From the IMG/VR virus record IMGVR_UViG_2561511241_000010: a stretch of DNA of 37,472 nucleotides, one strand, 5' to 3'. Within the stretch, counting starts at the first letter, position 1; the number at the start of each line of letters is the position of its first letter. The stretch comes from a virus (taxonomy: Duplodnaviria > Heunggongvirae > Uroviricota > Caudoviricetes). The notes below the pieces were generated by a model, which saw only the letters and a program-made list of their open reading frames with translations, did not search any database and had not been told where the DNA came from. The position numbers were made by a program, and so were the translations under genes. Shown in pieces: positions 1 through 37,472 of the stretch.

Positions 1-483
1 ATGACGAAGAAAAAAGCACATAAACCTGGTTCAGCGACCATCGCGCTTAACAAGCGCGCCCGTCACGAATACTTTATCGAAGAAGAGTTCGAAGCGGGAC
101 TTGCCCTGCAAGGCTGGGAAGTTAAATCCCTGCGCGCAGGAAAAGCCAATATCAGCGACAGCTACGTCCTTCTGCGTGACGGAGAGGCATTTCTGTTTGG
201 CGCTAACATCACGCCAATGGCCGTGGCCTCCACGCATGTGGTGTGCGATCCTACCCGTACCCGCAAGTTACTTCTCAACCAGCGCGAACTGGACTCATTG
301 TACGGTCGCGTCAATCGAGAAGGCTATACCGTAGTGGCGCTCTCCCTGTACTGGAAAAATGCCTGGTGCAAAGTGAAAATCGGCGTCGCCAAAGGTAAGA
401 AACAGCACGATAAACGTTCAGATATCAAAGAGCGCGAATGGCAGGTGGATAAAGCACGTATCATGAAAAACGCCCACCGTTAA
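1..483 (+). CDS. smpB: SsrA-binding protein SmpB
   Basis: 160-aa translation is recognisably enterobacterial SmpB; sits immediately upstream of the tmRNA gene as in the conserved smpB-ssrA arrangement. Confidence 0.93.
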
Positions 484-697
484 ACCTGCACTCCAATTAT
501 TGACCAGTTCCTCACCGCGCCTCCCTCTCCGGCGGCGCGAATGAACATCTTATTGGCTATCACATCCGACACAAATGTTGCCATCCCATTGCTTAATCGA
601 ATAAAAATCAGGCTACATGGGTGCTAAATCTTTAACGATAACGCCATTGAGGCTGGTCATGGCGCTCATAAATCTGGTATACTTACCTTTACACATT

Positions 698-1060
698 GGG
701 GCTGATTCTGGATTCGACGGGATTTGCGAAACCCAAGGTGCATGCCGAGGGGCGGTTGGCCTCGTAAAAAGCCGCAAAAAATAGTCGCAAACGACGAAAA
801 CTACGCTTTAGCAGCTTAATAACCTGCTTAGAGCCCTCTCTCCCTAGCCTCCGCTCTTAGGACGGGGATCAAGAGAGGTCAAACCCAAAAGAGATCGCGT
901 GGAAGCCCTGCCTGGGGTTGAAGCGTTAAAACTTAATCAGGCTAGTTTGTTAGTGGCGTGTCCGTCCGCAGCTGGCAAGCGAATGTAAAGACTGACTAAG
1001 CATGTAGTACCGAGGATGTAGGAATTTCGGACGCGGGTTCAACTCCCGCCAGCTCCACCA
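698..1060 (+). ncRNA. ssrA: tmRNA (transfer-messenger RNA)
   Basis: Starts GGGGCTGATTCTGGATTCGACGGG and ends with tRNA-like GGTTCAACTCCCGCCAGCTCCACCA; internal tag frame 787..819 reads ANDENYALAA then TAA; 363 nt. Confidence 0.95.
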
Positions 1061-1185
1061 CTTTTGATAGGACTGCAACCGGACAGCGGCAATAAAAACA
1101 GCCACTTACGGACACTGACCAGACAGCAGGCAGACCGAGAAAAGACAAAAATATGCACGTGAAATGCACGTGCACTTTAAAAGAA

Positions 1186-1218
1186 CCCCAGATTTCACGG
1201 TCTGGGGTTTTTCTATTT
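1186..1218 (+). terminator. Rho-independent terminator-like hairpin downstream of ssrA
   Basis: CCCCAGA-TTTCACGG-TCTGGGG stem-loop followed by TTTTT. Confidence 0.5.
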
Positions 1219-1272
1219 GTAACTAAGGGTAACAAAAAACCCTCCCCCTTTCGCGTCTCGCTCGCCTTGACA

Positions 1273-1312
1273 CTGTTTATTTTTACAGTAAAAATACTGT
1301 ATACAAACACAG
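1273..1312 (+). promoter_or_regulatory. Two tandem LexA (SOS) boxes in the dinI-like promoter
   Basis: CTGT-N8-ACAG twice: CTGTttatttttACAG (1273..1288) and CTGTatacaaacACAG (1297..1312); TTGACA at 1267..1272 lies just upstream. Confidence 0.7.
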
Positions 1313-1331
1313 TGGTTTTCCGGAGGCTTTT

Positions 1332-1598
1332 ATGTTCGTTGAACTGGTTTATGACAAACGCAATGTAGAGGGGCTCGAAGGGGCCAGAGAAATTATTCTG
1401 GCCGAGCTGACGAAGCGGGTGCACCAGATTTTCCCTGACGCCGAAGTGAAGGTGAAGCCGATGCAAGCGAACGGCTTGAATAGCGATGCCAGCAAAAGTG
1501 ATCGTGAAAAGCTGAACCGCATGCTGGAGGAAATGTTTGATGAATCCGACATGTGGCTTGTGTCTGAGTTTCCGACAGTTCGCCAGGTGGGTATGTGA
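1332..1598 (+). CDS. dinI: DinI-family DNA-damage-inducible protein
   Basis: 88-aa translation has DinI-like character (acidic C-terminus ending DMWLVSEFP); GGAGG ribosome-binding site at 1322..1326; LexA boxes upstream. Confidence 0.75.
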   Translation: MFVELVYDKRNVEGLEGAREIILAELTKRVHQIFPDAEVKVKPMQANGLNSDASKSDREKLNRMLEEMFDESDMWLVSEFPTVRQVGM

Positions 1599-1640
1599 CA
1601 AAATCTGGCAGCCATCAATTATCTGGCTGCCAACATTTAA

Positions 1641-2909
1641 TTACGAACCAGATTCATTCTCCGCAGCTTCCAAAGCTTCTTCCTGTCGTTGATTCCATAC
1701 ACTGTTTTCAGGCATGTCGAGTCGCACATCGATCCAGCTATTGGCAGGAACATCTATAGGAGCCCCTTTCGTTTTAACAATTTCTCCTTCTTCGCTAAGT
1801 ATGTATTTGCGCTTAAAAAGCCGAATCGTCAGCCCACCGCTTTCTGTTTGCTCAGCTTCAACTACACCCAGTTCTCCCATTCCACCTGGGTCCATTGGCG
1901 GCAGCAGCTGCCAGCCTTCTGATGCCAGGCCTGCCGAACCAGTCAGCAAATAGATACCTACATCTAGCCGGGAAATTTTGATTCCCTCTGCCTCAGCATT
2001 AGCCGTACCGCATCCGCACCAGATAAAATCATTTTCATCAATATCTGTGCGCTGATTCTCGTTCTGAGATTTCACGATTCTGGCCACCGGCGAAGCTGCT
2101 TTCAGCGTGCCATCGGAGGCTTTAGTGGTATTTTCAGAAGTGTAAACAACTGAGCCTGGCTTCACAGACAGCATTGTTGAGAATGCATCGGTGCCATTAT
2201 TTCTTCCTGCAATCTGGTAAGAGACGGTACCACCAATCCCTGCGACACCTGCCCTGAAACGAGGAGTTCCGTTAACCATCACCGTATGAGCCCATACACT
2301 ACCAACAGTTGAAAGTCCTTCAACGGTGAAAGCGTAAGGGTTACCAGCGATACCGGCGATATTCAGGGCATTCGTTAACGTTCCTCCGCCAGTACCAAGA
2401 GCACCAAGTGCTGTTAGCGCTTCATTAGCTGTTTTCGCTCCCGTACCGCCCTGAGCGATGCTGAGAGCAGTTGTTAATCCGCTCAGGCTGGTAATGTCGC
2501 TGTTTGCCCCTTTCTTCGCCAGCGATTTCTGAGCCGGTACCGTGACGGCCACGCCGTTAATCGTGATAGTGACATCTGTAGTACCGTTCATCACATCAGC
2601 GAAGCCACTCATGTAACGCTGGTACATCGTGAACGTTTCAGCAATATCCTGTGCCAGGCCGTCAACGCTCAGGCTGTCGCTCAGAAGAATGGCGTATTTG
2701 GTTCCAGCTGGGATAGCAGGGCTTGCCGCTGGCGTAACGGTGAGACTGGTTGCGCTAACGATGGCGGTAATCTGAAAAACCTGCGCTGGACTGGTCATTG
2801 CAATAACTGTGCAGCCGTTGCGGATCAGAGAACCTGCGGCGGTAAAATTAGTACCTGTGCCGGTGATATTGTTACCACTAATAGCAATGGTGCCTGTTGT
2901 GTAAATCAT
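1641..2909 (-). CDS. Tail fibre protein
   Basis: 422 aa, Gly/Thr/Ala-rich repetitive N-terminal region typical of phage fibre shafts; last gene of the tail module; GAGGTAG ribosome-binding site. Confidence 0.6.
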   Translation of the reverse strand: MIYTTGTIAISGNNITGTGTNFTAAGSLIRNGCTVIAMTSPAQVFQITAIVSATSLTVTPAASPAIPAGTKYAILLSDSLSVDGLAQDIAETFTMYQRYMSGFADVMNGTTDVTITINGVAVTVPAQKSLAKKGANSDITSLSGLTTALSIAQGGTGAKTANEALTALGALGTGGGTLTNALNIAGIAGNPYAFTVEGLSTVGSVWAHTVMVNGTPRFRAGVAGIGGTVSYQIAGRNNGTDAFSTMLSVKPGSVVYTSENTTKASDGTLKAASPVARIVKSQNENQRTDIDENDFIWCGCGTANAEAEGIKISRLDVGIYLLTGSAGLASEGWQLLPPMDPGGMGELGVVEAEQTESGGLTIRLFKRKYILSEEGEIVKTKGAPIDVPANSWIDVRLDMPENSVWNQRQEEALEAAENESGS

Positions 2910-3035
2910 GAACTACCTCACGATAATAACGATCGTTAAAAGCGATCAATCATGTAAAATTGATCGCTCATATCAATCTGACTATTTTTTAAAATTAAAT
3001 AAAATGGAAGTTCCCGCATAAACAGGAATGTTGAA

Positions 3036-3398
3036 ATGAAACTTTTATTCGCTGCAGCGTTTTTGCTTGTGGCTGGATGTACGAACAAACACACAGATAA
3101 CGCATTCCAGATGGATTACCCGGTTGATGCCTCTCGTTTATCGCTCGGTGGTGATATTCACGTAAATATCGACTGTGCCACCAAAGAGGTGGAAGTTATT
3201 TCAGACAGTAGCAACGGAATATTCAGCCGCCATATAAAAAAAAGGTTAAGTAATATTTGCTACAATAAACCGGATAAGCTGGATGTCGTTTATCGCTTTA
3301 ATTCAGCAAAGGGCGTGAAACAAGATATGATTGCAACTCATTACCCACGAGTTCCTCCCGTGTCAAATCCCAACAAACTGAGAGATGGGGATTCTTAG
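3036..3398 (+). CDS. Lipoprotein moron, antisense to the tail operon
   Basis: N-terminus MKLLFAAAFLLVAGC is a signal peptide with lipobox; AGGAA ribosome-binding site; AT-rich upstream region; 3' end overlaps the convergent ORF 3363..4004. Confidence 0.6.
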   Translation: MKLLFAAAFLLVAGCTNKHTDNAFQMDYPVDASRLSLGGDIHVNIDCATKEVEVISDSSNGIFSRHIKKRLSNICYNKPDKLDVVYRFNSAKGVKQDMIATHYPRVPPVSNPNKLRDGDS

Positions 3399-4004
3399 CC
3401 CACGCCCCTGAAACGTCTGGCCCCAGTTGCGCTGATTATTTGAAATATATCTGCCCTGCAACTGTGATCCCGTCCACTTCAGCACTATCCCCGAATAACC
3501 GACCACCTCCCCGTCATCGCTGAGATTTCCGGGGCAGTTGTTGACCAGAATCCACGGATTAAAGCTGAGGCTCACCGATAGTGTGTTGTTTTGGAGGTCA
3601 TAGTTCGCTGGCACATCAAAGAAACCGACAACTCGGGGCATTTTTGATGCAGAAACAGCACTCCAGATGAGATTTCCGGCACTGTCGAAGACATCCAGAT
3701 ACCCGCTTTGAATTCCAATGTTACGCGCAGTGCGGATCATGCTCCCCGCGTTATCTTCAAGCAGGTCCGCACCAGGCATCCCGTATCTGTTTGCGCCAAG
3801 CTGCAGCCACCTTAATCTCCCGTCATTCCAGAATGCCTGCGGAGTGAATCCCAGGGTGCTGCCATTCCCAAATGGGCTGTCTACCTGGTAAAAACCTTTG
3901 TTGTTCACTGCGCCGAGCGTACGTTGGTCATAAAAAAGGGTGGACCTGTTTTGCGAGTCCACCAGTAATTTTCCATCGCTGTTGTAAACTTCGAATCCGC
4001 TCAT
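3363..4004 (-). CDS. Hypothetical tail-region protein
   Basis: 213-aa ORF with normal composition, coupled to the upstream ORF (4-nt overlap at 4001..4004). Confidence 0.5.
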   Translation of the reverse strand: MSGFEVYNSDGKLLVDSQNRSTLFYDQRTLGAVNNKGFYQVDSPFGNGSTLGFTPQAFWNDGRLRWLQLGANRYGMPGADLLEDNAGSMIRTARNIGIQSGYLDVFDSAGNLIWSAVSASKMPRVVGFFDVPANYDLQNNTLSVSLSFNPWILVNNCPGNLSDDGEVVGYSGIVLKWTGSQLQGRYISNNQRNWGQTFQGRGLRIPISQFVGI

Positions 4005-4303
4005 TGAAAGTTATACACCTCCACATTGAGTGTGATCGCAGGACTGCCGGTTGAGGGCAAATAGTAAGCTGTAAAACCGCCATTATAGGCGCGGCAGTGG
4101 TATTCGTTGACAGTGACGCCAGTCGACACAATTGAGATGAATGAGCCATCCTGGGTTATCCCGACGAAGGAAACGTTTTTCGACGTTTCCCCCGCAGCGA
4201 ATGTTACTGAGGTGCTTCCGATATACCGGATGGCATAATCACTCAAATCAACCGCTATGCGCCCTGCACTGTCCCAGCATTGCAACCCCTGTGGCATTAC
4301 CAT
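4001..4303 (-). CDS. Hypothetical protein downstream of J
   Basis: 100-aa ORF overlapping the J stop (4297..4303) and the next ORF. Confidence 0.45.
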   Translation of the reverse strand: MVMPQGLQCWDSAGRIAVDLSDYAIRYIGSTSVTFAAGETSKNVSFVGITQDGSFISIVSTGVTVNEYHCRAYNGGFTAYYLPSTGSPAITLNVEVYNFQ

Positions 4304-7300
4304 AACCCCATTCTGACACGCAGTACGTTATTGCTGTCATAGATACGAATGAGAGTGCTGGTTATCAGCATCCTCCCGCCCCCGGCCACGCCGTTAATTT
4401 CGAACGTTCCACTCTTATCAAGCTTCCAGCCTGCAGAACCAGCCACATAGTTATTCGACTGGATATAGTTGCCGATTTTGGCATTGCTGATGGTCCCGTC
4501 ACCGATGACCGTATCCCTGATAATGGTTTGGCCATTCTGGATAACGAACGGGAGCGTAACATTACCGCCTGCCTGGGTCATGACAGCAAAACGGTCAGCC
4601 AGGAACAGAACCTGTGACTGCATGCCCTCTGGCGTATTCTGAACACCAATGCCCATTCCGGCTGCGTACTGGTTGCCATTAGAATCAACAGCTACCTTGA
4701 TGCTGTACATTGCATTCAGGTTGTTATTGATGTCGGCTGATACCTGGCTGTTCTGGACAATATCTGCAGACTGGCCGTTAACCGTGACCTTAAGCGAGTT
4801 AATTTGCGTCGCAGACGCCTGGGTGAAGTCAGCAAGTGTCTTCGACAAGTCAGTGACATTCGCTATGTTTCCACCGGCACTGGAATCTAGGGTACGCAAC
4901 GACTCAGCGACAGCCTTACTGGCTTCGGCCATGACATTGTCGACTCGCTCAATACCGGCTTTATTATCACCATACTGAACGCTCAGAAGGTTGCGCTGGT
5001 TAACCTGTGCGAGCGTGCTGGTTATCAGCGCGATGGCATTGTTTTGAATACCACCGTTGGCCTTATCCGTTCTTGCTGCCAACTCCTCCAGGCGGGACGC
5101 CACTGACGAAGTCGTGTCTGTGACAACCTGCCGCAGCGTGGTGATATCAGCAGTGTTTTGTGAGCTGGCTTGTTCAGCTGCGTCTGCCTTACCTGATGCA
5201 GCATCAGCTTTACTCGAAGCCGAATCAGCTTTATCAGAAATGACCTGAGTACTCGCAGTGAGCTGATCAACAGCAGTTGCCCTTGCCTGAGCTTCATCTG
5301 ACAGAGCCTGCCTTACCTCGGTAATTCCCGCTTCGTTCTGCGCTGTTTTTGCCTCAAGACGGATAACATCCGTTACGCGTGCCTCCGTCTCAGTAGCGAT
5401 AACCTCCCGGAGCTGTTCGAAAGTCGCAGAGTTAGCGCCCTGTTGGGCTGTCTGGCGCACGACAACATCGGCAATAGCCAGCGCGTTGCCGATGATTGCT
5501 TCTGCTGTCTGCTTATTCGAACCTACGGCGGCAGCCAGCCCATCGGCGTTCTCCTTAATTGCTTCAGAAAACTCGGCCAGTTTCTCGCTACTGTCTACAG
5601 CACTTTCAATCAGATCCTTAAATACCTCGGAATCTTTAATCTCCTCCAGGATCGCATCGGTGATATCGGATACATCGATGCTGGCCTGACCGCGCACAAA
5701 GTCTGTATACCCTGATTCGTTGCCGCTGCGGTCCACCAGCTGCGCGCGATACCAGAAAATCTGCCCAGCCTTAAGGCCCATCTGCTGATATTTGCGCTGC
5801 GGGTAAGGCACATCGGCCAGCAGTATCGCATCGTCTTCGGTACCGGTCAGGCTGTACTGAATTTCCGTCTTCAGCGTGTCGTCGGTATTCGCCGGGAATC
5901 CCCAGTTCAGCTCGATACCAAATACAACGTTTTCAGAAGCGATGAAGCCAACCGGCTTCGGTGGGCTGCCCACTTTACCCGTCAGCGTTTTCTCTTCTGA
6001 AGAGCCCCATCCGGAAGAAATTTCTGCGGCATTGATTGCGCGCACGCGCACCAGGTAGCGCCCTGCATAAATCCCCTGGACGTCGAATGATGTGGTGGAG
6101 CTGCGCGGCACGTTAACCCAGTTCCCGTCGTTGCGGCGCCATTGCGCTTCATAGGCGATAGCGTTCTGCGCCTGGTCCCAGCTCACGCGCATGGTCTCAA
6201 CGCTGATATTTTGCTGCACCACGGAAAACGAGCTGATCACGATGTTCGAAGGCGGCGACTGGTTACCCGGCGGGATTACACTCACCGGCCGCTGGTCGAT
6301 GATGGCTCCGGTATCGATGCGGGCATATTTATCCGGGTCGTGCCATGCGCCAGTAATCGAGAAAGTGCCATCATCCTTTTCGGAAACGCTGACAACACGA
6401 TACTGCTGCGCATAGAGCTCGTCAGATTCAACCACCCAAACAGCTTCGGCCTGTGGCGTCTCACTGTATGCCGTGGTGACTGTGACTGATTCCCCGTTTA
6501 CGGCCTGAATGGTCCTGCTCTGCGACACTCCGGATGGTAAGTTGAGAATAAGGCGATCACCTGCTGCTGCATCTGCCACGCGGTCAAGTTTGATAACGCG
6601 ACCGTTAACGGCGCTGATGCGGCCGCCCATAACCTTTCCGGAAAGCAGCTCGTCTGCCACGGCGATGATGTAGCCCGGCTGCGGAATGTTGCCGTCCAGC
6701 CCGACATCAAACGAAACAACACGATCCTTGTTGTTGGTGAGAATACCCCAGCGTCCCTTTCGGTTAGCTTCTGACTGCCTGGTGCAGCCGATGGCTGTCA
6801 TTTCCAGCTGATTGAAGCCGTACCGCGCCACCAGCGCCTGCTCAAATACCGGCTCCATCGCGTCGGCATAAGCGTTCCCCGGATCTGACCATGAAACCAG
6901 TGCTGTGGTGTAGCGGCTTTTCGTGGTGCTGCTCGAATAGGTGAAGCGACCGCCAACAACGTTAGCGCGCGTGTAGCTGTAATCAACATCGCGCGGCATG
7001 TCAGCCAGGGCCACAATCTGATCCCCGCCCCAGTAGGTCATGCCACGGAAGATAGCGGCAAAATCACGCAGGACTGTGTAGGCGTCGTTCCGGTCCTGAA
7101 TGTACACGTTGCAGGTATAACGTGGTTCGGTACCGTTGCCCCCTTTGCCGTCTGGTACCATCTGATCACAATACTGGGCAACCTGATAAAGCGTCCATTT
7201 ATCAATATTCGCAGCGGTCAAACGGTGCCCGAGGCCGAACCGGTCAGAAACAACCAGATCGTAAAAAATCCACGCAGGGTTATCCGTCCATGCCCACTTA

Positions 7301-8121
7301 AACGCACCGGTCCATGTACCGCTATAAGTGCGGGTTTCAGGGTCGTAGGTATCTGGAACGCGGATAACGCGGCCGCGGGGCTCGCAGGAGATCTGAGGGA
7401 TAGAGCCGTTAAACTGGCTGGAATCGAATTCGATGTAGAGTAACGCTGTGTTTGGATATCGTAACTTGGCGTCAATCACCTCAGTGAAGCTCTGCAGCGT
7501 CATCGTGTCGCCGATCTTCGCGCTGTTGGCATCAGAGGTAATCTTAGGCAGACGTATTGTCCAGGTGCTGCCAGCCTGCGGTAAATCAATGCGGTGGCTG
7601 CGCTCATAACCAGACGTCGTTTTGCCGGTCACGCTGGTATTGAGTACCGTCTGCCATGTGCCGCCGTCCGTCTGCAGGTCAATCGCATAATTGACCGAGT
7701 AACCCACCAGATCACCGTCGTCCTCCTGTTTGAAAAGCGAGGGCCATTTCAGACGCAGGCGAACTGCTGAAAGCTGCGTATTGGTAAAGGTGCGCGTCCA
7801 TGCTGTAGCGCTTGATACCTCAGTTCCTACGCTGATTTCGTTTTCGGTACCGGGAATACCCTGAATATATTTTTGGGCCTGCGTTCCCGCGCGAAACTCC
7901 CACGTTACGCCGCTGAAGTTTTGGGAGCCGTCAGCATTCTCCAGGGCTGTTCCGTCCAAATAGATATCTTTGCCGGTTAGCTGCCCTGCAAACTCCCCTT
8001 CGCCAAGCGCAACGAGGATTTTTGCCTTCGCTACAGATTGCAGATCATCAGGCTGTTCGGTAGGGGTTCGTGAACTGGAGCTGCCGCCCTTGCGGCCCTT
8101 TAACACTTTATCTGTAGCCAT
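4297..8121 (-). CDS. J: Host specificity / central tail fibre protein J
   Basis: 1274 aa; N-terminal region resembles lambda gpJ; follows the I-K-L-M order. Confidence 0.9.
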   Translation of the reverse strand: MATDKVLKGRKGGSSSSRTPTEQPDDLQSVAKAKILVALGEGEFAGQLTGKDIYLDGTALENADGSQNFSGVTWEFRAGTQAQKYIQGIPGTENEISVGTEVSSATAWTRTFTNTQLSAVRLRLKWPSLFKQEDDGDLVGYSVNYAIDLQTDGGTWQTVLNTSVTGKTTSGYERSHRIDLPQAGSTWTIRLPKITSDANSAKIGDTMTLQSFTEVIDAKLRYPNTALLYIEFDSSQFNGSIPQISCEPRGRVIRVPDTYDPETRTYSGTWTGAFKWAWTDNPAWIFYDLVVSDRFGLGHRLTAANIDKWTLYQVAQYCDQMVPDGKGGNGTEPRYTCNVYIQDRNDAYTVLRDFAAIFRGMTYWGGDQIVALADMPRDVDYSYTRANVVGGRFTYSSSTTKSRYTTALVSWSDPGNAYADAMEPVFEQALVARYGFNQLEMTAIGCTRQSEANRKGRWGILTNNKDRVVSFDVGLDGNIPQPGYIIAVADELLSGKVMGGRISAVNGRVIKLDRVADAAAGDRLILNLPSGVSQSRTIQAVNGESVTVTTAYSETPQAEAVWVVESDELYAQQYRVVSVSEKDDGTFSITGAWHDPDKYARIDTGAIIDQRPVSVIPPGNQSPPSNIVISSFSVVQQNISVETMRVSWDQAQNAIAYEAQWRRNDGNWVNVPRSSTTSFDVQGIYAGRYLVRVRAINAAEISSGWGSSEEKTLTGKVGSPPKPVGFIASENVVFGIELNWGFPANTDDTLKTEIQYSLTGTEDDAILLADVPYPQRKYQQMGLKAGQIFWYRAQLVDRSGNESGYTDFVRGQASIDVSDITDAILEEIKDSEVFKDLIESAVDSSEKLAEFSEAIKENADGLAAAVGSNKQTAEAIIGNALAIADVVVRQTAQQGANSATFEQLREVIATETEARVTDVIRLEAKTAQNEAGITEVRQALSDEAQARATAVDQLTASTQVISDKADSASSKADAASGKADAAEQASSQNTADITTLRQVVTDTTSSVASRLEELAARTDKANGGIQNNAIALITSTLAQVNQRNLLSVQYGDNKAGIERVDNVMAEASKAVAESLRTLDSSAGGNIANVTDLSKTLADFTQASATQINSLKVTVNGQSADIVQNSQVSADINNNLNAMYSIKVAVDSNGNQYAAGMGIGVQNTPEGMQSQVLFLADRFAVMTQAGGNVTLPFVIQNGQTIIRDTVIGDGTISNAKIGNYIQSNNYVAGSAGWKLDKSGTFEINGVAGGGRMLITSTLIRIYDSNNVLRVRMGLW

Positions 8122-8128
8122 ATTGCGC

Positions 8129-8155
8129 CCATAAAAAAAGCCACCCGAAGGTGGC
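8129..8155 (-). repeat. 27-nt hairpin plus T7 element, copy 1 (between I and J)
   Basis: Minus strand reads GCCACCTTCGGGTGGC-TTTTTTT-ATGG; identical to 8784..8810. Confidence 0.7.
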
Positions 8156-8174
8156 CAGAAAAAAGGTTAGTTAT

Positions 8175-8774
8175 CTACTGCTGATCTTCGACATAAATTC
8201 CGGCAGAAATAATCGCTCCGCCTATCCGCCGGCGGCCATATAGGAGCGGAACTGGATAGCCTTGCGCCGCGGTGTTTGTTACACCACCGAATGCGTAGGA
8301 TGCGCGGTTATCTGCGCTTTGTTTGCTTGCCAGACCTGCAGGTTGAGGAGATAGCATTTGGACAACGCCTCCCAGCATCATGGCTGCACCGAATTTCGCA
8401 GCCCCGTACCCCACCGCTGATAGAGTGCCGCCTGAGAAATAGCCAATGGCTACCCCAACAACGACGAGCACGGCGCCAAGAATTGTCTGTAATACCCCGG
8501 CTTTTTTACTTCCGATTACCACCGGGACAATTCGAATAACTTCACCGGTTACCGGAAAACCAAAATCATCCTTTCCGATATTTTTTTTATCTTTAAAAAC
8601 GGCGTAAGTCAGGCCCCTTGCTTTGCTGGTGATCAGGAATTTCTCCAGCCCGTTTATAGTTTTTGTAAGAGAGTTGATCGCCTCAGCGGTTGTGCGTATT
8701 AATCGATGGTGAACCTTTCCATAGGTTTTACCCAAAACACCGCCAAGCTCAATTCGGGTCATGACCTCTGACAT
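8175..8774 (-). CDS. I: Tail assembly protein I
   Basis: 199 aa with Gly/Ala-rich hydrophobic C-terminal half like lambda gpI; position between K and J. Confidence 0.85.
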   Translation of the reverse strand: MSEVMTRIELGGVLGKTYGKVHHRLIRTTAEAINSLTKTINGLEKFLITSKARGLTYAVFKDKKNIGKDDFGFPVTGEVIRIVPVVIGSKKAGVLQTILGAVLVVVGVAIGYFSGGTLSAVGYGAAKFGAAMMLGGVVQMLSPQPAGLASKQSADNRASYAFGGVTNTAAQGYPVPLLYGRRRIGGAIISAGIYVEDQQ

Positions 8775-8783
8775 TTTCTTTCT

Positions 8784-8810
8784 CCATAAAAAAAGCCACC
8801 CGAAGGTGGC
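8784..8810 (-). repeat. 27-nt hairpin plus T7 element, copy 2 (upstream of I)
   Basis: Exact copy of the 8129..8155 element; sits between the lipoprotein stop and the I start. Confidence 0.7.
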
Positions 8811-8829
8811 TTAGCTTATTTTTAACTTT

Positions 8830-9162
8830 TCAAAGGCATGATCTGGCAGCCGTAGCCCAGTGATCGTTCCATCCTTTTGCGACGGCGTAAACTTTAACAT
8901 CGCTTCCGCCTGCTTCTGATTTATCGATATTCACCACTGAAAGGGCGCCGAAAATATCGTCTGATGCTGTTATTTTGTAACCTGACTCAGTTGGTATGCT
9001 GGAGCTTGAAGATCGAAGCTCCACCCATTTAGGGGCCAGGCATCTGTTAACCTGATCTGCACTCTTTGAAGTGTGTTCAGAAAGAATAGGCTTTTGGGAT
9101 TCGAGGGAGTTTACAGAGCAGCCAGCCAAACCAATAACTAGCACCAAGAATAGCTTTTTCAT
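8830..9162 (-). CDS. Lipoprotein inserted between tail genes K and I
   Basis: Internal start MKKLFLVLVIGLAGC gives signal peptide plus lipobox; GGAG precedes ATG 9168/9162; the longer table ORF (to 9330) would overlap K and is rejected. Confidence 0.55.
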   Translation of the reverse strand: MKKLFLVLVIGLAGCSVNSLESQKPILSEHTSKSADQVNRCLAPKWVELRSSSSSIPTESGYKITASDDIFGALSVVNIDKSEAGGSDVKVYAVAKGWNDHWATAARSCL

Positions 9163-9191
9163 TTTCATGCTCCTTTGAAATTTCGTAAAGG

Positions 9192-9902
9192 TTAGCATAG
9201 AGATCTGTGACGTAGAATCTTCATCGTCCTTTCCTGCCAGTAGCCACCATACGGCACGCGCTGGCTCAGATGTCCATACAGGTGGTGCAGCAGCATATTT
9301 CCCTCCAGCAGAATTCCCGCGTGATTCCACTTATCGGCCTGGACCTGCATGATCACCATATCGCCGGGTTTCGGTGGTCCGTCGAATTCACGGAATCCGC
9401 ACTCATACCAGCAATCCTGATAGAAGTTGTCCGGATAGTCGTTTTCCCACCAGGGATAATCGACGCGGTAATCATGGAGTTCGATGCCATGCGTTTGCCG
9501 GAAATAGCTCATTACCAGCCCCCAGCAGTCGAAGTGTCCAAGCACAAACGGACGCTCCAGTAGCGGCAGTTCTCCGCGCGGCTGGATGGTGCGTAAATCA
9601 CCCTCCGGCCAGCTCACAATATGCCAGGGTAAAAGCGTTGCGTCGTATTGCGCTTTATCCAGTTCGCTAGGTTGCGTTGTGGCGTCAGGGTGACTGTGAA
9701 CGATGGCGATCACCGTTCCCCAGTCCTCAGCAGCTGCGTAGTCTTCTGGGCAAAGGACAAAATTGTCCTCCGGCGCCGCGGCAAGATTCCGGCACGGGAA
9801 ATAACGTTCAACGCGGCTTTTCTGCGCCACCACGCCGCAACACTCATGAGGAAATTCAGCTGCAGCATGCGCCATAATCGCATCGATGGTTTTCTGACGC
9901 AT
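9192..9902 (-). CDS. K: Tail assembly protein K (MPN/JAB plus NlpC/P60-like)
   Basis: 236 aa with the HSHP metal-binding motif and a cysteine-peptidase-like C-terminal region as in lambda gpK. Confidence 0.88.
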   Translation of the reverse strand: MRQKTIDAIMAHAAAEFPHECCGVVAQKSRVERYFPCRNLAAAPEDNFVLCPEDYAAAEDWGTVIAIVHSHPDATTQPSELDKAQYDATLLPWHIVSWPEGDLRTIQPRGELPLLERPFVLGHFDCWGLVMSYFRQTHGIELHDYRVDYPWWENDYPDNFYQDCWYECGFREFDGPPKPGDMVIMQVQADKWNHAGILLEGNMLLHHLYGHLSQRVPYGGYWQERTMKILRHRSLC

Positions 9903-9903
9903 A

Positions 9904-10662
9904 TCAACTCCTGATCAAAGACGTGCCCGGGAAGCCACCAAATGAGAGTTCGTTATTTTCGCCGAATCGGAGTTTGCAGGCCGTCAGCGTGCCGTTGCAT
10001 TCATCCAGCGACGGATCGCTTACCGGGTTGTTGTTTTTGTCGAAATAGCGGGTGCCGGCATAGTCGCAGCCGTCGCCTGTACGATATTTATTCCGGATGC
10101 ACCAGGTACACAGGGAATGAAGCTGTCGCGTCGGGATCATTTGCCCCTGCAGGTCCATCGGGCTGGACAGAGCAAATTCAACGGTTTCACCGGCAAGCTC
10201 GCCCGTTTTCCCGTCGATATACCACACCTGCAGCTTTTCCTGAGTCGGGTCTGCTGTGGGGTTGCCGTCTGCGAAATTTCTGGCATCGAGATATTTCTCT
10301 TTTGTGTCGTGAATAGTGACTTTCGCCTGCAGCAGATCGTCATACGCAAGACACAGGGCAGAAATGGAGCTTTCGATGTTCGCAACCGTCAGTGATGGCG
10401 TTGCATTGCTCCCACTGGTTGATTTCTCCAGACCTTCCAGTTGATATGGCCAGGCGGCATATTCATTTCCCTGCCACCAGATTGGTTTCGCCGGAAGCTT
10501 GGACTCATCCCCACCAGCGGCGATGATTTCCGCTTCTGTGTGGGGAATGCTGTAATTGTGAAAGCGGAGAACGTCCGTTAGCCCAAAGGAAGAACCGTCC
10601 ACCTCAATCAGGCGAACATCGTTTCCGGATTCCAGCTTCTGATAATCTGCGTTTAAGCTCAT
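9904..10662 (-). CDS. L: Minor tail protein L
   Basis: 252 aa resembling lambda gpL, including the conserved C-terminal cysteine cluster. Confidence 0.88.
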   Translation of the reverse strand: MSLNADYQKLESGNDVRLIEVDGSSFGLTDVLRFHNYSIPHTEAEIIAAGGDESKLPAKPIWWQGNEYAAWPYQLEGLEKSTSGSNATPSLTVANIESSISALCLAYDDLLQAKVTIHDTKEKYLDARNFADGNPTADPTQEKLQVWYIDGKTGELAGETVEFALSSPMDLQGQMIPTRQLHSLCTWCIRNKYRTGDGCDYAGTRYFDKNNNPVSDPSLDECNGTLTACKLRFGENNELSFGGFPGTSLIRS

Positions 10663-10997
10663 GGTTTAAATGCCTGGATGAATGTTGCTTCAAGGTTGAA
10701 TTTCCCCGCGCCCAGCCCGGTGGGTTTATACGTTTCGCAACGATATAAACCCAAAGGCTCGAGCGGCGGCTTCCACTGAAAGGCTTTCGTTCCTTCATGC
10801 CTGTCGAGAAAAGACTTAATGGCAGAAATGTAGGTTTCGTTGCCAGTGAAGTTAAGCGTCCACTGCTGAGTTCTAGTGTTCAATCCATCCCCTGAAACCT
10901 GCTCATATCCATCGCCAAACTGGGCTTTCCTGACGCGGAAACTTGTATCAGCCTCCGCGTTAATCCGTGGGCACCAGGTGAAAGTTTCAATGGCCAT
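10659..10997 (-). CDS. M: Minor tail protein M
   Basis: 112 aa; motif RKAQFGDGYEQ parallels lambda gpM RKVRFGDGYSQ. Confidence 0.85.
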   Translation of the reverse strand: MAIETFTWCPRINAEADTSFRVRKAQFGDGYEQVSGDGLNTRTQQWTLNFTGNETYISAIKSFLDRHEGTKAFQWKPPLEPLGLYRCETYKPTGLGAGKFNLEATFIQAFKP

Positions 10998-10999
10998 AA

Positions 11000-13900
11000 T
11001 TATCGGGTTCCTTTCATTGCGTTCCAGATGTCGCCGCCGGGACGAATGTCACGCATCACATTCTGCTTATAACGTCGATCAACAAATTCCCCGACCTCGG
11101 CACCAAATTGCTCAAGGCCTGGAGAGGCCTGAGTTTGAGTGTTGCCGTTGCCATCGATGGTGATATAAACCTGTGGCGCCGAAGATACAGACTGACCGCC
11201 GCCACCTCCGACCGCACGAACGCCGAGAGAACCATCCGGCGCGCGGGTAAGCGGCATGATCGCCTCAGGCCCAGCCTCGCCCATGATTCCGGCACCGCCT
11301 TTTGCGAAAGCGAACATGGTGGGGTTTCTGACGATCCCATTACTGAAAGCGCTCAGAGAGGGGGAGTCATAAACGCCGCCTTTGGCGTTAAACTGGAAGT
11401 TCGATCCGTAACTGGAAACCGCCGTACCGGTGCTGGCTGATGCTCCCGCACCGCCCCCGAAGAAGCTGCCTACACTGCCGATGAGAGAGCCAAAGATGCC
11501 AGAACCGGAAGAGGCCCCACCCATCGCGCTAACCACCGCCATCTGCAGAGCCACTTTTTCGATAATCTGCAGGACAGAAATACCCCACGATTTCCAGCTA
11601 ACCTTATTGCCTTCTAGCATTGAGGTGACGTTACCAAACGCGCTGTCGAGTGTGGTTTTCACCCCATCAGAAACCGTGCCGGATACGTTACTGATTTCAT
11701 CAAACCAGTTTGCATAGCCGCGTGATACTCCGGACATCCAATCCGCTTCAGCTGCTGCAATAGCCTTGTATTTCTTATCCAGAGCATCGAGGGCTGCGGC
11801 GCGCTGCGCGATGGCCTCGGTCCCGCCGTCCGTTTTAGCAAAAACACGGTCGATCTGTTGCGTCTCGTCGAACCGGCTGCGCTGGCGATCGCTCATGCCT
11901 GCAGTTTCGGTTGTCAGCGTCGCCTCATCCCTGAACTTTCTGGCCGCTTCAGTTAAATCCTTCAGGGCATCAGCTTGTTCGCGCTGCTTGCGCACGTTCT
12001 CGTCGGCTTTTTGCGTCCATTTTGCCAGCTCTGCTGATGATGCCTGGATCGCCCTGCGCTGCTCGTCGGTCCATTTAGTGCCTGCCTGGTGCGATGCAGC
12101 GTAAAGCTCCGAGGCTTTTTCGCCTTCCGTGGCCCGAACGCGTTGCACGTCAATAGCCACGCTCAGATCGGCCATTTTCCGGGAATACTGTTCGGCGGTG
12201 CTGGCCGCTTCGCGCTCGGCTTTACTCTGCGCATTTGAGGCAGCAGTGGAGGTTTTTTTTGCTTCTGCAGCTGCTGCATCCTTTTTGGCTGCCTGATCCT
12301 TGTTGTAGATGTACTGTGTATAAAGCGCCCCCGTCAGCTTCAGGTCTTCTGCTTCGTAGACGTGCTGCTGATGGAGTTTCTCTAATCCGCTTAAGCTGGC
12401 CAGCTCATTATCGCGACGCGAGCGCTCCAGTGCAGTTTGCTGTTGAGGCGTTGCGTTCGCCAGAGAGACAACTGGCCCGGCATACTGCGGCGGCTTCGCG
12501 CCAGCGGTCGCAGACATTGAGCGGTTAAGCAGGTCATACGCACCTTTCAAGATAGAGACTGCGCCAGCCTGTTCGATAGCCTTTTGCGTGGCCAGATCGC
12601 TGGCATTGTTTACCAGTTTCTGCGTTTGCTCGACTTTTGAGGCTGCCTGTTCGCGCTGGTACTCCAGCTGGTTCAGCTTATCGGTCAGCTCGATGTTTTT
12701 GGCCATGATGTCGGCCTGGCCCATGAAAGTGTTAATCAGGGTCAGCGTCGGATGGCGGTTGTAGTCCTGCTGGATTTGGTCAACCGCCTTAAGGCTGTCT
12801 TTCACCTTCGCGATCTGAGAGTCGAGGTCGGCCAGGTCCTGTTTTTGCGCCTGTAAAGATGTACGGGCATCGGCCGCGGTCGAACGCAGGCCAAGCACCG
12901 ACATCTGCTGGAGCTTGGTGTTGATCTCGTCGAGGTTGTTGGCAAAACCTACCGCCTCACGGTGCACCTGCTGGGTATGCTGATACAGGCCATACATCGC
13001 AGCGCCGGCACCGATAATCACTCCAGGCCAGCCCCCGAGAATACCAAGAACGCCACTACCCAGGCGGGACATCACTGAGGCTGTATTGGTGAGGTTATTA
13101 ACGGCCGAAGTCCTGCCAGCAAGCGCCGTATTCAGTGATGCCTGAGCAGCAGCAAGATTACGCTCAGCGACAATCTGAGCCTCAATACTCGTCGCCGCTG
13201 CACGCGCCTGTTGAGCGCGGTAAACAGCCTGGCGACCAGCAGCAACGCTAACCTGAGCTCCACGGACCTGAGCCTGCGCCAGCGCGACCTCGGCGGCCGT
13301 ATTAGCGAGAACTGCCCGGGTTGACTGAGCAACGCTGCCGACCATGTTGCCAAAATAACGAGCGAGGCCAACACCAACCAGAATACCGGCTGTATTTGCC
13401 ACATCATCGATGTTATTCGCCAGGCCATCCAGCACGCCGGAAAGCGTTGATGATGCGCCGACCGCATCGTTCGCCCCGCCAACCCATGCAAGGAAGGCGT
13501 TTTGCACTTTCTGTGCAGATCCGCTGATGGATGCAGGAAGGGTGTCGAATTCTTTACGCAGGATCTCGACATTGGTCAGCAGCGGGACGATCTTGTTTGT
13601 CGTCAGTTCGCCGTTGTTGGCCATATTTCGCAGGCCACCAACAGTGGTACCCAGCCCATCAGCCAGCAGTTTCGCCAGGCGGCCGCCGTTCTCCATGATG
13701 GAGTTAAATTCTTCGCCTCGCAAAACGCCTGAGCCAAGCGCCTGGCTAAGCTGGGTGATAACAGAGCTCGCCTCTTCGGTACTGGCGCCAGACAGCTTCA
13801 GTGAGGTTGCTACGGTTTCCGTAACTTTTGCGACGTCAGCAGAAGCGTAACCGGCATCACGCAGGGACTGTGCAATTCTGCTGTACAGATTGCTGTTTGC

Positions 13901-14281
13901 CTCGAGGGATGTTCCGGTGCGCTGGCTAATTTCCATCAGCACGCGCTGGGATTGCACGTAATCCTCACTGGAAGAGGACGCAAGGCGAAGACGCCCATTC
14001 AACTGGTTCCACGTGTCGGCAAACTGAATCAGCTGATGTGTGGCAAATGCACCAGCCCAAGCACCGGCAAGCCCGGCAGCAGAAGATCGCACGGTTGCAA
14101 GCTGAGAATTCAGGTCAGCCAAAGACCGCTGAGTTTCACGCGTGGCCGCTGCAGCTTTTTTCCCGCCCTGTTCCATAGTGCGGTAGTAATCGGTTCCCAT
14201 ACGGGACGCTCTGGCGATCTCTGACTGGAAAGAAGAAGAGTTCGCCGAAATTTTGATGATTAGCTCGCGCAGCGTTGCCAT
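11000..14281 (-). CDS. Tail tape measure protein
   Basis: 1093 aa, Ala/Gln-rich coiled-coil character with Gly-rich C-terminal part; lies between G/T and M. Confidence 0.9.
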   Translation of the reverse strand: MATLRELIIKISANSSSFQSEIARASRMGTDYYRTMEQGGKKAAAATRETQRSLADLNSQLATVRSSAAGLAGAWAGAFATHQLIQFADTWNQLNGRLRLASSSSEDYVQSQRVLMEISQRTGTSLEANSNLYSRIAQSLRDAGYASADVAKVTETVATSLKLSGASTEEASSVITQLSQALGSGVLRGEEFNSIMENGGRLAKLLADGLGTTVGGLRNMANNGELTTNKIVPLLTNVEILRKEFDTLPASISGSAQKVQNAFLAWVGGANDAVGASSTLSGVLDGLANNIDDVANTAGILVGVGLARYFGNMVGSVAQSTRAVLANTAAEVALAQAQVRGAQVSVAAGRQAVYRAQQARAAATSIEAQIVAERNLAAAQASLNTALAGRTSAVNNLTNTASVMSRLGSGVLGILGGWPGVIIGAGAAMYGLYQHTQQVHREAVGFANNLDEINTKLQQMSVLGLRSTAADARTSLQAQKQDLADLDSQIAKVKDSLKAVDQIQQDYNRHPTLTLINTFMGQADIMAKNIELTDKLNQLEYQREQAASKVEQTQKLVNNASDLATQKAIEQAGAVSILKGAYDLLNRSMSATAGAKPPQYAGPVVSLANATPQQQTALERSRRDNELASLSGLEKLHQQHVYEAEDLKLTGALYTQYIYNKDQAAKKDAAAAEAKKTSTAASNAQSKAEREAASTAEQYSRKMADLSVAIDVQRVRATEGEKASELYAASHQAGTKWTDEQRRAIQASSAELAKWTQKADENVRKQREQADALKDLTEAARKFRDEATLTTETAGMSDRQRSRFDETQQIDRVFAKTDGGTEAIAQRAAALDALDKKYKAIAAAEADWMSGVSRGYANWFDEISNVSGTVSDGVKTTLDSAFGNVTSMLEGNKVSWKSWGISVLQIIEKVALQMAVVSAMGGASSGSGIFGSLIGSVGSFFGGGAGASASTGTAVSSYGSNFQFNAKGGVYDSPSLSAFSNGIVRNPTMFAFAKGGAGIMGEAGPEAIMPLTRAPDGSLGVRAVGGGGGQSVSSAPQVYITIDGNGNTQTQASPGLEQFGAEVGEFVDRRYKQNVMRDIRPGGDIWNAMKGTR

Positions 14282-14298
14282 ATTTCACCCATAAAAAA

Positions 14299-14314
14299 GC
14301 CCGCAGCCGCGGGC
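14299..14314 (-). terminator. Intercistronic hairpin plus T-run between T and tape measure
   Basis: GCCCGC-GGCT-GCGGGC followed by TTTTTTAT on the minus strand. Confidence 0.4.
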
Positions 14315-14315
14315 A

Positions 14316-14579
14316 TCAAAGACTGGACATCCATTCTTCAAGTTCAGAGACTTCAGCGCCTTCTTCCTGCTCACCCCATTTCAGCATCACGTCAGGAATG
14401 GTGAATTTCCCGCCCTGAGAGTTCAGCATTGCAACGGAGATCTGCGCCGCCTGAGCATCGGCGCGCCAGTCACCAATCGGACTGATGCGGTCGAACTCGA
14501 TCCACATTTTGAGCTCGCTGGCGGTCATGGTCTGGCGCAGTTCGTGGAGAGTACGCCCCAACCGGAGCGCCAGCGACAT
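14316..14579 (-). CDS. Tail assembly chaperone T segment, expressed as a G-T fusion by -1 frameshift
   Basis: Frame is open from the slippery site at the end of G through this ORF; the frameshifted read GKAVKQPLTFFLMSLAL joins the MSLALRLG ORF. Confidence 0.7.
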   Translation of the reverse strand: MSLALRLGRTLHELRQTMTASELKMWIEFDRISPIGDWRADAQAAQISVAMLNSQGGKFTIPDVMLKWGEQEEGAEVSELEEWMSSL

Positions 14580-14602
14580 CAGGAAGAAGGTCAGCGGCTG
14601 CT

Positions 14603-15004
14603 TTACGGCTTTCCCGCTTCTTCCTGGCTCATGCCGAGATTGAGGGCCTGAGCCAGCAGGCGGGAGTGCACAGGACCATAAATTTTAGATACCTGCTCCT
14701 GATCCTCATCGCTGAATACTCGCTCGCCGTTTTCATCCAGCAGAACGTCAATAAACAGAACCACATCAGCCTCTTTGTTACGCAGAAACTTTTCCGCCTC
14801 CGTCAGCGTCGGTGCCTCTTCGCCCTCGGCGAGCTGGGGATTAACGATCTCCCGGAATTTCACCCAGGCATCGCCAGAGGGTTCACGCAGCGTTACCTTT
14901 GCGCCATCCCATTCAGGGACCGTGATACCTTCTTTGGTGCGATAGGCTTTCGATGCTGTAAGCGCCACGTTGCGTAATGAATTCTGTGATGTTTTTTGCG
15001 GCAT
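14603..15004 (-). CDS. Tail assembly chaperone G
   Basis: 133 aa, acidic, immediately upstream of the tape measure; ends ...EEAGKP with the slippery heptamer in its last codons. Confidence 0.8.
   Translation of the reverse strand: MPQKTSQNSLRNVALTASKAYRTKEGITVPEWDGAKVTLREPSGDAWVKFREIVNPQLAEGEEAPTLTEAEKFLRNKEADVVLFIDVLLDENGERVFSDEDQEQVSKIYGPVHSRLLAQALNLGMSQEEAGKP
14609..14615 (-). other. Programmed -1 ribosomal frameshift slippery heptamer G_GGA_AAG
   Basis: GGGAAAG, identical to the lambda G/GT slip site, positioned two codons before the G stop. Confidence 0.7.
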
Positions 15005-15034
15005 TTCATTTTTCTCTTGTTACATGATCGAAGG

Positions 15035-15057
15035 GATAAAAAAAGCGGCCGAAGCCG
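15035..15057 (-). terminator. Hairpin plus T-run downstream of the major tail protein gene
   Basis: GCGGC-TTCG-GCCGC followed by TTTTTTTAT on the minus strand. Confidence 0.5.
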
Positions 15058-15058
15058 C

Positions 15059-15529
15059 TCAGGAACCAGACGCGTAGATGCGTTTAGGTTTGCCGCGTAC
15101 ACGCAGAGAATAGGTAGCGCCAACAACGGAAGAGGTTGCAGCAGACCATGAGCTCTGGCGTACCTCCACCAGCACGTAGAAACCGTTACCAGACGGGAAT
15201 ACCACGCGCAGCGCGCGCAGTTCGTCATTTTCGTAAGCGGTCTGCAGTGCCTCCTGTGCTGCTTCATCGCCAACCCAGTTACGGGTAATGCTCATTTCAG
15301 CAGGCGCGGCGAGGCCGTTGGTTTGCTCCTGTTCAGTTGAGCACAGCGTGGTTACGTCGATATCCCCTTTTTGACCGCCTGTGAAGGTGATCTCCTTTGT
15401 TGCACAGGCCGCTTCCAGCCAGGTAACACCAGCCCCCGGGAAACCTGAGGCGTTAAAATCCTCGGCGGTTACGGGTGCGTCGGAGACGGCAAAGGTCATC
15501 CCCTTTGTGACTTCATACTTACTGGTCAT
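15059..15529 (-). CDS. Major tail (tube) protein
   Basis: 156 aa in the position between head-tail joining genes and the G/T chaperones. Confidence 0.65.
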   Translation of the reverse strand: MTSKYEVTKGMTFAVSDAPVTAEDFNASGFPGAGVTWLEAACATKEITFTGGQKGDIDVTTLCSTEQEQTNGLAAPAEMSITRNWVGDEAAQEALQTAYENDELRALRVVFPSGNGFYVLVEVRQSSWSAATSSVVGATYSLRVRGKPKRIYASGS

Positions 15530-15583
15530 GGTTTCTCCAGTTAAAAAAAAGGCCGCCGGAGCGGTCTGTTATGGTGGGTAAAG

Positions 15584-15931
15584 TTAAACGGTTACCTGAA
15601 ATTCGAGCGTTGCCCGGTGATAGCGCAGATCAGGCTCATAGCCCGGCGTTTTCACAATGTTTTCCGGCTTCAGCACCTGCAGTGCATCAAGCGCCATATT
15701 CCTGATCGTGCGCGCTTCAGTGATGGTGCTGGAATAAACATCAACCTGCACAGAAACGGCTGATTCTGCCTGACCGCAGAGAACGTCAGCGGCCACGTCG
15801 GTAATAATCGAGAAAATTACCCAGGGCGGCGAGACTGAAGGCTTTCCGTCACTGCCGAGCGGCGCAACGTAGGGATAAACCTGCCCTCCGGCCAGCGGCG
15901 CCAGCAGAGGATAGAGATCGTCTTCCGTCAT
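15584..15931 (-). CDS. Tail completion / terminator-like protein
   Basis: 115 aa in the head-tail joining block; assignment is by position. Confidence 0.5.
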   Translation of the reverse strand: MTEDDLYPLLAPLAGGQVYPYVAPLGSDGKPSVSPPWVIFSIITDVAADVLCGQAESAVSVQVDVYSSTITEARTIRNMALDALQVLKPENIVKTPGYEPDLRYHRATLEFQVTV

Positions 15932-16377
15932 TTGCTCAATGCCTCGTCAATGGCCTGGTTCATGCGCCTGATCGCAACCTCCGTCGCCTGCTCCTGGCGA
16001 ACATCGAACGCGGGACGAATGAAAGGGTGTGGTGGCATGTTAACGGTTCCCATTTCAACGAATCGCCAGTAAAAGGCGTTTCTCGGGTTATTCGCCTTCA
16101 TCGTGTTATCGCTATTGCCGGTGCGCGGGTTAACGCCACGAATATGGACGCCGGAAGAAATTTCCCCGCGGCGTCGGCTTTTTTGGGTCACCACCACCAC
16201 GTTTTTTTTCAGTTTCCCGGTGCGCACTGGTGCGCGTGCGATCACCTCTTCCTTAAGCACTTCGGCACCGGCGCGCGTAGCATCACGCAGAACCTTGTTG
16301 TTTTCAGCACGGCTAAGCGCCTCCAGATCCTTTGCGATGTCATTCAATCCGGAAAAATCTAGGCTCGTCCCAATCAT
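15928..16377 (-). CDS. HK97 gp10-like head-tail joining protein
   Basis: 149 aa; position and overlap-coupling (15928..15931). Confidence 0.6.
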   Translation of the reverse strand: MIGTSLDFSGLNDIAKDLEALSRAENNKVLRDATRAGAEVLKEEVIARAPVRTGKLKKNVVVVTQKSRRRGEISSGVHIRGVNPRTGNSDNTMKANNPRNAFYWRFVEMGTVNMPPHPFIRPAFDVRQEQATEVAIRRMNQAIDEALSK

Positions 16378-16712
16378 TTTTCAGCTCCCGTTTTGCAAAG
16401 GATTTCCAGGCGAGTGCCGGTCGCATTTGCTACAGGAGGACCGATGATATTTAGCACCTGACCTTTATACGGGCCGCTGAGCACTTCCAGACGAGAAGAG
16501 GCGTTCAGCTCAGCCCTGAAGCGCATCCAGACGCGAATGGTTGCCTGCGCAGTTTCCGCGCCGCCTGACATCTGCTCTCTGCCGCTGATCCCCTTTACCT
16601 CAGCCGGGACCGGGTTGCCACCTGTCCACGATTCAACCGGCTGACCAGATGGATCGCGCGAAGTCGTGAAGGTGAGAATTTTTACCCGGTGCCTGAAACG
16701 TCCAGGTTCCAT
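16374..16712 (-). CDS. Head closure / head-tail adaptor protein
   Basis: 112 aa; position in the HK97-like joining module. Confidence 0.6.
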   Translation of the reverse strand: MEPGRFRHRVKILTFTTSRDPSGQPVESWTGGNPVPAEVKGISGREQMSGGAETAQATIRVWMRFRAELNASSRLEVLSGPYKGQVLNIIGPPVANATGTRLEILCKTGAEK

Positions 16713-17038
16713 CAGGAGCCCTCCTCAGGTTCAGATTTACCGCGCCAGTTGCGATGGATGAACATCATCCGTTCTGCGGCGGCGTTCTCATAAAGCTGTA
16801 CTTCGCTCTGCGCGGTCCTGTGCTCGAACATGTCCGCAAACACCAGCAGTACGGCGCCCTTCACTGCTGCAGGAATGTCAGTTGCCGCTTTCCATGTCGG
16901 TTCATCACACCACCGGTAGCAGTAGTCAAAGGCTGCCTGTGCGTACAGCGTGATCAGCTCGTCCCTGTCATCCTCCTCAAACTCAATCTGCTGTTTGAAA
17001 AGGGGGAGGCTAATTACATCCAAAACATCTATCGCCAT
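16712..17038 (-). CDS. Head-tail connector (gp6-like) protein
   Basis: 108-aa acidic protein directly downstream of the major capsid gene. Confidence 0.6.
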   Translation of the reverse strand: MAIDVLDVISLPLFKQQIEFEEDDRDELITLYAQAAFDYCYRWCDEPTWKAATDIPAAVKGAVLLVFADMFEHRTAQSEVQLYENAAAERMMFIHRNWRGKSEPEEGS

Positions 17039-17040
17039 AC

Positions 17041-17065
17041 GTTAAAAGGGCGGGTTACCCCGCCC
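17041..17065 (-). terminator. Hairpin downstream of the major capsid gene
   Basis: GGGCGGG-GTAAC-CCGCCC followed by TTTT on the minus strand. Confidence 0.45.
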
Positions 17066-17072
17066 TCCTCCA

Positions 17073-18230
17073 TCATGAGCCAGAAGAGAAAGTGCCCTTG
17101 ATGATTGCCGTCGGGCGATAGTGCGCCAGCGCAAGGCGTTCTTCACACAGGATGGTCAGCATGTTTTTCACGAAGTTGTCGCGATCTTCGCGGCTGACTT
17201 CTACGGTGGCATCCATGCGATCCCACACCTGTGAGGCCATATCAAAACCGCCCACCGTAAAGGTGCCGGCGGCTTGCGCCTTAGTCGGAACCACTGGCAG
17301 GCCCCACATGATGTTGCTGGTAAACGCCTGAGGACCACCGAAGATATAGCGGCCTTCGTTGTCTTTCAGCAGCGCAATGTTGTGCCAGTCGCGCGGGTTC
17401 AGGACGATACCGGAAGCGCTAAACTCAGACTCTGTCACCTGGTAAATAGCGTGAGCGATGATGTCAGCACGGGTGTCACCAGTGGCATTCAGCGAGGTGT
17501 CGTAGGCGGTTGCCACTTTGTTCAGACCTTCCAGGTTATCCCCGGTACCGTCGCCGTTCAGCAGTTGGCCCTCTTCCTTCAGCGCCAGGCCATACATCAG
17601 ACGGCCGTTGACGTATGACTGCAGCATTGGCGCATCGTCCATCACCTGACGTGATGCCTGCACCCAGTGCGCGATAGTCTTCACGTTCGCGGTCTGCTTG
17701 CTGAATGTGATATCCGATTCTGGCTTAAGCGCTTTCTCAGCCACCACATCGGCGTTATTGGTAAACACCTCTTCACGCACATATTCCAGAGCGTTACTGG
17801 AAATGCGGCCCTGAGCCAGCAGGTCACGGATGGTCAGACGGCGCAGGCCCGGCATGATAATTCCCGGGATCTGCATAGGCTGGATCAGTGCGCCAGCAGA
17901 GTCAGCGTCACTGCCGAGCGACTTATTGAACGTCTTCGCGTCGAAGGTGCCCTGTTTACCGTCCCATGACTTAATGAGCTCTTCAGCAGCTCGTTCAGAG
18001 AAGGATTTCTTCTCACCCGGATTTTCAGCGCCGGATGCCAGTTTCTGTTCAAGATCGAAGAGGCGGGTACCGGATTTGGTCAGTTCTTCCTGTACCTTCA
18101 CCAGGTCGGCCTGCAGCTGTTTGGATACCTTACCCGTGCTTTCGATTTCTGCTTTCTGTGCATCGAAAAGCTGGGACATTTTCTGCTGGGATTCTTCAAT
18201 AGCTTTTTGAATGAGAGCGAGTTCAGACAT
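17073..18230 (-). CDS. Major capsid protein, HK97 fold
   Basis: 385 aa with N-terminal coiled-coil delta domain followed by a capsid domain; follows the protease gene. Confidence 0.9.
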   Translation of the reverse strand: MSELALIQKAIEESQQKMSQLFDAQKAEIESTGKVSKQLQADLVKVQEELTKSGTRLFDLEQKLASGAENPGEKKSFSERAAEELIKSWDGKQGTFDAKTFNKSLGSDADSAGALIQPMQIPGIIMPGLRRLTIRDLLAQGRISSNALEYVREEVFTNNADVVAEKALKPESDITFSKQTANVKTIAHWVQASRQVMDDAPMLQSYVNGRLMYGLALKEEGQLLNGDGTGDNLEGLNKVATAYDTSLNATGDTRADIIAHAIYQVTESEFSASGIVLNPRDWHNIALLKDNEGRYIFGGPQAFTSNIMWGLPVVPTKAQAAGTFTVGGFDMASQVWDRMDATVEVSREDRDNFVKNMLTILCEERLALAHYRPTAIIKGTFSSGS

Positions 18231-18232
18231 AA

Positions 18233-18922
18233 TTAATTACCTAAATTAGAAGGGAAAGATTTAATGCTCTGAAGCAGAGCGTTGATTTGTGCTTCGTTTC
18301 CGTCGCCCTCGGACTCGCTCCGAATCGCTGACTTAAACCGGGCTATTAGCCCAACTGCCTGTGATTTGGTGAGCCCGACTGAATCCCTCAGCCAGTTCTC
18401 CACATCACGAATTGTTTCAATGCCGTCGACACTCTTCATGGCTGCGATGCCAGCCTGTTCGTTGGCGGGGAAGGTGCAGACGCTGATTTCACGCAGAGCC
18501 TGGATATTCTTAAAAATGCGGCCTGTTGGAATGATGGTGTAATCGTCTTTCGCAACGGAAAAGCCAACCGACATACCTTCAACCGTACCGTGCTGCATTG
18601 CCGCTTTCAGGTCGGCGGCGCCGCTGTGCCCTGGGGTAAGTTGACCGCGCACATACAGGCCTTTTTCGTCTTCGGCCAGGCTGTCCCATTTACCAACCGG
18701 CAGCTCCCACGTCTTGTGGTTGAAAAACATCGCCACTTTGCGGGTCTGGTTCGCCAGTGCGTATTTAAACGCCCCGGGCAGAATGATGTCGCCATCGGAA
18801 TCGGTGTTATTAAAAACAGAGGCGTAGCCTTCAAAAATCCCCTGTTTACCGTCACCGGTGAATTTTATTTCTGTCTCGTCGAAGGACAGCGTTTTTACGA
18901 TCTCAGGCATTACGGCCCCCAT
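18233..18922 (-). CDS. Prohead maturation protease (HK97 family)
   Basis: 229 aa between portal and capsid genes. Confidence 0.85.
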   Translation of the reverse strand: MGAVMPEIVKTLSFDETEIKFTGDGKQGIFEGYASVFNNTDSDGDIILPGAFKYALANQTRKVAMFFNHKTWELPVGKWDSLAEDEKGLYVRGQLTPGHSGAADLKAAMQHGTVEGMSVGFSVAKDDYTIIPTGRIFKNIQALREISVCTFPANEQAGIAAMKSVDGIETIRDVENWLRDSVGLTKSQAVGLIARFKSAIRSESEGDGNEAQINALLQSIKSFPSNLGN

Positions 18923-18927
18923 AAAAA

Positions 18928-20205
18928 TTAAGCCCCGTTATTACGGGGCTCTTTGTTGGTTCCTAAATCGGTGATCGGCACGTATTGCGACTGGCGCATA
19001 GCCACATCGCCACCCGGCAATGGCGGGAGGTTGTCCGTTCGTCGCATCTCGTTGATGGTGCGTAGCCCTGCCTCTCCCATTGCCTTCATAAAGGCTGCGC
19101 GGGATGCCGAATCGCCCCTCAGCAGGCCGTCGAGATTGTGCTCAGCATGAATGCGGCCAACATCCTTAGCGGGAATAAGCCACCGCTGAATGCTGTTTTC
19201 CCACCGGGAGATATAGGGCTGCAGGGTGTACTGCAGGAAGCCGAGATTCTGCTGCTCAATGCCCGATCCCCAGCTCGTTGATTTCTCGACGTCGCCGACA
19301 AGGTGAGGCGGTACGCCAAAGAATCGCGCCAGTTCACTTACCTGAAATTTTCGGGACGCCATCATTTCGGCATCCTGCGGCGTTACGCCAATTGCCGATG
19401 TGGAAAAGCCCGCTTCCAGAATCCAGAGGCGTTTTTTAACCGGACCGCCGGCGATCTCTTTGAAGTTCTCTTCGACCTGCGAGCGCTGCTGTTCAGTCAG
19501 CACTTTTTCGCCGGTTGAGAGGATTTGCGGAGACTTGGCGCCGTTGGCAAAGAAATCTCGCTGCTGGTCCTCCATCGCAACTGCCACACCTGCCGATTTA
19601 CAGGCAAAAGCAATTGGTGACAGGCCGACCAGCCCGGTGAATCCGAAACCTTTAAGGTGAAAAATCTCTCTCTGCGAAAAGTCGGCGTATTCGCTGTCGC
19701 GTTGATAGCGATAAACCACTTTTTTCCCGACGAGTTTCACATCCATATTGGCAGACTGAAGCGGGAGAAGGCTGATCACGTCACCCGCGCTGTTGCGGTC
19801 CACCAGTGCATACGCGTTACCGTAGAAACAGAGCTGCATCGTCATGGCCTCCCTGAACTCCTGGGCGGTCATGTACTGATTCGGTGAGTAGCGCAGCAGT
19901 CGCGCCAGCGGATTGCTCAAACCCACTTTTTTGCGGTTGTCATTCTGGTCGGTTTCGAAGACATCAAGCGGTAAGCATGCCGTGAGCGTTGAAATCAGGC
20001 TCACGCAGCGCCAAACCGTCGAAATTTGCAGTATCCGTTCATCGTTAATGGATGAATCGCCCAGGTGTCCATAGGCCGAAACAGGCCCCGTCTGTGAGCC
20101 CTGATTTGGGGTGACTAAACGCCCGCCGACAAACCAGGACTGCAGCCTTGCCCACCAGCCGTTATTGGTTCGCAGGTCAATCGTGTATTTAGGTTCTTCC
20201 ATCAC
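18928..20205 (-). CDS. Portal protein
   Basis: 425 aa between large terminase and protease; 4-nt overlap with the terminase gene. Confidence 0.9.
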   Translation of the reverse strand: MMEEPKYTIDLRTNNGWWARLQSWFVGGRLVTPNQGSQTGPVSAYGHLGDSSINDERILQISTVWRCVSLISTLTACLPLDVFETDQNDNRKKVGLSNPLARLLRYSPNQYMTAQEFREAMTMQLCFYGNAYALVDRNSAGDVISLLPLQSANMDVKLVGKKVVYRYQRDSEYADFSQREIFHLKGFGFTGLVGLSPIAFACKSAGVAVAMEDQQRDFFANGAKSPQILSTGEKVLTEQQRSQVEENFKEIAGGPVKKRLWILEAGFSTSAIGVTPQDAEMMASRKFQVSELARFFGVPPHLVGDVEKSTSWGSGIEQQNLGFLQYTLQPYISRWENSIQRWLIPAKDVGRIHAEHNLDGLLRGDSASRAAFMKAMGEAGLRTINEMRRTDNLPPLPGGDVAMRQSQYVPITDLGTNKEPRNNGA

Positions 20206-21716
20206 ATGCTCAGCGGTCGGAAAATGAAGTCGTCGAAGTCACCACCCTGTTCGGTAACTTCCCCATTAGCAGCACCAACGGACATTGTCATTGCGACCAT
20301 GCCATCAATACGGCCCGTTGCTTTGGATTTATCCAGCTTACGGTTGCCAGCAGCATCTTTTACGATCACCGCGTTCCAGGCACACATGGTTAACACCGGG
20401 TGCATGCCATGCCTCACCCGCCCGTTAAGCATCAGTGACTCAAGGGTGTCTACAGCCGGGCCCATATCCTTAAAGCCCTGGCCGAACTCGACCAGAGGAA
20501 GGCTCAGGCCGATGTCGTCAGCCTCTTTCCTGAACTGGTCAATGCGCCATCGGTCGAAGGCCATCGAAGTGAGGTCAAAATCACCGATGATTTCGGCGAT
20601 GTCGGCGACCACGAATGAGTAATCGACGGACGCACCGGGCGTGGTACGCAAAAGCCCCTCCCTTGCCCATACGTCATAGGGCGCGCGGTCTGTTTTGGAC
20701 CGTGCTTCCAATGTCTTTTGTGGGGTCCAGAAGAAGGGAAAGATATCCCAGACACCATCATCAGCCTCACCAGCGATAACCAGCGCCGTTAAGTCGTTCC
20801 TGGCCGACAGATCCAGCCCGGCATACCATTTCCTCGGTGTGTTAACCGGTACTCCACCGCACAACTCCCACACGCTGCGGGAGATAAACGGCGATACGGT
20901 CGACACTCTCTGATTAAGGTTGAGATTTCGGAAGGTGTTCTCAAAGCTTGGCATTCGGCCTGCCATTTCAGCCTGGCGCGCCATGTCTTTTTCAGATCTG
21001 AACGTTCCCAGCGCCGGGTTCGCAGCAAGCCAGGATTCTCGCTTACTGATATCAGCGTCTTTTGGCGCTTCGTAAACGTGGCAGACAATGTGCGGGTCTT
21101 TCGATTTGACCGCATCATCAATCCAGATGCTCAACAGGTCGGCATCGTTCGCCGCCTGGGTGCTGATAACGATAAGAAGCGGATTCTCATGCGCACCCTG
21201 GGCTGTAGTAATCGCGTCGATAAAATCATCCTGCGGCCCCCTTACCTGTCCGGTTTCGTCCAGAATCGCCAGAATCGGGGAAAGGCCGTGTGTGGTTTTA
21301 CCCTCAGCAGATAGCGCCTTGTATTCGACATTACACGGCAACCCTATTAGCTTTTTGCCACTGGGAATTATATGCACTAACACCTGCAGGTCCGGGTTCA
21401 GGTTCACCATCTTCACCGCGAGGTTGAAAACGATGGATGCCTGCTCGCGACTAAGCGCGCCGCTTACGATCTGGGTATTCTGTACCGCCTCTGGCCCCAC
21501 CAGATGCGCCAGCAGGATACCGGCTATCAGCCCTGTCTTTCCGTTTTTGCGCGCGATGCTCAGTATCGCTTTATCGGTTCCGACTGGATTGTCGTAAACC
21601 GCCAGGATGAATTCTTTCTGGAAGGGATCAAGCCTCATAGGCTTACCCAGAAGCTTGCCTTCCGGCACGATGCAATAGCGCTCAATGAACGCTATTACAC
21701 GCTCACCTCGCGTCAT
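20202..21716 (-). CDS. Terminase large subunit
   Basis: 504 aa with N-terminal ATPase region and C-terminal nuclease-like region; position. Confidence 0.9.
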   Translation of the reverse strand: MTRGERVIAFIERYCIVPEGKLLGKPMRLDPFQKEFILAVYDNPVGTDKAILSIARKNGKTGLIAGILLAHLVGPEAVQNTQIVSGALSREQASIVFNLAVKMVNLNPDLQVLVHIIPSGKKLIGLPCNVEYKALSAEGKTTHGLSPILAILDETGQVRGPQDDFIDAITTAQGAHENPLLIVISTQAANDADLLSIWIDDAVKSKDPHIVCHVYEAPKDADISKRESWLAANPALGTFRSEKDMARQAEMAGRMPSFENTFRNLNLNQRVSTVSPFISRSVWELCGGVPVNTPRKWYAGLDLSARNDLTALVIAGEADDGVWDIFPFFWTPQKTLEARSKTDRAPYDVWAREGLLRTTPGASVDYSFVVADIAEIIGDFDLTSMAFDRWRIDQFRKEADDIGLSLPLVEFGQGFKDMGPAVDTLESLMLNGRVRHGMHPVLTMCAWNAVIVKDAAGNRKLDKSKATGRIDGMVAMTMSVGAANGEVTEQGGDFDDFIFRPLSM

Positions 21717-21722
21717 AGTCTT

Positions 21723-22208
21723 TTATCCGTGCTTGGGAAAGGCGATCAGGTTGTCGTCCTGGCCCTGATGCTCGTTTTTCGTGTTTCGTGCATCACGATC
21801 ATTCTGATTGCGTTTCTTCTGGTCGCGGCTTTCACCGTTGGTTGCGTGGGAATGGATCTGCAGGTCACGGCGCTGAGCCAGGATAGTTCGCTGCAAATCA
21901 GGAATTTGTTTGCGGAGGTTTTTAATCAGCGCCTCATTTCTCGCTTCACCGCGCGCGCGTTCTTCTTTACGCAAATCTCTGCGTAAAACGGTGAGATAGA
22001 GCTGGTTATTTGCCAGTTCTACAGCGGCCAGAAGGTCGGCTGGCGTCCAGCTGTCCAGAGCTTTCGATCTGATATTGTCATGCCAGAATGGTTCGGCTTT
22101 TTTTTCCAAACCTGCATGGGACGGAGGATCGATGGTGTCCACTGCTGCATTTTTCATGGCCTGAACCGCTGCCGCCGAACTGTCGGAACGGGTTCGTTTA
22201 TCTGCCAT
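21723..22208 (-). CDS. Terminase small subunit
   Basis: 161 aa with basic C-terminus, immediately upstream of the large terminase. Confidence 0.7.
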   Translation of the reverse strand: MADKRTRSDSSAAAVQAMKNAAVDTIDPPSHAGLEKKAEPFWHDNIRSKALDSWTPADLLAAVELANNQLYLTVLRRDLRKEERARGEARNEALIKNLRKQIPDLQRTILAQRRDLQIHSHATNGESRDQKKRNQNDRDARNTKNEHQGQDDNLIAFPKHG

Positions 22209-22392
22209 ATGTCAACACCTTAAAACTAAAAAAATCGGGTTAGCGTTAAAATCAAACTTTGGCGGCGGTCATTTGGGGCAAAGGTTTTGAAGATTTGATC
22301 CCCCCCCCTGCCCTGATGCGATTCATTCTCATTTGATATCATTGCATTTGAAATGATTTCACATGACATGTAATCGACTTGCCACCGCCGCG
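22209..22392. other. Candidate cos / packaging-site region
   Basis: 184-bp non-coding gap between the HNH-side ORFs and the small terminase; contains a C9 run (22300..22308). Confidence 0.35.
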
Positions 22393-22596
22393 CTATGCCG
22401 AATGTTTGTCTACCTGTTCGAGTTTCCGATCGCCTTTCCCGTGCCCGGAGACAACATGCCATGAGACGGTCACTGTCGGCACCTCCTGCCCTACAGCGTG
22501 CGAGAACTGAATGGATGTCACGTCCTTCATCTCCACGCCATCAATCACCAGGCGAACGAATTTTCCATCGCGGTATTCAATGCTGAGGTCTTTCAT
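22393..22596 (-). CDS. Hypothetical small protein
   Basis: 67-aa ORF whose start overlaps the HNH stop by one nucleotide. Confidence 0.35.
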   Translation of the reverse strand: MKDLSIEYRDGKFVRLVIDGVEMKDVTSIQFSHAVGQEVPTVTVSWHVVSGHGKGDRKLEQVDKHSA

Positions 22597-22949
22597 TACG
22601 TGCTCCAGTGAGACGCAGGATCAAGCGGGTAGCCATTGGCATCACAGCCTATTACAGCGCCGCTCTTCTCCATTCTCTGTTTCGTTGAGTCGTGATGTGC
22701 TTTGCACAGTGGCTGCCAGTTCTCTTTACTCCAGAACAGGAGCTGTGCTTTCGATATAGCCAGCGGGTTACCTGACTTAAGCGCATCTTTGAGTTTGTGG
22801 GGTTCGATATGGTCAACCACCGTTGCTGGGGTTATGCGCCCCTGCTGCTCGCACATCACACATAGTGGGTGCTGCTGCAGGAAACGCAGACGGGCCTTAT
22901 CCCATCGGCTGCCATATACGCGGGGCTCTTTGTTCATGCCAGTCTCCAT
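22596..22949 (-). CDS. HNH endonuclease
   Basis: 117 aa with CxxC...H...CxxHH arrangement (CVMCEQQG...VDHIEPH...CKAHH). Confidence 0.85.
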   Translation of the reverse strand: METGMNKEPRVYGSRWDKARLRFLQQHPLCVMCEQQGRITPATVVDHIEPHKLKDALKSGNPLAISKAQLLFWSKENWQPLCKAHHDSTKQRMEKSGAVIGCDANGYPLDPASHWST

Positions 22950-23524
22950 GCGCGCCGGCGTTCCGTCCTCGGCTCGTTGTCAGGGTGACGCTCAACCGTC
23001 GGGAGGTCAGCGTGATCCACCAGCGAGTAACACGGATAAATCACCCGGCCACCGAATGCCTCACCGACGGCGTAATCAGCTGCCAGCGTTTTATTCCATG
23101 CGTTAAGCATGCGCGCCAGCCTGCCCTGAGGAGGGCTGTAACATACGCCGTGAATCAGTTTGCTTAATACGATGTGGTCACCACAGACGCGATCCGCATC
23201 CACCAGCATTCCGGCAATTTCTTTCTGATACTGCGGCGGTCGGCCGGTACCGAGATAAAAGCTCAGCATGTCGTCAGGGAAGCGCACCAGCCATTCAGTT
23301 ACCTTATCGGTGAAGCCCTGTACAGGAAGCGCGTCGTCTTCCAACACCACTACCCGGCATGTTTGCTCTGCTGCCCACTCAAGCGCACGCCGATGATTCC
23401 AGTTCGCGCCGCGGTTACCGTCATCAATAAGCAGATGAGCATCCAGCAGCGCGGTAAGTCGTTGCGCATGACCTATGCGAGAGTGATGGCCAACCACAAC
23501 AAACTTCACTTGTGTTTCCACCAT
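22934..23524 (-). CDS. Putative GT-A-fold glycosyltransferase-like protein
   Basis: 196 aa; pattern NHRRALEWAA...VVVLEDDALPV resembles the acidic-motif core of GT-A (family 25-like) transferases; overlap-coupled to both neighbours. Confidence 0.4.
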   Translation of the reverse strand: MVETQVKFVVVGHHSRIGHAQRLTALLDAHLLIDDGNRGANWNHRRALEWAAEQTCRVVVLEDDALPVQGFTDKVTEWLVRFPDDMLSFYLGTGRPPQYQKEIAGMLVDADRVCGDHIVLSKLIHGVCYSPPQGRLARMLNAWNKTLAADYAVGEAFGGRVIYPCYSLVDHADLPTVERHPDNEPRTERRRAWRLA

Positions 23525-24963
23525 GCGGCCTCCTTACCGATACCATCAGTTTTGAAAACGGTATGTACCAGGGGGCCGGTGACCAGCCTGTCAGCGAATG
23601 ACTGCGCGACAATACCGAACGCCAGCATGTCACCCACCGCGGCGCCAGCCTGTTCTTTCTTCCAGAAACGATAACTCTCTATCCGGTAGTAAAGACGGAT
23701 GATGCCGTGAGCAAACGCCATGACATCAGCGCGGGTACCGCCCAGCAGACCAGCGTTAAGCATCACATCGCCGCGGTGCGCTTCAATGAATTCTTGATAG
23801 ATACGCTCAGGATGATTCTGCTTTGCCCAGGTGTCGGCGTATGTCTTCGGTTCAGAACCGACGTAAACATTCCCGGGCTGCATTTCTTCCCACGGCGCGC
23901 GAAGCATTTCGACATCGGTACCATCTGTACACCACACGAACCGGTATTCAGGGTGATCGCGTAGGTGCTGCCAGATATGCAGCCAGCGCCGGAAGTAGAC
24001 ATTCATCTTCACGTCAGGAACGCGGTAAAGCTCAACGTCTGCCGGTGCCGTCTGTAGTTCATCCACCAGCGCGATGCGGCCACAATGTCGAAGCGAGGCC
24101 GCCCACCCGCTCAACATGTCAGGTGAGGCTACCATTCTCGTACCGCGCTGGGGGTCGGGCTGGCTGGTCAGTAGCGTAGTGATAACCACGTCGCGCTGCT
24201 GGCGGTATTCAACGTAACCAGTAAACCCGGCGTCACGACGTTCGTTGTGGATCTTCACGTTACGTTCCACCAGCGCCTGTCGGTCGGGACGCGGTACCGA
24301 ACGCTCAACGGCTTCATGCTCATCGAGAGAGTGGATCAGCTTTTCTGAACCGAAGACATCAGCGTAAGCCCACGTCGTGAGGCCAGCGTTATGAATCCGC
24401 ATGGCGAGGTCGCTGTGTTCGTACATGCCGCGACCGTAAACCGTATCGAAACCGCCAACCTTCTCGACAGCGCTACGGTGGTAATACAGCATCACGCCGC
24501 GCTGCCCGGTGTAAGCGATGTGCTTATCATCCCGGTACAGGACTGCCATATCCTTCAGCTTATTCGTCCCTGCCAGATCGAGGAACTGGTAAGCCAGGTG
24601 CGGTTCGGGTGATTCGACGTATGGCAGGTGCCAGTTATCAACGATGGGCCAGGCGTCATCGTCCCAAAGGAATAGATGCTCACATCCGGCGTCCATCAGC
24701 GCGGTTAAACTGGCGTTCTTAGAAGCAACAATGCCGAGTGATGTTTCATGGCGAAGCAGCTGCACGCCATCAGGCACTACTGCGGCAGGTTTAGAGCCAT
24801 CGTCGATAACCACCACCAGCGCACCGATGGGAAGATGTTTGGTGTGCTGCTCAATGGCACGCTTTAAAACGTCTGGCCGGTTATGGGTAGTTATGGCAAT
24901 GCCAATCCGTGACGCTGAAGCGCAAGCGGGTACAAACGGGACACCATCAATAGTGACCTGCAT
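23506..24963 (-). CDS. Two-domain protein with N-terminal family 2 glycosyltransferase domain
   Basis: 485 aa; N-terminus IGIAITTHNRPDVLKRAIEQ...VVVIDDGS...LWDDDAWP carries GT2 signature motifs; about 230-aa C-terminal domain of unknown function; no long hydrophobic segments; GTGGAGAA ribosome-binding site. Confidence 0.65.
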   Translation of the reverse strand: MQVTIDGVPFVPACASASRIGIAITTHNRPDVLKRAIEQHTKHLPIGALVVVIDDGSKPAAVVPDGVQLLRHETSLGIVASKNASLTALMDAGCEHLFLWDDDAWPIVDNWHLPYVESPEPHLAYQFLDLAGTNKLKDMAVLYRDDKHIAYTGQRGVMLYYHRSAVEKVGGFDTVYGRGMYEHSDLAMRIHNAGLTTWAYADVFGSEKLIHSLDEHEAVERSVPRPDRQALVERNVKIHNERRDAGFTGYVEYRQQRDVVITTLLTSQPDPQRGTRMVASPDMLSGWAASLRHCGRIALVDELQTAPADVELYRVPDVKMNVYFRRWLHIWQHLRDHPEYRFVWCTDGTDVEMLRAPWEEMQPGNVYVGSEPKTYADTWAKQNHPERIYQEFIEAHRGDVMLNAGLLGGTRADVMAFAHGIIRLYYRIESYRFWKKEQAGAAVGDMLAFGIVAQSFADRLVTGPLVHTVFKTDGIGKEAAWWKHK

Positions 24964-25230
24964 AGATTCTCCACACTAATAAAAAGATCATTACTTACCT
25001 GTGACCCTTTTGAGTCGTCATACAGAATCAGTTTCAATGAAAATAGATATAATCAAATTGGATAAGAAAATTATTTTTATTACATTGATTCATATGTGGA
25101 ATTTTCAATGATTGCTCTTAGTTTGTTACTGATTTTTAGGTTATCGTCTAAAGACATGTCTCAGTGTCGAACTGAATAACGTGTGTCAAAAACAAATTAA
25201 AATCCAAACAGCGCACTCATTGGAGAGCTT

Positions 25231-25581
25231 ATGACTAGTGTAAGAATCCTTGGCGGTTTTATCTCTGACGCAGCAAAAGATGGCATCTACATAGGTGGAA
25301 AAGGGGTAAAAGTTGAGATTGAGAATACGGAGATTCGTAACACCGGTCGCTCTGGTGTCCATGTTTCCGAAAATGATACTGAATTTTTATATCCTAAAGG
25401 TTTGAATCCAGAGACTCCCAAAGAGTTGCTCATCAAAGCTCAAGAGGAGCTAAAGGTAAACGAAGCAACAGGAAGGGCAGACGAAGCTACCATTTTTTCC
25501 AAAATAGGATTGTCCGATTGGATAGAAAAAGGTGCAAACTTAACTGTCATCGCAGATTTTTTAATGAATACTTTTAAGTAG
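25231..25581 (+). CDS. Hypothetical protein on an AT-rich moron
   Basis: 116-aa ORF with GGAGAG ribosome-binding site, opposite to all flanking phage genes, preceded by about 270 bp of AT-rich DNA. Confidence 0.45.
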   Translation: MTSVRILGGFISDAAKDGIYIGGKGVKVEIENTEIRNTGRSGVHVSENDTEFLYPKGLNPETPKELLIKAQEELKVNEATGRADEATIFSKIGLSDWIEKGANLTVIADFLMNTFK

Positions 25582-25620
25582 TCATTAATTAGCTACTACG
25601 CAGTGCCTAAAACTCAACCT

Positions 25621-25659
25621 CTATTTTAAAGTCCCCACAAGTTGATAATTTGTGGGGAC
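25621..25659 (-). terminator. Terminator hairpin between the lysis operon and the moron
   Basis: Perfect 10-bp stem GTCCCCACAA/TTGTGGGGAC with 9-nt loop; T-rich tract follows on the minus strand. Confidence 0.5.
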
Positions 25660-25699
25660 AACCATTATCAAGCCCACTAGCAGGTGAGCTTTGTAATGG

Positions 25700-25984
25700 C
25701 TAACAGTCGGCATCTGGACGCGCTACAGCACGACAGGCCCACATGCAGGCTTCCTGCATTTTGGTGCGCGCAATGGCGAGACAGCGCAGCGCCTCTGAAC
25801 GATCGCTAGCCTCATCAGAGTTGGCCTCCACTACCTGCAAAGATAGATGTGTGCGTTCAAGGTCCAACTGCTCGCAAAAATCACGGCTAATTTCCTTCAG
25901 GCCATTCATTTGAGCAATATCGTCTGCGGAGAGGGTTCGATATCCTTTTACTGTACTTCCGTCCTGTGGTTTAGCTTCACTCAT
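25700..25984 (-). CDS. Hypothetical protein at the end of the lysis cassette
   Basis: Start chosen at internal Met (MSEAKPQ), which overlaps the upstream lipoprotein stop; about 94 aa, soluble. Confidence 0.4.
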   Translation of the reverse strand: MSEAKPQDGSTVKGYRTLSADDIAQMNGLKEISRDFCEQLDLERTHLSLQVVEANSDEASDRSEALRCLAIARTKMQEACMWACRAVARPDADC

Positions 25985-26214
25985 GGAGTTCTCTTCTCGG
26001 TTGGTTTCTGGCAGTTCGCCTGCCACGCTTTGTTATGCGCCAGGATGTCTTTCTTCGTCTGGCGGTCCAGAACATCCCAGTCGTGATCCGTTCCGTATAT
26101 GGGTTTAACCCAGTCGCAAGCCGTGTCCACTACTTCAACCTTTACGGGTCCAGTTGTCCCGCAGCTCGCGATCAACATCGTCGCCAGACATATGGTTAAC
26201 AGTTTGCTGTACAT
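25981..26214 (-). CDS. Outer-membrane lipoprotein, o-spanin-like
   Basis: Signal peptide with lipobox LIASC; start lies inside the 3' end of the upstream membrane-protein gene in another frame. Confidence 0.5.
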   Translation of the reverse strand: MYSKLLTICLATMLIASCGTTGPVKVEVVDTACDWVKPIYGTDHDWDVLDRQTKKDILAHNKAWQANCQKPTEKRTP

Positions 26215-26404
26215 TGCTGGCCTCTTTCGTTGTCTCTACCCGGCGATCTGCTGCTGCGACCGTTGCAACAGCGTTATCTTCGGTGCGCTGCTGATCTGCT
26301 TTTGCTTCTGCTTTGCTTGAGCCGCGAATATGGCCCAGGCCGAAAGCGCCAGCGATGGCGGCAATGACTGCTGCAGCAATACCAATTAAAGTTTCAAACC
26401 CCAT
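26135..26404 (-). CDS. i-spanin-like membrane protein
   Basis: Start at internal Met (MGFETLIGIAAAVIAAIAG), 8 nt after the endolysin stop; N-terminal transmembrane segment then charged region. Confidence 0.4.
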   Translation of the reverse strand: MGFETLIGIAAAVIAAIAGAFGLGHIRGSSKAEAKADQQRTEDNAVATVAAADRRVETTKEASNVQQTVNHMSGDDVDRELRDNWTRKG

Positions 26405-26411
26405 AGTGACC

Positions 26412-27041
26412 TCACACCAGCACAGATTTCGCCAGGTTAAACAGCGCGCGGCGTTTATCCAGACCGTTACGGCCGCCATTGATAAGCAGCGTGACGCGCT
26501 CCACATCACCTGAATGGAGCAGGCATCCGTGAGAGACGTAGAACCATGCGGCGGAGCGCGCAGCGTATTCATCTCGTTCCAGTAGTTCGGGATAAGAAAC
26601 CAGATCCAGTTTGAGCGCCTGGCCGCAGCTGTGATAGTTGCTAAGCCCGGTGATTTGCTTAAGGCCTCGCCCGCGATATTTCCAGCCATCGCCAGCAACC
26701 TGGTTGCCCAGGTTCTTTTTGCCCCACTCACCGCCATAAACCAGATTGGCTATCGCTTTCTGATTTGCTGGTTGCGTTGCCGTTCTGCCGAGCGCGGCGG
26801 CCTGCTGTGCAGTAATGCGATGCTTGCCGAACGTAGGTACCAGGTTTTCTGCCGCATAGTTCAGGTTTTCCACCAGCCGGGTGAAACCGCCGGACTCATG
26901 GCCCATCTGCGCGATAAACATGACCTGATCGAGCGGCGCGGTTATGCCGAATTCCTTCATTGCAGCATCGATATAGTGAAACCAGCGCACGGCTAGACTG
27001 GCGCTTATACCTGCCGCCTTTTGAAATTGTGTTTGGTCCAT
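26412..27041 (-). CDS. Endolysin, GH19 (chitinase class I-like) lysozyme
   Basis: 209 aa; region FIAQMGHESGGF...YGGEWGKK...GRGLKQITG matches the GH19 endolysin pattern. Confidence 0.8.
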   Translation of the reverse strand: MDQTQFQKAAGISASLAVRWFHYIDAAMKEFGITAPLDQVMFIAQMGHESGGFTRLVENLNYAAENLVPTFGKHRITAQQAAALGRTATQPANQKAIANLVYGGEWGKKNLGNQVAGDGWKYRGRGLKQITGLSNYHSCGQALKLDLVSYPELLERDEYAARSAAWFYVSHGCLLHSGDVERVTLLINGGRNGLDKRRALFNLAKSVLV

Positions 27042-27322
27042 TAGTGCCTCAGATGATCAACCAGGCGCGCCACGTTGCCTTTAACGGCCACCAGCACGGA
27101 AAGAAAGATGATATTGGCCCCGATGGAGGACCAGGAAGAATGAGGATAAATCCCGCACAGGTACGCAAGCGGTACCGCGCTGTAAGTGACGGTAATCAGC
27201 CATGCCAACCGGGAAACCCACGGGCGATGGCGGGAGTCACCCCGGCGATAAAACATCAGAGTAACCACCACTCCGGCACAGATCAGAGCGTTTAATGTTG
27301 CAGTTGGGTCATTTAGTACCAC
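27041..27322 (-). CDS. Holin/antiholin-like membrane protein
   Basis: 93 aa with about three hydrophobic segments; overlap-coupled between holin and endolysin. Confidence 0.5.
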   Translation of the reverse strand: MVLNDPTATLNALICAGVVVTLMFYRRGDSRHRPWVSRLAWLITVTYSAVPLAYLCGIYPHSSWSSIGANIIFLSVLVAVKGNVARLVDHLRH

Positions 27323-27695
27323 CTGAACCTCCCCGGCGCGTTATCAGCGCCACCAGCGAGCCAACATCCTGGTTATTCAGGAACGTCAGGATTTTGACGG
27401 CTAATGCAGAAATGATTACGGCACCGATGGCGTCCAGAGGTTTATCACTGTAACCGGTCCAGGCAGATAACTTTGAGCCTACCAACCCGGAGCATAAGAT
27501 CCCGGCGATATACGACACTATGAAATATGCCAGCCGGCGGGTTGCACTCAGATCAGCTGCTGTGGCGATGTAGAATACGGCACCTGCAAATGCGCCAAAT
27601 ACCACACCATAATCGGTGCCTGTAAGCAGGCCATAGATACTGGCACCCGTCAGAGCGCCACCGGCTAAGCCAGTGCCGGAAATCGGATCGGACAT
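27309..27695 (-). CDS. Putative holin
   Basis: 128 aa, Gly/Ala-rich hydrophobic segments; first gene of the lysis block. Confidence 0.55.
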   Translation of the reverse strand: MSDPISGTGLAGGALTGASIYGLLTGTDYGVVFGAFAGAVFYIATAADLSATRRLAYFIVSYIAGILCSGLVGSKLSAWTGYSDKPLDAIGAVIISALAVKILTFLNNQDVGSLVALITRRGGSGGTK

Positions 27696-27803
27696 CGGTC
27701 CCCCTCAATGCTGTGAATCCTCTCAATATGAGGGGAAAGAAGGCCGCTAGGCGGCGTTATTGTCACTCTGTCAAAGGCCATCGTAATGACCTTTTGCACA
27801 GTG

Positions 27804-27959
27804 TTATTTACTGGATTTAATCAGAGGCCAGAGCAGCGCAATCACTCCAGCCACCAGCACACCATCAGCAAGGATGGACATCATTTTGCTGGTGAAGTCG
27901 ATGGCAACCACCAGGAACAACAAAACCCCGGCGGCCGCCCAGCGCAGTTTTCCGATCAC
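27804..27959 (-). CDS. Possible small membrane peptide (GTG start)
   Basis: 51 codons from a GTG overlapping the TerB-like stop (GTGA); two hydrophobic stretches; not in the supplied ORF table. Confidence 0.2.
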   Translation of the reverse strand: MIGKLRWAAAGVLLFLVVAIDFTSKMMSILADGVLVAGVIALLWPLIKSSK

Positions 27960-28381
27960 AGGTACTGATCCAGTGGAAGCTGCAGCGCCTGAGCGATTTT
28001 CTTCAGCTGTTTCTCTTCTTCTTCACCGATCCCGTCGTTGTCAGCAACATCGAGACACAGGCACAGAACGTCAACAGCATCATTTGTACCGGCAACGTCA
28101 GCCAGCTCGCGCAGCGCCTGAGCATTAGCGGAGCGCGGCGAGGCTTCGTAGCGCGCGCGAATGTTGCTGCTCATCTGCGCAATTTCTCCGGCGAATGGTG
28201 CGAAGGCAGGCAGTGCCGAAATGGTTTTTTCCAGCGTGGCGATTTCTTTCGCATCGCAGGTACCATCGGCATACGCAATGGAGTAAGCGCCCCATACAGT
28301 CGCCTCAACCGCATCGCGGTTTTCCATTTTCTTAACTTCAGTAACGGCTTTACGAGCTTTCTTTTTGAAGATACCGAACAT
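27956..28381 (-). CDS. TerB-like (tellurite-resistance TerB family) protein
   Basis: 141 aa; helical pattern with acidic C-terminus (DNDGIGEEEEKQLKKIAQAL) resembling TerB-domain proteins. Confidence 0.45.
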   Translation of the reverse strand: MFGIFKKKARKAVTEVKKMENRDAVEATVWGAYSIAYADGTCDAKEIATLEKTISALPAFAPFAGEIAQMSSNIRARYEASPRSANAQALRELADVAGTNDAVDVLCLCLDVADNDGIGEEEEKQLKKIAQALQLPLDQYL

Positions 28382-28521
28382 AGTGACTTTCCTTTTAGCG
28401 GGTGAGCCAGCGCTCAGGAATGATCAGCCCACAGAGACAGTCACACCGACCGTTCCCTATGGCTCACCCCTGAAAGGCTCTGTGGTTGGATTGCGCCGAG
28501 CGTGGCGCGAAGAATTACAGG

Positions 28522-28550
28522 CATAAAAAAACCCGCGCTGAGGCGGGTTT
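28522..28550 (-). terminator. tR'-like rho-independent terminator downstream of the Q-like gene
   Basis: Minus strand AAACCCGCC-TCAGC-GCGGGTTT followed by TTTTTTAT, about 90 nt after the Q-like stop. Confidence 0.55.
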
Positions 28551-28636
28551 GATGTCGTGTAGGCGTAATATCCCACGATGGAAAGCATACAGGACAGTTT
28601 TATGCAAAGTCAACACTAACGTGCAAAAAAGTGTCG

Positions 28637-29437
28637 CTATTTGCTCCGATCATATAAATAAGTTGTCGCCTTCTCAAATTCCACTGCTGCGTGAAGCTCC
28701 CCCTGGCGCAGAGTGTCCACCAGCATTTCATAGAAGGGTTTCCAGTTGCGTGACCATGAGGACTGATGGAGGTCAGGGAGACGCTTCAGAATGGCGCGGT
28801 GTACCGTAGCCGAGGAGATAGCAGAGAAGCCATTACCAGAGCAACGTTCACACGTTTTGAAAACCGGTGCGCCGCGGTCTTTGGTCGCTTTGCGGTCCAA
28901 CACTTCGCCTTTACCGCCACACCTGCACCGGGCAAGGATCACTTTCTTTCCTCCGCATGTTCCGCAAACCCTATTCACCAGCTCATTTTTAATCTTCGGG
29001 GCCACAACTTCGGCACCGTCGGCGTCGAAAATACCAGGATGTTTAACCACATCCTCATTCCCGGAGATAAACCCGGTACCGCTGCAACTGTGACATGTCA
29101 CGCTGGTAGCCGCCGAACGGGAGTAATCAGCAAAGGCAAATTGTGCCAGCATCTGCATACACCATCCGAACTGCCCACCAGCTGCTTTGCGCACATTCTT
29201 CGGTGCGACATCCATCGCATATCGCGCCAGCGCCTGAACTGCGAGCTGTTCATCCGTTTTGCTGATTCCCGCTTTACCGAAGAACGCCGCCAGGCCGAAG
29301 CGCGCACGGCTGCTAGTGGTGCCAATTGCCGCCATTACATCTGTTCCTGTAAGGCGGTCCGGAGAGGTTCCTTTCACGTCGTCGCTGATGTGCATTCCTT
29401 GTGGACTAAAATGTTTGAGCGATGATTCCAGTTTCAT
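28637..29437 (-). CDS. Q-like late antitermination protein (zinc-finger)
   Basis: 266 aa with several CxxC pairs (CHSCSGTG, CGTCGG, CRCGG, CERCSG); located between replication genes and the lysis cassette, followed by a terminator. Confidence 0.5.
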   Translation of the reverse strand: MKLESSLKHFSPQGMHISDDVKGTSPDRLTGTDVMAAIGTTSSRARFGLAAFFGKAGISKTDEQLAVQALARYAMDVAPKNVRKAAGGQFGWCMQMLAQFAFADYSRSAATSVTCHSCSGTGFISGNEDVVKHPGIFDADGAEVVAPKIKNELVNRVCGTCGGKKVILARCRCGGKGEVLDRKATKDRGAPVFKTCERCSGNGFSAISSATVHRAILKRLPDLHQSSWSRNWKPFYEMLVDTLRQGELHAAVEFEKATTYLYDRSK

Positions 29438-30405
29438 GCGGCCACCTGCTGTTTTTTATAGAAAACCAGCTCACGAACCTGATCGCCGTTCATGAGCATA
29501 TTGTTGAAATCATCGTGATCCGGCCAGTACACGCTCACGCGCTGCAGGTCATTTTTAGCCATCAGATTTGCGTGAGCGCATTCGCAGGCAGCAGCTAAAC
29601 CCGTAGCGCTTGTCTCGTCGCGGTCGGCAAAAATAATCAGATGCTTAACGCCTGCCGGGACCCGGAATTTCTTCATAAAATTGGCGGTCATAGTCGCCCA
29701 GGTATTCACTTTGTAAATCTGATGTGCAGACAGCGCAGTTTCGATACCTTCAGCGATGCCAAGTGTGCTGGCGACCGGGAACATACGGATAGCGACCGAA
29801 CGAGCGTGATCAAGATAGTTATCTTCCTGCAGCGATTTCTGCCGCTTGGCGCTGGCCCCGATGTCAGCTTTCTTTGCACCATCCAATAACGTCTGATGGA
29901 GGTAACACAGCTCCCCTTTATCGTCTGTTGCCAGTGAATAAATAGACTGGTATACCCGTCCGTTATGCCGTTGCTTGGGGTTGAGTCGCACGGCCTCAGC
30001 CGGAAGCTGATAAATACCGCGTGAATTCAGGTATTCAGCGCCGGATGTACCGCGCAGAGGAGACATTTTTGCAAAGTTGTTGAGTACCTTTCTCCGCAGC
30101 TTGGAGGCGTCGCTAGTCTCGGGAACTTTGTCACGTCTGAACGTATTGCCGATCAGTGCATCGATTTCGCGGCAAACCTCGTTGAATGGTTTGCCCTGGG
30201 TTTCGGTAACCAGCTTAAGCCCGTCACCGCTGCCACAGGTGCAGATCCATGTTCCCGCGCCGTCGCGGTTATCGATGCGGAACTTTCCAATCGAATCACA
30301 CAGCGGGCACTTCCCCTTAAAGTGATTTTTACCGGTGATCGGCGGCAGTCCGTAATGCTCAAAAATCATGGCCCAATGGCCTTTTGCTGCTTCTACCGTT
30401 TTCAT
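29434..30405 (-). CDS. DNA primase (zinc-ribbon plus Toprim)
   Basis: N-terminal CPLC...WICTCGSG zinc ribbon; Toprim-like IAEGIETALS...IIFADRDE. Confidence 0.75.
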   Translation of the reverse strand: MKTVEAAKGHWAMIFEHYGLPPITGKNHFKGKCPLCDSIGKFRIDNRDGAGTWICTCGSGDGLKLVTETQGKPFNEVCREIDALIGNTFRRDKVPETSDASKLRRKVLNNFAKMSPLRGTSGAEYLNSRGIYQLPAEAVRLNPKQRHNGRVYQSIYSLATDDKGELCYLHQTLLDGAKKADIGASAKRQKSLQEDNYLDHARSVAIRMFPVASTLGIAEGIETALSAHQIYKVNTWATMTANFMKKFRVPAGVKHLIIFADRDETSATGLAAACECAHANLMAKNDLQRVSVYWPDHDDFNNMLMNGDQVRELVFYKKQQVAA

Positions 30406-32021
30406 GCTCGTTTTCCTAACTGCTGTCTGATATCACTGACGCGATTAAGCGCCTGCTGAATTCTTTCCTGGGTAGGCAGCTCTTCTACCTGTGCCTGCTG
30501 GCGCTGCTCTTTTTCGATTCGTCTAGCGAAGCTGATCCGCTTGTGCGTAATGAAGTTTGAAACTGTTGGCGTGATGTCCATCGGGTAATCGCTCAGTCCG
30601 TTCGGCCATTCGCCAAAACGTTCGCGGAAGGTGTGAGCACACCAGGCATCGCTGACAGGCTTTTTCCCCAGCGATACGCGCTGGCGCTGATAGAATTTGA
30701 TCTGACTCCACCAGGCTTGTTTCTCTGCCTTCGTCGGCTGGCGCTGCTCGCCCCCAAGTTTTTTGAGTTTTCGCCCGGTGTCGGTATCAATGTCCTCACC
30801 GGCAAGCGGCTTGTGGCCACATTTAGGGCAGACATAGACGCCAGCAGGCTTCATGAAGTGGCATTGCGAGCATTCGTGAGGCAGCTTTTCTGCTCGTTCC
30901 TCAGCTGCGCGGCGCGCGCCCTCCTCCATCCCGTCTGATTTACCCGGAAGATCGTCATATTCGATAGAGTCCGGATAACCTAGGCGGTGCACGGTTCCGC
31001 TGTGATCGAAGATGAGGCAGGACTCTTTACCCGGAGCGGTGCGCAAGCCACGCCCGAGCGCCTGCAGCCAGCGAATTTCGCTCTTAGTTGGCCTGGCGTA
31101 GATGATGCAGCGAACATCGCTGTCGAAACCGGCAACCAGCACCCCTACACTGACGATGATTTTTGTGGCGCCAGTTTCGAAGCGGTGAATGATGGTTTGG
31201 CGTTCTTCCGCAGGCGTATCTGCAGTCATAACCTCTGCATTTACGCCAGCTTGGTTAAACTGAATAGTCAGAAAATTAGCGTGGTCTACGTTGACGCAGA
31301 ACGCGATTGTCGGCAGGTCCCGGCCGTTCTCCAGCCAGTTTTGGACGATATCGCCCACCAGCGTTGAACCGCACATGATCTCCGCCAGCTGCGCCTCGTT
31401 GTAGTCGGTACCGTACTGCAGGGACGGAGAGGTTTTAACCCCTTTCAGATCCGGCTTTGTGGGCGCGTAAAATTCGTATTTGCTCAGGTCGCCGCGCTGG
31501 ATCAGCTCGCCGATGGTGGTTGGCTTAATCAGTCGATCATAGTATTTTCCCAGGAACGGGGAAAACGGTGTCCCCGACAGGCCGATCACTTTCACGCCTT
31601 TTTCGCGCAGGCGTTCGATATCCTGCAGGATGCGTTTTTTCCGCAGGTGAGCTTCGTCGATAATCAGCAGATCGATATTGTCAGGAAACACGCGACGAAT
31701 AAGCGTATCGGCGCTGGCAATTTGTATTTTGAGGGAAGGATCATAGTTTGGGTGATCCGCCCATACATAGCCGATTTCATCACCCGGCAACCCATACTCC
31801 ACAAAACGGTTTGCTGTTTGGGTTATGAGGATCTGGTAAGGCGCGCAAAACATTACACGCATGCCACGACTAACGAACCCAGCAACGATGAAGGCGGCCA
31901 GTCCTGTTTTACCGCTGCCCGTCGGCGAGTACACCATGAAGGTTTCTGTATCCTTCCAGTTACGGCGCAGCTGGTTAAGTGCTCGTTCCTGTGCAAAATT
32001 CGGTGTGATCGTCAGCTGCAT
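30402..32021 (-). CDS. Superfamily 2 DEAD/DEAH-box helicase
   Basis: Walker A SPTGSGKT, DEAH box (LIIDEAH), C-terminal CSQCH...CPKCGH zinc-finger-like motif. Confidence 0.85.
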   Translation of the reverse strand: MQLTITPNFAQERALNQLRRNWKDTETFMVYSPTGSGKTGLAAFIVAGFVSRGMRVMFCAPYQILITQTANRFVEYGLPGDEIGYVWADHPNYDPSLKIQIASADTLIRRVFPDNIDLLIIDEAHLRKKRILQDIERLREKGVKVIGLSGTPFSPFLGKYYDRLIKPTTIGELIQRGDLSKYEFYAPTKPDLKGVKTSPSLQYGTDYNEAQLAEIMCGSTLVGDIVQNWLENGRDLPTIAFCVNVDHANFLTIQFNQAGVNAEVMTADTPAEERQTIIHRFETGATKIIVSVGVLVAGFDSDVRCIIYARPTKSEIRWLQALGRGLRTAPGKESCLIFDHSGTVHRLGYPDSIEYDDLPGKSDGMEEGARRAAEERAEKLPHECSQCHFMKPAGVYVCPKCGHKPLAGEDIDTDTGRKLKKLGGEQRQPTKAEKQAWWSQIKFYQRQRVSLGKKPVSDAWCAHTFRERFGEWPNGLSDYPMDITPTVSNFITHKRISFARRIEKEQRQQAQVEELPTQERIQQALNRVSDIRQQLGKRA

Positions 32022-32449
32022 TGTGCGGACCCCGCGGTGATGAGATAATAATTCTGTGATGTGGTTTTCATGGATTCCCCCTCACATGGCTGGTGGCCTC
32101 CCCAAAGGCTGCCAGCCTCCCTTCTGATTCAGCTCCCCTGAAAAAATCACTCTTCCAGAAAGAACCCTTTTTGTTTCTCAGCGCCTGAGCGCCTTGTACT
32201 GGTTTGCTGATACGGGCGTTTTTTTAATTGCGCCCTTAAGACAGTGATCTACTTAACCAATGGATCTCTCCTGTTGGAAAAGACCCTGTTCCTACCCCTA
32301 CACCCAATCCCCCCTTACCCCCCTTTCCCTCTTCCCCATAAAAACGTACTACTTACCTAGTACGAACGGAGAATTGAGTCAGTGGGTTGCCAACCTGAAC
32401 AGGCACCTTTAAGCCTGTTTTTGTCCGGGTACCTTTAAACCCACAACAA

Positions 32450-32752
32450 TCAGGAACGCGGTGACGTTCCGGCCAGGGGAGGTTCGGCGGTATACCCCTG
32501 TAAAGCCCTGCCGTGATTTCTCACAAACAGGCGAAGCCGCATATTTGCTTCATGCCTTGCCCGGTTCTCCTTGCGGTATGAAACGGGCTCGGCTTCGAAC
32601 GATTCCTGATACACAGCTGCATAACGCTGAATGGCTTTTTGTCGTGCTGCTGGCGTCAGGCTCAGTAACTGCTGCTTGATCCATTCTTCATCTGCAGATG
32701 CGTAAACAGATGGGAGCAGACCGTGATCAGGCCTCATCCCGTGCAACGTCAT
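32450..32752 (-). CDS. Hypothetical protein in the cII-equivalent position
   Basis: Start chosen at Met 32752 (GAGG ribosome-binding site) rather than the table start, which would overlap cro; about 100 aa with a basic C-terminal part. Confidence 0.4.
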   Translation of the reverse strand: MTLHGMRPDHGLLPSVYASADEEWIKQQLLSLTPAARQKAIQRYAAVYQESFEAEPVSYRKENRARHEANMRLRLFVRNHGRALQGYTAEPPLAGTSPRS

Positions 32753-32948
32753 CTGAAAATACCTCGTCCAAACTTGTATCCAGGCCAAGCTGTTTAAACG
32801 CGCTGACGATCCGCTTTCCTACTGCAACATCAGGAATCCTTCTTCCTGTTTCGTAGTGGCTAACGGCCCCCTGAGAGCTATCAATCAGCGCGGCCAGCTC
32901 TCCCTGAGTTACCTTTGCTTTGCGTCTAAGGCTCTTGATTCCACTCAT
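32727..32948 (-). CDS. cro: Cro-like HTH (XRE-family) regulator
   Basis: Helix-turn-helix segment VTQGELAALIDSSQGAVSHYETG; divergent from cI across an operator region. Confidence 0.7.
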   Translation of the reverse strand: MSGIKSLRRKAKVTQGELAALIDSSQGAVSHYETGRRIPDVAVGKRIVSAFKQLGLDTSLDEVFSDDVARDEA

Positions 32949-33045
32949 TCGTTTAGTCCCGCATAAATAATACATAACGTACTATACACACTTACAAGAA
33001 TAATACAAAATGGAAGTTGCTCACTAAATACGGAATGTAATAATC
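32949..33045. promoter_or_regulatory. OR-like divergent promoter/operator region between cro and cI
   Basis: AT-rich 97 bp with motifs AATACATAACGTA (32969..32981) and AATACAAAATGGA (33002..33014), both recurring inverted near 33813..33850. Confidence 0.55.
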
Positions 33046-33714
33046 ATGGCTATGAAACAGAGATGGCAGGACCTGGCCAAAACCAGGATGAAAGAAGTCG
33101 GCATGACTCAAGAACAGCTGGCAGAAGCGCTCGGCATAACGCAGGGCGGGCTAGGCCATTGGTTAAATGCCAGACGTGAACCGAACCTAGAGGTTATAGC
33201 GAAGATTTTTAACATATTGAAAATGCCCGGCTTCGTAGTAAACGCTGACGGCACGGTCAGCGACTCAAGAGCCGATCACAATGTAAGTTTTAATAGCATT
33301 AACGAATCCAAAGGAAGTTACCCTGTTATAAGCTGGGTTAGCGCTGGAGACTGGATGGAAGCAGTAGAACCTTATCACCGTAGAGCGATAGATCGCTGGT
33401 ATGACACCACCGTTGAATGTTCAGAGGATTCGTTCTGGTTAGACGTCAGAGGCGATTCCATGACATCACCAGCAGGGCTGAGCATACCGGAAGGGATGGT
33501 GATACTTGTCGATCCCCAAGTGGAAGCAATCAACGGAAAATTGGTTGTAGCGAAACTTGACGGTGACAATGAAGCTACATTCAAAAAGCTTGTTATCGAT
33601 GCCGGTCAAAGATTTCTAAAACCCCTCAACCCCCAATACCCAATAATCCCAATCAATGGCAACTGCCGTATTATAGGGGTTGTGGTCGACGCAAAAATCA
33701 CCAACCTTCCGTAA
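33046..33714 (+). CDS. cI: CI-like repressor (HTH plus S24 LexA-like peptidase domain)
   Basis: N-terminal helix-turn-helix (MTQEQLAEALGITQGGLGHW); C-terminal GDSM serine motif and downstream lysine, as in LexA/CI autocleavage domains. Confidence 0.9.
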   Translation: MAMKQRWQDLAKTRMKEVGMTQEQLAEALGITQGGLGHWLNARREPNLEVIAKIFNILKMPGFVVNADGTVSDSRADHNVSFNSINESKGSYPVISWVSAGDWMEAVEPYHRRAIDRWYDTTVECSEDSFWLDVRGDSMTSPAGLSIPEGMVILVDPQVEAINGKLVVAKLDGDNEATFKKLVIDAGQRFLKPLNPQYPIIPINGNCRIIGVVVDAKITNLP

Positions 33715-33718
33715 ATTG

Positions 33719-33741
33719 GCCGCGAAAGCGGCTTTTTTTTT
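33719..33741 (+). terminator. Rho-independent terminator after cI
   Basis: GCCGC-GAAA-GCGGC followed by TTTTTTTTT. Confidence 0.65.
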
Positions 33742-33799
33742 GCCTTCAACACCCTCCATGCAACTAAAAAAACTTGAAAAACAAAACGATGTAAAATAA

Positions 33800-33850
33800 T
33801 ACACTCAAATACTCCATTTTGTATTGATCTTATTTAATACGTTATGTATT
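33800..33850. promoter_or_regulatory. OL-like operator/promoter region
   Basis: Contains inverted copies of the two OR motifs: TCCATTTTGTATT (33813..33825) and AATACGTTATGTATT (33836..33850). Confidence 0.45.
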
Positions 33851-33884
33851 GTTTATGCATTGGCGGATTAATGGAGTGCAAAAG

Positions 33885-34199
33885 ATGAGTACAGAGAAAT
33901 TTTTTCAACTTGTAGATATTCCCGATTACCGTTTCTCTTCTGATAAAGAGAAATGTCAAAACATTGATTTCGATAAAATTGCTACTGACTGCGATACGAA
34001 AACAACCTCTATTTTAGAAGCCATCAATCATATAGGGATTAGCATAATGAGTGAGGTTGAAGAAAAGAACTTAGATAAAAACAAAATAATGATGCTTTCT
34101 GGTGTGATTGCAGACCTCGCAGAATTAGCAATGGCTACCAATAAAATAGCTAACTCAGCAACATATTCCTCCGGTTATAAGGACGCAAAAAATGTCTGA
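33885..34199 (+). CDS. Hypothetical protein, AT-rich early-left gene
   Basis: Start at ATG 33885 (GGAG 8 nt upstream) preferred over 33849; about 104 aa; low GC. Confidence 0.4.
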   Translation: MSTEKFFQLVDIPDYRFSSDKEKCQNIDFDKIATDCDTKTTSILEAINHIGISIMSEVEEKNLDKNKIMMLSGVIADLAELAMATNKIANSATYSSGYKDAKNV

Positions 34200-34380
34200 T
34201 ATCACTTTGCAAAAAGCGGCATCAAAGGCTTACCAGGCTGAGATTGTTGCGAGGATGCTTGAGAACTACCCTCATAAACTGACCGACTCAGATGTGGAAT
34301 CCGTCGCATCACTTTTGGCGGATCTCATTGGCCCGGTTGCGGCTTACCTTATTGAGCAAGAGTCTAAAAACCCGGCTTAA
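34192..34380 (+). CDS. Hypothetical small protein
   Basis: 62-aa ORF overlapping the previous stop (ATGTCTGA coupling). Confidence 0.4.
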   Translation: MSDITLQKAASKAYQAEIVARMLENYPHKLTDSDVESVASLLADLIGPVAAYLIEQESKNPA

Positions 34381-34548
34381 AAATTAATTAGTCATTTTAA
34401 TTACAGGAATAATCCTGGGGATTCCTGCAATCAAATTAAGGGTAACCATGATTAATCGACAAGCGTTTAAAACAGCTCAGTTATTTGTCTCATTCGGTTA
34501 TTGGTCTATAGCCATGCTTTATTTAAAAAAGGCTTACGGTAAATAAAA

Positions 34549-34914
34549 ATGAATAATTTAACTAATACCTATCGACGCAGAATTTTAAAGGCTGCGTTAT
34601 TACGCCACCAGCGTAAAACGGGCAGTAACTGCCTTGTTATTAAGCTCAATAAAGGCGGTATTAACACGGTCGAGTTAACAGAGATTCTTCTCGATGGATT
34701 ATTACGAAAATTCGAAAGGCTCGCGATCAGTGAGTACGGGAATGTCGAAGGCGTAAAAGCTATCAAGGGAATTTACAGCAGCGCTGTTGATGTTAATGGC
34801 AGCGGTGAATTCCTCACAGATAGCGGAAAGGAATTAATCGACGAACTCATTTCAGAGCTGGTGGAGTTCGTAAAAAAGCAGAAACCAGTTAATTCGGAGA
34901 TCGGCAATGGCTAA
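34549..34914 (+). CDS. Hypothetical protein with arginine-rich N-terminus
   Basis: 121 aa; N-terminus YRRRILKAALLRHQRKTG is strongly basic. Confidence 0.4.
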   Translation: MNNLTNTYRRRILKAALLRHQRKTGSNCLVIKLNKGGINTVELTEILLDGLLRKFERLAISEYGNVEGVKAIKGIYSSAVDVNGSGEFLTDSGKELIDELISELVEFVKKQKPVNSEIGNG

Positions 34915-35161
34915 CCAACAAACAATTCCCTATCAGGGTGTTCTGATCCCCCGGCCCGTGCTGAACGTGGATCTGCATGTCCTCCCGGATTTTACCGGGC
35001 GGGTAGTCCTGCACATCGAGAACGGGAGGGTGATATGCGACCGCCGGCTGTTCGACGACGAGCACATTTGCTCACTAGCCACGTTTATCGAAATGGCGCG
35101 CGAAATGGAGCTGAGATTTGAGGAGGTAGCTGGTGGCACTGACAGCGATACGAATTCCTGA
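34907..35161 (+). CDS. Hypothetical protein
   Basis: 84-aa ORF overlap-coupled on both sides. Confidence 0.4.
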   Translation: MANQQTIPYQGVLIPRPVLNVDLHVLPDFTGRVVLHIENGRVICDRRLFDDEHICSLATFIEMAREMELRFEEVAGGTDSDTNS

Positions 35162-35354
35162 GTGGGTTCACCTCAAAGCAGCACACGTTTTAAGCCAGTT
35201 CAGAGCAAGGCGCATTCATCCATGCCGTATGCACGGCTCCGGTAATTTGAGCCTCAAGGTTAATCACCGCTGGCGGCTGCTATCACGAGATGGCGGCAAG
35301 AACTGGGAAGTAATGAGTCACGAACGATACAGCAAAGTTAAGGACCGGAAATGA
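35133..35354 (+). CDS. Hypothetical basic protein
   Basis: 73-aa ORF, His/Arg-rich, overlap-coupled. Confidence 0.35.
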   Translation: MALTAIRIPEWVHLKAAHVLSQFRARRIHPCRMHGSGNLSLKVNHRWRLLSRDGGKNWEVMSHERYSKVKDRK

Positions 35355-35758
35355 ACGATAAACGCATCAGCACCACCTCAATTGACAGCGCCTTTTCCAA
35401 AGAGCTACAGCCTGTTTACGTCGTATCAAGGCACGGCTACTCGCGCCGTTTCCTCAGCAGGAGCGCGGCGATCAGCAACCTTGCTCACTACATGGTAACC
35501 AAAACTTTTCACCGTGCCGGTTTGAACACCAACGAACCAGACGAGCCTTTTTTCAGCAATGGTGTGCTCGTCAATCGCATGGGCCAGCACACACAGCAAT
35601 ATCTCTTTGCACATAACCGATGCATGCGGCGCATTCGCCGAATTCTGGAACGCAAGCGCGAAGCACTTAAGTGGCTCGGTAAGTGGGACGCGATGCATGA
35701 CCGATTCGTTAAAGAGGTTGATGCACTGCAGGCCATCAAACCAGCAGGGGTGAAATGA
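35351..35758 (+). CDS. Hypothetical protein
   Basis: 135-aa ORF overlap-coupled to neighbours. Confidence 0.45.
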   Translation: MNDKRISTTSIDSAFSKELQPVYVVSRHGYSRRFLSRSAAISNLAHYMVTKTFHRAGLNTNEPDEPFFSNGVLVNRMGQHTQQYLFAHNRCMRRIRRILERKREALKWLGKWDAMHDRFVKEVDALQAIKPAGVK

Positions 35759-35850
35759 TGAAGCCCTTCATTTTCAGCATCATTGTTTCCATGCTGCTGG
35801 CGGCCACCGTTATCGGCGCGCTGATTGAATATAAATTTTTGGTGAAGTAG
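35755..35850 (+). CDS. Possible 31-aa single-pass membrane peptide
   Basis: ATG overlapping the upstream stop (ATGA); MMKPFIFSIIVSMLLAATVIGALIEYKFLVK is one hydrophobic helix; not in the ORF table. Confidence 0.3.
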   Translation: MMKPFIFSIIVSMLLAATVIGALIEYKFLVK

Positions 35851-35861
35851 CGAGGCACTCC

Positions 35862-36146
35862 ATGAAAAAGCCAGTTTTAGAAGTTATTAAGCGTTGGAGA
35901 CGTTTAGCAACGGAGGCCAAGCAGCTGAAGCTCGCCACCATCCCTATCGACCCGGAAAATATGCTGATGGTGCTGGGGGAACTTCCAACCAGTGAAGACT
36001 ATCAGGCTGCAATCGATTTTTTACGCAAGAGAGCGGCCAGCGAACTTGATGGCGGTTTTAGAGCGCACCACAACGCACTTATCTATGCGGCAAATGAACT
36101 GGAAAATGCCCAGGCATTTGGGCGGGAGGTCGGTCATGAGTCTTGA
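35862..36146 (+). CDS. Hypothetical protein
   Basis: 94-aa ORF with plausible spacing; overlaps the xis start by 11 nt. Confidence 0.45.
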   Translation: MKKPVLEVIKRWRRLATEAKQLKLATIPIDPENMLMVLGELPTSEDYQAAIDFLRKRAASELDGGFRAHHNALIYAANELENAQAFGREVGHES

Positions 36147-36345
36147 TTGCGTACCTCTTTCAACCTACTGCCGGGACGCCGGAGAAACGGTTGAAGCCGT
36201 TAACAAACGGATACAAAGGGGGTTATGGAAAGAGGGTGTCCATGTATTAAAAGTCGATGGCGTTAAAGAACGCTGGATAGACTTAACGGAGGTTTCAAAG
36301 TGGGCAAGAAAGAACAAGGATCATTATCTCTCCCAAGAGGAGTGA
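36136..36345 (+). CDS. xis: Excisionase
   Basis: Start at internal Met 36136 (GGGAGG ribosome-binding site); 69 aa; resembles lambda Xis in its winged-helix segment; overlaps the int start. Confidence 0.6.
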   Translation: MSLDCVPLSTYCRDAGETVEAVNKRIQRGLWKEGVHVLKVDGVKERWIDLTEVSKWARKNKDHYLSQEE

Positions 36346-37472
36346 CCATTCGCCAGCATAAAACTGGCGATACCCTGGTGATCACATTCACCTACAAGGG
36401 GGTTCTCTGCCGGGAGCCCCTTTCCAGAATGGAAGCAAACGCGCGCGGCGTGAAGTATGCCGAGCGCCTGCTGGGGGAGATACAGAACCAGATCGCCGGC
36501 GGCACATTCGATTATGCGAAATACTTCCCCACCTCCAAAAAACTGGAGCTGTTCGGGGTAGTGAAGAAAACCAAAAATATTAAGTCCTACCTGGACGAGT
36601 ATCTGAAAATCTGCCAGAACCGCAACCTTTCGCCGTCCACTATTGGCGGTTATGAAAAGTGCCTGTCTGCGCTATCTGCGCTGCACAAAATGCATGTCTC
36701 GGAACTGACCCCTGCGGTCCTCAAAAACTGGATCGCCAGCAGAAAAACAAAGCTGAAAACGATCAGGAATAACCTCTCGTTTCTGCGCAGCGCCATAGAT
36801 GAAGCGGTGACAGACGGCCTGCTGACTATCAACCCGGTAACCCTTGTCAGCGCGAGTCGGTACCACGTGATCGACAGCAGCCCGAATAGTGACGATTACG
36901 AAGTTGATCCGTTCACACCAGCGGAAATCAGCGCTATTTACCAGAGCTGCAGATACCAAGAGTGGGAAAACCTGTTCCGTTTCGCATTCAATACTGGTTT
37001 ACGCAGCTCTGAGCTGTGTGCGTTGCGCTGGCCTGATCTCGACAATATCGCTAAAACAGCTCACGTTCAGGCGGCAAGTGTTGTTGGCGTTCTGAAAGGT
37101 ACCAAAACAAAAGCCGGTACCCGTAAAGTAGAATTAAACAGCGAGGCGCTGGCCGCGCTGCAGACGCAGAAACAATTCACTTTCATGAAAAGCGAGTTTA
37201 TTTTCAGCGATCCCAAAACGGGTGAGCCCTGGGCGAACGCCGACGCGATACGAAAAAAAGCATGGGTGCCAACCCTCAAAAAAGCTGGCGTTCGATACCG
37301 TAACCCGTACCAGACCCGCCACACATTCGCCACCAGACACATTAGCCAGGGCGTAAACCTTTTCTGGCTTGCCGGGCAGATGGGGCATAAAGGGCCGGAA
37401 ATGCTGTTCCGCAATTACGGTAAATACCTGGCTGAATACGACGGGAAAACCGCCATTTCTGCAGCTCTGTAG
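36300..37472 (+). CDS. int: Tyrosine integrase
   Basis: 390 aa; C-terminal catalytic region with RHTFATRHISQG and LAGQMGH...Y motifs; stop codon is the last three bases of the window. Confidence 0.9.
   Translation: MGKKEQGSLSLPRGVTIRQHKTGDTLVITFTYKGVLCREPLSRMEANARGVKYAERLLGEIQNQIAGGTFDYAKYFPTSKKLELFGVVKKTKNIKSYLDEYLKICQNRNLSPSTIGGYEKCLSALSALHKMHVSELTPAVLKNWIASRKTKLKTIRNNLSFLRSAIDEAVTDGLLTINPVTLVSASRYHVIDSSPNSDDYEVDPFTPAEISAIYQSCRYQEWENLFRFAFNTGLRSSELCALRWPDLDNIAKTAHVQAASVVGVLKGTKTKAGTRKVELNSEALAALQTQKQFTFMKSEFIFSDPKTGEPWANADAIRKKAWVPTLKKAGVRYRNPYQTRHTFATRHISQGVNLFWLAGQMGHKGPEMLFRNYGKYLAEYDGKTAISAAL

Follow-up and report, generated by a model that had tools for sequence, protein, structure and literature searches.

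Results

Genes and signals at the locus

The window, by which we mean the whole stretch of 37,472 nucleotides that was analysed, is identical to the Escherichia coli ETEC1749 chromosome (NZ_CP122712.1) across the part that was queried and carries a lambdoid prophage whose head genes are of the HK97 type. This prophage is flanked by ssrA/smpB and an integrase gene, and is integrated at ssrA. The Q, tciA-like, tciB-like and holin genes considered here all lie on the minus strand. The Q-type late antiterminator gene (28637..29437) encodes a protein of 266 amino acids that matches PF03589 (E=1.4e-52) and phrog_127 (E=1e-100), and that is named 'antitermination protein' in RefSeq. A consensus scan and direct reading of the sequence locate a promoter-like site, TTGACT-18-TATGCT, at 28584..28613 (minus strand, 28613->28584), which we infer to be a candidate for the late promoter PR'. 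Transcription from this site would produce a short RNA of ~55 nt that ends at a tR'-like intrinsic terminator (28520..28550, minus strand), recognized by scan and sequence from its 8-bp GC-rich stem (28550->28529) and T run. The consensus scan also returned a second promoter-like site (28677->28649) within the 3' end of the Q gene.

Past the terminator lie a tciA-like gene with an ATG start (27956..28381, minus strand; 141 amino acids) and a tciB-like gene with a GTG start (27804..27959, minus strand; 51 amino acids). Two overlapping holin-family genes come next (27309-27695 and 27041-27322, together 27041..27695, minus strand; PF16931, E=4e-36, and PF05449, E=3e-20), followed by genes for a GH19 endolysin and a spanin. 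An initial annotation had placed a TerB-like gene and a small ORF between a terminator after a Q-like gene and the holin, and the ORF list, the PF03589 match, the terminator scan and the holin profiles all bear out this placement. Its description of the genes was correct and left only their strand, the minus strand, unnamed. It overlooked the identity of the pair as a tciA/tciB module, as well as a conserved structured RNA of 128 nt ahead of the pair. As a separate observation, a hairpin at 27699..27737 (minus strand), outside the cassette defined below, pairs the Shine-Dalgarno sequence of the holin gene, GAGGGGG (27706-27700). The fold of the surrounding segment (27685-27810) has a z-score of -3.98, and none of 200 shuffled sequences was as stable.

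Assignment of the 141-amino-acid protein to the TerB family

The tciA-like gene has a good Shine-Dalgarno sequence, AAAGGAAA, located 7 nt before its ATG, and the RefSeq entry for its product, WP_000466928.1, reads 'tellurite resistance TerB family protein'. The TerB-like character suggested in the initial annotation was confirmed by profile search. PF05099 matches the protein with 29.1 bits, above the cut-off of 24.4 (E=1.4e-6), a partial match that covers residues 12-57, and phrog_632 ('tellurite resistance') matches it end to end (3e-64). When 1.84 billion cluster representatives were searched, 189 clusters of relatives were recovered at E<=0.001. Among those listed, most full-length relatives are 140-150 amino acids long, and all 96 relatives that were aligned match PF05099 (best E=1.6e-24). 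The profile of this family was then matched over its full length to the solved structure of TerB from Klebsiella pneumoniae, 2JXU (E=7.8e-30), with profile positions 5-143 aligned to residues 11-150 of that protein.

When the single TciA sequence was compared with solved structures, 2JXU was not reached. This single-sequence search gave only weak matches to centrin, an EF-hand protein (E>=0.07), which we set aside as a resemblance of motifs rather than homology. The protein has a basic N-terminal helix and a predicted all-alpha bundle fold, as in the solved structures of the TerB family. Four residues, G40, E46, G117 and E122, hardly vary (conservation of at least 90% in the 96 sequences) and make up a duplicated DG-x5-E motif, for which metal binding is an assumption on our part. 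A pN/pS ratio of 0.04 among related loci reflects purifying selection on tciA. Taken by sequence homology, these comparisons show TciA to be a full-length member of the TerB family. Scans of NCBIfam gave no match for TciA or TciB, and neither of the two matched a PADLOC-DB 2.0 family at E<=1.

A conserved partner peptide and its co-inheritance with TerB genes

The initial annotation had proposed a possible hydrophobic ORF of 51 codons with a GTG start overlapping the stop codon of the TerB-like gene. Judging from its conservation, this ORF is a real gene for a conserved, predicted membrane peptide. It matches PF13064 (DUF3927) with 53.7 bits, where the cut-off is 25, and phrog_1470 ('TciB-like') at 6.5e-23, has a pN/pS ratio of 0.21 among related loci, again indicating purifying selection, and directly follows tciA in all 80 close loci found in IMG/VR. 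Its RefSeq entry, WP_000579590.1, is named 'DUF3927 family protein'. The hydropathy profile reveals two hydrophobic segments, which are predicted membrane helices, with basic residues at both ends of the peptide and a WPLIK motif at the C terminus. The tciA and tciB genes overlap by 4 nt (GTGA) and tciB has no Shine-Dalgarno sequence of its own, an arrangement that fits translational coupling to tciA. We identified 211 relatives of TciB, and the 120 listed span 47-85 amino acids and all carry PF13064. Among the matches listed, relatives that have a name are mostly called 'DUF3927 family protein', and some clusters occur on hundreds of Klebsiella contigs.

Peptides with the pattern ..DG..WPL(I/V)K also come after TerB genes that share just 30-45% identity with the gene in the window. 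Such pairs are present in P7, JLK-2012, FSL SP-076, Erwinia phage ChrisDB, Pseudomonas phage ZY21 and Pantoea phage LIET2, and in every case examined the TerB stop codon overlaps the start of the peptide gene or lies just ahead of it, which suggests co-translation in a fixed proportion. The neighbourhoods of these pairs differ widely. In FSL SP-076, a virulent N4-like Salmonella phage, the pair adjoins genes for a dUTPase and a MoxR-like ATPase, and in the jumbo Erwinia phage ChrisDB it lies at the left end of the record. The diverged pair of JLK-2012 is located past Q and three tRNA genes and ahead of a nanS-p-like gene (annotated yjhS) and the holin gene S, from which it is 2.4 kb distant. 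A Vibrio phage carries a gene for a TerC/Alx membrane protein beside its TerB gene in place of the small peptide, and no gene for a small membrane partner was found beside the TerB gene of phage PMBT3.

A fusion of TerB and DUF3927 (P0082) was considered as a Rosetta-stone argument and rejected, as it is known from one contig only and could result from a frameshift; no such fusion occurs among the 120 listed of the 211 TciB relatives. The gene order in these genomes shows the TerB and DUF3927 genes to form what is, as far as synteny can tell, an ancient two-gene unit that has been co-inherited across very distant phages.

Boundaries and expression of the cassette

To define the unit that carries the pair, we used the points at which nucleotide homology to the window ends in 80 related loci. 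At the 5' edge of the leader, homology breaks at 28507-28509 in 30 loci, and right-hand breakpoints fall at 27763/27764 in 38 loci and at 27748 in 10 loci. The cassette itself stays 94-100% identical in these loci, whereas the flanking Q genes have 35-98% identity or are not detected, and the flanking holins are 34-100% identical and belong to different families. From these recurrent breakpoints and varying flanks, the unit is 27764-28509, a segment of 746 bp. It consists, in order, of a 128-nt leader, tciA, tciB and a closing hairpin. The closing 3' hairpin (27764..27803, minus strand), defined by its fold and the breakpoints, reaches from the tciB stop codon to the right-hand breakpoint and has no U run, and thus is not a classical terminator.

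The cassette begins just past the post-Q terminator. Between 28520 and 28382, a simple scan for the promoter consensus found no sigma-70-like site, although weak promoters and non-sigma-70 promoters can escape a scan of this kind. Co-expression with the late genes, as put forward in the initial annotation, is therefore plausible. Classical morons are described as transcription units that are independent and carry a promoter of their own (PMC3594210). The cassette in the window appears to differ from these, in that the consensus scan found no promoter-like site and the closing hairpin lacks a U run. We conclude that this is a mobile, apparently promoter-less accessory cassette behind the post-Q terminator. 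Moreover, the presence of the pair in virulent phages and in a C1-repressed operon of P1, together with the absence of a detected promoter here, makes it appear that the pair is produced during lytic growth.

The site between Q and the lysis genes is a known location for accessory genes in lambdoid phages, with stx in Stx phages as an example, and the cassette is a sharp-edged insertion at this same site. The idea that the region is an accessory hotspot is corroborated by JLK-2012, which has its diverged tciA-tciB pair and a homologous leader there, at the place where stx lies in Stx phages. The initial annotation had further suggested a role in stress, which is a guess, or in the timing of lysis. 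In the latter role, TciA and TciB might influence the triggering of the holin as an antiholin does. Two features would fit: the pair lies directly upstream of two holin genes in the window and is adjacent to holin genes in many close relatives, and TciB resembles holins and antiholins in being a small membrane protein. However, adjacency to a holin is not conserved: the distance to the holin ranges from ~110 to 1500 nt in close relatives, and the pair is found elsewhere in the ban operon of P1, the N4-like Salmonella phage, the jumbo Erwinia phage ChrisDB and JLK-2012, and the holins that flank the nearly constant cassette are of different families. Synteny thus gives no backing to a function in lysis timing, which we regard as very unlikely.

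A conserved structured leader precedes tciA

The first 128 nt of the cassette (28382..28509, minus strand) form a leader that was delimited by the homology breakpoint and characterized by covariation, by tables of paired helix arms and by a covariance model. From 5' to 3', a variable terminator upstream is followed by helix H1 and the 5' arm of helix A, and then by an almost invariant YUUUCAG segment, a long B/D hairpin, the Shine-Dalgarno sequence CUAAAAGGAAA and the start codon. An intrinsic terminator is located ahead of 124 of 152 distinct leaders.

In the window (all on the minus strand), helix H1 pairs 28508-28504 with 28497-28493, and its loop contributes to helix E (28502-28498 with 28415-28411) by pairing with a 3' bulge between helices D and B. 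Helix A (28485-28478 with 28436-28429) joins the 5' arm to the terminal loop of the B/D hairpin, which is composed of helix B (28469-28460 with 28409-28400) and helix D (28458-28454 with 28420-28416), and helix C pairs 28453-28447 with 28443-28437. An anti-Shine-Dalgarno segment (28477-28473) can pair with the Shine-Dalgarno sequence (28395-28391), and nested structure predictions for both leader subtypes pair this YUUUC segment with the Shine-Dalgarno sequence. Because helices A and E cross helix B, and A also crosses D, these elements would form pseudoknots or represent alternative conformers.

Covariation was counted within each of two leader subtypes and complemented with anchor-based tables of helix arms. 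A column-wise covariation analysis across subtypes on a MAFFT alignment was dropped because helix arms are out of register between the subtypes. Among 32 aligned leaders of the tciA type, 8 base pairs have changed on both sides compared to 1.1 +/- 0.9 in shuffled alignments; none of 500 shuffles reached 8, and slid controls gave 0-4. The second subtype (51 sequences) has 9 such double changes versus 3.5 +/- 1.1 in shuffles (0/500).

The arms of the crossing helices vary extensively while keeping their complementarity. For helix A there are about a dozen compensated variants, including CCACAGAG:CUCUGUGG, GAAAGU:ACUUUC, CGAUAA:UUAUCG and CCAUGGAG:CUCCAUGG, and for helix E the arm pairs include UCGCACG:CGUGCGA, CGCUCGG:CUGAGCG, CGCCCGG:CCGGGCG, UCGUACG:CGUACGA and UCGCAUG:CAUGCGA. 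Arms taken from the same sequence reach 6 bp in 80% of cases for helix A and 92% for helix E, compared to 28% and 42%, respectively, for arms combined from different sequences. In some variants pairing is kept only through G-U pairs, which points to an RNA transcribed from the sense strand. Furthermore, a covariance model built from the second subtype only finds the window leader with 46 bits (E ~1e-10) as the sole copy in the window. Comparative analysis thus shows the leader to be a conserved RNA in which five helices show covariation, two of them predicted to form pseudoknots. A leader peptide and the small ORF at 28457..28588 were considered as well, and a coding reading is excluded by indels among homologous leaders that are not multiples of three and break the frame.

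Distribution of the leader and its cargo genes

The leader is not confined to close relatives of the window gene, since it also precedes a tciA allele that encodes a protein with just 43% identity (L099, JLK-2012). In the same loci, nhmmer detected diverged second copies at a distance of 2.3-4.3 kb downstream of tciA. The 3' core, GGCTCAC-N2-3-CTAAAAGGAAA, is found in at least 120 stretches of IMG/VR. Across the 80 leader loci among the matches listed, the ORFs that follow belong to at least 12 unrelated groups. TciA is the cargo in 28 of these 80 listed loci, and a protein of 272 amino acids that resembles the cargo of phi80 (annotated N15 gp59-like) is the cargo in 30; both this protein and the phi80 cargo have weak matches to the Phage_Tail_Tip domain. 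Another 272-amino-acid protein, with no match in Pfam, accounts for 8 of the 80. In mEp390, the existing annotation at the position of the leader match is 'glycosyltransferase'. The remaining cargo among the listed loci includes a Rha-family protein and several uncharacterized proteins.

Well-studied phages carry the second subtype. In phi80 an unannotated copy lies ahead of ORF x171.28, just before cosQ, and in HK639 the leader belongs to a terminator-flanked insert, which separates the major tail gene from the tail genes that come next. This subtype also occurs in mEp043, mEp213, mEp237, mEp390 and FSL SP-016, and in 125 of 5,426 complete E. coli genomes, including those of the laboratory strains DH10B, TOP10 and NEB 5-alpha.

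These repeated occurrences invite a reading in which the leader is a linker at the DNA level, used for homologous recombination that shuffles cassettes, rather than a functional RNA. Lambdoid phages are mosaic, and homologous leaders are found at several sites in one genome and before at least 12 groups of cargo. However, homology breaks at the 5' edge of the leader and not within it, and compensatory changes keep five helices paired, including through strand-specific G-U pairs. We therefore consider a DNA linker quite unlikely.

No relevant Rfam 15 family matched the leader, with thresholds of E<=1 for the copy in the window and E<=5 for the second subtype, and a comparison by eye with the 5' ends of group II introns, HDV-like ribozymes, RfaH ops elements and the put RNA of HK022 revealed no convincing likeness. 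A limited literature search yielded no description of the leader, only unrelated prophage sRNAs, and prior work on it may exist.

Discussion

The gene pair is an already known module

The two genes are relatives of tciA and tciB of P1 and are annotated in RefSeq, so the pair is real but ordinary, and the function proposed in the initial annotation is supported in part. P1 TciA is 84% identical to the TciA of the window, and the two TciB peptides are ~47% identical over 32 residues, both belong to DUF3927 and phrog_1470, and both abut tciA. The pairs are alike in being accessory, and they differ in their surroundings. In P1 the genes are part of the C1-controlled ban operon among tRNA genes, with the opposite-strand genes plp and upl directly upstream of tciA in the P1 record, whereas in the window they lie just past the terminator after Q. 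The leader is absent from the loci of P1-like genomes and present in the window. P1 and P7 also encode TciC, a 35-amino-acid peptide with a single helix. The window has no tciC-like third gene, and the 108-nt spacer holds only a non-hydrophobic ORF of 44 codons that overlaps the holin start. A CRISPRi study scored tciA, tciB and tciC of P1 as non-essential (PMC10695390), and tciABC has been described as a variable region of P1-like plasmids that is lost in nearly half of one subgroup (PMC9603915). In our literature search we found no experiment that gives TciA or TciB a function.

TciA shares its Pfam family, all-alpha fold and full-length profile homology with the TerB protein of the ter operon (terZABCDE; 2JXU). 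The membrane partner of TerB in that operon is reported to be TerC, whereas the neighbour in the window is a predicted hairpin of 51 amino acids from the DUF3927 family. The family name and the homology to TerB would fit lysogenic conversion, in which the cassette would give the host resistance to tellurite, metals or colicins. However, no terC, terD, terE, terZ or terA is annotated in the 37-kb prophage, and tellurite resistance requires other ter genes, with TerC-TerD reported as the minimal functional unit (PMC12054061; PMC8421299). The absence of any other ter gene makes a role in tellurite resistance unlikely. Lysogenic conversion in this broader sense is further disfavoured by the location of the cassette behind a terminator with no promoter detected, and by the occurrence of the pair in virulent phages, which form no lysogens. 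We judge it highly improbable.

A putative late membrane module and its main rival

TerB has been reported to be membrane associated and to form a TerC-TerB complex (10.1101/2022.05.11.491447; PMC12054061). TerB domains are also part of three anti-phage defence systems, Bunzi, Shango and Dionysus, and have been proposed to monitor the membrane there (10.1101/2025.09.30.679545). In these systems, as we suppose for TciA, the TerB domain operates in a membrane context. They differ from the cassette in being host encoded and multi-component with effectors, whereas the cassette has no effector gene and no PADLOC match. On the basis of the membrane association of TerB, the TerC-TerB complex and the TerB domains of defence systems, we favour a model in which TciB acts as an anchor for TciA.

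According to this model, the cassette would be transcribed only when Q-modified RNA polymerase passes the terminator, that is, in late lytic growth. TciB, with both of its ends predicted to be cytoplasmic, would hold TciA at the inner membrane and thus fill the role that TerC has for TerB in ter operons. The resulting TciA-TciB complex might sense or buffer disturbances of the membrane or of divalent ions, and the infected cell could thereby stay productive when challenged by colicins, superinfecting phages or membrane-triggered abortive defence. Meanwhile, the anti-Shine-Dalgarno segment of the leader would limit translation of tciA from leaky read-through transcripts by occupying its ribosome-binding site, and would release this site on late transcripts. 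A late-made, TciB-anchored membrane module under leader control is the best explanation of the locus as a whole, and we offer it tentatively, as an account that could well prove wrong. Our confidence is high for the identity of the genes and modest for the mechanism.

The main rival is a decoy against TerB-based host defence. TciA would then mimic the TerB sensor of Shango, Bunzi, Dionysus or ter and, held at the membrane by TciB, titrate a signal or partner, which would spare the phage from abortive infection. Such a function would be in keeping with the presence of TerB domains in validated defence systems, with the occurrence of the pair in both virulent and temperate phages and its apparent production in lytic growth, and with the fact that the pair is dispensable in a laboratory host and patchily distributed, as counter-defence genes often are. 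Nevertheless, we consider a decoy unlikely, given that no PADLOC model matches TciA or TciB, that the closest solved relative is the TerB of a ter operon and not a defence-system protein, and that the known TerB-containing systems are absent from many hosts of these phages.

Possible roles of the leader

Structured and pseudoknotted 5' leaders near a ribosome-binding site that can be sequestered are known from gene 32 of T4 and from the rpsO gene and alpha operon of E. coli, and the processed or structured leaders of the cIII and N genes of lambda are also comparable to the window leader. None of these has a sequence or Rfam relationship to the leader described here, which, unlike those operators, is a portable element located ahead of many unrelated cargo genes. 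By our estimate, it is about an even chance that the leader is an undescribed class of double-pseudoknotted RNA that provides portable expression control for post-terminator accessory cassettes in enterobacterial temperate phages. Structure predictions suggest that it may gate translation through its anti-Shine-Dalgarno segment. More speculatively, it could process or insulate the cargo mRNA, in the manner of a ribozyme or RNase site, or separate antiterminated transcripts from those that arise by leaky read-through.

Implications

The gene pair by itself adds little, as it is a catalogued module, and its 'tellurite resistance' label is probably misleading. Still, the ancient pairing of TerB and DUF3927 and the apparent expression of both genes in lytic growth narrow the search for their function. 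The leader is the less ordinary part of the cassette and merits follow-up. If it is a functional RNA, it could serve synthetic biology as a compact natural 5' insulator. For the phages themselves, it would then represent a common, unannotated regulatory element ahead of several kinds of accessory genes, and would help to explain how promoter-less cassettes inside late operons are expressed or silenced.

Leader RNA and Its Cargo Genes

A conserved, pseudoknotted leader RNA spans positions 28382-28509 of the window (minus strand). Homologous copies are located at 6458-6597 of the related locus L086, 2501-2607 of the phi80 locus (L224), and 2501-2603 of the HK639 locus (L225). These RNAs are approximately 110 to 130 nt in length, usually have an intrinsic terminator immediately 5′, and end with CUAAAAGGAAA-N3-6-AUG. 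The cargo, meaning the gene or genes carried behind a homologous leader, comprises at least 12 unrelated gene groups in enterobacterial phages. No Rfam family exists for this leader RNA.

The commonest cargo of the diverged second leader subtype includes phi80 ORF x171.28 (L224, 2609-3337) and HK639_13 (L225, 2609-3289). This cargo contains a fragment of Phage_Tail_Tip (PF09327), for which the phi80 and HK639 proteins score above the cut-off; the cargo at L105 is below it (18.9 bits versus a cut-off of 22). ORF x171.28 lies 5′ of the phi80 packaging genes, a region that has been described as the site of Tai defence and Ati counter-defence genes (PMC11364771).

Neighborhoods and Features of TciA and TciB

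In five unrelated phage groups, tRNA genes adjoin pairs of tciA (TerB family) and tciB (DUF3927 membrane peptide). Such arrangements are present in P1 (L003, 1616-3276), P7 (L231), JLK-2012 (L102, 2599-2832), ChrisDB (L226, 286-754), and ZY21 (L227, 1469-1546), and P1, P7, and JLK-2012 have in common a tRNA-Asn and a tRNA-Thr gene upstream of the pair. The corresponding place in the window carries no tRNA gene.

Other phages vary the pair itself. Directly 5′ of the TerB gene of Vibrio phage vB_VpaP-MS02 (L230, 1-1326) is a gene for a TerC/Alx-family membrane protein, which replaces the downstream DUF3927 peptide gene. Phage 434 (L004, 2612-3844) has a TciB gene between Q and holin without any TerB gene, flanked by genes for two membrane proteins, one of 62 aa and one of 247 aa that matches no Pfam family. 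The protein P0082 (196 aa), found on one Logan contig, joins a TerB domain in frame to a DUF3927 peptide; it either arose naturally as a fusion or reflects a frameshift of one base where the stop and start codons overlap.

TciA has two DG-x5-E repeats (residues 36-47 and 113-124), for which weak matches (E values of 0.07 to 0.2) were obtained to centrin and troponin C, both EF-hand proteins. These matches hint at a cation-binding loop and are not evidence of homology.

Flanking Elements of the Prophage

In the replication module, RefSeq labels the DEAD/DEAH helicase gene (30402-32021, minus strand) a frameshifted pseudogene, yet its 539-aa ORF is intact in the window. Approximately 430 nt 5′ of the gene carry no annotation, and the prophage may therefore be replication defective.

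Upstream of the leader-tciA-tciB cassette, a candidate late promoter and the terminator are predicted to yield a small transcript, about 55 nt long (28522-28577, minus strand), that would correspond to lambda 6S RNA and StxS sRNA.

At the other end, the spacer between tciB and the holin gene is strongly structured (z = -3.98). Its third hairpin (27699-27737, minus strand) is predicted to hold the holin Shine-Dalgarno sequence GAGGGGG (27706-27700) in base pairs, and holin translation may be controlled by this structure.

What the first reader, a model, noticed from the sequence alone, without database searches (positions are those of the whole stretch)
32022..32449. Polypyrimidine tract and inverted repeats in the gap upstream of the helicase gene
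Seen in sequence: a 428-bp interval with no sizeable ORF contains a C/T-rich run of about 55 nt (around 32283..32337, CCCTACACCCAATCCCCCCTTACCCCCCTTTCCCTCTTCCCC), a perfect 7-bp inverted repeat CGTACTA-N6-TAGTACG (about 32343..32362), and two CCTTTAA-containing motifs. Inference: candidate replication origin or regulatory leader for the helicase-primase operon; this phage lacks lambda O/P, so the origin location is open.
Basis: inference. Interest (0 to 1): 0.4.

Follow-up and report, generated by a model that had tools for sequence, protein, structure and literature searches.

The report
Conserved control region of phage replication module
The 428-base gap in front of the phage's helicase gene is a deeply conserved, multi-part non-coding control region, most likely the still-unmapped replication origin of a helicase-primase phage family that includes dangerous Shiga-toxin phages, though it could instead be an RNA leader that controls the replication genes.

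Summary
All genes here lie on the minus strand, so the tract is a G-run tract in the sense strand of the early rightward (pR-type) operon: cro, a 100-aa gene (phrog_852), the gap, an SF2 helicase, a Toprim primase, Q.

The gap has five parts:
- two hairpins with the same loop, UUAAAGGU
- a GTACTA-N6-TAGTAC palindrome followed by a T-run
- a 54-nt G-run tract containing GGGGGGTAAGGGGGG
- a conserved GGTTAAGTAGATC block and a second, imperfect palindrome copy
- a variable spacer, then a hairpin, a Shine-Dalgarno site and a 19-codon upstream ORF overlapping the helicase start.

Across 59 relatives the tract and the hairpin loops are as conserved as codon positions 1 and 2 (0.96-0.99, against 0.69 at third positions). 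Only the G runs are fixed. The core persists in Fels-1-like, Xenorhabdus and Eru1 Shiga-toxin phages, whose origin is not described in the two papers that define Eru units. The hairpins show true covariation and a sense-strand G·U bias.

The same 15-mer lies beside iterons inside replication-initiator genes of unrelated phages, read in all three frames.

Best reading: the origin region of this replication module, about 0.45. Main rival: an RNA attenuator or antitermination leader, about 0.3. Nothing here was tested experimentally.

The parts
32450..32752 (-). 100-aa gene (phrog_852, function unknown) directly upstream of the gap. It is predicted to form three helices, the last one arginine-rich. 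Its folded part is co-inherited with the gap, the helicase and the primase, while the immunity genes upstream vary.
32426..32443 (-). Hairpin HP1: stem (U)GGGU/ACCC(G), loop UUAAAGGU. This is the first 'CCTTTAA' motif of the finding.
   Evidence: Sequence. Forms in both RNA and DNA folds. All 6 cells that depart from a Watson-Crick pair by a transition are G·U in the sense strand, none A·C. Belongs to a family of 50 distinct instances with at least 6 unrelated stems.
32398..32419 (-). Hairpin HP2: stem AACAGGC/GCCUGUU, with the same loop UUAAAGGU.
   Evidence: Compensatory pairs A-U, G-C and U-A at the outer pair, and C-G to U-A at the inner pair in ENT39118. Over the whole family: 239 Watson-Crick, 14 G·U and 1 A·C pair.
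32345..32364 (-). Palindrome/hairpin HP3: CGTACTA-GGTAAG-TAGTACG. The arms are invariant and the spacer is variable. Its flanks (CCUCAUA / UAUGGGG) can extend the stem into the start of the G tract.
   Evidence: Scored as terminator-like on the minus strand. Arms invariant in 59 sequences with a variable spacer. Conserved as GTACTAG-N4-6-CTAGTAC in divergent members. In Fels-1 the flanks are CTCATTG...CAATGAG, which keeps the pairing.
32338..32344 (-). T-run TTTTTAT after HP3. Together with HP3 it makes a weak intrinsic-terminator-like signal in the sense strand.
   Evidence: The run is interrupted in several relatives and absent in Fels-1. A different hairpin followed by T8 precedes the G tract in Xenorhabdus lircayensis.
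32284..32337 (-). G-run tract in the sense strand (the finding's polypyrimidine tract): G4, G3, G6, G6, G3, G4, G2, G3. It contains GGGGGGTAAGGGGGG at 32309-32323.
   Evidence: Most extreme base run of the window and a G-quadruplex-type pattern. G4Hunter score 2.07. Mean pairwise identity 0.965 against 0.687 at helicase third codon positions. Only 2 of 30 G columns vary against 14 of 22 non-G columns, p = 1.4e-5. Run lengths vary (G6/G7), so it is not coding. The motif is kept in relatives whose helicase is only 66-77% identical, including Xenorhabdus and Eru1 Stx phages.
32244..32283 (-). Conserved block after the tract: UCUUUUCC (pairs with GGAA at the end of the tract), then GAGAGATCC-ATTGGTTAAGTAGATCAC with two GATC sites.
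   Evidence: Identity 0.943. GGTTA(A/G)GTAGATC is conserved in Fels-1, type C, Eru1 and Xenorhabdus relatives. The number of GATC sites is not above expectation.
32214..32235 (-). Hairpin GGGCG-CAATTAAAAAAA-CGCCC with an A7 loop. This is the most A/T-rich part of the gap.
   Evidence: Sequence. Kept in Fels-1 as GGGCA...TGCCC, a compensatory change, but not maintained in all type A relatives. Local GC about 0.42.
32196..32213 (-). Second, imperfect copy of the HP3 palindrome: GTATCAG-CAAACC-AGTAC (family consensus GTATCAG-CAAGGT-AGTAC), about 150 nt downstream of HP3.
   Evidence: GTAYYAG occurs twice in the gap against 0.19 expected. Conserved in the alignment. It reads GTACTAG-CAAGGT-GATAC in type C. 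TATCAG occurs three times, followed by TACTAGTAC, in Xenorhabdus innexi.
32131..32195 (-). Variable spacer. This is where Fels-1, MS20657, Eru1 phages and X. innexi carry an extra 122-125-aa gene (STM0899-like, phrog_1347).
   Evidence: Identity about 0.70, close to third-codon-position level, with indels. The gene is present in relatives. The idea that the spacer is a remnant of that gene was not supported.
32088..32117 (-). Hairpin GGCUGGCAGCC-UUUGGGGA-GGCCACCAGCC just upstream of the ribosome-binding site of the upstream ORF.
   Evidence: Inverted repeat I3. Predicted in the consensus fold. Conserved in Fels-1 and phi467-type phages that otherwise differ upstream.
32012..32083 (-). Shine-Dalgarno site GAGGGGG (32083-32077) and a 19-codon upstream ORF, MKTTSQNYYLITAGSAQCS (32071-32012). 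Its stop codon overlaps the helicase start (ATGCAGCTGA), which suggests translational coupling.
   Evidence: Sequence and translation. Conserved in 59 relatives and Fels-1; YP3 has an early stop and L061 a 20-nt deletion. Xenorhabdus has a longer ORF in this place.
29434..32021 (-). Replication genes served by the gap: SF2 (DEAD/ResIII) helicase 30402-32021 and Toprim/Zn-ribbon primase 29434-30405.
   Evidence: Pfam and PHROG hits. 66% identical to the eru1A helicase of Stx2a phages. Eru1 is defined in PMC8044961.

Best explanation
The upstream two thirds of the gap (about 32190-32445) is the cis-acting core of this phage's replication module. It is most likely the replication origin, and it lies in a stretch that the early rightward (pR-type) promoter transcribes.

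Proposed mechanism (inferred, not shown):
1. After induction, transcription from pR runs through cro and phrog_852 into the gap.
2. The sense strand, either as RNA or as the displaced non-template DNA strand, folds into loop-conserved hairpins. These are recognition sites for a module-specific protein (phrog_852, the primase or the helicase).
3. The two GTAYYAG palindromes bracket a roughly 140-bp core.
4. Inside that core the G-run tract (G6-TAA-G6 plus flanking G runs) makes a strongly strand-asymmetric, hard-to-reanneal region. This could be a G-rich RNA:C-rich DNA hybrid and/or a G-quadruplex in the displaced strand.
5. That region gives the SF2 helicase and the Toprim primase access to single-stranded DNA.

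The downstream third (32012-32117) is an ordinary translation leader: a hairpin, a ribosome-binding site and a 19-codon upstream ORF coupled to the helicase start.

Shown: the anatomy, the constraint, the covariation, the strand bias, the synteny and the motif sharing. Inferred: that replication starts here, and how.
For: 1. Constraint. The G tract (0.965), the block after it (0.943) and the hairpin loops (about 0.98) are as conserved as helicase codon positions 1 and 2 (0.946, 0.964). Third positions (0.687) and the internal spacer (0.708) drift.
2. What is conserved in the tract is the G runs: 2 of 30 G columns vary against 14 of 22 others, p = 1.4e-5. Run-length changes rule out coding.
3. 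The core G5-6-TAA-G5-6 followed by GGTTARGTAGATC persists where the helicase is only 66-77% identical. This holds in type C phages, Xenorhabdus prophages and Eru1 Stx2a phage ArgO145. It always lies between the phrog_852 homologue and the helicase.
4. The region is co-inherited with phrog_852, the helicase and the primase across different immunity regions.
5. No O/P genes, no other iteron cluster and no tandem repeats were found elsewhere in the early region. The window holds nearly the whole prophage.
6. The palindrome arms are invariant while the spacer varies, and a second copy lies about 150 bp away. This is the pattern of double-stranded-DNA binding sites.
7. Of 99 occurrences of the exact 15-mer in unrelated viral contigs, 41 lie in an open frame of at least 150 aa on the C-rich strand. 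The 11 examined in detail also had a pyrimidine-rich stretch and iterons alongside. Ten of these genes were scanned: seven carry N-terminal domains of four different families (HTH_36, DnaD_N, Lin1244_N, DUF1376) and three had no hit. The motif is read in all three frames (PPLPP 20, PLTP 12, PPLTPP 4, PPYPP 5). A same-composition control gave 0 of 60 with a C-run plus iterons, against 16 of 114 for the motif.
8. E. coli K-12 Rac ydaU shows repeats, then an A-rich stretch, then CCCCCCCTAAATCCCCCCCGGGGG. Rac carries an active origin, oriJ (PMC3945230).
9. The two papers that define Eru replication units name no origin.
Against: - There is no classical origin signature: at most 2 + 2 repeated sites, no DnaA or IHF consensus, GATC not enriched, and lowest local GC only about 0.42.
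- Hairpin covariation with a sense-strand G·U bias (10 pair columns against 2; 14 G·U against 1 A·C) is what an RNA element would show.
- HP3 followed by a T-run looks like a terminator.
- In the initiator-embedded origins the G-rich strand is antisense to the gene. Here it is the sense strand, so the orientation relative to transcription is not shared.
- The 15-mer is not specific to origins. It also sits between sigma-70-like promoters and terminase small-subunit genes, and one control 15-mer is equally abundant.
- Fels-1 lacks the exact motif; it has GGGGAGGGGGAGGAG.
- The function of phrog_852 is unknown.
- No experimental data of any kind were available.
Confidence: 0.45

Rival explanations
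1. The region is an RNA-level regulatory leader of the delayed-early genes, not an origin. The UUAAAGGU-loop hairpins in the pR transcript are bound by a phage protein, for example the arginine-rich third helix of phrog_852 encoded just upstream. HP3 plus the U-run is a partial terminator, analogous to lambda tR1. The G-rich segment forms alternative pairings with the pyrimidine stretch before HP3. Together these set how much transcription or translation reaches the helicase, the primase and Q, by attenuation, antitermination or processing.
For: - The hairpin family has a conserved loop, at least 6 unrelated stems and a sense-strand G·U bias.
- Xenorhabdus relatives have hairpins with a different conserved loop (UUUAGCC) together with a diverged phrog_852.
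- HP3 is scored as a minus-strand terminator. An unrelated hairpin followed by T8 occupies the same place in X. lircayensis.
- The flanks of HP3 covary between type A and Fels-1.
- The position matches nutR/tR1 in the lambda map. cro and phrog_852 overlap, so there is no room for such a site earlier.
- The helicase-proximal part is clearly a translation leader.
Against: - No second copy of the hairpin motif exists in the leftward operon or anywhere else in the nearly complete prophage.
- No boxA-like sequence was noticed by eye next to the hairpins, and no N-like gene was found among the leftward-operon ORFs scanned.
- No Rfam family matches.
- The T-run is not conserved: it is absent in Fels-1 and interrupted in several relatives.
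- The HP3 stem is sequence-invariant rather than covarying, and it has a second copy about 150 nt away. This fits DNA binding sites better.
- An attenuator does not explain why only the G runs are fixed over such evolutionary depth.
- The fold z-score is only -2.3.
Confidence: 0.3
2. The region is a DNA-level operator region for an internal (middle) promoter. The two GTAYYAG palindromes would be binding sites for a module-specific regulator that loops the DNA and controls a promoter lying between them, which drives the (STM0899-like gene), helicase, primase and Q.
For: - Two related palindromes lie about 150 bp apart, with invariant arms.
- Downstream of TAGATC there are weak -10-like hexamers: TATAAG in ArgO145, TAATAG in Fels-1 and TATAGG in Xenorhabdus (read by eye).
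Against: - The consensus scan found no sigma-70-like promoter on either strand in 31500-33300. It also missed pR, so this is weak evidence.
- The -10-like hexamer is not conserved in type A (TCTTAA), and no -35 element is recognisable.
- This reading does not explain the G-run tract or the strand-biased hairpins.
Confidence: 0.1
3. The C-rich strand is the functional one. The + strand would encode a small RNA with C-rich motifs, or a Rho-utilisation (rut) site that stops antisense transcription from running into cro and cI.
For: About 54 nt contain 30 C and almost no G, which is ideal rut composition. In the window itself HP2 is followed on the + strand by TTTTTG.
Against: - The + strand T-run after HP2 is lost in most relatives.
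- Wobble changes are compatible with the minus strand, not the + strand.
- No + strand promoter was found.
- A rut site needs composition, not fixed run positions.
- No Rfam hit.
Confidence: 0.05
4. The gap is non-functional sequence left behind by decay or deletion of the STM0899-like gene that relatives carry between the same flanks.
For: Relatives have a 122-125-aa gene at 32131-32195. That sub-segment drifts at nearly the third-codon-position rate.
Against: This applies at most to about 65 nt. Local alignment to the Fels-1 gene is no better than shuffled sequence. The rest of the gap is under strong constraint and lies outside the gene's position in all relatives.
Confidence: 0.03

Closest known systems
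Eru1 replication unit of Shiga-toxin phages (TL-2011c, ArgO145, phi191; Llarena et al. 2021, PMC8044961; PMC8951638)
   Same: - The order repressor | cro - SF2 DEAD/DEAH helicase - 323-aa Toprim protein is the same.
- The helicase is 66% identical.
- ArgO145 has an unannotated phrog_852 homologue, followed by GAGGAGGGGGTAAGGGGGTGGAG and CATAGGTTAGGTAGATCAC upstream of the helicase.
   Different: - Eru1 phages carry an extra STM0899-like gene between the element and the helicase, and a further gene after the primase (annotated DUF1367 eru1C in TL-2011c). Here Q follows the primase directly.
- Their runs are G5, not G6.
- They lack the UUAAAGGU hairpins and the GTAC palindrome.
- The papers describe the genes only, with no origin and no non-coding element.
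Iteron origins embedded in initiator ('replisome organizer') genes: ori-lambda in gene O, and the arrangement seen here in Rac ydaU and many uncultivated phages
   Same: A GC-run element (C6-TTA-C6 followed by G5-6) borders a strand-asymmetric A/T-rich stretch next to protein-binding repeats. The same 15-mer is present. The location is inside or next to the replication genes.
   Different: - Here the element is in non-coding DNA.
- There is no array of 3 or more iterons and no O/P, DnaD or DUF1376 initiator.
- The G-rich strand is the transcribed-sense strand rather than antisense.
- Ori-lambda, as I recall it, has no such run motif.
R-loop or G-quadruplex primer-forming elements: vertebrate mitochondrial CSB II and ColE1 RNA II (established knowledge, recalled, not tested here)
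   Same: Two long G runs separated by a few bases lie on the non-template strand downstream of a promoter. The literal string CCCCCCTTACCCCCC turns up in papers on vertebrate mitochondrial genomes; the passages themselves were not read. The G4Hunter score is 2.07. A hairpin and U-run lie directly before it, so transcription could end or stall here.
   Different: There is no evidence for an R-loop, for RNase H or Pol I processing, or for 3' ends here. The promoter (pR) is about 650 nt upstream. The polymerase is the host multi-subunit enzyme. The resemblance is in sequence style only.
Lambda nutR-tR1 region / HK022 put sites (antitermination signals in the early right operon)
   Same: The position lies between the early regulators and the replication and Q genes. 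There are stem-loops with conserved loops, followed by a terminator-like hairpin.
   Different: No boxA, no N-like gene, and no twin site in the leftward operon. The loops are 8 nt with a different sequence. No Rfam match.
Single-strand initiation signals (RSF1010 ssiA/ssiB for the RepB' primase; phage G4 complementary-strand origin)
   Same: Strand-specific hairpins with conserved features sit next to genes for a dedicated helicase and primase.
   Different: Both hairpins are on the same strand, 26 nt apart. There is no sequence similarity and no evidence that they act as DNA rather than RNA.

Membership tests
Lambda-type iteron origin | Array of at least 3-4 direct repeats (iterons) bound by the initiator | tested here: not met
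   Only two 14-nt repeats (the hairpin loops) and two GTAYYAG palindromes were found, with no tandem array.
Lambda-type iteron origin | A/T-rich unwinding element next to the repeats | tested here: inconclusive
   The lowest GC in the gap is about 0.42-0.45, at 32200-32260 and 32340-32380. There are A7 and T5 runs but no long A/T block.
Lambda-type iteron origin | Lies within or next to the gene of the initiator protein (O-like, DnaD-like) | tested here: inconclusive
   It lies directly after phrog_852 and before the helicase, but neither is a recognised initiator.
Host-dependent origin | DnaA boxes and/or IHF sites | tested here: not met
   No match to TTWTNCACA or WATCAANNNNTTR with up to 1 mismatch.
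Intrinsic (Rho-independent) terminator | GC-rich hairpin directly followed by a U-run, conserved among relatives | tested here: inconclusive
   HP3 plus TTTTTAT passes the scan, but it has only 3 GC pairs, and 3 hits were found against 2.0 expected. The U-run is interrupted or absent in several relatives and in Fels-1.
N/nut antitermination system | boxA followed by a boxB hairpin, present in both early operons, together with an N gene | tested here: not met
   The hairpin motif occurs only in this gap. The leftward-operon ORFs have no N-like hit.
Known RNA families (Rfam 15) | Score at or above the family gathering threshold | tested here: not met
   Only tmRNA at 698-1060 passes. In the gap the best E-value is 4.
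Structured RNA or single-stranded DNA hairpin element (generic) | Base pairs maintained through compensatory changes, with a strand-specific wobble bias | tested here: met
   For HP1 and HP2: 50 instances, at least 6 stem sequences, 239 Watson-Crick, 14 G·U and 1 A·C pair, with compensatory pairs. For the HP3 core: no covariation, because the stem is invariant.
Eru1-type replication unit | SF2 DEAD/DEAH helicase followed by a Toprim protein, downstream of cro and opposite the repressor, with no O/P | tested here: met
   Pfam hits. 66% identity to the Eru1 phage helicases. Same gene order as ArgO145.
Eru1-type replication unit | Third gene eru1C (DUF1367) | tested here: not met
   In the window the primase stop overlaps the start of Q (Antiterm family), so no gene lies between them.
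R-loop / G-quadruplex primer element (CSB II-like) | At least 2 long G runs on the non-template strand downstream of a promoter | tested here: met
   The G runs are on the sense strand of the pR operon. The promoter itself is inferred from gene order only.
R-loop / G-quadruplex primer element (CSB II-like) | Stable RNA-DNA hybrid, and RNA 3' ends used as primers | not testable with these tools
   Needs DRIP/S9.6, RNase H sensitivity and mapping of RNA-DNA junctions.

The most novel reading that the evidence does not exclude
The G6-TAA-G6 run element would be a general, previously unrecognised core feature of phage replication origins. It would be present both in the non-coding origin of the Eru1/Fels-1-type helicase-primase module and inside the linker-coding part of many unrelated initiator genes, where it is read in any frame.

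It would work like the mitochondrial CSB II element. Transcription across it would form a persistent G-rich RNA:DNA hybrid or quadruplex. That structure would stall or terminate RNA polymerase and hand a primer, or an opened duplex, to the phage helicase and primase.
Probability: 0.15. Interest if true: 0.85.

Novelty: new variant of a known kind. Interest (0 to 1): 0.55.

Why it matters
- The helicase-primase (Eru1-type) replication module is carried by Stx2a phages of highly virulent E. coli, including the TL-2011c lineage, and by Fels-1-like prophages. Replication of these phages drives toxin gene dosage. The two papers that define Eru replication units name no origin for it. This analysis gives a bounded candidate of about 250 bp, with specific bases to mutate: the G runs, the hairpin loops and the GTAYYAG palindromes.
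- It also points to an unannotated conserved gene (phrog_852) as part of the module.
- If the G-run motif proves to be a general origin feature shared with initiator-embedded origins, it would add a structural element to the standard 'iterons plus A/T-rich region' picture. It would also offer a sequence handle for finding origins in uncultivated phages.
- If the region is instead an RNA attenuator, it defines the switch that times replication and Q (and hence toxin) expression in these phages.

Tried and rejected
- Rfam at gathering and at permissive thresholds found nothing in the gap.
- A twin of the hairpin motif in the leftward operon, as a nutL analogue, was not found. The third TTAAAGGT at 19648 does not form a hairpin.
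- Coding potential of the tract (ATG GGG AAG ...) was rejected, because G-run lengths vary among relatives.
- A + strand small RNA ending at HP2 was rejected, because the T-run is not conserved and the wobble bias points to the other strand.
- The promoter scan found nothing on either strand. It also missed pR, so it is uninformative.
- DnaA and IHF sites and GATC enrichment were all negative.
- The plasmid search for a minimal replicon found whole phage-sized episomes or large plasmids carrying the module, and no small replicon.
- The gene-remnant idea for the spacer was not supported.
- The literature search for the module's origin and for the 15-mer returned only the Eru papers, which define no origin, and mitochondrial genome papers.
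- Enrichment of the 15-mer could not be quantified, because scans stop at 120 rows. One control 15-mer (ATA spacer) also hit the limit.
Full report
**Context.** The window is almost a complete lambdoid prophage lying beside the tmRNA gene (698-1060). A tail-fibre gene sits at the left end and the integrase at the right end. It is 100% identical across the 428-base gap to E. coli ETEC1749.

The immunity and early-right region reads:
- a cI-like LexA-family repressor, 33046-33714 (+)
- on the minus strand, a cro-like HTH gene, 32975-32727
- a 100-aa ORF, 32752-32450 (PHROG 852, no known function)
- the 428-bp gap
- an SF2 DEAD/ResIII helicase, 32021-30402
- a Zn-ribbon/Toprim primase, 30405-29434
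- antiterminator Q.

The gap therefore lies inside the early rightward operon, and its sense strand is the window's minus strand. No O/P-like genes were found.

- The C/T run is 32284-32337. It has 30 C in 50 nt, the maximum of the whole window (next best 25), and a GC skew of -0.94.
- The 7-bp inverted repeat is 32345-32364, 2 nt above the stated position.
- The two CCTTTAA motifs are real.
- No ORF in the gap is conserved. In the sense strand the tract is a series of G runs, so it is not coding: relatives differ in run length, G6 against G7.

**Anatomy in the sense direction.**
1. HP1 (32443-32426) and HP2 (32419-32398) are two hairpins with the identical loop UUAAAGGU.
2. HP3 (32364-32345) is CGTACTA-GGTAAG-TAGTACG, followed by TTTTTAT.
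3. The G tract (32337-32284) includes GGGGGGTAAGGGGGG (32323-32309).
4. A conserved block follows: UCUUUUCC...GGTTAAGTAGATCAC (32283-32244).
5. Next comes a hairpin with an A7 loop (32235-32214).
6. A second, imperfect copy of the HP3 palindrome is GTATCAG-N6-AGTAC (32213-32196).
7. A variable spacer covers 32195-32131.
8. Last come a hairpin (32117-32088), the ribosome-binding site GAGGGGG, and a 19-codon upstream ORF (32071-32012). Its stop overlaps the helicase ATG.

**Comparative evidence.**
- I collected 80 viral-contig loci, 17 genome loci and annotated phages: Fostie, YP3, ENT39118 and Fels-1.
- In an alignment of 59 distinct gap sequences, mean pairwise identity is 0.687 at helicase third codon positions and 0.708 in the spacer. 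It is 0.965 in the G tract, 0.943 in the block after it and about 0.98 in the hairpin loops. These values equal or exceed codon positions 1 and 2.
- Within the tract, 2 of 30 G columns vary against 14 of 22 non-G columns (p = 1.4e-5).
- Fels-1, MS20657, Xenorhabdus innexi and Eru1 Stx phages carry an extra 122-125-aa gene exactly at the variable spacer. This splits the gap into an upstream element, which travels with phrog_852, and a helicase-proximal translation leader.
- The N-terminal end of phrog_852 and everything upstream of it differ between relatives. Its folded part, the gap, the helicase and the primase stay together.

**Depth of conservation.**
- The window helicase is 66% identical to the eru1A helicase of Stx2a phages.
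- In ArgO145, an unannotated phrog_852 homologue is followed by GAGGAGGGGGTAAGGGGGTGGAG and then CATAGGTTAGGTAGATCAC.
- Xenorhabdus prophages (helicase 66-67% identical) have GGGGAAGAGGGG...GGGGGGTAAGGGGGG and TAGATCAC.
- Other divergent contigs (helicase 68-77%) keep the exact 15-mer.
- Fels-1 has a degenerate version, GGGGAGGGGGAGGAG.
- A Colwellia relative at 53% identity lacks the element.

**Hairpins.**
- Across the family there are 50 distinct instances of a hairpin with the loop UUAAAGGY. Their stems include CGGGU/ACCCG, CAGGC/GCCUG, CUGAC/GUCAG, AUGAC/GUCAU and GGUC/GACC. Each locus has one to three copies.
- In the five pairs nearest the loop there are 239 Watson-Crick pairs, 14 G·U and 1 A·C.
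- For the three inverted repeats visible in the window itself, G·U variants occupy 10 pair columns and A·C variants 2. The structures are therefore selected in the sense strand, as RNA or as the displaced non-template DNA strand.
- Xenorhabdus members instead have hairpins with the loop UUUAGCC and their own stems.
- HP3 behaves differently. Its arms are invariant (GTACTAG/CTAGTAC) while the spacer varies, and a second related palindrome lies about 150 nt downstream. X. innexi has TATCAG three times followed by TACTAGTAC. This is the pattern of double-stranded-DNA binding sites.
- The flanks of HP3 pair with the first G run, and they covary between type A and Fels-1.
- The T-run after HP3 is not universally kept.

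**The 15-mer elsewhere.**
- Scanning viral contigs for GGGGGGTAAGGGGGG returned at least 120 loci, of which 25 belong to this family.
- Of the 99 other occurrences, 41 lie in an open frame of at least 150 aa on the C-rich strand and 10 on the G-rich strand. The same-composition control GGGGGGAATGGGGGG gave 18 and 28.
- In the 11 cases examined, the gene is 227-385 aa and the motif is flanked by a C/G run, a pyrimidine-rich stretch and obvious iterons. Ten were scanned against Pfam: seven carry N-terminal domains typical of replication initiators (HTH_36, DnaD_N, Lin1244_N, DUF1376) and three had no hit.
- The motif is translated in all three frames (PPLPP 20, PLTP 12, PPLTPP 4, PPYPP 5). This argues for selection on the DNA rather than on the peptide.
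- A C-run together with iterons accompanies 16 of 114 motif hits, against 0 of 60 for the control.
- E. coli K-12 Rac ydaU (DUF1376) shows the same layout, with CCCCCCCTAAATCCCCCCCGGGGG. Rac carries an active origin, oriJ.

Caveats on this motif evidence:
- A second control, GGGGGGATAGGGGGG, is equally abundant and shows intermediate association.
- Some motif hits sit between a promoter and a terminase small-subunit gene.
- The scans saturate at 120 rows, so enrichment cannot be measured.
- In the initiator genes the G strand is antisense, whereas here it is sense.

**Interpretation.** The upstream part of the gap is a multi-site cis element tied to the replication genes. An origin best fits five observations: its linkage to the replication module, the DNA-type palindromes, the run-specific conservation, the lack of any other candidate, and the motif link to iteron origins.

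A transcribed origin would also reconcile the sense-strand bias of the hairpins. The displaced DNA strand and the RNA have the same sequence.

The main rival is an RNA attenuator or antitermination leader. It is supported by the hairpin covariation, the terminator-like HP3 and the map position. It is weakened by five points: there is no second site, no N or boxA, the T-run is not conserved, the HP3 stem is invariant, and the G-run constraint is left unexplained.

Classical origin marks (an iteron array, DnaA or IHF sites, a strong A/T block) are missing. I therefore give the origin reading about 0.45 and the RNA leader about 0.3.

**What is known.** The gene pair is the 'Eru1' type of non-lambdoid replication unit described for Stx phages (PMC8044961, PMC8951638). 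Neither of those two papers mentions an origin, the non-coding element or phrog_852. No Rfam family covers the region. The G6-N3-G6 style recalls mitochondrial CSB II and ColE1-type R-loop primers. That is a resemblance recalled from established knowledge, plus a literal string match in papers on vertebrate mitochondrial genomes whose passages I did not read. It is not a tested mechanism.

**Verdict.** The finding is real, non-random and biologically meaningful. Its 'origin or leader' interpretation is reasonable but unproven. I class it as a new variant of a known kind, of moderate to high interest, because it makes the origin question for Eru1-type phages directly testable.

Noticed in passing
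L117, L120, L124, L135, L143, L170, L176, L201, L205, L209, L222 (viral contigs); L408 4540-4660 (E. coli K-12 Rac ydaU): The DNA motif C6-TTA-C6 followed by G5-6 lies in the linker-coding part of replication-initiator genes. Seven of the ten genes scanned carry N-terminal domains of four different families. The motif sits next to an A-rich stretch and iterons and is read in all three frames (PPLPP, PLTP, PPYPP). Rac ydaU has the variant C7-TAAAT-C7-G5. This may be a general origin feature.
   Followed up: partly
L409 1332-1625 (Escherichia phage ArgO145, KY914478.1 about 20126-20419): The Stx2a phage ArgO145 (Eru1 type) has an unannotated ORF homologous to phrog_852 between cro and the annotated hypothetical gene upstream of the helicase. 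The same family is annotated only as 'hypothetical protein' elsewhere.
   Followed up: partly
window 32012-32071 (-): A conserved 19-codon upstream ORF (MKTTSQNYYLITAGSAQCS) has a strong ribosome-binding site, and its stop overlaps the helicase start codon. Its ribosome-binding site can pair with CUCAUC inside the ORF. Xenorhabdus relatives have a longer ORF here.
   Followed up: partly
window 30402-32021 (-); L007: NCBI annotates the helicase of the identical ETEC1749 prophage as a frameshifted pseudogene. The 539-aa ORF is intact here and in phage Fostie, whereas E110019-type relatives have 552 aa.
   Followed up: no
L006 2596-2964, L005 2612-2986, L409 1833-2210, L099 about 1396-1770: An optional 122-125-aa gene (STM0899-like, phrog_1347) is inserted between the conserved element and the helicase leader in Fels-1, Eru1 Stx phages and Xenorhabdus. 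By eye its sequence has a PD-(D/E)xK-nuclease-like look. It is absent from the window.
   Followed up: no
L118 about 4570-4700, L166, L153, L121, L113: In another group of viral contigs the same 15-mer GGGGGGTAAGGGGGG sits directly after a sigma-70-like promoter (TTGACA-17-CATAAA) and just before a terminase small-subunit gene. The motif therefore has more than one context.
   Followed up: partly
window 698-1060 (+) and 36300-37472 (+): A complete tmRNA gene lies at the left end of the window, next to the tail-fibre end of the prophage. The integrase is at the opposite end and runs off the window. The attachment-site arrangement was not examined.
   Followed up: no
window 33622-33650 (-): A second G-quadruplex-type pattern (GGGATTATTGGGTATTGGGGGTTGAGGGG) lies on the strand antisense to the repressor gene. 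About one such pattern is expected by chance in the window.
   Followed up: no
window 32385-32395: An 11-bp near-palindrome, GGTTGGCAACC (sense strand), lies between HP2 and HP3. It is conserved in most type A relatives but not as a strict palindrome.
   Followed up: no
window 32966-33025: The operator/promoter region between cro and the repressor holds a 27-nt imperfect direct repeat (AATAATACATAACGTACTATACACACT). It also contains TAGTACG, the same heptamer as the HP3 arm. This is probably coincidence, because relatives with other immunity regions keep HP3.
   Followed up: no

Follow-up and report, generated by a model that had tools for sequence, protein, structure and literature searches.

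The window, by which we mean the whole stretch of phage DNA analysed here (37,472 nt), contains an immunity region in which two divergent regulatory genes are separated by a gap of 97 nt. The leftward gene (32727-32948, minus strand) is cro-like and encodes a protein of 73 amino acids of the HTH_3/XRE type (Pfam HTH_3, E 1.3e-10), and its relatives are annotated as HTH regulators or as Cro. The rightward gene (33046-33714, plus strand) encodes a cI-type repressor of 222 amino acids, in which an N-terminal HTH is followed by a C-terminal S24 self-cleaving domain (Pfam Peptidase_S24, 3.3e-30; HTH_3, 9e-12), and belongs to PHROG 4, transcriptional repressor. The protein matches the lambda repressor PDB 3bdn over residues 8-215 (E 1.7e-38) and, judged by its sequence, is a full-length homologue of lambda cI: its Ala100-Gly101, Ser138 and the Lys180/181 pair align with the cleavage site and catalytic residues of lambda cI (VSAGDW, GDSM and FKKL aligning with the lambda A111-G112, S149 and K192 regions, respectively). 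The two regulators are also homologous to each other, as Cro and the N-terminal domain of cI are 28% identical (BLASTP, E 1e-8); their recognition helices (helix 3), SQGAVSHY in Cro and TQGGLGHW in cI, have the pattern Q-G-x-x-x-H in common. The cI gene is followed by an intrinsic terminator (33718-33742, plus strand; GC-rich stem 33718-33733, then T9) whose stem is kept in relatives, and the gene context of cro, cI and cI terminator given in the first-pass annotation is correct. Beyond it lies an early-left operon, which begins with a gene of unknown function (33885-34199, plus strand; 104 amino acids, PHROG 2583, with GGAG 8 nt upstream) and extends along the plus strand as far as int (36300-37472), which is cut off by the end of the window; no N-like gene is recognisable in this operon.

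Two 13-mers in the cro-cI gap, AATACATAACGTA (32969-32981) and AATACAAAATGGA (33002-33014), are present where the first-pass annotation had reported them, and both recur past cI as exact reverse complements, TACGTTATGTATT (33838-33850) being that of AATACATAACGTA and TCCATTTTGTATT (33813-33825) that of AATACAAAATGGA. The inverted copy of the first motif had been placed at 33836-33850; the copy itself is there, but that range is occupied by the full dyad AATACGTTATGTATT, the 13-mer beginning only at 33838. A repeat search stretches the first inverted pair to 24 nt with 92% complementarity (32961-32984 and 33835-33858) and the second to 19 nt with 89% complementarity (32996-33014 and 33813-33831). 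The two intergenic regions, of 97 and 171 nt, were simulated with a first-order Markov model, and an inverted exact match of at least 13 nt arose in 8 of 20,000 simulated region pairs (~4e-4 for one match). Chance is an unlikely source of the inverted motifs: the simulated figure is for a single match, and two independent matches are found here.

The 13-mers are portions of 15-bp dyads of the form AATAC-N5-GTATT, of which there are three between cro and cI (OR) and two past cI (OL). OR1 (AATACATAACGTACT, 32969-32983) adjoins cro, is a 15-bp dyad and an inverted copy of OL1, and ranks second in the window with a PWM score of 20.7. OR2 (AATACAAAATGGAAG, 33002-33016) is strong in its left half but weak in its right, and is followed by OR3 (AATACGGAATGTAAT, 33027-33041), a site absent from the first-pass annotation. 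On the other side of cI, OL2 (ACTCCATTTTGTATT, 33811-33825; PWM score 18.5) is the inverted counterpart of OR2, while OL1 (AATACGTTATGTATT, 33836-33850; PWM score 23.3), which corresponds to OR1 in inverted form, has perfect 5+5 symmetry and is the best site in the window. OR2 and OL2 have one good half-site each. Measured from centre to centre, OR1 and OR2 are 33 bp apart, and the distance is 25 bp both between OR2 and OR3 and between OL1 and OL2. A doubtful third left site (AATACACTCAAATAC, 33797-33811), in which the left half alone matches, has a mean conservation of 0.77, reads AACAC for AATAC in ST11-VIM1phi8.3, and is not counted as an operator; a third OL site at either 33797-33811 or 33781-33795 was rejected, as both stretches lack an acceptable pair of halves as well as good conservation.

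Scored with a 15-nt PWM, the five sites reach 16-23 bits, against 9.7 for the best other sequence in 37 kb. A PWM made from the OR sites alone puts OL1 at rank 1 and OL2 at rank 5 in the 37-kb window, and one made from the OL sites alone puts OR1, OR3 and OR2 at ranks 3 to 5. The five dyads are the window's sole strong sites of their kind, and they cross-predict each other. The pattern AATACNNNNNGTATT, with at most one mismatch, has seven matches in the 37-kb window against 0.6 expected, three of the seven being in the immunity region. Both regions have a high AT content, and the window holds a further four loose AATACN5GTATT matches (at 4951, 13382, 30013 and 34648), as might be expected if all such matches were chance similarity in AT-rich intergenic DNA. 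These four, however, reach at most 7.7 bits on the full PWM, against 16-23 bits for the five sites, and were themselves taken as chance; with the composition-preserving simulation (p ~4e-4 for one 13-mer, two being present) and a strong conservation footprint also speaking against it, we regard chance similarity as a negligible prospect for the five sites.

The footprint was seen in 34 distinct related immunity regions that are 77-98% identical. Across OR2, OR3, OL1 and OL2, 90% of positions are invariant, compared with 34% of other non-coding positions (Mann-Whitney p 4e-12), whereas the conservation of OR1 in this set is by construction, the retrieval pattern having covered that site. In relatives about 78% identical overall, the sites are far better kept than the surrounding non-coding DNA, and the variation within sites in the 34 relatives is found at central positions or in weak halves: OR2 is identical in 28 of the 34 and differs by one base in the others, variation in OR3 is confined to central positions, OL1 is identical in 32 of the 34, and the strong half of OL2, TTTTGTATT, is invariant throughout. 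The first-pass annotation had suggested looking for the operator motif in other prophages, and it is indeed found there, the exact OR1 sequence being present in 41 viral contigs. Close relatives occur in E. coli, Klebsiella, Enterobacter, Citrobacter and Pseudescherichia, and the prophages form a widespread group of ~38-40 kb that is inserted at ssrA in E. coli.

Exchange of immunity modules is known in lambdoid phages, and 24-nt inverted repeats that lie ~850 bp apart and flank a single gene could be taken for the ends of a mobile or recombining cI immunity cassette, either as mosaic junctions or as terminal inverted repeats. The clade identities argue otherwise, since identity between the 78% and 95% clades is even over cro, cI and the flanking DNA and shows no step where the repeats lie. 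Moreover, neither the internal copy OR3 nor the fixed spacings of 25 bp and 33 bp would be needed at cassette ends, and the stretch from cro to int has no transposase gene, such that a cassette origin of the repeats appears extremely improbable.

The three-site layout is found beside homologous repressors in ST64T/SEN22, Stx2 II, Erwinia Midgardsormr38 and Pseudomonas CF127a. Where all three sites were scored, OR1 and OR2 are separated by 32-34 bp and OR2 and OR3 by 25-26 bp (34 and 26 bp in ST64T, 32 and 26 bp in both Stx2 II and Midgardsormr38); the span from OR1 to OR3 is 58-59 bp in Pel, BHUENT6, epsilon34 and CF127a, and OL1 and OL2 are 25 bp apart in ST64T and Vibrio Pel. In all relatives compared the outer half of OR2 is degenerate too. 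Residues 1-70 of cI are 43-57% identical to L/ST64T C2, Stx2 II cI and epsilon34 gp46 (tblastn, E 1e-14 to 1e-19). The putative operators of the group have the form (A/T)(A/T)TAC-N5-GTA(A/T)(A/T), and in a small sample of about seven immunity types the half-site tracks the recognition helix: xQGx[LIV]GHW goes with AATAC, TKGAVSHW with TATAC, and xQ[GS]x[VI]AHW with ATTAC.

A standard sigma-70 scan of 32600-34300 returned no promoter at its threshold, and a relaxed hexamer scan returned weak candidates (~8/12 matches), all of them overlapping the sites, with two alternatives each for PR and PL. The early-left promoter had been expected near 33800-33850, and a plausible candidate PL is located there (33824-33852, plus strand; -35 TTGATC at 33824-33829, 17-nt spacer, -10 TATTGT at 33847-33852), although with 8/12 matches it falls below the threshold of the standard scan; OL2 overlaps its -35 by 2 bp, and OL1 covers its spacer and -10. 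The alternative PL from the relaxed scan (33774-33800, plus strand) consists of TTGAAA at 33774-33779, 15 nt, and AATAAT at 33795-33800. The candidate PR (32981-33008, minus strand) has -35 TTGTAT at 33008-33003, a 16-nt spacer and -10 TATAGT at 32986-32981, this -10 being within a block, ACTATACAC, whose invariance in relatives reaches past OR1, while the alternative on the same strand (TTGTAA at 32997-32992, 19 nt, TATTAT at 32972-32967) matches the position of the better ST64T and Stx2 II promoters; OR1 overlaps the -10 of either. The candidate PRM (33017-33044, plus strand) has a -35, TTGCTC, that abuts OR2, a 16-nt spacer and a -10, AATAAT, lying inside and just past OR3, and its geometry recurs in ST64T, Stx2 II and Midgardsormr38. 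An ATG placed 6-7 nt past the PRM -10 recurs in all seven relatives compared, which suggests that the cI mRNA may be leaderless.

The overlap of the candidate -10 hexamers with OR1 and OL1, and the extension of the 24-nt inverted repeat beyond the dyad into TTTATGC, raise the question of whether the inverted sequences are duplicated PR and PL promoter and initial-transcript elements kept for RNA polymerase. As an explanation of the sites this seems very unlikely: OR2 and OR3 bear the same dyad without equivalent promoter positions, the sites are internally two-fold symmetric whereas promoters need no such symmetry, the half-site changes with the repressor's recognition helix across phages, and the promoter matches are weak. 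Such elements would at any rate be compatible with operators at the same positions, because operators overlap promoters by design. An RNA structure formed by the 24-nt inverted repeat was rejected on geometric grounds, because the arms are separated by the cI terminator and a PRM transcript would start downstream of OR1 and OR2, so that no normal transcript would be expected to carry both arms; in Rfam, tmRNA is the sole match in the whole window, and the immunity region has none.

Repressors of the lambda type bind related operators at OR and OL, on both sides of cI, and the first-pass annotation had interpreted the motifs accordingly. That interpretation is supported, with the sites, their symmetry, conservation and cross-prediction, the protein homology, and the covariation of the half-site all in agreement, and we consider it highly likely that the repeated motifs are the operator sites of a lambda-type lysogeny switch. 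In the switch that we infer, with its binding, promoter positions, activation and cooperativity, the 222-residue cI-like repressor, and probably the Cro-like protein too, would bind AATAC-N5-GTATT dyads as a dimer. In a lysogen, repressor occupying OR1/OR2 and OL1/OL2 would silence PR and PL, the lytic promoters; on OR2 it could activate PRM, because OR2 abuts the PRM -35, and on OR3, at high concentration, it could limit cI, because OR3 overlaps the PRM -10. DNA damage would then release repression by RecA-stimulated self-cleavage at Ala100-Gly101. The inverted layout would be explained by the orientation of PL and PR: both would lead away from cI, in opposite directions, with the strongest operator of each closest to where transcription starts.

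Since HTH_3 domains are present in both cI and Cro and the sequence names no binder, the sites could in principle be bound by Cro alone, or by some other regulator of phage or host origin, to the exclusion of the cI-like repressor. We find this highly improbable, as the half-site covaries with the cI helix despite changes in the type of Cro (EhrS_49 has a lambda-type Cro), the window's Cro has the cI helix pattern, which makes shared sites the simplest reading, and no LexA-box-like sequence (CTGT-N8-ACAG, at most one mismatch) occurs in 32900-33900. With the cI-like repressor as the probable binder, the likely immunity specificity of a widespread prophage group of ~38-40 kb would thereby be defined, and five concrete sites are supplied that can serve footprinting, the design of reporters and the prediction of mutual prophage exclusion. 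As to mechanism, the region holds nothing beyond the lambda paradigm and is most likely an ordinary lambda-style on/off switch; earlier predictions already place similar sites in related phages, both Salmonella and Shiga-toxin ones.

A further proposal, which we put forward as speculative and on the whole doubtful, is that the window prophage and the L/ST64T and Stx2 II/Nil2 types may partly cross-repress, because the half-site AATAC and the helix pattern xQGx[L/I]GHW are common to these repressors; that the family-wide OR1-OR2 spacing of 33 bp (about 3 helical turns) together with a two-site OL ~850 bp away could mean cooperativity or looping of a non-lambda kind; and that helix residues might specify operator bases by a code. 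The apparent code, one residue to one base, relates helix position 6 (G/A/S) and position 2 (Q/K) to AATAC, ATTAC or TATAC, and a simple recognition code of this sort, if true, would make immunity groups predictable from sequence. The candidate cross-repressing prophages have different hosts and backbones.

Comparison with named systems begins with lambda, which the window resembles in having divergent cI and cro around three operators and a second cluster beyond cI before the int-bound operon, a repressor homologous over its full length with the self-cleavage residues kept, an operator order mirrored at two predicted promoters with a weak middle operator abutting the predicted PRM -35, and a cI mRNA that is probably leaderless. 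By contrast, the window's operators are 15-bp AATAC-N5-GTATT dyads and those of lambda are of the 17-bp TATCACCGCCAGTGGTA type; OR1 and OR2 are 33 bp apart and not 24 bp; only two OL sites are convincing; OL and OR are ~850 bp apart with no rex-like genes between them, compared with ~2.4 kb in lambda; Cro is an all-helical HTH_3 homologue of the cI N-terminal domain that lacks the lambda Cro fold; and the left operon is without a recognisable N-like gene. Phage 933W likewise has a lambdoid cI (~35% identical to the window's over its full length) and 15-bp operators, five of them in total (PMC3317979, Figure 1 legend), arranged about a central base pair, with a core of G-C at position 2, A-T at positions 3 and 4, and C-G at position 5 (PMC3317979). 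Its operators have been studied biochemically, whereas those of the window are predicted from its sequence; 933W, biochemically the best-studied Stx-phage repressor, was rejected as a specificity match, as the operator core differs. The nearest full-length tblastn relatives, Gally and VSe13 (~60% identical), were rejected as guides to specificity too: with such P22-type C2 repressors the window cI has the C-terminal domain alone in common, and their operators are P22-type.

Closer likenesses are seen in repressors with homologous N-terminal domains, and the window's prophage group takes its place in a broader lambdoid repressor set that includes L/ST64T, Stx2 II/Nil2, epsilon34, and Erwinia, Vibrio and Pseudomonas phages. 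In the literature we found no experimental operator data for this set, and the words 'operator' and 'repressor' are both absent from the paper on the closest Klebsiella phages (PMC7371120). The N-terminal domain of epsilon34 gp46 (also SPN9CC) is 43-44% identical to that of the window cI; an operator consensus, WTACRAWWTGTAT, was predicted near PL and PR of epsilon34 (Villafane et al. 2008, PMC2629481), and the kinship of its repressor to those of L, VT2-Sa and Nil2 was pointed out (PMC2629481). Unlike the window, epsilon34 has the helix TKGAVSHW and the half-site TATAC/GATAC, not AATAC, and its immunity specificity is predicted to be distinct. The cI of the Stx2 II/Nil2/phage 2851 type (also Dewey) is 53% identical in its N-terminal domain and has the helix TQGGIGHW; the OR sites of Stx2 II are AATACAATATGTACT, AATACACATTGTGCA and AGTACAGAGCGTAAT, spaced by 32 and 26 bp, and its GenBank record gives putative-operator 17-mers at homologous positions, plus PR and PRM. 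A simple scan revealed no clear OL pair within 550 nt downstream of the Stx2 II cI, and, unlike the window prophage, Stx2 II is lambdoid and Stx-converting, and has a replication module of the O/P type. The OR sites of ST64T/L (C2 repressor; also SEN22), AATACATTTCGTACT, AATACAATATGTGTG and AATACATCTCGTAAT, are nearly those of the window, but these phages have a P22-like Lederbergvirus backbone, three OL-like sites and different central operator bases, and carry a CII/C1 gene and an N-like gene 24, unlike the window. With domains that are only 53-57% identical and central operator bases that differ, the window, ST64T/L and Stx2 II all have the half-site AATAC and the helix xQGx[LI]GHW.

The immunity region of this virus is of an ordinary, well-formed lambdoid type. 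Its cI-like gene (33046-33714, plus strand) encodes a 222-aa protein with HTH_3 and Peptidase_S24 domains, residues 8-215 of which align with lambda cI (PDB 3bdn, E 1.7e-38), the motifs VSAGDW, GDSM and FKKL aligning with the lambda cleavage site, catalytic Ser and catalytic Lys; 3' of the stop codon lies an intrinsic terminator (33718-33733 plus T9). A gap of 97 nt, which holds OR, separates cI from a cro-like gene (32727-32948, minus strand; 73 aa, HTH_3), and the OL region is bounded by the cI terminator and by an operon on the plus strand, whose small genes have no known function and which leads to the integrase gene (36300-37472, plus strand). To the left of cro, the minus strand carries a PHROG 852 gene (unknown function), a DEAD-box helicase gene (30402-32021), a toprim primase and a Q-like antiterminator, and the whole is arranged like a mirror-image lambda prophage. 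The PHROG 852 gene sits downstream of cro; between it and the helicase gene is a gap of about 430 nt (32022-32449) without an ORF of at least 60 aa, which could contain a replication origin or regulatory elements.

The first-pass annotation had read two 13-mers of the cro-cI gap, recurring as reverse complements past the cI terminator, as repressor operators. In the sequence of 32400-34400 both are present, AATACATAACGTA at 32969-32981 and AATACAAAATGGA at 33002-33014, as are their exact reverse complements, at 33838-33850 and 33813-33825; only the first copy had been misplaced, since the 33836-33850 given for it is a full 15-bp dyad. A repeat search returned the inverted pairs 32961-84/33835-58 (24 nt, 92%) and 32996-33014/33813-31 (19 nt, 89%). 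An inverted exact match of at least 13 nt occurred in 8 of 20,000 composition-matched simulations of both intergenic regions, so two independent inverted 13-mers are far beyond chance.

Each 13-mer forms most of a 15-bp dyad, AATAC-N5-GTATT, and the predicted sites are OR1 (32969-83, AATACATAACGTACT), OR2 (33002-16, AATACAAAATGGAAG), OR3 (33027-41, AATACGGAATGTAAT; absent from the first-pass list), OL2 (33811-25, ACTCCATTTTGTATT) and OL1 (33836-50, AATACGTTATGTATT; a perfect dyad). Centre to centre, OR1 and OR2 are 33 bp apart, OR2 and OR3 25 bp, and the two OL sites also 25 bp. The window contains seven matches to AATAC-N5-GTATT with at most one mismatch (0.6 expected). Scored with a 15-nt matrix, the five predicted operators reach 16-23 bits, against 9.7 for the runner-up in the 37 kb. 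In the window as a whole, OL1 comes first and OL2 fifth on an OR-only matrix, and ranks three to five on an OL-only matrix belong to OR1, OR3 and OR2. The candidate for a third OL site, 33797-33811, is not supported: only one of its halves is good, and a close relative carries it in mutated form. Outside the immunity region the highest-scoring operator-like sequence is CATACGCAATGGAGT (28270-28284; 9.7 bits), in the stretch that separates the Q-like antiterminator gene from the late genes; it falls well below the five in score and is taken as a chance match. Two further sites that fit the dyad and resemble each other, AATACCGGCTTTATT (4951-4965) and AATACCGGCTGTATT (13382-13396), lie inside the two largest minus-strand ORFs (4297-8121 and 11000-14281), reach no more than 7.7 bits with the full operator matrix and probably also arose by chance.

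The region shares 99.9% identity with an E. coli ETEC1749 prophage and about 94.5% with seven Klebsiella phage records. Identity to an E. coli DX6 prophage is 78%, and there the operator blocks are identical and the neighbouring non-coding DNA has diverged. In public collections the OR1 block was found in 41 viral contigs and in Enterobacter soli, Citrobacter braakii and Pseudescherichia loci. These hits yielded 34 different immunity regions of 1 kb, with 77-98% identity to the window, in which conservation was counted; OR1 and the remainder of the search pattern were excluded because they are fixed by the search itself. Invariant positions make up 90% of OR2, OR3, OL1 and OL2 and 34% of non-coding positions elsewhere (Mann-Whitney p 4e-12, a value that overstates independence because the sequences are related), and the rare changes within operators are confined to central positions or weak halves; the conservation footprint is clear despite this kinship. 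The cro-like gene of the DX6 locus (2976-3199) and the helicase gene of the ETEC1749 locus (1704-3322) are annotated as frameshifted, which suggests that decay is under way in some copies of the group, their operators and cI being intact.

The window begins with a 160-aa ORF (1-483) and the tmRNA gene ssrA (plus strand, 698-1060), whose 3'-terminal 27 nt (1034-1060, CGGGTTCAACTCCCGCCAGCTCCACCA) are repeated about 130 nt past int, beside ypjA, in the ETEC1749 prophage (8906-8932 of its locus). This repeat indicates that the prophage is integrated at the ssrA 3' end, with tail genes adjoining ssrA and int at the opposite end; the window stops just short of the second att copy.

The closest full-length phage matches to cI, Gally and VSe13 (about 60%), were rejected as specificity relatives: they are P22-type C2 proteins with only the C-terminal domain in common, and the operators in their intergenic regions are of the P22 TTAAG type. 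True relatives of the DNA-binding domain, sought with the N-terminal 70 residues, are found in ST64T/L, SEN22 and mEp554 (55-57% identical), Stx2 II, Nil2, 2851 and 1717 (53%), epsilon34 (43%), and Vibrio (46%), Enterobacter (59%), Erwinia (39%) and Pseudomonas (44-54%) phages, and their cI-cro gaps contain dyads of like kind and layout. The helix xQGx[L/I/V]GHW accompanies the half-site AATAC (window, ST64T/SEN22, Stx2 II/Dewey), TKGAVSHW accompanies TATAC (epsilon34/SPN9CC, Midgardsormr38, BHUENT6), and xQ[G/S]x[V/I]AHW accompanies ATTAC (Vibrio Pel, Pseudomonas phiPSA1 and CF127a); in EhrS_49 the helix is TQGAVGHY (final W to Y) and the half-site is also AATAC. Such joint variation in about seven immunity types links the predicted operator motif to the cI recognition helix, and together with the dyads and their conservation it supports the operator reading of the first-pass annotation at the level of sequence. 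In a small sample, the 33/25-bp layout accompanies HTH_3-type Cro proteins; Erwinia phage vB_EhrS_49 (294-332 of its locus) spaces its AATAC-N5-GTATT dyads 24 bp apart, much as lambda does, and has a Cro of the lambda fold (annotated pfam09048). The window Cro and the N-terminal domain of cI are homologous (E 1e-8), with SQGAVSHY in Cro at the position of TQGGLGHW in cI, which fits the use of common sites by both proteins.

Repressor bound at OR1/OR2 and OL1/OL2 would, from where these sites lie, shut off the lytic promoters. The evidence for the promoters themselves is weak: a standard promoter scan found none, and the candidates of a relaxed scan match about 8 of 12. For PL the likeliest candidate is TTGATC-17-TATTGT (33824-33852), which OL2 and OL1 overlap, with TTGAAA-15-AATAAT (33774-33800) as an alternative. 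PR, on the minus strand, may be either TTGTAT-16-TATAGT (33008-32981), whose -10 is within a block invariant beyond OR1, or TTGTAA-19-TATTAT (32997-32967), whose position matches the better promoters of ST64T and Stx2 II. PRM is plausibly TTGCTC-16-AATAAT, in which TTGCTC abuts OR2 and AATAAT overlaps OR3. An ATG lies 6-7 nt past such a PRM-like -10 in all seven relatives examined, which suggests that the cI mRNA is leaderless, as in lambda; in the window (33039-33054) this spacing suits the second ATG (33052; protein start MKQRW) better than the annotated 33046. In every relative the inner half of OR2 is strong and the outer half, next to PRM, degenerate. This resembles the weak OR2 of lambda, where cooperative binding fills the site and PRM is activated from it. 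Induction would proceed by RecA-stimulated cleavage at Ala100-Gly101.

The window's DNA-binding domain belongs to a group already recognised in the literature: the N-terminal part of epsilon34 gp46 is about 50% identical to its L, VT2-Sa and Nil2 counterparts, and WTACRAWWTGTAT was proposed as the epsilon34 operator (PMC2629481). The Stx2 II GenBank record marks putative operators at homologous positions; our literature search turned up no biochemical work on the operators of the L/VT2-Sa/Nil2/epsilon34 repressor group. The 933W operators, which have been studied, differ in core from those of the window (PMC3317979), and the paper on the closest Klebsiella phages is silent on repressors and operators (PMC7371120). 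Modest follow-up is merited by possible cross-immunity with L/ST64T- and Stx2 II-type phages, by the conserved 33/25-bp operator spacing, and by the simple relation of recognition helix to half-site in this repressor family. By sequence-level tests of membership the system is of the lambda type and would work as the lambda switch does; it differs from that of lambda in the sequence and length of its operators, in the 33-bp OR1-OR2 spacing, in an OL of two sites only about 850 bp from OR, in a Cro of HTH_3 type, and in having no N gene recognisable in the left operon.

Follow-up and report, generated by a model that had tools for sequence, protein, structure and literature searches.

Do four short ORFs that overlap one another in the early region of a prophage form one functional unit, and is the last of them, only 31 codons long, a gene at all? 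This question is raised by positions 34907-35850 of the DNA analysed here, a stretch of 37,472 nucleotides that is referred to below as the window. The accessory genes of phage early operons are a frequent site of host-takeover, exclusion and anti-defence functions, and proteins of fewer than 50 residues are routinely overlooked. All four ORFs lie on the + strand, at 34907..35161, 35133..35354, 35351..35758 and 35755..35850, with successive overlaps of 29, 4 and 4 nt; they are exactly the overlapping ORFs that the initial annotation of this DNA described. The block is itself part of a longer packed run of genes that extends free of gaps from position 34549 to the integrase. The features that matter to the argument are the following.

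33046..33714, + strand: S24 peptidase and HTH cI-like repressor; the block lies downstream in the same orientation
33813..33858, + strand: OL/pL-like operator-promoter region with an inferred promoter, made of inverted copies of cI-cro intergenic elements
34549..34914, + strand: 121-aa gene (PHROG 1737, E 1e-53; function not assigned), usually found upstream of the ParE-like gene
34907..35161, + strand: 84-aa gene with an ATG start (PHROG 340, E 9e-29), optional, separating the 121-aa gene from the 73-aa gene where present
35133..35354, + strand: 73-aa RelE/ParE-fold gene (Pfam PF24732, ParE_like) that starts with GTG after the Shine-Dalgarno sequence GAGGAGG
35351..35758, + strand: 135-aa basic protein gene (PHROG 1886), translationally coupled to the 73-aa gene through an ATGA overlap
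35755..35850, + strand: 31-aa membrane micro-protein with an AxxxGALIEYKF motif, its gene joined to the 135-aa gene by an ATGA overlap; sequence MMKPFIFSIIVSMLLAATVIGALIEYKFLVK
35862..36146, + strand: 94-aa gene (PHROG 36586, E 9e-63), the commonest downstream neighbour of the peptide
36137..36345, + strand: excisionase (xis), matching PHROG 2917 'excisionase' (E 1e-40) over residues 47-115 of ORF 35992..36345; the start at 36137 is taken from the RefSeq annotation of locus L006
36300..37472, + strand: tyrosine integrase (int), with which the prophage ends; the identical locus of E. coli ETEC1749 has it annotated as a site-specific integrase, and phage LMessi as an integrase

The packing continues on both sides of the block. 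The 121-aa gene overlaps the 84-aa gene by 8 nt, the 94-aa gene begins 11 nt past the stop codon of the peptide, xis overlaps the 94-aa gene and int overlaps xis, so that stop and start codons overlap or nearly abut all through the run. The host element is an HK97-like prophage integrated at ssrA and, as phage regions go, this one is ordinary. The evidence supports the early-left reading of the initial annotation and places the block in an operon of pL type, under repressor control, in an E. coli prophage. A cI-like repressor lies upstream, xis and int form the end of the run, and the cI-cro intergenic elements at 32961-32984 and 32996-33014 recur in inverted orientation at 33813-33858, flanking cI; the inverted operator copies are 92% complementary over 24 nt and 89% complementary over 19 nt. 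A terminator-like hairpin at 33718 follows the cI stop codon ahead of the OL-like region. Promoter prediction is weak, and scanning the OL region for the consensus gave no sigma-70 site; no promoter-like or terminator-like site was found inside 34907-35850. It is proposed that the genes would be read from one polycistronic transcript with translational coupling, and that they would be expressed only upon infection or induction.

Gene order in relatives bears on whether the four ORFs belong together. All four are conserved genes that are each shuffled independently among the prophages of Enterobacteriaceae, and the single four-ORF unit envisaged at the outset resolves instead into separately shuffled cassettes when gene order is mapped in two sets of 50 and 79 loci. 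The 79 loci were anchored on the ParE-like gene and found with a closer ParE-like alignment, the wide alignment being too diverse for a locus search; the 73-aa protein is at least 96% identical throughout these 79 loci, and therefore their common gene order may be the result of common ancestry alone. In 78 of them the 121-aa gene precedes the ParE-like gene, the remaining locus being cut at its edge, and homologues of 32-33% identity flank the more distant relatives L060 and L065. The 84-aa gene is found in 12 of the 79 loci and is missing in Fraca and MS 115-1. The peptide keeps varied company, with at least four families of upstream and at least six families of downstream neighbours, and the isolated E. 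coli phage LMessi shares both the peptide and the block. We think it reasonably probable that the block is an operon segment with four separate accessory genes, an optional 84-aa gene, a RelE/ParE-fold 73-aa gene, a 135-aa gene and the gene of a 31-aa micro-protein of the inner membrane, and not one functional unit.

The 73-aa protein matches the PF24732 ParE_like family with 72.8 bits (E 2.3e-20), where the gathering score is 24.4; this is the only match of the four ORFs to Pfam-A that passes (E up to 0.1), a BNR match being sub-threshold. Its AF2 model (pLDDT 89.5) consists of a helix packed on an antiparallel sheet, which is the RelE/ParE fold, and the best matches of the model among solved structures are nearly all toxins of the RelE/ParE superfamily, with the best superpositions on RelE, HigB, PrpT, YoeB, YafQ and ParE. 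Residues R48, H63 and Y66 are conserved among 63 diverse family members; this conserved arginine of the sheet and the C-terminal histidine and tyrosine recall the RNase members of the superfamily. Compared with the RelE/ParE toxins the 73-aa protein is shorter, has a single N-terminal helix where they have a hairpin and lacks a sequence-level match to any solved member: the search of PDB sequences gave nothing meaningful, and a profile of the 63 members yielded one chance match, to TFIIB. Its family has no family-wide partner gene and is at home in phage early operons, including that of a T7-like phage. This fold, in the block's only ORF with a Pfam assignment, had been overlooked in the initial annotation.

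A RelE/ParE fold brings to mind a type II toxin-antitoxin or abortive-infection module formed by the 73-aa gene and a neighbour, a rival explanation that we regard as unlikely. The partner could be the 135-aa gene, in a HigBA-like toxin-first order, or else the upstream 84-aa or 121-aa gene. Besides the fold itself, such a module is suggested by the 4-nt ATGA overlap of the 73-aa and 135-aa genes, by the triad of 121-, 73- and 135-aa genes in 78 of the 79 close loci, by the adjacency of the 73-aa and 135-aa genes in all 79, and by L064, where a 135-aa homologue is still next to the 73-aa gene in swapped order. The near-identity of the 73-aa protein across the 79 loci, however, means that this order may be inherited from a shared ancestor. 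The 84-aa gene is missing from 67 of the 79 loci, and eight peptide-bearing loci on the 50-locus map have the 73-aa gene but lack a 135-aa gene. Furthermore, a DNA-binding antitoxin fold cannot be recognised in the model of the 135-aa protein, and the prediction gives no promoter separate from that of the operon. The defence models of PADLOC match none of the four ORFs, the only two PADLOC matches being insignificant and falling on the 94-aa gene. The distribution of the family outside the close relatives also argues against the module. One distant PF24732 member is encoded directly upstream of the RNA polymerase gene of a T7-like phage, which is of a strictly lytic type, and others occur in P2-like and other phage early regions with no common neighbour. 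No antitoxin neighbour is conserved across PF24732; the 121- and 135-aa genes accompany the close relatives, whereas the distant ones have wholly different, unrelated neighbours.

The 73-aa protein thus resembles an early protein that works alone more than the toxin of a classic toxin-antitoxin system, and we infer that it could serve as a solo early host-takeover factor. Its likeliest activity would be a RelE/HigB-like (T4 RegB-like) interference with mRNA on the ribosome; gyrase poisoning in the manner of ParE would be less likely. For an early RelE-fold protein acting solo, the nearest working analogy is RegB of phage T4, an early endoribonuclease of the RelE/YoeB fold that has no known antitoxin and reprogrammes mRNA use (PMC3014915). 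A literature search on ParE-like proteins in prophages returned nothing specific.

The 84-aa protein has 326 homologous clusters, labelled 'hypothetical' but for a few stray labels, and 18 members of its family have no Pfam match at E up to 10. One UniRef name equates it with DUF905/YkfF; this identity was rejected, as hhalign against K-12 YkfF gave a probability of 0.15% and there is no Pfam match. The 135-aa basic protein, the usual neighbour of the 73-aa protein in lambdoid relatives, appears from its model to have a novel fold, no known fold being matched. Searches of PDB sequences with the 84-aa and 135-aa proteins gave nothing meaningful, and NCBIfam has zero matches to any ORF of the block.

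The 31-codon ORF has a length that could occur by chance alone, and it can be considered real because it is kept intact across loci. It is intact and in frame in all 50 loci found through its motif, with 28-34 codons, and also in 56 of 61 loci carrying the downstream 94-aa gene, 8-16 nt upstream of that gene; these 61 loci are an independent sample, found through the 94-aa gene and not through the motif. GALIEYKF is exact in 55 of the 56 loci of the latter sample, and in the extended motif AxxxGALIEYKF the alanine at position -4 and the glycine at position 0 are invariant. The eight motif codons show nine synonymous variant types against one non-synonymous type (binomial P about 1e-5), and pN/pS is 0.44; the membrane-spanning part, at 0.62, is only mildly constrained, a point against the reading adopted here. 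Within the helix the N-terminal half is free to vary, and the strongest constraint falls on the juxtamembrane GALIEYKF. The best 19-residue Kyte-Doolittle mean is 2.6 (2.45-2.80 across four variants), which fits a transmembrane helix, and hydropathy and conservation thus agree with the earlier description of a hydrophobic-helix membrane protein. Judged by its coding pattern, which speaks for purifying selection on the protein, the ORF is a real family of single-pass membrane micro-proteins of 28-34 aa. The exact peptide sequence is present on 858 public contigs, named 'hypothetical' every time; RefSeq/PGAP leaves the ORF unannotated, whereas it is annotated in phage LMessi. Peptide variants match no Pfam family at E up to 10, with sub-threshold matches to membrane helices only, no PHROGs family reaches threshold, and the motif string gave no result in the literature.

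Several single-pass membrane micro-proteins have a larger membrane protein as their binding partner, for example MgtS, AcrZ, SgrT, KdpF and the exclusion protein gp15 of HK97. The peptide resembles them in its size of about 30 residues, its one hydrophobic helix, its short juxtamembrane motif and its small-xxx-small packing face, and differs from them in that it has no sequence relationship to any and that its expression would be confined to the lytic phase. By analogy it may bind another membrane protein, or itself, through helix-helix contact, in which the contact surfaces would be the invariant small-xxx-small face formed by AxxxG and, next to the membrane, the EYKF motif. It would then be a modulator like MgtS, AcrZ, SgrT or the phage exclusion proteins and not an unspecific disruptor of membranes.

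A peptide of this kind could alternatively be a membrane-damaging or growth-arresting killer made early to shut down the host, with an effect comparable to that of lambda Kil or of the type I toxins TisB and Hok. This we hold to be improbable. Its small size, single hydrophobic helix and place in an early operon would suit a killer, and the small-xxx-small motif could drive self-association into pores; in size and hydrophobicity it is indeed like the type I toxins Hok, TisB, Ldr and Ibs. It shares no similarity, however, with these toxins, with Kil or with any other Pfam family, and unlike the type I toxins it has no Rfam antisense RNA (only tmRNA is found in the window) and no predicted promoter of its own, being encoded in a polycistronic, translationally coupled operon instead of on its own tightly controlled transcript. 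A constrained GALIEYKF next to a free N-terminal half, moreover, fits a specific contact better than bulk disruption.

The comparison with lambda Kil, proposed in the initial annotation, holds for genomic place only. Kil is a soluble 47-aa inhibitor of FtsZ. Together with other small early-left host-targeting proteins it shares the place of the block, a repressor-controlled leftward operon between cI and xis-int, whereas the peptide is a predicted transmembrane helix, and none of the four ORFs has sequence similarity to Kil or matches it in Pfam searches.

It is highly improbable that the 31-codon ORF is untranslated and owes its conservation to a DNA or RNA element, be it a linker for the recombination of mosaic modules or the initiation region of the next gene: the ORF does sit at a mosaic junction, and nucleotide BLAST in divergent prophages recovers only its 3' two-thirds, but frame and length persist in both locus samples, variation in the motif falls on synonymous sites of the peptide frame, each of four unrelated upstream contexts retains an ATG with a Shine-Dalgarno sequence, and the RNA fold is ordinary (z = -1.35) with no Rfam family other than tmRNA elsewhere in the window.

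Returning to the modulator reading of the peptide and the solo reading of the 73-aa protein, each can be carried a step further, in extensions that are possible if rather doubtful. The peptide would be a dedicated modulator of a specific machine of the host inner membrane, which may be a DNA-entry channel, for superinfection exclusion in lytic growth, or the FtsH protease, on which the stability of Xis and CII would bear. If so, it would represent a new functional family of phage micro-proteins skipped by current annotation pipelines. Discovery of its partner would bring a phage case to the regulators known among membrane micro-proteins. PF24732, for its part, would be an antitoxin-less RelE-fold family for host shut-off, common to lambdoid, P2-like and T7-like phages, in which T4 RegB would have a more widespread counterpart. 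Judging by the 73-aa gene, RelE/ParE-fold proteins seem to serve very different phage types as stand-alone early factors, and this affects the annotation of 'toxin' domains in prophages, as such a domain need not mark a toxin-antitoxin system. These questions are experimentally tractable because the isolated phage LMessi has the same peptide and block.

Two further observations concern the surroundings of the peptide in relatives. Upstream of it the 135-aa gene can be replaced by a 74-aa gene, whose product gives no BLASTP alignment with the 135-aa protein. The slot of the peptide can likewise be occupied by a 64-aa two-helix protein together with an SPFH protein, or by a 192-aa protein. The idea that the peptide is a remnant of these larger same-slot genes was discarded, since there is no visible similarity to them and the full-length peptide recurs in many contexts.

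The block at 34907-35850 is an unremarkable accessory segment within a lambdoid early-left operon; two of its products are leads of modest interest, a ParE-like protein of 73 aa and a hydrophobic peptide of 31 aa. The initial annotation had described four overlapping ORFs on the plus strand, and the sequence and the ORF table bear them out at the coordinates listed here together with three features of their surroundings:

698..1060, plus strand: full-length tmRNA gene (ssrA), 295.8 bits
33046..33714: cI-like S24/HTH repressor
34549..34914, plus strand: 121-aa ORF, overlapping the 84-aa ORF by 8 nt
34907..35161, plus strand: 84-aa ORF (sequence and ORF table)
35133..35354, plus strand: 73-aa ORF, GTG start with GAGGAGG seven bases before it
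35351..35758, plus strand: 135-aa ORF (sequence and ORF table)
35755..35850, plus strand: 31-aa ORF (the peptide), MMKPFIFSIIVSMLLAATVIGALIEYKFLVK (sequence and ORF table)

Consecutive ORFs of the block overlap by 29, 4 and 4 nt, the last two as ATGA. The 94-aa ORF starts 11 nt past the peptide stop and the block is a section of a longer packed run, at the end of which the excisionase gene overlaps the 94-aa gene and is itself overlapped by the integrase gene. The window is an entire prophage integrated at ssrA, with an smpB-like sequence to its left. After the tmRNA gene come, on the minus strand, genes for tail, head, lysis and replication; a cro-like gene, the cI-like repressor, the block and xis-int make up the right end. 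Two elements between cI and cro (32961-32984 and 32996-33014) recur inverted just downstream of cI (33835-33858 and 33813-33831), placing operator-like duplicates (OR and OL) on either side of the repressor gene, an arrangement in line with a pL-type promoter at the head of the plus-strand operon. No promoter-like or terminator-like site was found inside the block. The earlier proposal of an early-left operon is supported because of this arrangement around the repressor and the lack of such internal sites, while the comparison with lambda Kil is not supported, as Pfam scans place no block ORF in the Kil family. The block genes are real and tightly coupled in a repressor-flanked operon, which we infer to be expressed only after induction or infection. 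The two operator-like elements also repeat each other directly within OR, at a spacing of 33 nt. A test piece of 201 nt (35700-35900) has a match of 100% identity in E. coli ETEC1749, in which the integrase end of the element abuts ypjA; the nearest isolated phage is Escherichia phage LMessi and related modules are present in Fraca (Hendrixvirinae) and Klebsiella prophages.

The four ORFs are real genes yet separate cassettes. The three larger ones each match a PHROG family of unknown function (E 1e-28 to 1e-53), and gene order was mapped in 50 loci found via the peptide and 79 found via the 73-aa protein. A core triad of the 121-aa, 73-aa and 135-aa genes is present in 78 of the latter, and the remaining one is truncated at the edge of the locus. 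The 73-aa proteins of the 79 loci share at least 96% identity, so the loci are close relatives and part of this constancy reflects shared ancestry. In only 12 of the 79 is there an insertion of the 84-aa gene, which belongs to PHROG 340, or of a divergent member of 70 aa from the same family. An assignment of the 84-aa ORF to DUF905 was rejected by profile comparison and Pfam scans. What follows the 135-aa gene varies and can encode a two-helix protein of 64 aa together with an SPFH protein, a protein of 192 aa, one resembling an ORF6N anti-repressor, one of 74 aa in PHROG 1001, or the peptide. In two related loci, Fraca (L003 2969..3987) and L005 (3221..4239), the gene for the 64-aa two-helix membrane protein overlaps the SPFH-domain lipoprotein-like gene, a pair that resembles an NfeD/SPFH-style pair, here in a phage early operon.

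Of the ORFs in the block only the 73-aa one can be assigned to a family, Pfam PF24732 "ParE_like", on which it scores 72.8 bits (cutoff 24.4). This family is already catalogued but uncharacterised, and homologues are labelled "ParE family toxin-like protein" in newer RefSeq annotation. An exhaustive profile search returned only 111 cluster representatives among 1.84 billion. The protein has the RelE/ParE fold, and an alignment of 63 diverse members shows A16 and R48 in all of them and H63 and Y66 in nearly all. The RNase branch (RelE, YoeB, HigB) is characterised by an arginine on the sheet and a C-terminal histidine and tyrosine, residues of a kind that ParE toxins are known to lack; the conserved positions appear to fit the RNase pattern. 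In two loci (L227 3001..3210 and L228 1880..2089) a PF24732 gene precedes the single-subunit RNA polymerase gene of a T7-like phage by 28 nt. This places it in the region for early host takeover, in a phage type without lysogeny.

A true toxin-antitoxin pair formed by the 73-aa gene and a neighbour is a live but rather unlikely rival, on evidence that is mixed and tilts against it. The 4-nt overlap with the 135-aa gene and the constancy of the triad among close relatives speak for a pair, as does a Rouxiella badensis locus (L064 3497..4222, 63% identity) in which the 135-aa homologue is still adjacent in swapped order, upstream of the ParE-like gene across an 85-nt gap. However, the 84-aa gene, a candidate partner, is mostly missing, eight loci have the 73-aa gene without the 135-aa gene, and PADLOC gives no match. 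More distant PF24732 members, among them the T7-like case and one that an exonuclease and a Dam methylase flank in a P2-like early region, lie in early regions of unrelated phages and share no neighbour. Furthermore, in four peptide-anchored loci (L017, L020, L024, L027) an HNH-AP2 homing-endonuclease gene replaces the 73-aa gene, which is therefore dispensable; in L017 (2933..3592) the 219-aa endonuclease-like gene is fused to the first eight ParE-like codons (MALTAIRI), which suggests insertion or replacement at that exact spot. The simplest reading of the 73-aa protein is that of a solo early protein. A working precedent is T4 RegB, an endoribonuclease made early that has a RelE/YoeB-like fold and for which no antitoxin is known (PMC3014915). 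The 73-aa protein would act on translation in the manner of RelE, HigB or RegB, action on gyrase being less likely.

A motif scan of viral contigs recovered 50 loci, all with an intact peptide ORF of 28-34 codons; as the scan itself required the motif, a second sample was drawn via the downstream 94-aa gene. Here the peptide ORF lies 8-16 nt upstream in 56 of 61 loci, a different gene taking its place in five, and 55 of the 56 keep ALIEYKF exactly; one has Tyr changed to Ser and one lacks half of the helix. In a set of 33 different nucleotide versions the eight motif codons hold nine synonymous variant types against one non-synonymous (with 22% synonymous sites, P is about 1e-5), and pN/pS is 0.44 overall but 0.62 where the helix is variable, in its N-terminal half. 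An alanine four residues before the invariant glycine is kept in 32 of the 33 versions, forming an AxxxG small-xxx-small face beside GALIEYKF. A 19-residue hydropathy mean of 2.45-2.80 is in keeping with a transmembrane helix. At the level of sequence this establishes a genuine small gene, predicted to encode a conserved transmembrane micro-protein. Rfam search and RNA folding gave no evidence of an RNA element in this region.

The gene behaves as a portable cassette because its neighbours vary on both sides, with at least four different genes upstream (135-aa, 192-aa, 74-aa or the 73-aa gene itself) and at least six downstream, including xis; a Shine-Dalgarno sequence always precedes it, and in most cases it overlaps the upstream gene by ATGA. 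The exact peptide sequence is present on 858 public contigs, which come from Enterobacter, Citrobacter, Klebsiella, E. coli and Pseudocitrobacter, and bears the name "hypothetical" on every one; the ORF is unannotated in RefSeq. A related sequence is present in 17 of 5,426 complete E. coli genomes, and the peptide in six of 185,579 species-representative genomes, all Enterobacteriaceae. No Pfam or PHROG family reaches threshold, and the peptide forms an uncatalogued family within a general kind already known, the phage small membrane proteins.

The peptide may bind a membrane partner helix to helix through its invariant face, a mode that would recall MgtS, AcrZ, SgrT or phage exclusion proteins. 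A membrane toxin is a live rival, to which we give a low probability; binding is favoured because the constraint sits on one specific motif while the remaining helix drifts. Two variants could serve as natural loss-of-function comparisons, both just upstream of position 2501 in their loci: in L138 the Tyr of EYKF is replaced by Ser, and in L098 the helix is missing its N-terminal half (MKIQHQDYGAVAAVVFGALIEYKFLIGF). A second unannotated micro-ORF of 32 aa, MINRQAFKTAQLFVSFGYWSIAMLYLKKAYGK, lies at 34448..34546 on the plus strand, within the 168-nt 'gap' that precedes the 121-aa gene, and is intact at the same length, with several amino-acid changes, in relatives down to 84% nucleotide identity.
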